From assembly GCF_014192285.1 (NCBI RefSeq), contig NZ_JACHXQ010000010.1, positions 106,098 to 130,097 of the forward strand: a stretch of DNA of 24,000 nucleotides, written 5' to 3'. The notes beneath the pieces were generated by a model. It was not told the DNA's origin. It saw only the letters and a program-made list of their open reading frames with translations, and ran no database searches. Both the position numbers and the translations under genes were made by a program. Shown here piece by piece: positions 1 to 24,000 of this stretch. Numbering within the stretch: position 1 is the stretch's first letter; each line of letters begins with the position of its first letter. The stretch comes from Halomonas fontilapidosi (GTDB lineage Bacteria > Pseudomonadota > Gammaproteobacteria > Pseudomonadales > Halomonadaceae).

Positions 1-294
1 CCAGCACAGCGGGATGCCGCCACGGATGGCCCCCGGCAGGGCCTGAGGGGTGGGGGTGACCCACAGCCAGCCGTCGGACAGCATGTCGTTGGCTGCCGGG
101 TCTCCGGCCGGGGCAGCGCCCGCGGCTGACGCGGCTTCGGGCGCCGGAAGATAGTGCAGGACTTGCGCCCCCTGCAGCGATACCGCCAGCTGCCCCCAGG
201 CCTCATTGGCCAGCCATACCTCGCGGCCGGCCCACTCGGCACGGCGCTGGCCACGAGTCTCCTCGACCAGCCGGGCAAGCGATTCGGGAATCAT
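1..294 (-). CDS. Glucose-6-phosphate 1-epimerase / D-hexose-6-phosphate mutarotase (aldose 1-epimerase family, YeaD-like). The 5' part lies in the window and the CDS runs off the left edge.
   Basis: Not in the ORF track because there is no stop in the window. My reverse-complement translation from the ATG at 294..292 reads MIPESLARLVEETRGQRRAEWAGREVWLANEAWGQLAVSLQGAQVLHYLP...DGWLWVTPTPQALPGAIRGGIPLCW with no stop codon. The terminal AIRGGIP(I/L)CW(PWFG) is the hallmark motif of this family. An AGAGGAG Shine-Dalgarno sits 5 nt upstream of the ATG. The gene lies directly downstream of edd-glk. Confidence 0.6.
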   Translation of the reverse strand, partial: MIPESLARLVEETRGQRRAEWAGREVWLANEAWGQLAVSLQGAQVLHYLPAPEAASAAGAAPAGDPAANDMLSDGWLWVTPTPQALPGAIRGGIPLCW

Positions 295-306
295 TCGATC
301 TCCTCT

Positions 307-350
307 GTCGATGTACTCGACCTCTTGCGTCGATTTACTCGACCTCTTCA
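307..350. repeat. 22-bp tandem direct duplication spanning the glk stop codon
   Basis: Copy 1 is gtcgatgtactcgacctcttgc (307..328). Copy 2 is gtcgatttactcgacctcttca (329..350). They are identical at 19 of 22 positions. Copy 2 carries tta, the TAA stop of glk on the minus strand, where copy 1 has gta. Confidence 0.85.
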
Positions 351-1303
351 TTGTGCAGGGCCTCGGCGGCGCCCAGCAGGCCCGTCCAGGGCGCGGTGAC
401 TACCTGCACCGGGATGGCCCCGGTGTAGGCGCTCATGCGGCCCTTGGCGGTGAAGGCCTCGAGAAAGCGGCTCTCGGGGAGCCACTCGAGCAGCCTCGGG
501 AGGATGCCGCCGCACAGTGCGACACCGCCGCGGGCCCCCAGGGTCAGCGCGGCATCCCCGCAGACGTCGCCGAGGATCTTCAGGAACCGCAGCAGGGTAT
601 CACGCGCCACGGGGTCGCCGCCCGCCGCCGCCTGGGTGACCTCGGCAGGGCTGGCATGGCGTGGCGGAGCGCCCTTCAGCGAGCAGTGGGCCAGGTAGAG
701 GTCGAGCAGCCCCTGGCCACAGAGGATGCGCTCCACCGAGACACGGCCGTAGCGGTTGCGGAAGTGCCGCAGCAGGTTCTGCTCGCGCTCGTCGGTGGGT
801 GCGAAGGTCACGTGGCCGCCTTCGGTGGCCAGCGGGATCCAGGCGTGTCGGCCGGGAAACAGCCCGGCCACGCCCAGCCCGGTGCCCGGGCCGATCACCA
901 GCCGGGCGGCGTGGGGGACCGCCTCGCCGCGCTGCACGTGCACCAGGTCGTCGTCGGCCACGTGGGGCACACCCAGCGCCTGGGCGGTGAAGTCGTTGAT
1001 GACCTTGAAGAGGTCGAGCCCCAGTGTCTGCTGGACCGCCTCTCGGGAGAAGGTCCAGTGGTTGTTGGTCATGGTCACCCGGTCACCGCGGATCGGGCAG
1101 GCGAAGGCCAGGCAGGCCTCGCGGGGCGCGTGCTCGTCCACCGCCCCGACCCGGGCCAGGTAGTCGCGCACCGCCTCGACCAGGCCCGGGTAGTCGGCAC
1201 AGGGCAGGCTCTGGATGTTGCGGGGCGCAAAGGTATCCGGCGTCACCAGGGCGAAGCGGGCGTTGGTGCCCCCGATGTCACCGATCAGGGCAGGGCGCGT
1301 CAT
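335..1303 (-). CDS. glk: Glucokinase
   Basis: The ORF is 322 aa. Its N-terminus, [20 protein letters not shown], matches the Glk ATP-binding motif (GDxGGTNxRxAL). Its ATG directly abuts the edd stop (TGAATG on the minus strand at 1306..1301), the usual edd-glk arrangement. Confidence 0.9.
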
Positions 1304-3190
<1,887 letters not shown>

Positions 3191-3282
3191 GGCTCACCTC
3201 GAAATCGAGTGTCGGTTGTCTTGTAAACTTACCAATAAAATGTCCGGTTATCCGGCCATGCTACCCGTTATTCGGCAATTTT

Positions 3283-3297
3283 TGTAGTTTTATTACC
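3283..3297. promoter_or_regulatory. Possible HexR-type operator in the edd promoter region
   Basis: TGTAGTTTTATTACC matches the gammaproteobacterial HexR palindrome as I recall it (TGTAAT-www-ATTACA) at 11 of 15 positions. It lies in the AT-rich 132-bp gap upstream of edd. This is a by-eye match only. Confidence 0.25.
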
Positions 3298-3322
3298 GCC
3301 AATATGTTGCCGAAAGACCGGC

Positions 3323-4717
3323 TCAGAGACCCAGCAGGCGCAGCCACCAGCGACGCCAGGGCGGGTCGAGCAGCCCCGCGGCGTTATGACGTGCCTGCAG
3401 GAAGACGCTGCGCTGGTGAGTGAAGCGCAGGAAACCGGCCTCGCCGTGATAGGCCCCCATGCCGCTCTCGCCGATGCCGCCGAAGGGCAGGGCAGGCACC
3501 GTGTAGTGCCAGAGGGTGTCATTGAAGACCACACCCCCGGAGCGGGTCTGCTCCAGCAGTCGCCAGCGGCGGCCCGGGTCATCGGTAAAGGCGTAGAGCG
3601 CCAGCGGGCTCGGGCCGTCGGCGACCTTGGCCAGGGCAGCATCGAAGTCGCGCACGCCGATCACCGGCAGCCAGGGGCCGAAGACCTCCTCCTGCATGAT
3701 CGCCAGGTTGGCGGTGGGGTCGATCACCAGCGTAGGCGGCAGCTTGGCACCGTGGCCGAGTTCCAGGCGCTCGCCGAGCTCGATCACCCGGCAGCCATGG
3801 TCGCGCGCCTCGTCGAGCAGTCGCTCGAGGCGGCTGCGGGTGGCGTCGCCGGGCACCGCCGAGTAGTCATCGCTGGCCGTGCCGTGGGGATAGAAGTCCT
3901 TTACCACCCCGCGGATCGCCTCGATGAAGGCCGGCAGGCGTGCCGCATCGATCAGCACGTGGTCCGGCGCGATGCAGGTCCGGCCGGCATTGAGCCACTT
4001 GCCGAAGGCGATGCGCCGGGCGGCATGCGTCAGGTCGGCATCATCGGCGACGATGGCCGGGGCCTTGCCGCCGAGCTCCAGGGTGACGGGCGTGAGGTTG
4101 GCGGCCGCGGCCTGGGCCACCTTGCGGCCCACCCGGGGGCTGCCGGTGAACAGCAGGTGGTCGAAGGACAGGGCGGCGAAGGCTCTGCCGATGTCGGCAT
4201 CCCCGGTGACCACCTGCAGTTCCTCGGGCGCGAAATAGCGTTCGACCAGTTCAGCCAGCAGGGCGCTGGTGGTGGGGGTCTGTTCGCTGGGTTTGATCAT
4301 CACCCGGTTGCCGGCGGCCAGCGCATCCAGCGCCGGCATCAACGCCAGGCTCCAGGGGTAGTTGGCCGGGGCGATGATGCCCACGACCCCCAGCGGCTGG
4401 CGGTAGAGGCGCGCGCGGCCCGGCTTCAGCCGCCAGGGCACGGCGGCACGGCGGGGCGTCATCCAGCGCTTGAGGTGGCGGCGGGTGTGGCGGATGGCCA
4501 GCAGCAGCGGCACGACCTCCGCCAGACGTGTCTCGGCCTCGGCGCGGTGGCCGACGTCCTGGTGGATCGCCTGGGCGATCTCCTCGCGGTGATGGCGAGT
4601 CATGCGCGCCAGGCGGGCAAGGCGGTCGCGACGGATCGCCGCCGAGGGGAGAGGCTCGGCAGCGAAGGCCTGGCGCTGCCGGTCAAGGCGCGCCTGCAGG
4701 GCGCGGGCATCGGTCAT
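3323..4717 (-). CDS. NAD(P)-dependent aldehyde dehydrogenase, ALDH3 / coniferyl-aldehyde dehydrogenase-like
   Basis: ALDH motifs are present: ELGGKAP, the catalytic-Cys region GRTCIAPDHVLI, and EEVFGP. I place the start at Met18 of the track ORF (ATG at 4717..4715) because a GGAGA Shine-Dalgarno lies 5 nt upstream and MTDARALQARLDRQRQAF is a typical N-terminus for this subfamily. Confidence 0.85.
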   Translation of the reverse strand: MTDARALQARLDRQRQAFAAEPLPSAAIRRDRLARLARMTRHHREEIAQAIHQDVGHRAEAETRLAEVVPLLLAIRHTRRHLKRWMTPRRAAVPWRLKPGRARLYRQPLGVVGIIAPANYPWSLALMPALDALAAGNRVMIKPSEQTPTTSALLAELVERYFAPEELQVVTGDADIGRAFAALSFDHLLFTGSPRVGRKVAQAAAANLTPVTLELGGKAPAIVADDADLTHAARRIAFGKWLNAGRTCIAPDHVLIDAARLPAFIEAIRGVVKDFYPHGTASDDYSAVPGDATRSRLERLLDEARDHGCRVIELGERLELGHGAKLPPTLVIDPTANLAIMQEEVFGPWLPVIGVRDFDAALAKVADGPSPLALYAFTDDPGRRWRLLEQTRSGGVVFNDTLWHYTVPALPFGGIGESGMGAYHGEAGFLRFTHQRSVFLQARHNAAGLLDPPWRRWWLRLLGL

Positions 4718-4899
4718 GCACGTCTCCGTGTGTCGATGAGGATGGAAGGGGACTCGGGCACTGGGCACAATGTAGGCCTTCTGCCAACGGCTTGTCAGCT
4801 ATCGGAGCCGTCGCATAGGTGGCAGGGTTCGGGGCTGAGCCGTCGGCAGGCTGCCCCGGCGCCTCTCGCCTTGAATACCGGCATTTCCCAGGAGTCGCC

Positions 4900-6033
4900 A
4901 TGACCTCGCTCGTGCTGCACGAACTGCCCGCCATCGAGGCGGTACCCGCCGCGGCCTGGAATGCCCTGGTCGGCGACGATCATCCCTTTCTGCGCCATGA
5001 GTTCCTGCATGCCCTGGAAGCCAGCGGCGCGGTGAGTCCCGCTACCGGCTGGGTACCGCGCCACCTGACCCTGTGGCAGGACGCGGCGCTGGTCGGCATC
5101 CTGCCGCATTACCACAAGCACCACTCTTTCGGCGAATACGTCTTCGACTGGGGCTGGGCCGATGCCTGGGAGCGCGCGGGAGGTCGCTACTATCCCAAAG
5201 GGCTCTCGGCGATCCCCTTCACCCCGGCACCCGGGCCGCGGCTGGCCCTGGCCCCACATATCGATCCGCTGGCGGCGCGCCGAGTGCTGGCCGAGGCCTG
5301 GGAGGCCAGTGCGCTGTCGAGCTGGCACCTGCTGTTCGCCGAACCGGCCGAGGTCGATGCCTGGCAGGCGGCCTGTCCGTTGCTGCTGGCCCGCCACGGC
5401 GTGCAGTTTCAGTGGCACGACGCCGGCTTTGGCGACTTCGAGGGTTTTCTGGCCGCCCTGACCGCGAAGCGGCGCAAGGCAATTCGCCGCGAGCGGCGCC
5501 TGGTGGCCGAGCAGAGGCTGACCCTGCATCGCCTGGAGGGCGAGGCCATCGACGCCGCGGCGATGGCGCACTTCTTCCGCTGCTACGAGATCACCTACCT
5601 CGAGCGCGGCCGCCATGGCTACCTTGGCCTCGACTTCTTCGAGCGCCTGCGCCGAACCCTGCCCGAGTCACTGCTGCTGATCCAGGCCCGTCGCGACGGC
5701 GTTCCGGTGGCCGCCGCGCTCTGTCTGCAGGGGGCACGCACCCTCTATGGGCGTTACTGGGGCAGCGAGGTACTGGCCGACTGCCTGCACTTCGAGGCCT
5801 GCTACTACCAAGGCATCGAGCACTGCCTGGCGCGCGGCCTGACGCTCTTCGATCCCGGGACCCAGGGCGAACACAAGCTCGCGCGGGGGTTCGCGCCACG
5901 CCGGCTCACCTCGCTGCACCATATCGCCGACCCGCGGCTTCGCGATGCCGTGGCGCGCTTCTGTGCCGAGGAGCGTACCCACGTCGAAGCCTACTGTCGG
6001 GCAGCCGAGGCGGCGCTGCCCTACCGGAGTTGA
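4900..6033 (+). CDS. Conserved DUF482 / FemAB-like GNAT-fold protein
   Basis: The start is set at the ATG at 4900, which has a CAGGAG Shine-Dalgarno about 6 nt upstream. The N-terminal signature W-NALVGDDHPFLRHEFLHALEASGAV resembles the conserved (N/D)PFL-HEFL-ALE-SG motif of that family as I recall it. The family assignment was not verified by any search. Confidence 0.55.
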   Translation: MTSLVLHELPAIEAVPAAAWNALVGDDHPFLRHEFLHALEASGAVSPATGWVPRHLTLWQDAALVGILPHYHKHHSFGEYVFDWGWADAWERAGGRYYPKGLSAIPFTPAPGPRLALAPHIDPLAARRVLAEAWEASALSSWHLLFAEPAEVDAWQAACPLLLARHGVQFQWHDAGFGDFEGFLAALTAKRRKAIRRERRLVAEQRLTLHRLEGEAIDAAAMAHFFRCYEITYLERGRHGYLGLDFFERLRRTLPESLLLIQARRDGVPVAAALCLQGARTLYGRYWGSEVLADCLHFEACYYQGIEHCLARGLTLFDPGTQGEHKLARGFAPRRLTSLHHIADPRLRDAVARFCAEERTHVEAYCRAAEAALPYRS

Positions 6034-6260
6034 CCGAGTGACGACTGCTACACTCTCCCTGAGGAATGTAATCAGTATGTATCTCATACTTCAGCACCAA
6101 ATCGGTGACTTCGTTCGCTCGATACATTCAAGTCAACGATCAGCGAGTGGCAGTGATCGTCCTGAAAGGTCTCGTTCCCGGCTCCAGGTTACCGTTGTCG
6201 GGGAACTGGTCGTCTGCAGGTTGAATTTATCTCGCTGCCGCAGGGATGAGGTGAGTCGCC

Positions 6261-7640
6261 ATGGAAATGAAGCAACGTTGCTGGCTGGTGGCGGAGGATC
6301 CGGCAGCAGCAGAGCAGTTGGAAGCCAAGATCGACTCGATCGGCTGGAAAGTAAGGCGACTATCTCCGCCTCTTTTCAGCTCTCGCCTGGAGGAGGACAG
6401 AGAGTGCGGGGTCGGACTGGTTCTGCTCGATGGCATGGCGGATGCCCGGCTAGCTCAGCTGGAGGCAATGCTGCTCGAGAGCCACTGCCCCTGGATGGTG
6501 GTCGCGGCAGACGATGCGGTCGAGGACGCCAGCAGGCGACAACTGGTCGCCACGCTGTGTCATGCCGTGGTGGCACCGACCATCGACCTCGCCGAACTTG
6601 ACTGCTTGATGCGACATGCGTTGCCCCTATCACTGCTTCGGAGTGGAGACAGCAGGCCCTGTCACAGGGAGGCTGCCCTATCAGCTGACATGGCAGAATA
6701 TGAAATGGTGGGGACCAGCCCCGTGATGCGGTCCCTTTTCCAGGTCATCCGCAAGGTGGCAGCGGTGGAGGCACCGATCCTGATAGGCGGTGAATCCGGG
6801 ACAGGCAAGGAACTGACCGCCCAGGCGATTCATGAGCGTTCACCGCGGGCGTCATCGTCGTTTCATGCCATCAATTGCGGGGCCTTGCCGGACCACCTGA
6901 TCCAATCTGAGCTCTTCGGGCACGAGAAGGGGGCCTTCACCGGAGCGGTCCATCGCAAGATCGGCCGGATCGAGGCAGCCGACGGTGGCACCCTCTTCCT
7001 TGACGAGATCGGTGATCTGCCGCTGGAACTTCAGGTCAACCTGCTGCGCTTTCTCGAGACACAGAGCATCCAGCGCGTGGGCGGCCTGGAAGAGATCAGA
7101 GTCGATGTGCGCATCATCGCCGCCACCCATGTGGACCTCGAGGCTGCCATCGAGGAGGGGCGATTCCGCGAGGACCTCTACCATCGGTTGAATGTGCTGC
7201 ATGTCAGGGTGCCGGCACTCCGTGAACACCCTGACGATATCGAGGTGATGGCGCGTTACTTCTTCGACCGCTTTTCAGGAGAGAAGAGCGCCCGACTCAA
7301 GGGGTTTTCCCGCGAGGCGCTGGTGGTCATGCGCCAGTATGCCTGGCCCGGGAATATCCGTGAGCTGATCAACCGCATCCGGCGTGCCATGGTCATGTGC
7401 GAGAAACGCCTTATCCAGCCCAGGGATCTGGGCATCGAGCGTCGCAAGATCGTGCGCCATTCGATGACGCTCGATCAGGCCAGGGAGAGGGCAGAGCGAG
7501 AGGCATTGGTTGCCGCGCTGGAACGCAACGAGAGTAGGGTCCGTCCGGCGGCCCGGGAGTTGGGAGTCTCGCATGTCACCATCTATCGGCTGATGGAGAA
7601 GCACGATATTTCCCATCCGGGAGTAGAAGCCGAGGGCTGA
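6261..7640 (+). CDS. Sigma-54-dependent transcriptional activator (NtrC-family bacterial enhancer-binding protein) with a degenerate N-terminal receiver-like domain
   Basis: AAA+ motifs are present: Walker A GESGTGKE, the sigma-54 contact loop GAFTGA (6930..6947), Walker B LFLDEIG, RIIAAT and [12 protein letters not shown]-terminal Fis-type helix-turn-helix is present ([19 protein letters not shown]). A GAGGTGAG Shine-Dalgarno lies about 7 nt upstream of the start. Confidence 0.9.
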
Positions 7641-7691
7641 TCGGCTGATCGTATTATCTTTCCACCCTCCTGTACTGAGGATCTGCATGTT

Positions 7692-7720
7692 GCCTGATGG
7701 GCCTTCCATCAGGCTTTTTT
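7692..7720 (+). terminator. Rho-independent terminator of the activator gene
   Basis: There is a perfect 9-bp stem, GCCTGATGG (7692..7700) pairing with CCATCAGGC (7706..7714), and a 5-nt loop. It is followed by TTTTTT (7715..7720) and lies 52 nt after the stop codon. Confidence 0.8.
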
Positions 7721-7758
7721 ATGGCTGGTGCCAGGATCCAGTTCTGTGGGAAGAAGGA

Positions 7759-7781
7759 GGCGGTTCATGCATGAAACGGCC
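7759..7781. promoter_or_regulatory. Candidate upstream activator sequence (imperfect palindrome) for the sigma-54 activator
   Basis: GGCGGTTCATG|CATGAAACGGCC has 9 of 11 arm positions complementary around a CATG centre. The centre is about 166 bp upstream of the -24 GG, a typical enhancer distance. The functional assignment is inference. Confidence 0.3.
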
Positions 7782-7934
7782 TTCTCGAATTAAGCTAATT
7801 GTCTGATTTTGCAACATTCCTGACCTGAGATCCGTCTCCTGAGCGGGGAGGGAGGGAGGAGGGTTACACCTGCTTAACGGGGCCTGCCGAGGAGCTCTTC
7901 GCATTTAATCCAATAAAAACAGTGACTTAAATTT

Positions 7935-7950
7935 TGGCATGGCGTTTGCT
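7935..7950 (+). promoter_or_regulatory. Sigma-54 (RpoN) -24/-12 promoter of the fap-like operon
   Basis: TGGCATGGCGTTTGCT compared with the consensus TGGCACG-N4-TTGCW has one mismatch (C to T at position 6) and exact GG-to-GC spacing. It ends 46 nt upstream of the first operon ATG (7997). It lies downstream of a terminator and next to a sigma-54 activator gene. Confidence 0.8.
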
Positions 7951-7996
7951 CCCATCAGGGTAAGAACCGCATACGAGATGTTGAGCAGGTGTCGGC

Positions 7997-8431
7997 ATGA
8001 AGGTTAAGACTCAGATACAGCGACCCATGAGCAATCAGTGGATCACGGCAGCGATGCGCGAGTCTGCCAGCTACGGCCTTTGGCTAGCCGTGATGGTCGG
8101 TCTTCTCGGCGCCATGGTGGCCGTAGATACACGGCAGGATGCCCAGGCAGCAGAGGCGACGCTTGTCGAGGCCTCTTCCCCCGCGCTGAAGCCTGTAGAG
8201 GCATCCGATGCTGTGCGAATGGAGCCTCTCGATGACCCTTCGCTCCAGGCCGTTCGTGGTCGCCATGTCGATGCCGGGCACCTTGAAGGCAAGAGGAGCA
8301 ATTCGGTCATCCTCTGGGACGAGCGCGGGAAGGATACCCCGGCGGCTGGCAGCAAGAGTACCGTCAAGTCTCGCGCCACGGGAATCGGCAACCATCAGGA
8401 AGCCACCGTTACCACCCGCGGGGGGAGATAG
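7997..8431 (+). CDS. fapA: FapA-like small exported protein, first gene of the Fap-type amyloid operon (putative chaperone/modulator)
   Basis: The ORF is 144 aa, with an AGGTG Shine-Dalgarno 5 nt upstream. A hydrophobic segment YGLWLAVMVGLLGAMVAV is followed by AQA|AEA, which could be a signal peptide with a long n-region or a signal anchor. The rest is low-complexity and looks disordered. The assignment rests mainly on position and size within a fapABCDEF-ordered operon. Met11 or Met20 are alternative starts. Confidence 0.55.
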   Translation: MKVKTQIQRPMSNQWITAAMRESASYGLWLAVMVGLLGAMVAVDTRQDAQAAEATLVEASSPALKPVEASDAVRMEPLDDPSLQAVRGRHVDAGHLEGKRSNSVILWDERGKDTPAAGSKSTVKSRATGIGNHQEATVTTRGGR

Positions 8432-8433
8432 TC

Positions 8434-9156
8434 ATGGGCCTCATGAAACTGCTGGACAAAGACGTGAGAAAGGGCTCAGCACCGATGGCGATGCGGTACG
8501 GCAAGAAGGCCGGCAAGTTGGGCAGCCACACTCGAACATCAGGCGTGAGGGTCGCCACCAAACTGATGGCAGTTGCCTCTCTGTTGGCTGCCGGCATGCC
8601 ACTGGCCATGGCACAGCAAGAGTTGACGACGCGCAACAACAGCGCCCTCGACAGCAGCGCCCTCAGCAGGGTCACGGGCATCAGCACCACCAACCTGGCC
8701 GCTGGCGAGGGCAACTTGCAAAGCAACAGTGGTGCCATCTCCATCGGTGATGTCGCCACCACGGCCAACGCCCTACAGCAACGGTCACGCATCGAAGACT
8801 CACTCGTCGACCGGCAGGACAGCGTCAGTATTGAGGGCCGCGCCTATCGACATTCCGAAGGGTGGATGTCGATCAATCAGGCAGCGGGCCTGGGGAATGT
8901 GCAGAGCAACGCCTTCGAGGTGGCTCTGGGCATATCGGCCAGCAACCTGAGTGACAGCAGTCTTCAGCAGGTAATGGCCGATCAGCAGGGGCTGAATGGG
9001 ACCGAAGGTGATGATTCGGGAAAGTCTTCACGGAGGATCGAGGTCGACGAGACCACCTTCGAGGGCACCCGAGGTGTCATCCAGGTTAACCAGTCAGCCG
9101 GCACGGGAAACGCTACTCGCAACAGCTTCCGCATGAACATGTCGCTGGGAGAGTAG
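8434..9156 (+). CDS. fapB: FapB-like amyloid subunit (putative nucleator / minor fibre subunit) with three imperfect repeats
   Basis: A GGGGGAGA Shine-Dalgarno precedes the ATG at 8434, which lies 2 nt after the fapA-like stop. A signal peptide ends ...LLAAGMPLAMA|QQE. Three repeats share the core xG-x4-N-x-(A/S)AGxGNxxxN. Alternative starts at 8485 or 8491 would shorten an unusually long n-region of about 40 aa. The protein has no Cys. Confidence 0.75.
   Translation: MGLMKLLDKDVRKGSAPMAMRYGKKAGKLGSHTRTSGVRVATKLMAVASLLAAGMPLAMAQQELTTRNNSALDSSALSRVTGISTTNLAAGEGNLQSNSGAISIGDVATTANALQQRSRIEDSLVDRQDSVSIEGRAYRHSEGWMSINQAAGLGNVQSNAFEVALGISASNLSDSSLQQVMADQQGLNGTEGDDSGKSSRRIEVDETTFEGTRGVIQVNQSAGTGNATRNSFRMNMSLGE
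8653..8748 (+). repeat. FapB-like repeat R1 (coding)
   Basis: SSALSRVTGISTTNLAAGEGNLQSNSGAISIG. Confidence 0.7.
8836..8931 (+). repeat. FapB-like repeat R2 (coding)
   Basis: GRAYRHSEGWMSINQAAGLGNVQSNAFEVALG. Confidence 0.7.
9046..9144 (+). repeat. FapB-like repeat R3 (coding)
   Basis: DETTFEGTRGVIQVNQSAGTGNATRNSFRMNMS. Confidence 0.7.
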
Positions 9157-9208
9157 CGCAATCGCAACGCAGGAATCCGAACGATTCGGTTCATCCAGGA
9201 GGAAAGCC

Positions 9209-10261
9209 ATGAAGACGTTCCACAAGACTCCGCTTGCCATTGCCGTCGCCACACTCATGGTAGCGCCCTATGCGCTGGCTCAGGGAGACGGCAACAAGTT
9301 CGATACCAACAGCACCATCGATTCAGAACTCGATAACTCGATCGATGTCGATATCGACCATGCAACCAACAGCGACAGCGACTTCTATACCAGCGTGTTC
9401 ACGTTGAGCGTCGCGGATAACTATGCCGGTGCCACGGTCGACAGCAAGCAGCTGATCGATGGTAACTCTGTTACCAATGATGGCTCGGAGAACGACGCAA
9501 CGATGGGCGGTGACTCCTTGTCCGGCTCCTCGGGCAACATCGGTGCCAACGTGGCCGCCGGCGACAGCAACAGCCAGGCCAACGATGCGGCACTGGCCTC
9601 GTCGGACGCCGCGGAGGTATTCGGCCAGGCCGAAGCCTATTCCGCCCAGTCGGCCTCCGGCAATAGGGTCAGCAATATCGGCAGCTCCAATTCGGCCCAG
9701 CTGGGTGGCAACTCGCTGCAGGGCGCTTCCGGCAATATTGCGGCCAACGTTGCCGCCGGTGTCGGGAACGCCCAGCAGAACTCGCTGGCAGTGACGGAAA
9801 ACAGCGTCTCCGGCGATGCCAATGCCACCTCGGCTGGCGTCCAGTCAACCTATGGCAATGCCACCACCAACAGCCCAGTGAGCCGTGAGACGGGTGGCAC
9901 CGCCGAGGTTGATTATGACGTGACGCTGGATGCCAGTGGCCTGGTCATGCAGCAGCAGGAGCCCGTTGTGGTGCCGCGTCACGATGCTGATGCGCATTCT
10001 GAAGGCGAGACAACCGAAGGGCACAACGATCTTGCCGGCCTGGCCTTCCAAGGCGTCGAAGGGTCTAAGCTCGAGATGACCGTCAGCGGTGAGGTCCCCA
10101 CAACGGGGCCGACCTATACCGACCATCGCAACGACGCCTCCCTGGACGGCAGCGCCCTCAGTGGGGCCAGCGGTAACGTCGGTGCCAACGTGGCGGCAGG
10201 GACCAACAACCTGCAGCGCAACTCTCTCTCCATCGCCTCGTCAAGTGCCGGCGACAGCTGA
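9209..10261 (+). CDS. fapC: FapC-like major functional-amyloid subunit with three imperfect ~35-aa repeats and two linkers
   Basis: An AGGAGGA Shine-Dalgarno lies 5 nt upstream. The Sec signal peptide is MKTFHKTPLAIAVATLMVAPYALA|QG. The three repeats share the core SGN(I/V)(G/A)ANVAAGxxNxQxN, the same motif I recall from the Pseudomonas FapC repeats (SGN[IV]G[AV]N[IV]AAGxGNQQxN). Linker 1 is short and linker 2 is long, as in FapC. Confidence 0.85.
   Translation: MKTFHKTPLAIAVATLMVAPYALAQGDGNKFDTNSTIDSELDNSIDVDIDHATNSDSDFYTSVFTLSVADNYAGATVDSKQLIDGNSVTNDGSENDATMGGDSLSGSSGNIGANVAAGDSNSQANDAALASSDAAEVFGQAEAYSAQSASGNRVSNIGSSNSAQLGGNSLQGASGNIAANVAAGVGNAQQNSLAVTENSVSGDANATSAGVQSTYGNATTNSPVSRETGGTAEVDYDVTLDASGLVMQQQEPVVVPRHDADAHSEGETTEGHNDLAGLAFQGVEGSKLEMTVSGEVPTTGPTYTDHRNDASLDGSALSGASGNVGANVAAGTNNLQRNSLSIASSSAGDS
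9497..9601 (+). repeat. FapC-like repeat R1 (coding)
   Basis: ATMGGDSLSGSSGNIGANVAAGDSNSQANDAALAS. Confidence 0.8.
9695..9799 (+). repeat. FapC-like repeat R2 (coding)
   Basis: AQLGGNSLQGASGNIAANVAAGVGNAQQNSLAVTE. Confidence 0.8.
10136..10240 (+). repeat. FapC-like repeat R3 (coding)
   Basis: ASLDGSALSGASGNVGANVAAGTNNLQRNSLSIAS. Confidence 0.8.
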
Positions 10262-10306
10262 TCCTGCTCGCCAGCGCTTGGCAGCACGGCGATGCTGCAA
10301 CCCAAT

Positions 10307-10336
10307 CCCGGCCTGCTTCGGCAGGCCGGGTGTTCT
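10307..10336 (+). terminator. Intra-operon stem-loop after fapC-like (partial terminator / mRNA 3'-end stabiliser)
   Basis: A perfect 10-bp GC-rich stem, CCCGGCCTGC (10307..10316) pairing with GCAGGCCGGG (10321..10330), closes on a TTCG (UUCG) tetraloop and is followed by TGTTCT. It lies in the 107-bp fapC-fapD gap. A second 6-bp hairpin, GCAGCA-N6-TGCTGC, sits at 10281..10298. Confidence 0.5.
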
Positions 10337-10368
10337 ACCCCAGACGAGAGTGAGTCGAGGAGTCGCTC

Positions 10369-11073
10369 ATGCCAACCCGCCATCGATTCGCGCTAGGGGC
10401 CGTACTCCTGGGGCTCTTGCTCCCCTTTCTCGATGCTCAGGCAGCCAGTATGCGTCTGGGCAATGTCATGTCCGGCACGATGATCCATAAGGATGTCCAG
10501 TCCATCCGTGAACGTCGCTTCGAGAATATCGTCGAGCAGAAGACGGACTTCTCCTGTGGCGCGGCCTCGTTGGCCACCATTTTCCGGTATGCCTACCAGA
10601 AGCCCTCCGTCACGGAGGAGAGTGTCCTGGCTGGCATGCTCGAGGTCGCGGACCCCGAGCTGGTTCGTCAGCAAGGGTTTTCGCTGCTGGACCTGAAGCA
10701 CTACGTGGAGGAACTGGGCTATCGCGGCCGGGGGTACGAGGTGGCACCGCAAACCCTGGATGAGGTGTCGATCCCGGTCATCGTGCTGCTGGACCTGGAG
10801 GGCTACAAGCACTTCGTGGTGATGAAGAAGGCTAGCGGTGATCGTGTCTACGTGGGGGATCCGGCCCTTGGCAATCGCGTCATGGATCGCGAAGCGTTCA
10901 TGGACGCCTGGAACAACATCATTTTTGCCGTCGTCGGCGAGGGATTCGATCCGGGCACGGTACTGCTGGATCCACGGCAGCCGTTGACGGCACATCGCAT
11001 GCAGGATGTCTTCGCCCCGGTACCGAAGCAGAAGCTGCTGGATTTCGGTTTTCGTCATGCCGACCTCTTCTGA
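10369..11073 (+). CDS. fapD: FapD-like periplasmic cysteine peptidase, family C39 (stand-alone, Sec-exported)
   Basis: A GAGGAG Shine-Dalgarno precedes the start. The signal peptide is MPTRHRFALGAVLLGLLLPFLDAQA|AS. The C39 catalytic signature is intact: Gln57 and Cys63 in EQKTDFSCGAASLATI (Cys codon tgt at 10555..10557), and His148 and Asp164 in YKHFVVMKKASGDRVYVGDPALG. Confidence 0.85.
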   Translation: MPTRHRFALGAVLLGLLLPFLDAQAASMRLGNVMSGTMIHKDVQSIRERRFENIVEQKTDFSCGAASLATIFRYAYQKPSVTEESVLAGMLEVADPELVRQQGFSLLDLKHYVEELGYRGRGYEVAPQTLDEVSIPVIVLLDLEGYKHFVVMKKASGDRVYVGDPALGNRVMDREAFMDAWNNIIFAVVGEGFDPGTVLLDPRQPLTAHRMQDVFAPVPKQKLLDFGFRHADLF

Positions 11074-11120
11074 CCCCAGCGGGCCTGCAGGGGCTATCAG
11101 CCGAACAGGGGGTGACGATC

Positions 11121-11921
11121 ATGTTCAAGAAAGCGTGGCAACGTAATTGCAAGAAGGCAGGCCTCACGGCCTTGCTGGCGGTTTCCACGACGGGATTGGC
11201 GGCACCGGCCGAGGCCGCCACCTCGGACTTTGATGCCTTTACATCGAGCCGCGAGCTGAGTGATGCCGAGCTCGGACAGCAACGAGGACGGTTCGTCGAC
11301 AAGGGCAGCCTGATGTTCTTCGGGGTGCAGGTAACCAGCGAGTGGCGGACGTCCCACGGCGAGCACCTGGTGGCCCAGGGGGACTTGAGGGGGGATCTCA
11401 GCGGCGCAACACCCCGCGTGAGTTTTCAGCCGCGGATCACCGCAGTAGCGGCGGATTCCCTGGCCTCGGATGGCCTTGCGGGCAATGGTGCCACCGTCGT
11501 GGATGCCGGTACCGGCAACGCCGGCGGCGTGGTGCAGACCATCCAGGCGGCCGGGGATTTCAACGCCGCCGCCAACGACCTGCAGATCGATGTGCTCGAC
11601 GCCGCCGATGCCTCAGCTCCCCAGGGAGGGGGCGCTGCGAGCGGAAGCGCCGTCGAGCAACGGCTGGCATCCGGCACGCGAGTCTCGGTCAGCAATGGAC
11701 CCCAGGGCATGGGGGTTTCACTGGATGTCCCGGGCATGGGTCGCGTCAAGCAAGCCGTCGTTCCGAGTCAGGGGCTCCGTCAGTCGATCCAGTTGAGCAG
11801 TGACTTCCAGCAGGTGCGCAACCTTACGCGACTACAGCTCTATATGGGGGAGCGCGGTGCGAAGGCCGATGCGCCAGGCGTGCGCCGTGCCGTCCGCTCG
11901 GCGCGTCCCCTGGCTCCTTGA
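11121..11921 (+). CDS. fapE: FapE-like secreted protein (putative minor fibre component)
   Basis: The track ORF starts at the GTG at 11112. I prefer the ATG at 11121, which has a CAGGGGG Shine-Dalgarno about 8 nt upstream. The signal peptide is MFKKAWQRNCKKAGLTALLAVSTTGLAAPAEA|AT. The protein contains one segment resembling an amyloid repeat (see findings). The assignment rests on operon position, size and that segment. Confidence 0.6.
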   Translation: MFKKAWQRNCKKAGLTALLAVSTTGLAAPAEAATSDFDAFTSSRELSDAELGQQRGRFVDKGSLMFFGVQVTSEWRTSHGEHLVAQGDLRGDLSGATPRVSFQPRITAVAADSLASDGLAGNGATVVDAGTGNAGGVVQTIQAAGDFNAAANDLQIDVLDAADASAPQGGGAASGSAVEQRLASGTRVSVSNGPQGMGVSLDVPGMGRVKQAVVPSQGLRQSIQLSSDFQQVRNLTRLQLYMGERGAKADAPGVRRAVRSARPLAP

Positions 11922-12082
11922 GGAACCCTGAATCCGTGGATGGCTGGTCTACACACCGTCCGGGGTGAACGATAGGGTAGGAGAGTGCAGGCCACTGGTC
12001 GTGCCGGAAGAGGGGCGCGGCCAGTGTCGCTTGGCAGGAAGCTTCGGACCAATGATTTGATGAGCACACAGCGAGGTCATTC

Positions 12083-13141
12083 ATGCGGGATACGGCATCA
12101 CTCTTTTACGTTTCCATCGTGGCAGCATCGCTTGGAGCGGCATCGACGGCTCACGCCCAGATGGCCGATGACGAGGAAGAGGTGGTTCGCGAAGCCAGGC
12201 CCAGCAAGAGTGTCGAGAACGTCCTTCGCGAGGAGCATACCCTCTTCTCCGATCGGCTGACTATCGAGCCGGGCATCAACTACTCCTATTCCGATCGCTC
12301 TCAACTGGCCCTGCGGGGCTTTCTGGCTCTTGACGCCATCTTTCTGGGGGAGATCAGTGTCGATGCGGTCGAAAGCCACATCACGACTTTCGACCTGAAT
12401 ACCCGTTACGGCTTGACCGACCGGCTGGAACTCGGGGTGAACCTCCCCTTCGTTTACCGAACCAGTACGTACCAATCCATAGGTGATGATTTCTCTACCG
12501 AGAAGAACAGTGAGACATCCGTGGATGAAGCGGACCTCGGTGATATCAGCCTGTCACTCTCTTATCGGCTATTCCAGGAAACGGAGACCCGTCCCGATCT
12601 CGTCTGGAATCTTGGCGTGCGTGCGCCAACAGGCACCGATCCTTACGGGCTTGATGTGCGTCAGGACTCCAATACCAACCTGAATGTGCCCACGGAGCTG
12701 CCAACCGGTAATGGCGTATGGGGTGTCAACACCGGGGTATCGCTCCTCAAGACGCTGGACCCGGCCATCGTCTTTGCCAATCTCGGCTATACGTATAACT
12801 TCGAGGAGAGTTTTGATGATATCTCTGCGAGCGAAGGCAACCAGCCCGGGGATGTGAAGCTGGGGGATACCATTCGCGCTGGCTTCGGGACGGCCTTTGC
12901 GCTCAACGAGAACTTCAGCCTCTCGCTTTCCTACTCTCACGAATATATCCAGCAATCTGAAACAACCCAAGGCGGTGCTACCAGCAAAGTGGTCGGCAGC
13001 GACGCCAATGTCGGGGTGCTCAACCTGGGCGGGACCTACGCACTGGATGACAGCACCTCCATCGTCACCAGCCTGGGCGTGGGCCTCACCGACGATGCCT
13101 CGGACGTCAGCCTGACCTTCCGCATGCCCTTCCAGATGTAG
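12083..13141 (+). CDS. fapF: FapF-like outer-membrane beta-barrel secretion channel (Phenol_MetA_deg / PF13557-like barrel)
   Basis: A GAGG Shine-Dalgarno lies 6 nt upstream. The signal peptide is ...SIVAASLGAASTAHA|QMA. Most of the sequence shows the alternating amphipathic pattern of beta-strands (GINYSYS, LELGVNLPFVYR, GDISLSLSYRLF, GVNTGVSLLK, FANLGYTYNF, FSLSLSYSHEY, VGVLNLGGTYAL, VTSLGVGL, VSLTFRMPF), with an aromatic residue near the C-terminus. It is the last gene of the operon, as FapF is. Confidence 0.75.
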   Translation: MRDTASLFYVSIVAASLGAASTAHAQMADDEEEVVREARPSKSVENVLREEHTLFSDRLTIEPGINYSYSDRSQLALRGFLALDAIFLGEISVDAVESHITTFDLNTRYGLTDRLELGVNLPFVYRTSTYQSIGDDFSTEKNSETSVDEADLGDISLSLSYRLFQETETRPDLVWNLGVRAPTGTDPYGLDVRQDSNTNLNVPTELPTGNGVWGVNTGVSLLKTLDPAIVFANLGYTYNFEESFDDISASEGNQPGDVKLGDTIRAGFGTAFALNENFSLSLSYSHEYIQQSETTQGGATSKVVGSDANVGVLNLGGTYALDDSTSIVTSLGVGLTDDASDVSLTFRMPFQM

Positions 13142-13172
13142 ACGCCTCGGGAATCGATTACCCTGGGCTCAG

Positions 13173-13206
13173 GCAAGCCACCAACCTTGGTGGCTTGCTT
13201 GTTTTT
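13173..13206 (+). terminator. Rho-independent terminator of the fap-like operon
   Basis: There is a perfect 12-bp inverted repeat, GCAAGCCACCAA (13173..13184) and TTGGTGGCTTGC (13187..13198), followed by TTGTTTTT. A second hairpin follows immediately: TTTTCCCC (13203..13210) pairing with GGGGAAAA (13221..13228). Confidence 0.85.
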
Positions 13207-13351
13207 CCCCGCCCCCGGTAGGGGAAAAGCCGGCAGCAGGGTTCCGCTGCGTATCGATAGTCCCTGCCATGCTTCTGCCTGGCGCCTCGCCGCCCTGCGT
13301 CACAAGATGGCATAATGCCCGCCATCGACACCCTCGTGACGGACTCCCTGC

Positions 13352-13702
13352 ATGCTCAAGTGGCTGGCCATCGTGCTCATCATCCTGCTCGCGCTGCTGC
13401 AGTACCGGCTGTGGCTCGGCGAGGGCGGCATGCGCGAGCTTGCCGAGGTACGCCAGCGGGTGGCCGTGCTGGAGGAGGAGAACCAGCCGCTGCGCGACCG
13501 CAATGCGCGCCTGGCCGCCGAGGTGGTGGATCTCAAGACCGGCCTCGATGCCATCGAGGAGCGGGCCCGCAGCGACATCGGCATGGTGCGCACCGACGAG
13601 CAGTTCTTCTGGGTGCCCGGCGTGGCGGTGGAGACCACCGGCCTCGAGGTCAATGCCGGCCTGCTGGGCATGCCGGCCCCCGGCGCGGAGACGAGGCAGT
13701 GA
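13352..13702 (+). CDS. ftsB: Cell division protein FtsB
   Basis: The ORF is 116 aa, with an N-terminal transmembrane helix and a coiled coil. LLALLQYRLWLGEGGMRELAEVRQ...LDAIEERARSDIGMVRTDEQFF parallels E. coli FtsB (WLQYSLWFGKNG...ALEERARNELSMVKPGETFY). Confidence 0.9.
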   Translation: MLKWLAIVLIILLALLQYRLWLGEGGMRELAEVRQRVAVLEEENQPLRDRNARLAAEVVDLKTGLDAIEERARSDIGMVRTDEQFFWVPGVAVETTGLEVNAGLLGMPAPGAETRQ

Positions 13703-14454
13703 GCGGCCGCCTGTGGCTTGTGGTGCCCGCCGCGGGGCAGGGGCGACGCATGGGCGCCGACCGCCCCAAGCAGTACCTGCCGCTGGCCGGCCGGCCGGTG
13801 CTGGCGTGCACCCTGGCGCGCCTCCACGAGGCCTTCCCCGAGGCCCGGCTCTGCCTCTGTCTGGACGCCGAGGATGGCCACTTCGACCCGGCCTGGGTGC
13901 CCTTCGCCGACTGGCGTCGCGCCCCCGGCGGGGCCGAGCGGGTCGACTCGGTGGTCAACGCCCTGGAGGCCATCGCCCCGGAGGCCGAAGAGGACGACCT
14001 GGTGCTGGTCCATGATGTCGCCCGGCCCTGCGTCACCGTCGACGACCTGAGGCGCCTGCTGGCGGCCATTGCCGACGACCCCGTGGGCGGGCTGCTGGCG
14101 GCCCCGGTGGCCGATACCATGAAGCGCGACGATGGCGCCGGGCGGGTGCGGGCCACCGAGTCCCGCGAGGGGCTCTGGCATGCCTATACCCCCCAGGGCT
14201 TCCGCCATGGCCTGCTGTGTCGCGCCCTGAATGATGCGCTGGCGCGGGGTGTGGCCGTCACCGACGAGGCCTCGGCGGTGGAGGCGGTAGGCCTCTCGCC
14301 GCGGCTGGTCGGCGGGCGTCGCGACAACCTTAAGATCACCCATCCCGAGGACCTGGCCCTGGCCGAACTGGTGCTGTCGGCCCAGGCGCTGGCCGCCCAG
14401 ACGTCCTCGGTGACTCACCCCGAGGCGTCCCCGCATGGGACGAACGGAGCATGA
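13699..14454 (+). CDS. ispD: 2-C-methyl-D-erythritol 4-phosphate cytidylyltransferase
   Basis: The GTG at 13699 overlaps the ftsB TGA (GTGA). The N-terminus VSGRLWLVVPAAGQGRRMGADRPKQYLPLAGRPVL carries the IspD P-loop-like signature (PAAGxGxRM...PKQY). Later motifs include VLVHDVARP and KITHPEDL. Confidence 0.9.
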   Translation: MSGRLWLVVPAAGQGRRMGADRPKQYLPLAGRPVLACTLARLHEAFPEARLCLCLDAEDGHFDPAWVPFADWRRAPGGAERVDSVVNALEAIAPEAEEDDLVLVHDVARPCVTVDDLRRLLAAIADDPVGGLLAAPVADTMKRDDGAGRVRATESREGLWHAYTPQGFRHGLLCRALNDALARGVAVTDEASAVEAVGLSPRLVGGRRDNLKITHPEDLALAELVLSAQALAAQTSSVTHPEASPHGTNGA

Positions 14455-14472
14455 AGGGAGTATGAAACGCGC

Positions 14473-14970
14473 ATGATGCGAATCGGCCACGGCTTCGATG
14501 TTCACCGCTTCGGCGAGGGCGACCACCTGATGGTCGGCGGCGTCGCCATCCCCTTCGATCGCGGCTTCATCGCCCACTCCGACGGCGACGTGCTGCTGCA
14601 TGCGGTCTGTGACGCCCTGCTGGGGGCGTGTGCCCTCGGCGACATCGGCGGCCACTTCCCCGATACCGACCCGGCCTGGGCCGGCGCCGACAGCCGTGGC
14701 TTGCTGCGCCACGTCGCCGGGCTGGTGGGCGAGGCCGGCTACCGGGTCGGCAACCTGGACGCCACGCTGATCGCCCAGGCGCCGAAGATGGCGCCCCATA
14801 TTGGCGTCATGGCCGGATATATCGCCGAGGACCTGGGCGTCGCCCGGGGCGCGGTCAACGTCAAGGCCACCACCACCGAGCGGCTCGGGTTCACCGGCCG
14901 CGGCGAAGGCATCGCCGCCGAGGCAGTGGCGCTGCTGGTGCGCCGCGACGGGGATTCGGCTTGTGAGTGA
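14473..14970 (+). CDS. ispF: 2-C-methyl-D-erythritol 2,4-cyclodiphosphate synthase
   Basis: [12 protein letters not shown]...[22 protein letters not shown]...[12 protein letters not shown] is the canonical IspF sequence. The ORF is 165 aa. The start may be the second ATG, at 14476. Confidence 0.92.
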
Positions 14971-16078
14971 GATCGGATCATCCGGCGTCCAGGATGCCAT
15001 CGACTGGCCGCCGGCCTGGCCGCGGGGGCTCGAGGAAGCATTCGGCGCACCGCCACCCGGCGACTATCGCGCCGTCCCCGAGGACTTCCGGGTCGAGGAA
15101 GCCCTCGACTTCGCCCCGGAAGGGGAGGGCGAGCACCTCTGGCTGTTCATCGAGAAGCGCGACCTGACCACCGCGATGGTCGCCCGCGAGCTGGCCCGGC
15201 TCTGCGAGGTCTCGTCGCGAGTGGTCGGCTATTCGGGCATGAAGGACCGTGTCGCCGTGACCCGCCAATGGCTCTCCGTGCAGCTGCCCGGCCGCGAGGC
15301 CCCCGAGGGCCTCGCGGCGCGACTCGCCGAGCGGGGGGTACGCGTGCTCGACCAGGCCCGCCATCCGCGCAAGCTTAAGCGTGGCGTGCACCGGGCCAAC
15401 CGCTTCCGCCTGCGGATCACCGGGGCCGCCGTTGCCGACCCGGCGCTCGAGGCGCGCTGGCAGCGTCTGTGCGACGCGGGTGTGGCCAACTATGTCGGCC
15501 CCCAGCGTTTCGGCGCGGACGGGCGCAACCTGCAGCGCGCCCGGGCCGTGCTGGCCCGCGGCTGGCGCAAGCGCGATGACCGCGAGGGCATGCTGCTCTC
15601 CGCGGCCCGCAGCTACCTGTTCAACGAGCTGCTGGCCGCCCGGGTGCGCGACCATAGCTGGACCACACCGCTGCCCGGCGAGGTGGTCATGCTCGACGGC
15701 AGCGCCAGCCAGTTCGACGTTGCGCCCGACGATGCCGCCGAGCTCGCCGGGCTCATCGAGCGGGCCCACCGCCTCGATCTGCACCCCGCCGGGGTGCTGT
15801 GGGGCATCGGCGAGTCGCGCGCCACCGGCGAGGCCCGGGCCTACGAGGCCGCCCTGGCCGCGCGCTACCCGGGCCTGTGCGGCGGGCTGGAGCGCGCCGG
15901 TGTCCGCCTGGCCCGCCGGGCACTGCGGCTGCGCCTGGGCGAGCCGCGGCTGACGCGAGGCGACGGCGAGCTCTGGCTGGCCTTCAGCCTGCCGCGGGGG
16001 GCCTTCGCCACCGCCGTGCTGCGGGAACTGATCTCTCATCCCTCACTAGGGGCCCCGTCCCCCGACAGGAGCCTATGA
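14963..16078 (+). CDS. truD: tRNA pseudouridine(13) synthase TruD
   Basis: The GTG at 14963 overlaps the ispF end by 8 nt. [39 protein letters not shown] parallels E. coli TruD ([32 protein letters not shown]). YSGMKDR contains the catalytic Asp motif. The choice of start is inferred. Confidence 0.85.
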
Positions 16079-16824
16079 TGCGTCGACTGCTGCTCTCCAA
16101 TGACGACGGGGTGCACGCCCCGGGGCTGCGCGCCCTCCACGATGCCCTGCTGCCCCATGCGCGGCTGCGCGTTGTCGCACCGGATCGCGACAAGAGCGGG
16201 GCCAGCAACTCGCTCACGCTGAGCCGGCCGCTGGCGCTCTCCTCGCTCGACAATGGCTTCTACAGCGTTGACGGTACGCCGGCGGACTGTGTCTACCTGG
16301 GGGTCAACGGCGTCTGGGACGAACGTCCCGACCTGGTGATATCGGGCATCAATCATGGCGGCAACCTCGGTGACGACGTGCTCTACTCCGGCACCGTGGC
16401 CGCGGCCATGGAGGGGCGCAACCTGGGCATGGCGGCCATCGCCATGTCGCTGGTGGGCTCGCACCATTTCGAGACCGCCGGACGGGTGGCGGCGAGCCTG
16501 GTCGGGGCAGCCGACCAGCTTTCGCTGCCGCCGCGCAGCCTGCTCAACGTCAATGTGCCGGACCTGCCGTGGAGCGAGATTCAGGGCTTTCGGGTGACCC
16601 GGCTGGGCTATCGCGGCCCGGCGGCCCGTCCCCTGGAAGTCCGCGACCCGCGCGGCCGGCTGCGCTACTGGATCGCTGCGGTGGGCGAGAATGCCGACGA
16701 CGGTCCGGACACCGACTTCGCCGCCGTGGAAGCGGGCTTTGTTTCCATCACGCCGCTGCAGACCGACCTGACACGGCATGCAGCGCGCGACGACGTGCAG
16801 GGCTGGCTGGATGCACTCACCTGA
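16075..16824 (+). CDS. surE: 5'/3'-nucleotidase SurE
   Basis: The ATG at 16075 overlaps the truD TGA (ATGA), and an ACAGGAG Shine-Dalgarno lies upstream. [21 protein letters not shown]...[25 protein letters not shown] is the canonical SurE sequence. Confidence 0.9.
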
Positions 16825-16855
16825 ACGTCTGGCAGAGCTGCTGCGCGGTGTTGGC

Positions 16856-17491
16856 ATGACATCACAGCGCACCCGCGATCGCATGGTCGGCCGTCTGGCC
16901 GATCAGGGCATCCGCGATCAACGCGTGCTGGAGGTGATGGCCCGCGAGCCGCGTCATCTGTTCCTCGACGAAGCCCTGGCGCATCGCGCCTACGAGGACA
17001 CCTCGTTGCCCATCGGCCATGGCCAGACCCTCTCCCAGCCATGGATGGTGGCGCGGATGACCGAGTTGGTGATCCAGGAAGCGCCGTCGCGTGTGCTGGA
17101 GGTGGGGACCGGTTCCGGCTACCAGACTCTCGTGCTGTCGCGCCTGGTAAAGGAACTCTGGTCGGTGGAACGGATCAATGCCCTGCATCGTCGCGCCGGC
17201 GGTCGCTTGCGCCTGCTCGAGGTCCACAATGCCCGGCTACGCCTGGCCGACGGCGGGCACGGCTGGCCGGAAGACGCGCCCTTCGAGGTGATCCTGCTGA
17301 CGGCCTGTGCCAGTGAGCTGCCCGCCCCGCTGCTCGCCCAACTCGGCGAGGGAGGGGTGTTGATCACGCCGCTGGCCGGCCCGGATGGCCGGCAATGGCT
17401 GACTCGGGTGCGGCGCAGTGGCGACGACGTCGAGACACAGCGGCTGGAGGCGGTGCGGTTCGTGCCGTTGCTGGAAGGCGTCATTCGTTGA
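16856..17491 (+). CDS. pcm: Protein-L-isoaspartate O-methyltransferase
   Basis: The start is set at MTSQRTRDRMVGRL..., the same N-terminus type as Pseudomonas Pcm as I recall it. Supporting motifs are LPIGHGQTLSQPWMVARMTEL and the SAM-binding VLEVGTGSGYQT. Confidence 0.9.
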   Translation: MTSQRTRDRMVGRLADQGIRDQRVLEVMAREPRHLFLDEALAHRAYEDTSLPIGHGQTLSQPWMVARMTELVIQEAPSRVLEVGTGSGYQTLVLSRLVKELWSVERINALHRRAGGRLRLLEVHNARLRLADGGHGWPEDAPFEVILLTACASELPAPLLAQLGEGGVLITPLAGPDGRQWLTRVRRSGDDVETQRLEAVRFVPLLEGVIR

Positions 17492-17521
17492 GAGACGTCA
17501 TTTTTTGAAAGGAGTCCGCTG

Positions 17522-18493
17522 TTGAAGCGTCATCTCGGTATCTTTCTCAGGGGGGCGGGCATGGGGGCCGCCGATGCGGTACCCGGCGTATCGGGCGGAA
17601 CCATCGCCTTCGTCACCGGCATCTACGAGGAGTTGATCCACAGCATCAAGCAGTTCGGCCCCAGCGCCTATGTCGCCTGGCGTCGCGGTGGTCTGCCGCT
17701 ACTGGTGGCGCATCTCAACCTGACCTTCGTGCTGCCGCTGCTGGCCGGCATCGCCATCAGCCTGATCAGCGTGGCCCATCTGGTCGTCTGGCTGCTGGAT
17801 GATTTCCCCCTGATGCTCGACGGGTTCTTTTTCGGCCTGGTGGCCGCCTCGGCGGTGGTCGTCAGCCGTCACCCGGCGGACTGGCAATGGTGGCATCTGC
17901 TGCCGCTCGTCGGCGGTTTGCTGCTCGCCCATGGCCTGCCGTCGCTGATGCCGCTGGTCAGCCAGCTAGGCAGTCCCGATCTGGTGCTGGTGGTCGGCGG
18001 GGCGATCGCCATCAGTGCCCTGCTGCTGCCCGGTGTCTCAGGGAGTTTCCTGCTGCTGACCATGGGTCTCTACGGCACGGTAATGCAGGGCATCCGCGGT
18101 TTCGACCTGGGGCTGATCGGGCTGTTCGGGGTAGGCTGCCTGATTGGCTTGTTCGGCTTCTCGCGGCTGCTTTCCTGGCTGCTGCGCCACTACCATACGG
18201 CGACCCTGCAACTGCTGGTCGGCTTCATCATCGGCTCGCTGCCGGTACTCTGGCCGTGGCGGGAACTGGTACGCTATCAACTGGGTACAGAGGGCCAGAT
18301 GATTCCCCTCGACTACCGTTACTTGACCCCGGCCGACTTCGCGGAACTGACCGGTGAGCCTGCCCGGCTGCCGGCAGTGGTGGCCCTGATGCTGGTCGGG
18401 GCGGCCCTGGTACTGCTGATCGGCCGGGCCAATCGGGCAGCGACACCCGGTTCCCGACAAGGTGCTGACAAGGAGGAAGGCTCCGATGCATAA
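17522..18493 (+). CDS. DUF368 family polytopic inner-membrane protein
   Basis: A TTG start is preceded by an AAGGAG Shine-Dalgarno 7 nt upstream. The N-terminal signature FLRGAGMGAADAVPGVSGGTIAFVTGIYEEL is repeated internally (LLLPGVSGSFLLLTMGLYG), as is typical of DUF368. There are about 8 hydrophobic segments. Confidence 0.7.
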   Translation: MKRHLGIFLRGAGMGAADAVPGVSGGTIAFVTGIYEELIHSIKQFGPSAYVAWRRGGLPLLVAHLNLTFVLPLLAGIAISLISVAHLVVWLLDDFPLMLDGFFFGLVAASAVVVSRHPADWQWWHLLPLVGGLLLAHGLPSLMPLVSQLGSPDLVLVVGGAIAISALLLPGVSGSFLLLTMGLYGTVMQGIRGFDLGLIGLFGVGCLIGLFGFSRLLSWLLRHYHTATLQLLVGFIIGSLPVLWPWRELVRYQLGTEGQMIPLDYRYLTPADFAELTGEPARLPAVVALMLVGAALVLLIGRANRAATPGSRQGADKEEGSDA

Positions 18494-19682
18494 GGTATTT
18501 CTGATTTCTGGCCTGGCCCTGGCGCTGGCCGGCTGCGCCGCCCAGCAGGGCGAGAGCGGGCCGGTTCAGGTCCGCGACCTGTCGGCCAGTCGGGCGGACA
18601 CCACGCCCGCCGAATACACCGTTCAAGCCGGCGATACGCTCTACGGCATCGCCTGGCGCCATGACATGGACTATCGCGACCTGGCCCGCCTCAATCGCAT
18701 CGGTCCGCCCTACCGCATCGAGCCCGGCCAGCGGCTGCAGTTGGGTGGCGAGGGGAGTGCCACCATGGCCTCCGCTCGAGATGGCGGCGAGAGTGGATCC
18801 GGCCAGAGCGCGTCCGGTGAGCGCGGCGTCGTGGCCACCGGTCTTGGTGGCGGGACGTCGGCGAGCGACGAGGAGCTCGACTGGTTGCTGCCCGACGAGA
18901 GCGCCATCGAGCGCAACCGGCGCCTCTCGACCGAGCGCCAGGAGGACGATGACTCGCCCCAGGCGCCCAGCCAGGCGGCCATGGAGAGTGCCGATGACGT
19001 CTCGGGCAGCGATCAGGGGCCGGGGCCGATCTACAGCTACGACAGCCCGGGAGCGGACGGCAGCCTGAGCGAGCGCGACCTGGCCGAACGCCGGGAACGG
19101 GCATCACGCGCGGAGGAGGAGGGGTCGCAGGCCGCCGACGCGGCGACACGCAGCGGTCCCCCAGCGGACAGCGCGGCAGCCGAGGACGAGGCCGCCCAGG
19201 TCGAACGGGCATCGACGCAAGAGGACGCCGCTGGCGCCGATGCCGGTACCTCGGTGGCCGGTCAGCCGGCCTCCGAACAGCGCGGCGAGCGTCGCTATAC
19301 CCCGGTGGACGAAGTGGCCTGGCAGTGGCCGGTCGAGGGTGACGTGATCGGCCAGTTCGGCGAGGGCGGGAGCATCACCGCCGGCATTGATATCGCCGGA
19401 CAAAAGGGGCAACCTGTCAAGGCAGCTGGCCCAGGCATCGTGGTCTATGCGGGTAGCGGCGTCAGGGGCTATGGCAACCTGATCCTGCTCAAGCACAACA
19501 ACCAGTTCCTGAGTGCCTATGCCCACAACGAGACCCTGAACGTCAAGGAAAATGATGTGGTCGAGGCCGGTGAGGTCATCGCCACCATGGGCGACAGCGA
19601 TGCCGAGGACGTCAGGCTGCACTTCGAGGTGCGCAAGGATGGCCAGCCCCAAAATCCCCTCGAGTTTCTGCCGGCCCGCTGA
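18486..19682 (+). CDS. nlpD: Murein hydrolase activator NlpD (lipoprotein; LysM plus degenerate M23 domain)
   Basis: The start at 18486 (AAGGAGG Shine-Dalgarno upstream) gives MHKVFLISGLALALAGC with the lipobox LAGC. The LysM domain is YTVQAGDTLYGIAWRHDMDYRDLARLNRI. The C-terminal M23/LytM fold is GIDIAGQKGQPVKAAGPGIVVYAG...LHFEVRKDGQPQNPLEFL. It lies immediately upstream of rpoS, as in other gammaproteobacteria. Confidence 0.88.
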   Translation: MHKVFLISGLALALAGCAAQQGESGPVQVRDLSASRADTTPAEYTVQAGDTLYGIAWRHDMDYRDLARLNRIGPPYRIEPGQRLQLGGEGSATMASARDGGESGSGQSASGERGVVATGLGGGTSASDEELDWLLPDESAIERNRRLSTERQEDDDSPQAPSQAAMESADDVSGSDQGPGPIYSYDSPGADGSLSERDLAERRERASRAEEEGSQAADAATRSGPPADSAAAEDEAAQVERASTQEDAAGADAGTSVAGQPASEQRGERRYTPVDEVAWQWPVEGDVIGQFGEGGSITAGIDIAGQKGQPVKAAGPGIVVYAGSGVRGYGNLILLKHNNQFLSAYAHNETLNVKENDVVEAGEVIATMGDSDAEDVRLHFEVRKDGQPQNPLEFLPAR

Positions 19683-19803
19683 CCCTAAGGGTCAGCCAGT
19701 CGCCGAGGCAGGAGAAATGGGGTAACCATACAATAATAACGTCGCGCGTCGGTCGTCCGGCCTGGACTCACGACGCCTGGTCGCAACCATGGGGTAGCAA
19801 TTG

Positions 19804-20817
19804 ATGAGCATGCTTGAACGGGATCTTCAGGATGTGAATCTGGCATCCGCCGACGAGGCGGACGAGGATGCCGCCGAGACCGAGAACGAGCTGGAACGGG
19901 AGGATATCGAGGAAGAGGAGACGGTCGTCGGCGATGAGGAAGCCTTCGAGAAAGCGCTGAATCGCGAGGACCGCCATCAACGTCACAGCCTCGATGCCAC
20001 CCAGATCTACCTCAACGAGATTGGTTTTTCGCCGCTGCTGACGCCGGAAGAAGAGGTCCACTATGGCCGACTGGCGCGGCAGGGAGACCCGGCCGGCCGG
20101 GCAAGAATGATCGAGTCCAACCTGCGTCTGGTGGTGAAGATCGCCCGGCGCTACCTCAACCGTGGCCTGACACTTCTCGACCTGATCGAGGAGGGTAACC
20201 TGGGCCTGATCCGCGCGGTGGAGAAGTTCGACCCCGAGCGCGGTTTCCGTTTCTCCACCTATGCCACCTGGTGGATCCGCCAGACCATCGAGCGGGCGCT
20301 GATGAACCAGACCCGCACCATCCGGCTGCCGATCCACGTGGTCAAGGAACTCAACATCTACCTGCGGGCCGCTCGTGAGCTGACCCAGAAGCTGGACCAC
20401 GAGGCCACCGCCGAGGAGGTCGCCGACTACCTCGACAAGCCGGTGGAGACCGTCAAGAAGATGATGGGCCTCAACGAGCGGGTCTCCTCCGTCGACTATC
20501 CGATGGGCAGCGAGAGCGACAAGCCGCTGATCGAGACCCTGGCCGACGACAATGACCAGGGCCCGGAGTCCACCCTGGTCGACGGCGACGTGCGCCAGCA
20601 TGTCGATGAGTGGCTGGCCGAGCTCACCGAGAAGCAGATGGAAGTGGTGGTGCGTCGCTTCGGCCTGCGTGGCCACGAGGCCGCGACCCTAGAGCAGGTC
20701 GGCGAGGAGATCGGCCTGACGCGCGAGCGTGTCCGCCAAATCCAGGTGGAAGCGCTCAAGAAGCTGCGTCGCATGCTCGACAAGCAGGGCCTCTCGCTGG
20801 ATGCCATCTTCGAGTAA
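19804..20817 (+). CDS. rpoS: RNA polymerase sigma factor RpoS (sigma-38)
   Basis: The sequence is near-identical to my recollection of E. coli RpoS over regions 2-4: [86 protein letters not shown] and [19 protein letters not shown] use the ATG at 19804; the track starts at the adjacent TTG at 19801. Confidence 0.95.
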
Positions 20818-20830
20818 GGAACCCGCCGGC

Positions 20831-21934
20831 ATGACTCGGCCGCTGATCGCCGATATCGACCTAGACGCCCTGCGTCACAATTACCGCCTGGCCCGTGACC
20901 AGGCCCCCCACAGCCGCGCCGTTGCCGTGATCAAGGCCGATGCCTACGGCCATGGCGCGGTGGCCTGCGCCCGGGCGCTCGAGAGGCTGGCGCCGGCGTT
21001 TGCCGTGGCCTGCCTCGAGGAAGCCGAGGTCCTGCGCGAGGGCGGCATCACGGCGCCCATCGTGCTGCTCGAGGGCATCTTCGAGGCCGCCGAGCTGGAG
21101 CGGGTCGAGGCGCTGAAGCTATGGATGGCGGTACACGCCGACTGGCAGTTGGAGGCGCTGCTCGCCTATCGTCCCGCGCGGCCCATTCCGGTGTGGGTCA
21201 AGGTGGATTCGGGCATGCACCGGTTGGGCTTCCCGCCGGAACAGGCCGAGGCGGTCTGGTCGCGCCTCGTCGCGGCCCCCGACCGCGCCTGCGACTTGCA
21301 CCTGATGAGCCACTTCGCGACCGCCGATGCCCTGGAGTCGGGCTACTTTCGCCGTCAGCTCGAGCTGCTTGATGACCTGGCAAGTCGGCTCGAGGCCCCC
21401 ACCTGCCTCGCCAACTCGCCCGCCACCCTGGCCTGGCCCGAGGCGCATGGCGCCTGGAACCGCCCGGGAGTGATGCTCTACGGCAGCGACCCGCTGGAGG
21501 CCTCCAACGAGGCCAGCCGTCGGCTGGCGCCGGTCATGACCCTGCGCTCCGAGATCATCGCCGTACGCGAGCTCGCGGCAGGCGAGCCGGTGGGCTATGC
21601 TGGGCGCTGGCGGACGCCACGCCCCTCGCGGATTGGCGTGGTCGCCTGTGGCTATGGTGATGGCTATGATCGGCACGCGGTCGACGGTACCCCGGTGATG
21701 GTCAATGGTCAGCGCGCCAGCCTTGCCGGCAAGGTTTCCATGGACATGCTCACGGTGGATATCACCGAGATCCCCGAGGCCGAGATTGGCAGTGAAGTCG
21801 TGCTCTGGGGGCGCGCCGCGAACGGCCAGATTCTCCCGGTGGACGAGGTGGCCCGCCATTGCGGCACCATCAGCTACACCCTGCTCACCGGGGTGCTGCC
21901 AAGGGTGCCCAGGCGCTACCATGGGGCACACTGA
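20831..21934 (+). CDS. alr: Alanine racemase
   Basis: The start is the ATG at 20831. The PLP-Lys motif is AVIKADAYGHGAV. The C-terminal motifs GYGDGY, VSMDMLTVD and ISYTLLTGV...RVPRRY are typical of Alr/DadX. Alr and DadX cannot be told apart here. Confidence 0.88.
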   Translation: MTRPLIADIDLDALRHNYRLARDQAPHSRAVAVIKADAYGHGAVACARALERLAPAFAVACLEEAEVLREGGITAPIVLLEGIFEAAELERVEALKLWMAVHADWQLEALLAYRPARPIPVWVKVDSGMHRLGFPPEQAEAVWSRLVAAPDRACDLHLMSHFATADALESGYFRRQLELLDDLASRLEAPTCLANSPATLAWPEAHGAWNRPGVMLYGSDPLEASNEASRRLAPVMTLRSEIIAVRELAAGEPVGYAGRWRTPRPSRIGVVACGYGDGYDRHAVDGTPVMVNGQRASLAGKVSMDMLTVDITEIPEAEIGSEVVLWGRAANGQILPVDEVARHCGTISYTLLTGVLPRVPRRYHGAH

Positions 21935-21956
21935 TCGCCGCAGCACGGGAAGCCGC

Positions 21957-22874
21957 ATGACCCGGGACGAGTCCCCTCAGCCCAATTTCGCCCATCCACG
22001 CTACTGGCCGGTATGGCTAGCCATCGGTGCCATGTATGTCGCCGCCTGGCTGCCCTGGCGTCTCAAGCTCTGGATCGGAAAGCTGATCGGCCTGGCCGCC
22101 TGGCGCTTCGCGAAGCGCCGGCGCCACATCACCGAGACCAATATCCGTCTGTGCTTTCCCGAGTTGGACGAGGCGCAGCAGGCCAGGCTGGTGCGCGAGA
22201 CCTTTATCGCCAACGGTATCGGCATTATGGAGACCGCCACCGGCTGGTGTCGCGATCCAGAGCATCTGCGCCACCGCGTCACCTTCAAGGGCCAGCAGCA
22301 CATGGCCAGGGTGCAGGCCGAGGGCAGGGGGGCGCTGATCATCGGGGTGCACTTCTCGACCCTGGACCTGGGGGCCGCCCTGCATGCGCTCTACTTCCGC
22401 GCCGACGCCGTGCAGCGTCCCCACGACAACCCGGTCTTCGACCGCTTCATGGCCCGCGCTCGGGCCCCCTACTTTGATGAGGTCCTCGACCGTCACGATC
22501 TGCGCGGCGTGGTGCGTCGTATCAAGGCCGGTTATGCGGTCTGGTACTCCCCGGACCAGGACTTCGGCCGCGACGTCAGCGTCTTCGCCCCCTTCTTCGG
22601 TATCGACGCCGCCTCCATCAAGCTCACTGCCAAGATCGCCCGCATGACCGGGGCTCCCGTCATGCCGCTGATCTTCCACCGCAATCCGGACAACCGCACC
22701 TACACCCTGGAGTATCTGCCGCCGCTGGAAGACTTCCCCAGTGGCGACGAACTGGCCGATGCGACACGGGTGAATGCCGTCATCGAACAGGCGATTCGCA
22801 AGCATCCGGAGCAGTACCTCTGGCTGCATCGCCGCTTCAAGACCCGCCCCCAAGGCGAACCCAAGCTCTACTGA
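21957..22874 (+). CDS. lpxL: Lipid A biosynthesis lauroyl/myristoyl acyltransferase (LpxL/HtrB family)
   Basis: The start is the ATG at 21957. FAHPRYWPVWLAIGAMYVAAWLPWRL...FAKRRRHITETNIRLCFPELDEAQ parallels E. coli LpxL (LLHPRYWLTWLGIG...[24 protein letters not shown]). Later motifs include HFSTLDLG and YSPDQD. Confidence 0.82.
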   Translation: MTRDESPQPNFAHPRYWPVWLAIGAMYVAAWLPWRLKLWIGKLIGLAAWRFAKRRRHITETNIRLCFPELDEAQQARLVRETFIANGIGIMETATGWCRDPEHLRHRVTFKGQQHMARVQAEGRGALIIGVHFSTLDLGAALHALYFRADAVQRPHDNPVFDRFMARARAPYFDEVLDRHDLRGVVRRIKAGYAVWYSPDQDFGRDVSVFAPFFGIDAASIKLTAKIARMTGAPVMPLIFHRNPDNRTYTLEYLPPLEDFPSGDELADATRVNAVIEQAIRKHPEQYLWLHRRFKTRPQGEPKLY

Positions 22875-22899
22875 CGCCGGCTGGCCGCGATCAGGCCGG

Positions 22900-24000
22900 C
22901 TAACGGTCAGGGAGCGCTGCCGGGAGCGAGAGCCGATGGAGGCCGTCGTCCAGGCGCGCCGAGACGAAACGTCTGTCCAGCGGATGGCCCGCCGCGTGGG
23001 ACAGCGTCTCCACCACTCGGTCGGCATGGGCCTGGAGGATGTCGAGATCCTGTTGCTCGGCGAACAGAGAGAGGGTCTTCAGGGCCTTGAGCACCCCGAG
23101 GCCGATGCTCAGATCATCCCTGCCGTAGCGCAGGATGGGCTGGAAGAGCCGGTAGAGCAGGCTCTCGAAGTCCTCTACCTGCCAGGTGACCCGGCAGGTT
23201 CCGTCCTGGTCGAAGAGCGCGTCGCAGGGCCGCCACTCAAGGCGTCGGCGCAACAGGTCGGTCAGGCGATGCAGGCAGAGGCGGGCGGTCCCGGGGTCGT
23301 TGATGCCCGGTGAGAGGGCCTTCAGCGCGACCTCCATCAGCTGGGTCATGCCGAACACGTGGTGCTCGGTGATCGATTCTCCCTCCACGTAGGTCAGGGT
23401 GGCCCGGACCTCGTCGCACCAGCTCGCCTCGGGAAGCGCCGCGGCCTCCAGCGAGAGGATCGGCAGCCCCTCTACCACGTAGTCGCCGAAGCGGAAATGA
23501 AGGTGCACGACGCCGTCGACCCGGCGCGCCAGGTCGGCCAGGGCGGTGAGGTCGGCATTCTGCAGGTAGCCGGCGCGGTGGGCATGCACGGTATGCTGGC
23601 GATGGCCGGATGACGGGGCAACCGCCAGGATGCGCCACTCCTTGCTCTGCTGGCGAGACTGCAGCCTCTCCATGGAGGCGAGCGTGGACTGGTGCAGATC
23701 GGCGGCCACGGCATCGATCTGGATCGATTGCGAGGCGTTGTGGATGAAATAGACGAACAGCGCCAGGCAGTGGACCACCATGGCGCAGGCCAGGTAAATC
23801 GCCAGCGAGCGCCAGGTCGCCTGGCCCTCGGCGACGTCCGGGACCATCAGCAGCATCAGGGTGAAGAGGATGGTGCCCAGGTAATGGCCCAGCACCCACT
23901 GATGGGGGCGCTCCGAGATCAGGCCGAACACCAGCTTGTGGGAAAACTGCCCGCCGGCCTGCGAGAGCACCGACATCACCATGGAGAAGCTGAAGACCAT
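22900..24000 (-). CDS. DUF2254-like membrane protein. The 3' part lies in the window and the N-terminus lies beyond the right edge.
   Basis: The frame is open to the window edge. Transmembrane segments (VFSFSMVMSVLSQAGGQFSHKLVFGLI, LGTILFTLMLLMV, AIYLACAMVVHCLALFVYFI) are followed by a soluble C-terminal domain. The family assignment comes from recollection of the (L)SQxxxQFS(P/H)(R/K) motif and is not verified. Confidence 0.5.
   Translation of the reverse strand: MVFSFSMVMSVLSQAGGQFSHKLVFGLISERPHQWVLGHYLGTILFTLMLLMVPDVAEGQATWRSLAIYLACAMVVHCLALFVYFIHNASQSIQIDAVAADLHQSTLASMERLQSRQQSKEWRILAVAPSSGHRQHTVHAHRAGYLQNADLTALADLARRVDGVVHLHFRFGDYVVEGLPILSLEAAALPEASWCDEVRATLTYVEGESITEHHVFGMTQLMEVALKALSPGINDPGTARLCLHRLTDLLRRRLEWRPCDALFDQDGTCRVTWQVEDFESLLYRLFQPILRYGRDDLSIGLGVLKALKTLSLFAEQQDLDILQAHADRVVETLSHAAGHPLDRRFVSARLDDGLHRLSLPAALPDR

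Follow-up and report, generated by a model that had tools for sequence, protein, structure and literature searches.

A putative sigma-54-controlled fap amyloid operon of Halomonas fontilapidosi that lacks fapA and starts with an additional small gene

Genes of the locus and their relation to Fap

We analyzed a window of 24,000 nucleotides of Halomonas fontilapidosi DNA, in which an earlier sequence-only reading had proposed a Fap amyloid locus. The seven ORFs that it listed were all found at the coordinates claimed, on the + strand: an activator gene, a first operon gene encoding 144 amino acids, fapB, fapC, fapD, fapE, and fapF. The products of the last five were matched in operon order by dedicated NCBIfam models (E 2e-30 to 6e-110), with bit scores that all remained below the NCBI curated equivalog cut-offs. 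The fapB gene (8434–9156, + strand) starts at either 8434 or 8485, has a Shine-Dalgarno sequence (GGGGGAGA) overlapping the stop codon of the first gene, and encodes the minor or nucleator subunit, a protein of at most 240 amino acids with three imperfect repeats (NF058557, E 2.3e-30, 105.6 bits, cut-off 190). The major amyloid subunit FapC (9209–10261, + strand, 350 amino acids) came nearest to its cut-off (NF058558, E 3.6e-56, 191.2 bits versus 195) and also matched the cryo-EM FapC chains 9NQD and 9U4U (E 2.5e-15). Its three imperfect repeats are accompanied by long acidic linkers, and the predicted FapC-like repeat core is indeed present three times (SSGNIGANVAAGDSNSQAN, ASGNIAANVAAGVGNAQQN, and ASGNVGANVAAGTNNLQRN), with G, N, and Q columns that are invariant in 34 homologues; the AF2 model of FapC is of low confidence (pLDDT 52) and gave no information on its fold. 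Downstream lie fapD (10369–11073, + strand), for a stand-alone C39 cysteine peptidase of 234 amino acids (NF058616, 5.1e-85; Pfam Peptidase_C39, 7.7e-20), and fapE (11112–11921, + strand), for a fibre-associated accessory protein of 269 amino acids from a GTG or 266 from the ATG at 11121 (NF058559, E 6.5e-32). The last gene, fapF (12083–13141, + strand), encodes a plugged outer-membrane beta-barrel secretion channel of 352 amino acids (NCBIfam, E 6.3e-110) and is followed by an intrinsic terminator (13170–13206, + strand) with a 14-bp stem (13170–13201, 8 GC pairs) and a T-run, as had been noticed in the sequence.

FapF matched the FapF crystal structure 5O65 by sequence (E 2.5e-79), and Foldseek retrieved 5O65_B as the best match of its AF2 model (pLDDT 75; TM 0.92, rmsd 2.4 A). 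The profile comparisons that the sequence-only reading had suggested for the 350-, 234-, and 352-amino acid products, and the predicted fold of the last of these, thus pointed to FapC, FapD, and FapF. A Pfam match of the barrel to Phenol_MetA_deg (7.9e-11), the name 'MetA-pathway of phenol degradation' given to some homologues, and the structural resemblance of FapF to COG4313 channels (PMC6173800) would fit an uptake channel for hydrophobic compounds of the COG4313/MetA-pathway type, unrelated to the upstream genes. We consider the chance of this negligible, as FapF itself is by far the closest match in both sequence and structure, the plug-helix motif is retained along with the residues of the salt bridges, and in most related loci examined the barrel gene is found linked with fapBCDE. 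Very improbable, too, is a different C39-peptidase-plus-barrel system, such as the putative FilB/FilC pilus, exporting a non-amyloid adhesin. The FilB and FilC models do match FapD and FapF (1.9e-31 and 1.7e-20), a paralogous FapD-like/FapF-like set adjoins fap in Aidingimonas and Billgrantia, and UniProt calls the subunits 'Adhesin'; the public annotation of the locus reads 'hypothetical protein / Adhesin / C39 family peptidase / transporter', an obscurity that had been foreseen. However, the Fap scores far exceed the Fil scores for both the peptidase (284 versus 110 bits) and the barrel (368 versus 74 bits), and the locus has FapB, FapC, and FapE in the canonical order, together with the three-repeat amyloid core.

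All six operon products carry export signals when their translations are read by eye (basic n-region, hydrophobic h-region, and AxA-type site), and none of the window ORFs searched against Pfam was recognized as an ABC transporter, CsgEFG, or usher gene, both in line with the sequence-only reading. Its assignment of the locus to Fap agrees with the NCBIfam models for FapB, FapC, FapD, FapE, and FapF and with the solved Fap structures. Altogether, homology indicates that the cluster is a genuine functional-amyloid (biofilm fibre) system of a known kind in a variant form, and region 7997–13141 is very probably a FapA-less Fap amyloid operon (fapBCDEF) with one extra small 5' gene and under sigma-54 control.

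The activator gene and the promoter region

The activator gene (6261–7640, + strand) encodes a BrfA/VpsR-type enhancer-binding protein for sigma-54 (459 amino acids), in which Pfam detected the sigma-54-interacting AAA+ domain, whose GAFTGA loop is intact (Sigma54_activat, 2.4e-70), the lid (AAA_lid_14), and a Fis-type HTH (HTH_8/HTH_50), preceded by a weak VpsR-like N-terminal domain that is below threshold (19.8 versus a cut-off of 23.7 bits). It matched the 441-amino acid protein in the position of BrfA in Pseudomonas-type metagenome loci, which stood for BrfA itself in this comparison, with E about 1e-113; its N-terminal domain gave no match to this counterpart in a single-sequence search. 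The VpsR, AAA+, and HTH architecture is common to all fap-adjacent activators tested, including the BrfA-position protein, and the activator gene has a dN/dS of 0.15 (versus the related locus L001). It is followed by an intrinsic terminator (7692–7714, + strand) consisting of a 10-bp stem with 6 GC pairs and then TTTTTTAT, and therefore the activator gene forms a transcription unit separate from the fap operon.

A -24/-12 promoter of the sigma-54 type (TGGCATGGCGTTTGCT, 7935–7950, + strand) is located 46 bp upstream of the ATG at 7997; its sequence, TGGCAT-N5-TTGCT, differs from TGGCAC-N5-TTGCW at one position. Support for this promoter comes from its conservation across related loci and not from enrichment in the window, where 17 matches with up to 2 mismatches were found versus 11.2 expected. 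Upstream of fapB, 49 of 69 related loci have a site that fits at 9/11 positions or more, versus 39 of 232 control windows, the core TTGGCAY-N5-TTGC hardly varies among 14 Halomonas loci, and a match of at least 10/11 was found in 39/51 loci with the activator and in 0/10 without it (Fisher p = 7e-6, phylogeny ignored). The promoter and adjoining activator recognized in the sequence-only reading are thus real and conserved together with fap. A candidate activator-binding site (GTTACACCTGCTTAAC, 7863–7878) precedes the -24 element by about 65 bp and has a family consensus of about TGTTAC-N6-TTAACA that recurs by eye near the same position in 14 Halomonas promoter regions, and the A/T-rich tract between the two (7903–7934) could be an IHF site. 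In P. fluorescens PF07, the equivalent fap promoter has been mapped by 5'-RACE, and genetics in P. fluorescens in 2022 showed that fap is controlled by the adjoining sigma-54 activator BrfA and RpoN (PMC9207406).

The first gene, the short FapF, and a proposed mechanism

The first operon gene (7997–8431, + strand; public annotation starts it at Met11, coordinate 8027) encodes a small exported protein of 144 amino acids without Pfam or NCBIfam matches, which we assigned by a family HMM to a 'VILWDE' family named after an invariant VILWDE (residues 104–109, 8306–8323). The protein has a leader-like motif (L78–R89, 8228–8263) and a G-x-x-N-x-Q-x-x-x-V-T tail, and its dN/dS is about 0.38. The family HMM matched in 40/80 non-Pseudomonas fap loci (genome loci) versus 0/80 Pseudomonas-type loci (phylogeny ignored). 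In hhalign comparisons the family resembled FapE (probability 95.5%, E 1.4e-8, part of the score being signal-peptide similarity), and an HMM of the 16-residue FapE motif ranked it first among 15,771 ORFs.

The sequence-only reading had called the operon a complete fapABCDEF, which would make the first gene a very diverged fapA. The gene is small, exported, and upstream of fapB, and FapA is an intrinsically disordered protein with little conservation, its identity being 17% outside Pseudomonadales (PMC3792158). This identity was nevertheless rejected and is to a large extent refuted, which leaves the complete operon a highly improbable reading: hhalign gave a probability of 0.75% for FapA; both families lie side by side in 21 loci (e.g., L001, 5337–5813 and 5816–6334), and no ORF was matched by both HMMs; and the NCBIfam FapA models, which match Pseudomonas FapA (1.2e-71), recognize the second gene of such a pair (2.5e-5 and 4e-6) but never the VILWDE family. 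In the window, fapA is absent from every reading frame. The VILWDE-family gene at the start of fap operons is apparently undescribed, and the available parts of PMC3792158 and PMC12822426 mention no conserved gene upstream of fapB or fapA.

The NCBIfam match of FapF spans only profile positions 83–418 of 420, and comparison with other FapF proteins showed that the coiled-coil and linker are absent from its N-terminus, so that it consists of a signal peptide, about 15 residues, a plug helix (residues 42–51, 12206–12235), and the barrel. FapF of Pseudomonas sp. UK4 cut to the same extent inserts in the outer membrane and does not secrete FapC (PMC5557850), and by this precedent the Halomonas FapF should be inactive. 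The locus could then be a decaying or cryptic Fap remnant that has lost amyloid secretion, as would also fit the absence of fapA, which sister species have at the same locus, and a GC content of 57–65% versus 66–75% in the flanks. We find this quite improbable, however, because every ORF is intact, FapD and FapF each have a dN/dS of 0.09 and FapE one of 0.12 (0.09–0.29 for FapC to FapF), the short FapF is common to 30/30 Halomonadaceae loci examined, and it keeps both PTG motifs and the gating residues (E50, L54, F55, E62, R108, and R347, corresponding to UK4 E98, F102, F103, E111, R157, and K401; PMC5557850). The low dN/dS of FapC to FapF and the activator, together with the same position of the locus in at least 14 Halomonas species, argues for a functional locus. 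The available parts of PMC3792158 and PMC12822426 do not mention variation of the FapF N-terminus.

FapD could be aligned with 6MPZ, a protease for the double-glycine motif (E 9e-8), and keeps the Q57, C63 (Cys38 of the mature protein), H148, and D164 positions; its N-terminal Sec-type signal sequence suggests that it is presumably periplasmic. Directly after its signal peptide, FapE has a leader-like motif (E48–R60, ELSDAELGQQRGR, 11253–11291) that recurs among the distinct FapE sequences listed from a 148-sequence alignment, those of Pseudomonas type among them; in this alignment, two ORFs truncated at the 5' end fall short of the motif region. FapE and the first-gene product share the form [EQ]L-x3-E[LM]-x2-[LMI]-R-G-[RK], which ends in G-R/K versus G-G/A in the published double-glycine leader consensus M(R/K)ELX3E(I/L)X2(I/V)XG(G/A) (PMC3140520).

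By homology to BrfA/RpoN control in P. fluorescens PF07, the activator would bind the upstream sites and drive ATP-dependent opening of promoter 7935–7950, leading to transcription of 7997–13141. The signal sequences suggest that all six products reach the periplasm by the Sec route. As in Pseudomonas, FapB, FapC, and FapE would leave across the outer membrane in unfolded form, using the plugged barrel of FapF, and extracellular FapB would nucleate FapC fibres to which FapE attaches; the scheme has no FapA chaperone, unlike the Pseudomonas model. [quoted passage not shown] The periplasmic FapD would be required for secretion and likely recognizes the FapE motif, which resembles a double-glycine leader. 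Because the first-gene product has the same motif, it is probably, if speculatively, another ligand or substrate of FapD and would modulate secretion or assembly.

Comparison with known systems

Curli (csgBAC-csgDEFG) are analogous in their Sec-exported unfolded major subunit and nucleator, dedicated outer-membrane channel, and extracellular nucleation-precipitation, but they are unrelated in sequence and fold and regulated by CsgD instead of sigma-54, and the Halomonas locus has no CsgG, CsgE, or CsgF. FapD aligns with a C39 peptidase of the PCAT double-glycine/C39 pairs (6MPZ), and the FapE and first-gene motifs fit all conserved positions of the leader consensus ELx3E(I/L)x2(I/V)xG(G/A) save the last. 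In contrast to PCATs, the FapD peptidase stands free of any ABC transporter and carries a signal sequence of its own. The Fap motif comes after a Sec signal peptide and has G-R/K at its end instead of G-G/A, its cleavage being putative.

The activator shares its N-terminal domain family and enhancer-binding layout with Vibrio cholerae VpsR (namesake of PF20161), a regulator of biofilm matrix. VpsR responds to c-di-GMP and works with sigma-70 despite its enhancer-binding ancestry, whereas the Halomonas activator keeps GAFTGA and adjoins a sigma-54 promoter. Like BrfA of PF07, it is fap-adjacent, combines VpsR, sigma-54 AAA+, and Fis-HTH domains, and is accompanied by a -24/-12 promoter before the first operon gene. 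It differs in length (459 versus 441 amino acids for the BrfA type), in an N-terminal domain too diverged for pairwise detection, and in lying upstream in the same orientation, whereas BrfA lies downstream in reverse orientation.

The novelty claimed earlier, that Fap has been characterized almost only in pseudomonads and that this copy has its own activator, was overstated. Fap was placed in Beta-, Gamma-, and Deltaproteobacteria already in 2013 (Dueholm, PMC3792158), a GTDB screen in 2025 reported 1602 fap clusters (PMC12822426), and BrfA is established (PMC9207406); an adjoining activator goes unmentioned in the available parts of the first two. FapA-less fapBCDEF is the commonest known deviation from the canonical operon (PMC3792158, PMC12822426), which the Halomonas locus fits for genes B to F. 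Compared with Pseudomonas fapABCDEF (Pseudomonas sp. UK4, P. aeruginosa PAO1, and P. fluorescens), the B-C-D-E-F order is the same, so the earlier claim of Pseudomonas order and properties held for the order but not for FapF. FapB and FapC have three imperfect repeats each in both, and also alike are the stand-alone, signal-bearing C39 peptidase FapD, the N-terminal motif of FapE, and the plugged FapF barrel with its corresponding gating positions and PTG motifs. Besides a longer FapC with acidic linkers, the Halomonas variant departs from Pseudomonas by three traits: it lacks fapA, its FapF is without the coiled-coil/linker transporter domain that is essential there, and its operon starts with the VILWDE-family gene.

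The fap operon and its opening gene

All seven ORFs proposed by the sequence-only reading were recovered on the + strand with exactly the boundaries it had given: a gene for a 459-aa sigma-54 enhancer-binding protein (6261–7640, hereafter the activator), a small gene encoding a 144-aa protein (7997–8431, hereafter the first gene), fapB (8434–9156), fapC (9209–10261), fapD (10369–11073), fapE (11112–11921), and fapF (12083–13141). The sigma-54 promoter at 7935–7950 (TGGCATGGCGTTTGCT, with one mismatch to the consensus and the first ATG 46 bp on) and the strong terminator closing the fap cluster (a hairpin and T-run, 13170–13206) were confirmed as well. A second terminator (7692–7714) lies between the activator gene and the fap cluster, and no sigma-70-like promoter was found within 6000–13500. 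In public records these proteins are named 'hypothetical protein', 'Adhesin', 'C39 family peptidase', 'transporter', or 'sigma-54 dependent transcriptional regulator'. Five of the six operon genes match dedicated NCBIfam Fap models, in operon order: FapB (NF058557, E 2.3e-30, 105.6 bits against a cut-off of 190, profile positions 7–186 of 190), FapC (NF058558, E 3.6e-56, 191.2 bits against 195), FapD (NF058616, E 5.1e-85, 284.3 bits against 330), FapE (NF058559, E 6.5e-32, 110.7 bits against 250), and FapF (NF058560, E 6.3e-110, 367.8 bits against 700). None of the five proteins reached its curated equivalog cut-off; judged by these scores, they are divergent members of the family, and FapF falls short in part because its N-terminal domain is missing. 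The putative FilB/FilC pilus system was considered as an alternative identity and rejected on score (FilB 109.5 bits versus FapD 284.3; FilC 73.7 versus FapF 367.8). The similarity to FapC, FapD, and FapF, together with the predicted barrel fold of FapF, bears out the identification of the locus as Fap.

Several related loci from Aidingimonas and Billgrantia (1135–5175 of locus L017; also L020, L021, L025, and L029) carry a second FapD-like peptidase directly upstream of the fap operon, together with a reverse-oriented FapF-like barrel and its own VpsR-type activator. This additional set scores in between the two families (131 versus 122 bits with the FapD and FilB models, 149 versus 88 with the FapF and FilC models) and is a paralogous C39-plus-barrel system.

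The first-gene product has no Pfam or NCBIfam match, permissive thresholds included. A word-based search with it returned four close homologues only, and when 1.84 billion representatives were searched exhaustively with phmmer, 14 matched, of which P0140 is a repeat protein and spurious; the family has diverged too far for pairwise methods to reach. In the closest related locus, that of H. daqiaonensis (L001), and in a distant locus from Methylophilaceae (L035), two small genes separate fapB from the promoter, and comparison with Pseudomonas-type loci, retrieved with the FapF sequence of the Fap model strain Pseudomonas sp. UK4, showed that the true FapA is encoded by the second of these. An HMM of the first-gene family matched in 40 of 80 genome loci and in 0 of 80 Pseudomonas-type loci, a FapA HMM in 31/80 and 61/80, respectively, and no ORF in those loci was matched by both. 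Over all six frames of the window, the best E-value of the FapA HMM was 1.2. The NCBIfam FapA models did not match the first-gene product at E-values up to 10; positive controls were detected at 1.2e-71 (a Pseudomonas-type protein, L082), 2.5e-5 (second gene of L001), and 4e-6 (second gene of L035). As an independent check, these models never matched the first-gene family. These negative tests and the separation of the two HMM families indicate that the operon in the window is [first gene]-fapBCDEF. The claim of a complete fapABCDEF operon thus does not hold, since its supposed fapA is a different gene and fapA itself is absent from the window. Among known fap operon variants, loss of FapA, a chaperone encoded at the operon head where it is present, is the commonest (PMC3792158, PMC12822426).

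One related locus may bear on this loss. In Halomonas sp. NO4 (L003, 154–11077) fap is duplicated in tandem, in the order [activator]-[first gene-fapBCDE]-[first gene-fapA-fapBCDEF], with a single fapF. The window fapB–E DNA is 80% identical to copy 1 and 72–73% identical to copy 2, and 75–76% identical to that of H. daqiaonensis, the nearest species by FapF. These identities suggest a history of duplication and deletion, which may explain how fapA was lost. The lower GC content of the locus (57–65% in 6000–13200 versus 66–75% in the flanks) could point to a recent genomic island. This is ruled out by synteny, as at least 14 Halomonas species have fap flanked by a FemAB-like gene on one side and ftsB-ispD-ispF on the other, and by the absence of tRNAs or border repeats around the locus, which makes it an old locus of vertical descent in spite of its lower GC. 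The dN/dS values were 0.09–0.29 for FapC to FapF, 0.15 for the activator, and approximately 0.38 for the first gene. Downstream (13352–24000) lie ftsB, ispD, ispF, truD, surE, pcm, a gene for a VCA0040-like membrane protein, and nlpD (LysM and M23), and the same housekeeping cluster continues with rpoS, alanine racemase, lipid A acyltransferase, and DUF2254 genes. The distance from the fap operon to rpoS, which lies downstream of it, is approximately 6.6 kb.

Fibre subunits and a short FapF channel

FapC, the major subunit, contains three imperfect repeats with a G-N..N..G..N-Q-N core, in which the G, N, and Q columns are invariant across 34 homologues, and it matches the cryo-EM FapC chains in the PDB with an E-value of 2.5e-15. 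For the FapC monomer, the AF2 model has low confidence (pLDDT 52), and its top Foldseek match, FapC 9U4U, is too weak to be informative (E 0.028, TM 0.14–0.27). Three repeats are also visible in the translation of FapB, the shorter minor or nucleator paralogue encoded directly upstream. Within 8415–8436, the fapB Shine-Dalgarno sequence GGGGGAGA extends over the final codons and TAG stop (8429–8431) of the first gene, which suggests translational coupling. If translation began at the ATG at 8434, FapB would have a pre-sequence of about 60 residues, which is unusually long, and its true start, 8434 or 8485, is therefore uncertain. A precomputed match to Pfam PF27129 exists for all FapC homologues (P0004, P0148–P0266), most of which carry the source names 'hypothetical protein' or 'Adhesin'; this family is absent from the Pfam-A copy that we searched, and FapC homologues are thus already covered by newer Pfam releases. 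In an alphaproteobacterial MAG (L033, 1143–6583) five tandem FapC-like genes occur between fapB and fapD, and the activator is absent within that locus. Fap systems form extracellular fibrils that are SDS-insoluble, soluble in formic acid, and positive with ThT and Congo red, and the window locus is predicted to do so.

In Fap systems, FapF is a 12-stranded outer-membrane barrel plugged by an N-terminal helix. The window FapF matches the crystal structure of the UK4 FapF barrel (5O65) with a sequence E-value of 2.5e-79. Its AlphaFold model (pLDDT 75) consists of a helix (residues 42–51) followed by a barrel, with 5O65_B as the top Foldseek match (E 3.6e-29, TM 0.92, rmsd 2.4 Å) and autotransporter and FadL barrels far behind. 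The gating residues E50, F55, E62, and R108 are the same as in UK4, L54 and R347 are conservative changes, and both PTG motifs are kept. What is missing is the N-terminal coiled-coil and linker: the NCBIfam match spans profile positions 83–418 of 420, and in the alignment about 15 residues separate the signal peptide from the plug. Across 25 aligned FapF proteins, those of Halomonadaceae have approximately 12–25 residues between the signal peptide and the plug motif, and the outgroups have a heptad-rich coiled-coil and linker, including Methylohalomonas, whose barrel is 65–69% identical. The short form was found in 30 of 30 Halomonadaceae loci, and FapF proteins of other clades have 70–140 extra residues. 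The exceptions outside Halomonadaceae are three uncultured Pseudomonadales/Porticoccaceae MAGs (L065, L069, and L079), which are an independent case; each has a FapF ORF of 347–362 aa without the coiled-coil and a shortened activator of 328 aa.

In UK4, the coiled-coil and linker drive trimerisation of FapF and are needed for secretion. The truncated UK4 protein FapF-beta (residues 83–406) inserted into the outer membrane and 'could not support secretion', and the substitutions E98A, F102A, R157A, and K401A abolished secretion (PMC5557850). The window FapF is a natural equivalent of FapF-beta that is under strong purifying selection (dN/dS 0.09). Either the need for the coiled-coil is specific to Pseudomonas, or the plug is opened in these bacteria by something else, which makes the short FapF of Halomonadaceae a natural system for testing channel gating. 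We considered the first gene as a stand-in for the missing coiled-coil and set this aside, because the gene is also present in loci with a coiled-coil FapF (for example, Amphritea, Methylotenera, and Hydrogenophilus).

A leader-like motif shared by FapE and the first-gene product

FapD is a stand-alone, Sec-exported C39 cysteine peptidase (Pfam C39, E 7.7e-20) without an ABC-transporter domain. Its Gln, Cys, His, and Asp positions are conserved relative to the double-glycine-motif protease 6MPZ, and C63 becomes Cys38 in the mature protein, which PMC6173800 names as the catalytic residue. The target of this peptidase was described as unclear in 2017 (PMC5557850), and in the 2025 literature its substrate is described as only presumed. 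FapE, an accessory protein, carries, directly after the signal peptide, the motif [LIV]-x-D-x-E-[LM]-x-x-[LMI]-R-G-[RK]-[FY]-[VA], which occurs in the distinct sequences displayed from a 148-sequence alignment, Pseudomonas-type proteins included. For double-glycine leaders, the consensus M(R/K)ELX3E(I/L)X2(I/V)XG(G/A) has been published (PMC3140520). The Fap motif agrees with it at the hydrophobic positions, the acidic positions, and the glycine at −2, and has R/K at −1 instead of G/A.

The same leader-like motif is found in the window in both FapE (ELSDAELGQQRGR) and the first-gene product (PLDDPSLQAVRGR). The first-gene family consensus begins with a signal sequence, L-x-D-x-x-L-x-x-I-R-G-R-y-v, and approximately 12 variable residues, and continues with an invariant [VI]ILWDE, a Gly-rich stretch, and a G-x-x-N-x-Q-x-x-x-V-T tail. 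Profile-profile comparison of this family with FapE gave a probability of 95.5% (E 1.4e-8 over 72 columns), a score that partly reflects signal-peptide similarity; with FapA the probability was 0.75%. When 15,771 ORFs were ranked with a 16-residue HMM of the FapE motif, the top non-FapE ranks were essentially all members of the first-gene family. FapA contains a stretch that looks alike by eye (ELSDxDFAxxSSG), but its status as a third carrier of the motif found no support, as FapA members were not enriched in this ranking. At its C-terminus (8390–8428) the first-gene product (ATGIGNHQEATVTT) resembles the second half of the FapB/FapC imperfect repeat (AAGxGNxQxNxxxI); from this likeness, judged by eye, the tail could dock on or cap the fibre subunits.

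We propose that the FapE motif would serve as a recognition element of FapD, and that the first-gene product may be a second ligand or substrate of this peptidase. Our literature search found no report of FapE cleavage by FapD; the one indirect sign of cleavage after the motif is that the first ~70 residues of UK4 FapE yielded no peptides (PMC5557850). The shared motif is a concrete and cheaply testable candidate for the FapD substrate. A broader model, which we regard as tentative and on balance doubtful, is that the first gene encodes a seventh Fap component, widespread outside Pseudomonas and associated with operons under sigma-54 and the activator, whose Sec-exposed leader (ELx3ELx2ΦRG[RK]), shared with FapE, would be recognised by FapD, and that processing or binding of this leader, rather than the FapF coiled-coil, would gate the plug. 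If true, this would explain how all Halomonadaceae secrete amyloid through a FapF that matches a secretion-dead Pseudomonas truncation.

The sigma-54 module and the place of the locus among known Fap systems

The activator contains Sigma54_activat (E 2.4e-70), lid, and Fis-type HTH domains, and a sub-threshold VpsR domain (19.8 bits); in its translation, the GAFTGA loop is intact and Walker A is present. A homologue adjoins fap in most of the 80 genome loci, which span many genera, and the VpsR, AAA+, and HTH architecture was found in 9 of 9 fap-adjacent activators tested, including the protein at the position of BrfA, the fap activator of P. fluorescens PF07. The window activator matches the BrfA-position protein of Pseudomonas-type loci over its full length (approximately 1e-113), and a search with its N-terminal domain reached Halomonadaceae only. 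The link to BrfA is drawn from shared Pfam architecture and position, and strict orthology of the two is putative. Among the 61 genome loci with enough upstream sequence, a −24/−12 promoter matching at least 10/11 was present in 39 of 51 loci with the activator and in 0 of 10 without it (Fisher p 7e-6, without phylogenetic correction). The first gene followed the same pattern (33/51 versus 0/10; Fisher p 1.5e-4, likewise uncorrected for phylogeny). All three are jointly absent from L022, L024, L026–L028, and L030 (mostly Vreelandella, with unclassified Halomonas spp. in addition), and likewise from L043, L044, L047 (Polaromonas), and L049 (an unclassified MAG with near-identical genes). Activator, promoter, and first gene thus appear, from their distribution over these genomes, to come and go together as a module, and where all three are absent fap must be regulated otherwise. 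Another arrangement, fapF-activator-first gene-fapA-fapBCDE, is seen in L038, L040, L059 (Methylotenera), L062, L066, and L072, and in some of these rearranged genomes fapF lies approximately 7 kb from the activator.

Three features recur when the promoter regions of 14 Halomonas loci are aligned: the promoter core, a tract rich in A/T, and an element resembling TGTTAC-N6-TTAACA. In the window this palindrome is located at 7863–7878, about 65 bp upstream of the −24 element; a second, TCA-N4-TGTNAC-like element is found about 100 bp further upstream (approximately 7757–7775), and the A/T-rich tract (7903–7934) adjoins the promoter. All of these are candidate sites for the activator and IHF.

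In PF07, the RpoN promoter of fapA-E was mapped by 5'-RACE, and the adjacent, reverse-oriented brfA gene (1326 bp) is needed for fap transcription and biofilm matrix; dependence of fap on RpoN and an activator has been shown only for this strain (PMC9207406), and our literature search found nothing further on sigma-54 control of fap. The presence of the module across many genera suggests that this mode of control is widespread among Fap systems and probably ancient, and not the peculiarity of one Pseudomonas strain. The papers searched describe neither the first-gene family nor the leader-like motif that it shares with FapE, nor a loss of the FapF coiled-coil throughout a family. The short FapF, the shared motif, and the regulatory module carry more weight than the locus as such. 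The locus belongs to a known system with published regulation, and the novelty claimed for it by the sequence-only reading was therefore too strong. Fap outside Pseudomonas was described in 2013 (PMC3792158), and a GTDB screen from 2025 reports 1602 fap clusters, of which over 90% are fapABCDEF or fapBCDEF (PMC12822426). Finding Fap in Halomonas mainly mends a poor annotation; the locus itself is an ordinary one among operons catalogued in approximately 1600 species-level genomes.

What the first reader, a model, noticed from the sequence alone, without database searches (positions are those of the whole stretch)
7641..7996. Near-consensus sigma-54 promoter with enhancer-like architecture driving the amyloid operon
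TGGCATGGCGTTTGCT (7935..7950) has one mismatch to TGGCACG-N4-TTGCW and the correct spacing. It sits 46 nt before the fapA-like ATG.

The 356-bp gap has the layout expected of an activator-dependent promoter.
- The terminator of the upstream activator gene (7692..7720) insulates the operon from read-through.
- An imperfect palindrome GGCGGTTCATG|CATGAAACGGCC (7759..7781) lies about 166 bp upstream of -24.
- Between them is an AT-rich stretch containing AATCAGacaaTTA (minus strand, 7796..7808), one mismatch from the IHF consensus WATCAANNNNTTR.

The adjacent gene (6261..7640) encodes an activator with an intact GAFTGA loop. To my knowledge, RpoN/enhancer control is not the textbook description of fap expression. 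It would tie amyloid production to a specific signal rather than to constitutive or RpoS control.
Basis: partly seen in the sequence, partly recalled or inferred. Interest (0 to 1): 0.7.

Follow-up and report, generated by a model that had tools for sequence, protein, structure and literature searches.

The report
Sigma-54 enhancer promoter of Halomonas amyloid operon
The gap before the Fap amyloid genes of this Halomonas genome holds a real, evolutionarily conserved sigma-54 promoter with two activator-binding sites served by the neighbouring activator gene, but the same circuit (RpoN plus the activator BrfA) was already shown experimentally in Pseudomonas fluorescens, so this is a solid new example rather than a new mechanism.

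Summary
The window comes from Halomonas fontilapidosi.

**Promoter.** TGGCATGGCGTTTGCT (7935..7950) lies 46 nt before the first gene of a fapB-C-D-E-F operon. In an alignment of 17 Halomonadaceae upstream regions, the -24/-12 bases account for most of the invariant columns. A 0-1-mismatch motif sits at the same place in 34 fap loci, from Halomonas to Methylotenera.

**Enhancer.**
- There are two TGT-N12-ACA activator sites. The better-conserved proximal one (7862..7879) was missed.

**Activator.** The adjacent gene (6261..7640) has a VpsR-like N-terminal domain, an AAA+ domain with intact GAFTGA, and an HTH. It is 44-46% identical over its full length to the fap-linked activator found at the BrfA position in Pseudomonas.

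**Novelty.** RpoN/BrfA control of fapA-E was published for P. fluorescens in 2022 and 2024. This is a new member of a known kind, with a different gene order and a diverged sensor domain. No experiment exists for Halomonas.

The parts
6261..7640 (+). Enhancer-binding protein gene (459 aa). It has a VpsR-like N-terminal domain, a sigma-54 AAA+ domain with GAFTGA, and a Fis-type HTH. It is the homologue of the fap-linked activator BrfA of Pseudomonas.
   Evidence: Pfam gives Sigma54_activat at 2.4e-70, plus AAA_lid_14 and HTH_50/HTH_8. The VpsR domain scores 19.8 bits, below the 23.7 cut-off. The protein is 100% identical to a Halomonas fontilapidosi protein. It is 44-46% identical over about 446 aa to the EBP downstream of fapF in 15 Pseudomonas loci. 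All 14 sampled fap-linked EBPs share the VpsR + AAA+ + HTH_8 architecture.
7692..7720 (+). Intrinsic terminator of the activator gene
   Evidence: A perfect 9-bp stem (10 pairs counting G-U) is followed by T6. The free energy is -17.8 kcal/mol with z = -2.9. Hairpin-plus-T-run structures with different stem sequences sit at the same place in related loci.
7761..7778 (.). Distal activator site (UAS-2), CGGTTCATGCATGAAACG.
   Evidence: It is an inverted repeat. It matches 11 of 14 positions of TGTWWCA-N4-KKWWACA and starts at -174 from the TGGCA motif. Distal sites of this family lie at -161 to -176 in most related loci. In the PWM trained on proximal sites it scores only 4.3 bits.
7796..7808 (-). 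IHF-like box 1 (AATCAGACAATTA), between the two activator sites
   Evidence: It has one mismatch to WATCAANNNNTTR. The same box, on the same strand and at -137 to -140, occurs with 0-1 mismatch in 15 loci. It forms a conserved block in alignment A2.
7862..7879 (.). Proximal activator site (UAS-1), GGTTACACCTGCTTAACG.
   Evidence: It is the best PWM hit in the whole 24-kb window at 15.7 bits, although it was itself a training sequence. It is a conserved block in A2. A site matching >=12 of 14 positions lies at -69 to -94 in 48 of 54 fap promoters, against 0.5% of random 46-nt windows. In 37 non-training loci, hits are 170-350-fold enriched at the two expected positions.
7917..7929 (+). IHF-like box 2 (AAACAGTGACTTA), 5 nt upstream of the -24 element
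   Evidence: It has two mismatches in the window. It aligns with perfect WATCAANNNNTTR boxes in L001, L006, L009, L010, L015, L016, L023 and L028. In all, 22 of 54 loci carry a 0-1-mismatch box at -17 to -20 on the + strand.
7935..7950 (+). Sigma-54 (-24/-12) promoter, TGGCATGGCGTTTGCT
   Evidence: In the 17-sequence alignment T, G, G, C, A, G and T, T, G, C are invariant. A 0-1-mismatch motif lies 30-80 nt before the first fap gene in 34 loci, against a background of 0.033 per region.
7958..7962 (+). Predicted transcription start, about 12 nt downstream of the GC dinucleotide
   Evidence: This is inferred from the standard -24/-12 geometry and is not measured. A conserved GGnAAGAA block starts here in relatives.
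7997..8431 (+). First gene of the operon, at the fapA position (144 aa, with one hydrophobic segment and a conserved VILWDE motif)
   Evidence: It is conserved as the first gene after the promoter in Halomonadaceae, Methylotenera and others. It has no Pfam or NCBIfam hit. It shows no detectable homology to Pseudomonas FapA.
8434..13141 (+). fapB (8434..9156), fapC (9209..10261), fapD (10369..11073), fapE (11112..11921), fapF (12083..13141)
   Evidence: The best NCBIfam hits are FapB, FapC, FapD, FapE and FapF. All fall below the equivalog cut-offs, with FapC at 191 bits against a cut-off of 195. FapD carries Peptidase_C39. The gene order is conserved in 79 loci.
13170..13210 (+). Intrinsic terminator that closes the operon after fapF
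   Evidence: A 14-pair stem is followed by a T-run. No other terminator-like site and no sigma-70-like site lies between 9000 and 13600.

Best explanation
The region 7641..7996 is the regulatory region of the Halomonas fontilapidosi fap (functional amyloid) operon.

**Shown by sequence and comparison.**
- RNA polymerase carrying sigma-54 would bind TGGCAT-N6-TTGCT at 7935..7950.
- Transcription of the activator gene ends at the hairpin at 7692..7720, so the operon depends on its own promoter.

**Inferred mechanism.**
- The sigma-54 holoenzyme forms a closed complex that cannot open by itself.
- The product of 6261..7640 is a BrfA-type enhancer-binding protein with a VpsR-like sensor domain, an AAA+ ATPase with a GAFTGA loop, and a Fis-type HTH.
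- It binds as dimers to two TGT-N12-ACA sites. Their centres are at about -90 (7862..7879) and -191 (7761..7778) relative to the predicted start near 7960.
- IHF-type bending at two conserved boxes (7917..7929 and 7796..7808) brings the bound activator to the closed complex.
- ATP hydrolysis by the activator oligomer then opens the promoter, and fapA-position through fapF is transcribed as one unit ending at the terminator at 13170..13210.

**Input signal (weaker inference).** By analogy with BrfA the signal is most likely c-di-GMP rather than phosphorylation. The family has no conserved phospho-acceptor Asp, and no kinase gene is adjacent.
For: **Promoter**
- The motif, its spacing and its position are confirmed.
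- The -24/-12 bases are 10 of the 19 invariant columns of a 17-species alignment whose mean identity is 48%.
- A 0-1-mismatch motif precedes the first fap gene in 34 loci of diverse Proteobacteria. Pseudomonas carries the variant CGGCACnnCTTCTGCT.

**Link to the activator**
- 43 of 56 loci with a neighbouring EBP have a <=2-mismatch motif, against 4 of 15 without one (Fisher p = 5e-4). The background is 0.12 per region.
- Vreelandella fap loci lack the EBP, the fapA-position gene and the promoter together.

**Enhancer**
- A PWM built from Halomonas proximal sites finds sites in 37 independent loci that are 170-350-fold enriched at -60..-92 and -150..-182.
- 48 of 54 promoters have a >=12/14 site in the proximal window, against 0.5% of random windows.
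- 54 of 56 EBP-linked loci have at least one site.
- The spacing between the two sites falls into classes about one helical turn apart.
- The IHF-like boxes are sharply positioned.

**Activator protein**
- GAFTGA, Walker A and Walker B are invariant, and the protein aligns over its full length (44-46% identity) with the Pseudomonas fap-linked EBP.

**Experimental precedent**
- In P. fluorescens PF07, 5'-RACE placed the fapA start downstream of a -24/-12 element. rpoN and brfA deletions abolished fap expression and matrix formation (PMC9207406).
- BrfA is reported to regulate fapA directly and to sense c-di-GMP (PMC13101488, citing Guo 2024).

**Exclusions**
- No sigma-70-like promoter was found in 6000..13600.
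- No Rfam element was found in 7500..8200.
Against: - There is no experimental datum for any Halomonas.
- rpoN and the ihf genes are not in the window, so their presence in this genome is assumed.
- The window's own activator sites are weaker than the family norm. Both match 11 of 14 positions and lack the outer TGT/ACA bases. The chance of an 11/14 match in a random 46-nt window is 3.7%, and the distal site scores only 4.3 bits in the PWM.
- IHF-like box 2 has two mismatches here.
- The VpsR-like domain of this protein is below Pfam's threshold. Its most conserved motif (DFHTLP in other members) reads HAVVAP in this clade, so the c-di-GMP inference is weak.
- The loci compared are phylogenetically related, so the Fisher test and the counts overstate independence.
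- I could not read the paper that defines BrfA's DNA and c-di-GMP binding.
Confidence: 0.85

Rival explanations
1. The sigma-54 promoter is real, but it is activated by a different enhancer-binding protein. On this view the adjacent gene 6261..7640 regulates something else, and its linkage to fap is only positional.
For: EBP AAA+ domains are generic, and the closest NCBIfam models are unrelated regulators, all below cut-off. Some Halomonas genomes carry two paralogues of this EBP. Some fap operons have the promoter and activator sites but no EBP within 8 kb, for example L009 and the second operon of L001. Activation in trans is therefore possible.
Against: An EBP of the same architecture is linked to fap in 56 of 80 loci, in three different gene arrangements. 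That pattern is hard to explain without a functional link. Promoter, activator sites and EBP are lost together in Vreelandella. In P. fluorescens, deleting the fap-linked homologue brfA abolishes fap transcription.
Confidence: 0.07
2. The conserved TGT-N12-ACA palindromes, the IHF-like boxes, or both, are bound by another factor such as a repressor or a nucleoid protein. The activator would then work from other sites or from solution.
For: No binding data were available to me. The sites in the window are degenerate at 11/14. IHF-like box 2 lies unusually close to the -24 element, spanning -44 to -32.
Against: The sites occur at enhancer-typical distances, in pairs, and on preserved helical faces. 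They co-occur with the EBP in 54 of 56 linked loci against a background of 0.24 per region. The HTH region of the EBPs is conserved across the same taxa.
Confidence: 0.05
3. The motif is a chance match, and the operon is transcribed from an unrecognised sigma-70 or RpoS promoter.
For: Within the window alone the statistic is weak: 2 matches against 0.35 expected, with 3 of 100 shuffles doing as well. An rpoS gene lies in the same window at 19801..20817.
Against: The -24/-12 bases are invariant in 17 Halomonadaceae, and the motif is present in 34 loci at 0-1 mismatch. No sigma-70-like match was found in 6000..9000. The homologous Pseudomonas promoter has been mapped.
Confidence: 0.03

Closest known systems
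RpoN/BrfA control of the fapA-E operon in Pseudomonas fluorescens PF07 and SBW25 (Guo et al. 2022, PMC9207406; Guo et al. 2024, Microbiol Res 287:127864; Ru et al. 2026, PMC13101488)
   Same: There is a -24/-12 promoter directly upstream of the first fap gene. A fap-linked enhancer-binding protein has a VpsR-like N-terminal domain, a GAFTGA AAA+ domain and a Fis-type HTH, and is 44-46% identical over its full length. Paired TGT-N12-ACA sites lie at about -80 and about -162 from the -24 element in the Pseudomonas loci I fetched, and at -73 and -174 here.
   Different: **Gene order.** In Pseudomonas brfA lies downstream of fapF on the opposite strand. Here the activator lies upstream on the same strand and is separated by a terminator.

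**Promoter sequence.** It is nearer consensus here (TGGCAT..TTGCT against CGGCAC..CTGCT).

**Right half-site of the proximal activator site.** In most Halomonadaceae it reads GTTAACA (CTTAACG in this window) rather than TGAAACA.

**IHF-like boxes.** They are prominent in Halomonadaceae and mostly absent in Pseudomonas.

**First gene.** It is not homologous to Pseudomonas FapA.

**Sensor domain.** It is strongly diverged in this clade.
Classical IHF-assisted sigma-54 enhancer promoters (NifA/nifH, NtrC/glnHp2, XylR/Pu). This comparison is from my own knowledge, not tested here.
   Same: An upstream activator sequence with TGT...ACA ends lies roughly 100-200 bp upstream. An IHF consensus sits between the enhancer and the promoter. 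The activator carries GAFTGA.
   Different: The half-site spacing is N12, not the N10 of NifA. There are two IHF-like boxes, one of them ending only 5 nt upstream of the -24 element. The sensor domain is VpsR-like rather than GAF, REC or V4R.
VpsR (Vibrio cholerae) and FleQ (Pseudomonas aeruginosa), c-di-GMP-responsive EBP-like biofilm regulators
   Same: They control a biofilm matrix. The N-terminal domain matches Pfam VpsR (PF20161) in all 14 fap-linked EBPs sampled. The AAA+ domain is similar to that of FleQ and VpsR structures.
   Different: VpsR lacks a functional GAFTGA, and both VpsR and FleQ act on matrix genes with sigma-70 (my own knowledge; PMC9207406 makes the same contrast for FleQ). 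This protein keeps GAFTGA and sits next to a -24/-12 promoter.

Membership tests
BrfA-RpoN-fap regulatory module | A -24/-12 promoter immediately upstream of the first gene of the fap operon | tested here: met
   7935..7950, 46 nt before the ATG. It is conserved in orthologous loci, including Pseudomonas.
BrfA-RpoN-fap regulatory module | A fap-linked enhancer-binding protein homologous to BrfA (VpsR-like N-terminus, AAA+ with GAFTGA, Fis-type HTH) | tested here: met
   It is 44-46% identical over about 446 aa to the EBP at the BrfA position in 15 Pseudomonas loci. It has the same Pfam architecture, although the VpsR domain is sub-threshold in this protein at 19.8 against 23.7 bits. I could not compare it with the PF07 BrfA sequence itself.
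BrfA-RpoN-fap regulatory module | fap transcription depends on rpoN and on the activator | not testable with these tools
   This needs mutants or reporter fusions in Halomonas. It has been shown only for P. fluorescens.
BrfA-RpoN-fap regulatory module | The activator binds c-di-GMP | not testable with these tools
   The paper that defines this was not readable. The sensor domain is diverged in this clade.
BrfA-RpoN-fap regulatory module | [quoted passage not shown] | tested here: not met
   Here it lies upstream on the same strand. Across taxa the arrangement varies (upstream same strand, upstream opposite strand, downstream opposite strand), so it is not a defining trait.
Sigma-54 (-24/-12) promoter class | GG and GC dinucleotides exactly 10 nt apart within TGGCAC-N5-TTGCW, upstream of a gene and on its strand | tested here: met
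   GG is at 7936-7937 and GC at 7948-7949, with one mismatch.
Sigma-54 (-24/-12) promoter class | rpoN is present in the genome, and the start site is about 12 nt downstream of the GC | not testable with these tools
   Only the 24-kb window is available. There are no transcript data.
IHF-assisted enhancer | A WATCAANNNNTTR box between the activator site and the promoter, conserved in position | tested here: met
   The box at 7796..7808 (minus strand) has 1 mismatch, and 15 loci carry a box at -137..-140. The box at 7917..7929 has 2 mismatches, and 22 loci carry a box at -17..-20. IHF binding itself was not tested.
Fap functional-amyloid operon | fapB, fapC, fapD (C39 peptidase), fapE and fapF (outer-membrane channel) in that order | tested here: met
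   The best NCBIfam hits are FapB to FapF, all below the Pseudomonas-trained equivalog cut-offs. The order is conserved in 79 loci.
Fap functional-amyloid operon | The first gene is homologous to Pseudomonas FapA | tested here: not met
   phmmer finds no significant match to the Pseudomonas first genes. Profile-profile comparison gives a probability of 1.8%.

The most novel reading that the evidence does not exclude
The fap-linked VpsR-domain activator, together with its promoter module (two phased TGT-N12-ACA sites, two IHF-like boxes and a -24/-12 element), is an ancestral, portable regulatory cassette of Fap amyloid operons. It would span Gamma- and Betaproteobacteria and has so far been described only in Pseudomonas. 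In the H. fontilapidosi clade the sensor domain has diverged so far (DFHTLP motif replaced, Pfam VpsR sub-threshold) that it may respond to a signal other than c-di-GMP, for example one related to salinity.
Probability: 0.3. Interest if true: 0.45.

Novelty: new member of a known kind. Interest (0 to 1): 0.3.

Why it matters
Fap amyloids stiffen and waterproof biofilms. Knowing what switches them on shows how to trigger or block matrix formation.

This analysis indicates that the RpoN/BrfA circuit discovered in a fish-spoilage Pseudomonas is not peculiar to Pseudomonas. It appears to be the common control module of fap operons in Halomonadaceae, Methylotenera, Marinobacterium and others.

It also supplies a concrete, testable enhancer map: two activator sites, two bending sites and the promoter. 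That map could guide reporter constructs, and engineering of biofilm formation in Halomonas strains used industrially.

It adds no new mechanism.

Tried and rejected
- **Exact look-up of the activator protein** in the contig index found nothing. The organism was identified through the homology search instead.
- **The key BrfA paper** (Guo 2024) is not held. BrfA's published binding site and c-di-GMP-binding residues could therefore not be compared with my sites.
- **Riboswitch or leader RNA in the gap.** There is no Rfam match at E <= 1.
- **Alternative sigma-70 promoter.** No consensus-like site lies in 6000..9000 or 9000..13600.
- **The excess of sigma-54-like hits in the window** (8 against 4.6 expected at <=2 mismatches). 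Four of the hits lie on the minus strand inside fapB and fapC. They are the reverse complement of codons for the S/G-N-x-x-A amyloid repeat, not promoters.
- **Homology of the first ORF to Pseudomonas FapA.** It is rejected by phmmer and by hhalign.
- **Fixed GTT-N10-AAC pattern for the activator site.** It was too strict and missed many sites. I replaced it with a PWM and a 14-position degenerate consensus.
- **Solved-structure search.** It shows only generic AAA+ similarity (ZraR, NtrC1, FleQ, VpsR) and says nothing about the sensor domain.
- **A weak site upstream of the activator gene itself** (6067..6084, 8.6 bits). It is too weak to claim autoregulation.
Full report
**1. What is in the sequence**

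- TGGCATGGCGTTTGCT occupies 7935..7950 on the + strand, with GG at 7936-7937 and GC at 7948-7949. It has one mismatch to TGGCACG-N4-TTGCW, and 46 nt separate it from the ATG at 7997.
- A hairpin with a perfect 9-bp stem (7692..7714) followed by T6 lies 52 nt after the stop codon of the upstream gene. Its free energy is -17.8 kcal/mol, and only 1 of 200 shuffles folds as well.
- The palindrome CGGTTCATG/CATGAAACG is at 7761..7778.
- The reverse complement of 7796..7808 reads AATCAGACAATTA.
- Within the window alone the promoter statistic is modest: 2 matches at <=1 mismatch against 0.35 expected. The second match (8722..8737, minus strand) and three of the 2-mismatch hits lie inside fapB and fapC. 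They are the reverse complement of codons for the S/G-N-x-x-A amyloid repeat (read in frame).

**2. Gene context**

- The window is from Halomonas fontilapidosi. The 459-aa product of 6261..7640 is 100% identical to a protein of that species.
- That protein has Sigma54_activat (2.4e-70), AAA_lid_14 and HTH_50/HTH_8 domains. A sub-threshold VpsR domain sits at its N-terminus.
- Downstream lie a 144-aa ORF with no family hit, and then genes whose best NCBIfam hits are FapB, FapC, FapD (C39 peptidase), FapE and FapF. All fall below the Pseudomonas-trained equivalog cut-offs.
- The only terminator-like site between 9000 and 13600 is a 14-pair hairpin at 13170..13201 followed by a T-run, just after fapF. 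No sigma-70-like promoter match occurs anywhere in 6000..13600.
- No Rfam family matches 7500..8200.
- The simplest reading is one transcription unit, 7997..13141, bounded by two intrinsic terminators.

**3. Comparative test of the promoter**

- A FapD alignment was used to scan one genome per species. It returned 79 fap loci from Halomonadaceae, Amphritea, Methylophaga, Marinobacterium, Methylotenera, Polaromonas, Pseudomonas and others. I mapped the Fap genes and activator homologues in each locus.
- A 0-1-mismatch -24/-12 motif precedes the first fap gene in 34 loci, counting the window. Pseudomonas loci carry the variant CGGCACnnCTTCTGCT at the same place.
- The background rate of 0-1-mismatch motifs is 0.033 per region of that size.
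- In an alignment of 17 Halomonadaceae upstream regions with 48% mean column identity, T-G-G-C-A, G and T-T-G-C of the motif are invariant. They make up most of the invariant columns.
- TGGCAT, the window's variant, recurs in about a dozen orthologous promoters, so the single mismatch is tolerated.
- Among 56 loci with a neighbouring activator, 43 have a <=2-mismatch motif, against 4 of 15 loci without one (Fisher p = 5e-4). The loci are related, so this overstates independence.
- Vreelandella fap loci lack the activator, the fapA-position gene and the motif together. They have a different conserved upstream sequence.

**4. The enhancer**

- *Two activator sites.* Aligning the upstream regions revealed a conserved 18-bp element, TGTWWCA-N4-KKWWACA (TGT-N12-ACA), in two copies.
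- *Independent support for the sites.* A PWM trained only on the Halomonas proximal copies was scanned over 1.2 Mb. In 37 loci not used for training, its hits are 170-350-fold enriched in two narrow windows, -60..-92 and -150..-182 from the start of TGGCA.
- *Frequency.* With a simple 14-position consensus, 48 of 54 promoters have a >=12/14 site in the proximal window and 34 of 54 have one in the distal window. Only 0.5% of random 46-nt windows reach that score.
- *Co-occurrence with the activator.* 54 of 56 activator-linked loci have at least one such site within 1.3 kb upstream, against a background of 0.24 per region.
- *Phasing.* The distance between the two sites clusters at 78-84, 90-94 and 100-104 bp. 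These classes are about one helical turn apart, which suggests that relative phasing matters.
- *In the window.* The proximal site is GGTTACACCTGCTTAACG (7862..7879) and the distal site is CGGTTCATGCATGAAACG (7761..7778), 101 bp apart. The proximal, better-conserved site was missed.
- *Weakness of the window's sites.* Both are weaker than the family norm. Each matches 11 of 14 positions and lacks the outer TGT/ACA bases. The distal site scores only 4.3 bits in the PWM.
The other lies on the + strand at -17..-20 in 22 loci. In the window the second box is AAACAGTGACTTA (7917..7929), with two mismatches, and it aligns with perfect boxes in close relatives.
- *Caveat.* Binding by IHF is an inference from the consensus.

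**5. The activator**

- An activator homologue lies next to fap in 56 of 80 loci, in three arrangements:
  - upstream on the same strand, as here and in most Halomonas, Methylophaga, Marinobacterium and Methylotenera;
  - upstream on the opposite strand;
  - downstream of fapF on the opposite strand, as in Pseudomonas, Billgrantia and Aidingimonas.
- The Pseudomonas proteins, which sit where brfA is described, are 44-46% identical to the window protein over about 446 residues.
- All 14 sampled members match VpsR, Sigma54_activat, AAA_lid_14 and HTH_8.
- GAFTGA, Walker A (GESGTGKE) and Walker B (DE) are invariant. No acidic residue is conserved in the N-terminal domain, so a phospho-relay input is unlikely. 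No kinase gene is adjacent.
- In the window's clade the most conserved N-terminal motif of the family (DFHTLP) reads HAVVAP.

**6. Mechanism**

*Shown.* The promoter, the two activator sites, the two boxes and the GAFTGA activator are conserved and positionally linked. A terminator insulates the operon from the activator gene.

*Inferred.* Sigma-54 holoenzyme forms a closed complex at 7935..7950. The activator binds the two TGT-N12-ACA sites. Bending at the IHF-like boxes brings it to the polymerase, and ATP hydrolysis opens the promoter with a start near 7958..7962.

*Weaker inference.* The signal is c-di-GMP, by analogy with BrfA.

**7. What is already known**

- A 2018 review still stated that the fap operon encodes no regulator and called for study of its regulation (PMC6173800).
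- In 2022 Guo et al. mapped the fapA start by 5'-RACE in P. fluorescens PF07 and found a -24/-12 element. They showed that rpoN and brfA deletions abolish fap expression and matrix formation (PMC9207406).
- Their 2024 paper, which I could not read, is cited as showing that BrfA is an enhancer-binding protein that regulates fapA directly and senses c-di-GMP. It is also cited as showing that BrfA-type factors are widespread in Pseudomonas (PMC13101488).
- A 2026 preprint treats the BrfA-RpoN pathway as established for SBW25.
- I found no paper in the held library on fap regulation in Halomonas.

**8. Verdict**

- New here:
  - the extension of the circuit to Halomonadaceae and several other lineages;
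  - the different gene order;
  - the consensus and phased two-site layout of the enhancer, with its IHF-like boxes;
  - the co-loss of activator and promoter in some lineages.
- This makes it a new member of a known kind, of moderate-to-low interest to a specialist. It comes with a ready-made experimental map.

Noticed in passing
window 8722..8737, 8941..8956, 9533..9548, 9566..9581 (minus strand): Sigma-54-like motifs on the antisense strand inside fapB and fapC. Read in the gene's frame, they encode the S/G-N-x-x-A amyloid repeat (for example AGC AAC AGT GGT GCC = S N S G A). They are a coding by-product, and they explain the apparent excess of motif hits in the window.
   Followed up: yes
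window 18462..19682 and 19801..20817: A LysM + M23 peptidase gene (nlpD-like) is followed by a full-length sigma-70-family gene carrying regions 1.2, 2, 3 and 4. The nlpD-rpoS arrangement suggests that rpoS lies about 6.7 kb downstream of the fap operon. A dihydroxy-acid/6-phosphogluconate dehydratase, an aldehyde dehydrogenase and a FemAB-like gene flank the island upstream.
   Followed up: partly
window 7997..8431; A4 versus A5: [quoted passage not shown] It shows no detectable homology to Pseudomonas FapA (hhalign probability 1.8%). Many Halomonas loci also have about 500 bp of extra sequence, possibly another ORF, between this gene and fapB. The window lacks it.
   Followed up: partly
L001 (Halomonas sp. 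NO4) 9540..10000 and 9980..15688: Two fap operons lie in tandem. The second has its own terminator, distal site, proximal site (GGTTTCATTAAGTTAACA at 9847), IHF-like box and a perfect TGGCACGGCGATTGCT at 9918, but no second activator gene. The first operon of L001 appears to lack fapF.
   Followed up: partly
L015, L021, L022, L026, L028 (Aidingimonas, Billgrantia), about 700..5300: Upstream of the fap operon lies a second cluster. It holds a distant FapD-like peptidase, a FapF-like channel (33-39% identity; NCBIfam has FilB/FilC pilus models related to FapD/FapF) and its own divergent activator paralogue. These loci therefore carry two VpsR-type activators.
   Followed up: no
L024, L025, L027, L029-L031 (Vreelandella and relatives), about 900 bp upstream of fapB: These fap loci have no activator within 8 kb, no fapA-position gene and no -24/-12 motif. 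They share a different conserved upstream sequence containing TTGACAAATATCAGGTGTGC, which suggests a different mode of control.
   Followed up: partly
L045 9586/9781/9861, L049 9553, L056 9260, L070 9732, L072 10300, L042 5433: Activator-site-like PWM hits cluster near the fapE/fapF boundary in several loci. This may mark a second regulated promoter for fapF. In PF07, fapF was reported not to be co-induced with fapA-E. No such hit occurs in the window's fapE-fapF gap (11922..12082).
   Followed up: no
window 6067..6084: A weak activator-site-like sequence (TGTAATCAGTATGTATCT, 8.6 bits) lies in the gap upstream of the activator gene. It may hint at autoregulation, but it is too weak to claim.
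   Followed up: no
all promoter loci: The spacing between the two activator sites falls into three classes (78-84, 90-94 and 100-104 bp) that differ by about one helical turn. Pseudomonas and Methylotenera use the short class. The window, Billgrantia and several other Halomonas loci use the long class.
   Followed up: partly

Follow-up and report, generated by a model that had tools for sequence, protein, structure and literature searches.

FapE of Halomonas fontilapidosi and a small Sec-exported protein encoded at the head of the same fap operon share a segment, h(-12)-[SD]-D-x-[ES]-L(-7)-x-x-h(-4)-R-G(-2)-[RK](-1)-[FY], 20-40 residues past the signal peptide, that may be a diverged double-glycine-type leader acting after Sec export and a candidate site for cutting by the periplasmic C39 peptidase FapD after Arg/Lys(-1), a proposal whose chances we judge to be about even. 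The hydrophobic positions and Gly(-2) of this segment are essentially invariant across both protein families. Fap amyloid is an important biofilm factor, and the proteolytic activity of FapD is essential for its secretion in Pseudomonas (PMC5557850, PMC6173800). The sequence-only reading that preceded this analysis took the physiological substrate of the Fap C39 peptidase to be unresolved, and the literature agrees, having described both substrate and cleavage site in that way since 2017 (PMC5557850, PMC6173800). FapE had already been proposed as the likely FapD substrate (Rouse et al. 2017), and only the specific candidate site is new here. All coordinates (Table 1) refer to the window, the whole stretch of 24,000 nucleotides analysed (GCF_014192285.1 NZ_JACHXQ010000010.1:106098-130097).

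Table 1. Features of the fap region, numbered from the first base of the window
Feature	Coordinates	Strand	Evidence or composition
Sigma-54-dependent transcriptional activator (context)	6261..7640	+	Pfam Sigma54_activat E 2.4e-70, HTH_8/HTH_50, weak VpsR domain
'H-type' small Sec-exported protein	7997..8431	+	Without Pfam or NCBIfam match
Motif copy 1	8228..8278	+	L78-DDPS-L83-QA-V86-R87-G88-R89-H90-VDAG; translation LDDPSLQAVRGRHVDAG
FapB	8434..9156	+	NCBIfam FapB E 2.3e-30
FapC, major amyloid subunit	9209..10261	+	NCBIfam FapC E 3.6e-56 (191.2 bits, slightly below the cut-off of 195)
FapD, periplasmic C39 cysteine peptidase (proposed enzyme)	10369..11073	+	Pfam Peptidase_C39 E 7.7e-20; NCBIfam C39_FapD E 5.1e-85
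FapD catalytic residues	Q57; C63 (10555..10557); H148 (10810..10812); D164 (10858..10860)	+	Invariant in 145 FapD sequences
FapE (proposed substrate)	11112..11921	+	NCBIfam FapE E 6.5e-32
Motif copy 2	11256..11306	+	L49-SDA-E53-L54-GQ-Q57-R58-G59-R60-F61-VDKG; translation LSDAELGQQRGRFVDKG
FapF, outer-membrane secretion pore (context)	12083..13141	+	NCBIfam FapF E 6.3e-110, model positions 83-418 of 420

Results

FapB, C, D, E and F had been assigned correctly from the sequence alone, and each is backed by NCBIfam matches (all below the equivalog cut-offs, a difference from the Pseudomonas Fap system) and by synteny in 79+80 related loci. Gene order B-C-D-E-F is the same as in Pseudomonas (Dueholm et al. 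2010/2013; Rouse et al. 2017), where FapD likewise has a signal peptide and the catalytic Cys. The start of FapB is probably an internal Met near 8566, an ABC transporter is absent from the operon, and the activator lies upstream of the operon, as do similar activators in two of the related loci (L038 and L067). Judged by its sequence, FapD is a complete Sec-exported C39 peptidase, encoded directly upstream of fapE: it scores 284.3 bits against NCBIfam NF058616 (equivalog cut-off 330), with signal peptide, catalytic residues and synteny present, and its closest solved structure is the double-glycine protease LahT150 (6MPZ, E 9.2e-08, Cys and His aligned). Window FapE scores 110.7 bits against NF058559 (equivalog cut-off 250), its gene lying between fapD and fapF; although below the cut-off, its predicted family membership is supported by this synteny and by a HMMER family of 440 representatives that includes Pseudomonas FapE (identified via cluster look-up and a metagenome scan, a search with a diverse FapE alignment having given almost only Halomonas proteins).

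The product of 7997..8431 had been labelled FapA-like, which proved wrong. Iterative HMM searches yielded two non-overlapping families, the H-type (29 members) and true FapA (112 members), and in 16 Halomonas loci a true FapA gene comes after an H-type gene. A FapA orthologue was accordingly rejected as an identity for the window protein, given an hhalign probability against true FapA of 0.6% and the two genes standing side by side in those 16 loci; the Pseudomonas-type FapA traits tested on it (PDPNP block, ELSDxDFAxVSSG, QQGLxPL C-terminus) revealed no homology. Instead, it belongs to a distinct small-protein family, co-occurring with true FapA, whose members are the first gene of fap operons in Halomonadaceae, Marinobacterium and Oceanospirillaceae. 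Besides the leader-like motif, it has a VILWDE block that is invariant, a linker rich in Gly and, at the C-terminus, GxxNxQ. The window, unlike the Pseudomonas operon, has this H-type protein in place of a true FapA. The family was built from ORFs upstream of fapB, as an iterative HMM search run without this restriction strayed into FapE, FapB and FapC.

The common motif described in the sequence-only reading was recovered by translation as two 17-residue strings, residues 78-94 of the H-type protein and 49-65 of FapE, with proposed scissile bonds after R89 (bases 8263/8264) and R60 (bases 11291/11292). When the two whole products were compared by BLASTP, the motif was the sole aligned stretch, and a 19-residue match with 10/19 identical and an E value of merely 0.009 (single comparison) could reflect chance or composition in two low-complexity secreted proteins. 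We find this scarcely credible: when all six frames of the window are scanned, the pattern L..x[SE]L...RG[RK] occurs at just these two sites, and a profile-profile comparison of the families (29 H-type relatives against 151 FapE sequences, signal peptides stripped beforehand) aligned 24 columns over the motif with a probability of 88.8% and an E value of 2.5e-6. The DNA of the two copies is ~37% identical and their R-G-R codons differ; the similarity is therefore one maintained in the proteins and does not stem from recent copying of DNA.

Conservation in orthologues, on which the earlier proposal depended, held for both proteins. Among 149 FapE sequences, position -12 is L/I/V/M in 149, -10 is D in 143, -8 is E in 144, -7 is L/M in 149, -4 is L/M/I in 144 (in FapE of the window, Gln stands in place of a hydrophobic residue), -3 is R in 149, -1 is always R (135) or K (14), and +1 is Y/F in 140; Gly(-2) is present in all 149, and in 151/151 of a second FapE set. 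The 29 H-type sequences follow suit, with L/I/V/M at -12, L at -7, I/V/L at -4 and G at -2 in all 29, R at -3 in 24, R/K at -1 in 27 (Q in the other 2) and Y/F at +1 in 26. The proposed P1 residue lies a median of 22 residues past the signal-peptide hydrophobic core in FapE and 38 residues past the hydrophobic signal segment in the H-type protein. With these key positions near-invariant in both families, orthologue conservation effectively refutes a chance match.

This pattern can be set against the C39 leaders of class II bacteriocins, lanthipeptides and competence pheromones (ComA, LahT, PCAT1), of which positions -4, -7 and -12 are critical and -3, -5 and -8 tolerant in the LahT150 study (PMC6363468). 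Shared with these leaders are the consensus L(-12)-S-x-x-E(-8)-L(-7)-x-x-h(-4)-x-G(-2), with hydrophobic residues at the three critical positions and an invariant Gly(-2), the predicted helical propensity of -10..-4, a leader length of ~20-25 residues and genetic linkage to a C39 peptidase with Q/C/H/D. Part of the proposed double-glycine resemblance therefore stands at the family level, namely the hydrophobic -12/-7/-4 positions and Gly(-2), and part does not, position -1 being Arg/Lys and never the G/A/S of AMS/PCAT substrates (149+151 FapE sequences). We know of no characterised C39 peptidase that cuts after Arg/Lys, known substrates having G, A or S at -1. The Fap systems differ further from AMS/PCAT in that the leader follows a Sec signal peptide (a hydrophobic signal segment precedes the motif in both proteins) rather than starting the precursor, the peptidase is free and periplasmic rather than a cytoplasmic domain of an ABC exporter, and the cargo, in the case of FapE, is a predicted folded beta-rich protein of ~200 residues rather than a small peptide. 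Bacteriocin-leader HMMs gave no match to the window peptides, and no acidic residue specific to Fap-type FapD that might explain a basic P1 was found; the group-specific differences (T59/Y, A65/S, A75/H, R121/D and a C-terminal DFGF tail) include no interpretable S1 change with P1 type.

The strongest new evidence for a leader, again from sequence comparison, comes from related FapD/FapF-type operons outside Fap, in which the gene immediately 3' of the C39 gene has a motif ending in canonical Gly-Gly (slash after position -1): LTDDEMSSLRGG/FV in Photobacterium, LSNSSLEEYRGG/FQ in Vibrio, ITDYELATMRGG/IR in Polymorphobacter, LSEEVLARQRGG/IR in Croceicoccus and ARLEESRGG/FD in Cupriavidus, with an R variant (VGR/LLLPDG) in Indioceanicola. 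Like the Fap operons, these (Cupriavidus, Croceicoccus, Polymorphobacter, Photobacterium and Vibrio) encode a periplasmic C39 beside a FapF-type barrel, Asn/Ser/Gly-rich secreted repeat proteins, and both a FapE-position protein and, upstream of the C39 gene, FapB-like small proteins with the leader-like motif; they differ in that the motif ends in G-G, or in G-R/G-K in some small proteins. The Photobacterium protein alone is detectably FapE-homologous (match to the FapE HMM, E ~1e-4). In a six-frame scan of ten sister loci with the FapE-motif HMM, 5/8 top hits fell in genes flanking the C39 gene (a rough binomial of ~1e-6, assuming that flanking genes make up ~3% of the residues scanned). The G-G variants scored below threshold with bacteriocin-leader HMMs (lanthipeptide leader E 0.046, bacteriocin-like peptide E 0.14). 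The Acinetobacter FilB/FilC NCBIfam models are related to these operons; the one Fil locus examined (L162) lacked a gene in the FapE position and showed no clear copy of the motif, and no processing data on Fil were found in the literature.

The sequence-only reading had offered an alternative, that the motif is a docking strand mimicking the first half of the FapB/FapC repeats. Such a strand would attach to monomers or to the ends of fibres, capping or templating them. The repeats do share the spacing h-x4-h-x2-h-x-G (LDSSALSRVTGI, LDGSALSGASGN), hhalign matches FapE residues 128-164 to FapB repeat 3 (66%, E 5.5e-5), the C-terminus of the H-type protein is similar to the repeat core GxGNxQ (E 0.0036), and the drift of the unrestricted H-type search into FapE, FapB and FapC points the same way. 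However, motif-only HMMs gave the repeat first halves of FapB and FapC no positive score; their weak matches lay in the linker between FapB repeats 2 and 3 (best scores on FapB 2.4 bits with the FapE motif HMM and 5.7 bits with the H-type motif HMM), at a conserved half-motif, NLSDSSLQQV (~8944..8973), which scored in 89/115 FapB sequences versus 7/115 shuffled. FapE and the H-type protein keep R(-3), [RK](-1) and the aromatic residue at +1, which the repeats do not conserve, and the sister-system proteins carry the same motif with G-G. Moreover, an AlphaFold2 model of window FapE (51 sequences, mean pLDDT 76.9) has the motif as helix (51-57) and coil outside the beta domain, with a low-confidence RGRF segment (pLDDT <50 at residues 59-61) and strands from residue 65 (pLDDT >90). 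Repeat mimicry thus gains little support, and we rate it as quite improbable.

FapE as a whole comprises a signal peptide (~1-35), a leader-like extension (36-60) and a beta-rich domain from residue 65, conservation running unbroken from the motif into the first beta strand, and in the model the motif lies within a flexible extension at the N-terminus, immediately ahead of the confidently predicted domain. Foldseek of the FapE model against the PDB gave no match with E <= 0.001, and a sequence search of the PDB gave none. The H-type model (four close homologues) was disordered and uninformative (pLDDT 48.8).

Published Pseudomonas data offer a further view of the motif. True FapA of the Pseudomonas type has the motif's first half alone, ELSDxDFAxV followed by S-S-G, and in Pseudomonas sp. 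UK4 a 22-residue FapA peptide spanning this half-motif was seen intact by mass spectrometry (14 spectra); a cleavage site in true FapA, with no Gly(-2) and an uncut peptide across the half-motif, is hence not borne out. A UK4 FapB peptide spanning the linker half-motif (ISTGPQSVDDNVLSQQNMTLLPDSR) was likewise uncut. FapE is the sole Fap protein without N-terminal peptides (PMC5557850), its first UK4 peptide beginning at residue 72, not ~41 (Y41 of UK4 corresponds to F61 of the window FapE), and the tryptic peptides expected between the motif and residue 72 (YVMPGR and IISFGIVMSSTWTNAVGDTITGK in close relatives) are unseen. Since the published data are tryptic, the FapE site is beyond their resolution, and the peptides missing before residue 72 fit a cut further downstream equally well. 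The Pseudomonas work reported Fap proteins without canonical C39 sequences and pointed to GG/GA motifs; the GG/GA stretch of UK4 FapE, a possible alternative site, is spanned by intact peptides (RDPGTGTVVGGAGLGSGQGVTQTVR). The RG[RK] motif is not named there as a site, and Pseudomonas FapE has the same N-terminal motif (ELSDHELAQLRGRYV).

These data leave some room for the motif being a docking or targeting element rather than the cleavage site itself. It would bind either FapD, whose C39 groove would act like a chaperone, or FapF on its periplasmic side, with FapE cut further downstream near residue 70 (UK4 numbering) or its N-terminus degraded after export. Consistent with this are the missing peptides before residue 72, the suggestion by Rouse et al. 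that the N-terminus which is lost may be a 'FapF secretion targeting sequence', and the half-motifs of true FapA and the FapB linker, which are conserved yet uncut and indicate that the LSDxxL part can work without cleavage. Arg/Lys at -1, not being a C39 P1 residue, also fits. Against it, Gly(-2) is invariant (149/149, 29/29) and the sister systems have G-G pairs, as a protease site predicts; the region from the motif to residue 72 is the first strand of a confident fold (pLDDT >90), unlikely to be discarded; and the tryptic peptide that is missing, being long and hydrophobic, may have escaped detection. We consider docking without cleavage at the motif possible but rather doubtful.

Discussion

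Under a cleavable leader, FapD would bind the amphipathic leader in the periplasm via the -12/-7/-4 side chains, by analogy with LahT150/ComA, seat Gly(-2) in a narrow S2 site and cut after Arg/Lys(-1). FapE would release a pro-peptide of ~25 residues and begin at F61; the H-type protein would release ~38 residues and begin at H90. True FapA and the FapB linker, with the first half (LSDxxL) only and no Gly(-2), would stay uncut. Leader removal may license FapE and thereby fibre secretion through FapF, which would account for the secretion block seen in both the FapD Cys-to-Ala and the fapE mutants of Pseudomonas (FapD C38A abolishes secretion; PMC5557850).

In a broader and, in our estimation, unlikely version, FapD-type enzymes might be a class of C39 peptidases that work in the periplasm and cut Sec-exported proteins at an internal double-glycine-like leader, with P1 widened from Gly to Arg/Lys; the groove-binding LSDxxL segments of true FapA and the FapB linker would be uncleavable pseudo-substrates competing for FapD and tuning the order or ratio in which subunits are exported, and the H-type protein would be a hitherto unrecognised seventh Fap component with the same processing.

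Together, these results reduce the substrate question to one prediction, a cut after Gly(-2)-Arg/Lys(-1) in a leader found in every FapE examined, and supply natural controls in the G-G variants of the sister systems and the uncut half-motifs of true FapA and FapB. If true, the prediction would widen C39 biology by a periplasmic mode that depends on Sec and accepts a basic P1, would provide a defined peptide target for anti-biofilm inhibitors and would give the Fap operons of Halomonadaceae a new small protein family, the H-type.

The fap-type operon of the window

The window carries a fap-type functional-amyloid operon of a Halomonas-like host (see table of coordinates), and the nearest relatives of its FapE are all from Halomonas. 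All five recognisable Fap proteins score under the NCBIfam equivalog cut-offs, so the window holds a divergent Fap system. Of the 420 positions in the NCBIfam model, its FapF reading frame (352 aa; related Halomonas FapF ORFs have about 370-400 aa) covers 83-418 only. The coiled-coil, periplasmic N-terminus of the protein therefore seems short or absent.

Coordinates in the window and at related loci gathered for comparison (L-numbers)
Locus	Feature	Position	Remark
Window	sigma-54 activator	6261..7640	upstream of operon
Window	H-type small protein	7997..8431	'FapA-like' in the sequence-only reading
Window	motif, H-type	8228..8278	
Window	FapB	8434..9156	
Window	half-motif, FapB	8944..8973	NLSDSSLQQV, residues 171-180
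Window	FapC	9209..10261	
Window	FapD	10369..11073	C39 peptidase
Window	FapE	11112..11921	
Window	motif, FapE	11256..11306	
Window	repeat-like segment, FapE	11493..11603	residues 128-164
Window	fapE-fapF gap	11922..12082	162 bases
Window	FapF	12083..13141	
L001 (Halomonas sp. NO4)	tandem operon duplication	4979..14946	H-B-C-D-E then H-B-C-D-E-F, one fapF; V-G-R replaces R-G-R in first H-type copy
L002	example of a locus with H-type	4299..4775 then 4778..5296	
L081 (Cupriavidus metallidurans CH34 megaplasmid)	Fap-like operon	3692..9310	
L169 (Acinetobacter sp. plasmid)	three small genes	2438..6534	classical leader ELSRQEMKDTQGA, hydrophobic Gly-rich cores

A motif common to FapE and a family distinct from FapA

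The two 17-residue strings that the sequence-only reading had picked out in a 'FapA-like' protein and in FapE lie exactly where it placed them. Between the whole proteins, the motif stretch alone aligned by BLASTP (10/19 identical, E 0.009), and a loose motif pattern gave no third site when the window was translated in six frames. At the DNA level the two segments share ~37% identity and differ in their R-G-R codons, so the likeness is kept at the protein level. With signal peptides removed, an alignment of the two family profiles spans 24 columns (probability 88.8%, E 2.5e-6); thus the motif is a real feature of both, though not a FapA/FapE feature, and we allow very little likelihood that the resemblance arose by chance. 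The sharing of the motif was upheld, whereas the naming of the first protein as FapA was not.

Iterative HMM searches restricted to ORFs upstream of fapB separated two non-overlapping families: H-type (n=29; Halomonadaceae, Marinobacterium and one Oceanospirillaceae MAG), with the motif, an invariant VILWDE block, a Gly-rich linker and a C-terminal GxxNxQ; and true FapA (n=112, covering all Pseudomonas-type and Lysobacterales loci), with a PDPNP block, ELSDxDFAxVSSG and QQGLxPL. Profile comparison found no relation between them (probability 0.6%), and in 16 Halomonas loci they stand side by side in the order H-type, FapA, FapB. The window has H-type and lacks true FapA, which was either lost from it or never there. 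H-type is an unannotated family of small proteins, distinct from FapA. It is carried by loci L002-L019; neither family is present in the fap operons of L020, L029-L033 (Vreelandella), L047, L058, L061 and L080 (Aeromonas).

A full HMMER search with the Halomonas FapE profile returned 440 family representatives, and FapE locus sequences were drawn from 79 genome loci, 80 Pseudomonas-type metagenome loci and an Aeromonas locus. The motif is among the most conserved parts of FapE (151 aligned representatives; 149 distinct locus sequences), with Arg(-3) and Gly(-2) in every locus sequence, so that its expected conservation among orthologues was borne out. The Pseudomonas version reads ELSDHELAQLRGR[FY]V, and the P1 residue lies a median of 22 residues past the signal-peptide core. 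In Vreelandella FapE, RGK is followed by AV, with Ala at +1 instead of an aromatic residue.

Residues at motif positions, numbered from the proposed scissile bond (-1, P1)
Position	FapE (149 locus sequences)	H-type (29 members)
-12	L/I/V/M 149	[LIVM] 29
-10	D 143	
-8	E 144	
-7	L/M 149	L 29
-4	L/M/I 144	[IVL] 29
-3	R 149	R 24
-2	G 149	G 29
-1	R 135, K 14	[RK] 27, Q 2
+1	Y/F 140, A 9	[YF] 26

Half-motifs occur in two other Fap proteins. True FapA has the first half only, with S-S-G at the place of the FapE R-G-R; in published peptide mass spectrometry (MS) of Pseudomonas sp. UK4, the FapA peptide across it is intact (14 spectra) and the N-terminal FapA peptide begins at the signal-peptidase site (PMC5557850 Dataset 2). 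The linker between FapB repeats 2 and 3 has a conserved [LI]-[SD]-D-[SA]-x-L-x-Q-Q in both Halomonas-type and Pseudomonas-type sequences, scoring >0 bits with motif HMMs in 89/115 sequences versus 7/115 shuffled ones, and the UK4 FapB peptide across it is uncut (PMC5557850).

The sequence-only reading had also raised the alternative that the motif mimics the first half of the FapB/FapC repeats. The repeats have the same spacing (h-x4-h-x2-h-x-G), the repeat-like segment of FapE aligns with FapB repeat 3 (hhalign 66%, E 5.5e-5; GVVQxIQAAGDxNxAxN against GVIQVNQSAGxGNxxxN) and the H-type C-terminus is similar to the repeat core. However, motif-only HMMs leave the first halves of the repeats unscored, and R(-3), [RK](-1) and the aromatic +1 residue are specific to FapE and H-type; we consider mimicry improbable.

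Likeness to double-glycine leaders

FapD Q57, C63, H148 and D164 are invariant in 145 FapD sequences, and the only sequence-detectable solved relative of FapD is a double-glycine protease, LahT150 (6MPZ; E 9.2e-08). For LahT150, positions -4, -7 and -12 are critical and charge changes are tolerated at -3, -5 and -8 (PMC6363468); the critical positions are the fixed hydrophobic positions of FapE and H-type, and the motif also agrees with the ComA consensus L(-12)x3E(-8)L(-7) (quoted in PMC6363468). The motif would function as a double-glycine leader does, yet it departs from that class in two defining features: the residue at -1 is not small, and the precursor has a Sec signal. We know of no characterised C39 enzyme that accepts Arg or Lys at -1, and comparison of the 145 FapD sequences with enzymes of Gly-Gly-type systems yielded no Fap-specific acidic residue to explain a basic P1; the differences seen were T59/Y, A65/S, A75/H, R121/D or N and a conserved C-terminal tail (LLDFGF...LF) in Fap-type FapD. 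In papain-like (clan CA) peptidases, specificity is usually set more by S2 than by S1, and Arg is a common P1 residue; by analogy this would fit an invariant Gly(-2) beside a variable -1 residue.

An AlphaFold2 model of the window FapE (51 diverse sequences, mean pLDDT 76.9) places a short helix at residues 51-57 (DAELGQQ) after the signal helix, gives residues 59-61 (G-R-F) a pLDDT <50 and begins a beta-rich domain at residue 65 (pLDDT >90); this all-beta domain had no PDB match at E <= 0.001. The predicted layout would suit a leader helix followed by an extended segment for cleavage and then a cargo domain; it does not suit a strand built into the fold.

Searching a plasmid/chromid collection with FapD by tblastn recovered FapD/FapF-like operons outside Fap proper, and these sister operons, compared by sequence, are the most informative line on whether the motif is a C39 site. 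The protein encoded directly downstream of their C39 gene shares the motif, with a canonical Gly-Gly end (Photobacterium, LTDDEMSSLRGG-FV; Vibrio, LSNSSLEEYRGG-FQ; Polymorphobacter, ITDYELATMRGG-IR; Croceicoccus, LSEEVLARQRGG-IR; Cupriavidus, ARLEESRGG-FD); Indioceanicola has G-R at the place of G-G (VDELDRSVGR-LLLPDG). Over its N-terminal half, the Photobacterium protein is hit by the FapE HMM (E ~1e-4), with RGG-FV opposite RGR-FV. Small FapB-like proteins upstream of the sister C39 genes (hhalign versus FapB 92.8%, E 4e-7) have the motif too (KLDDVRGG, AFMTHSRGG, SLDIMNESRGG, VSDAELGEVAGK and VSEDALQATAGR). Across six frames of ten sister loci, 5/8 best matches of the FapE-motif HMM fell in same-strand genes flanking C39 (chance ~1e-6 by a rough binomial that assumes flanking genes to be ~3% of the residues scanned).

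Largely unannotated Fap-like operons at L081, L163, L164, L167 and L168 combine genes for repeat proteins very rich in Asn, Ser, Asp and Gly with those for a FapB-like protein of one repeat, a periplasmic C39 peptidase, a protein in the FapE position and a FapF-like barrel; they may specify further secreted fibre systems. At L169, a stand-alone C39 peptidase of 207 aa is encoded downstream of the small genes, whose peptides match a class IIb bacteriocin model (E 0.0035).

Candidate sites of FapE cleavage

The earliest UK4 FapE peptide starts at residue 72 (MHIDSSTITPQFYVQ; one spectrum, non-tryptic ends; PMC5557850). Tryptic YVMPGR and IISFGIVMSSTWTNAVGDTITGK (close relatives) would be expected if UK4 FapE began at Y41, and that neither was seen would agree with cleavage closer to residue 70. 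Yet the stretch before residue 72 forms the first strand of the domain that is folded in the model, and the missing long peptide is hydrophobic. A docking role for the motif, with cleavage elsewhere, is possible but, in our view, less likely than not. Trypsin cannot reveal a neo-N-terminus made after Arg, so the published UK4 MS cannot decide the cut site. The GG/GA stretch of UK4 FapE gave abundant intact peptides (RDPGTGTVVGGAGLGSGQGVTQTVR; PMC5557850), which are therefore evidence against the GG/GA candidate sites suggested by Rouse et al.

The proposal of a C39 cleavage site is partly supported: the leader-type positions stand, whereas a cut after RG[RK] would put Arg or Lys at P1, outside the characterised C39 enzymes. 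We give an even chance to the full mechanism, in which FapD binds the leader-like motif and cuts after Gly-Arg/Lys.

Rouse et al. (2017) found FapD to be periplasmic, its Cys to be required for secretion and the N-terminus of FapE to be lost, and proposed FapE as the likely substrate (PMC5557850), so that idea is not new. A 2018 review gives the substrate as "yet to be determined" (PMC6173800), and our literature search found no later work on a FapD site. Recognising the conserved LSDxELxxMRG[RK] segment as a leader of the double-glycine type appears to be new, and so do its Gly-Gly variants in sister systems and the H-type protein family.
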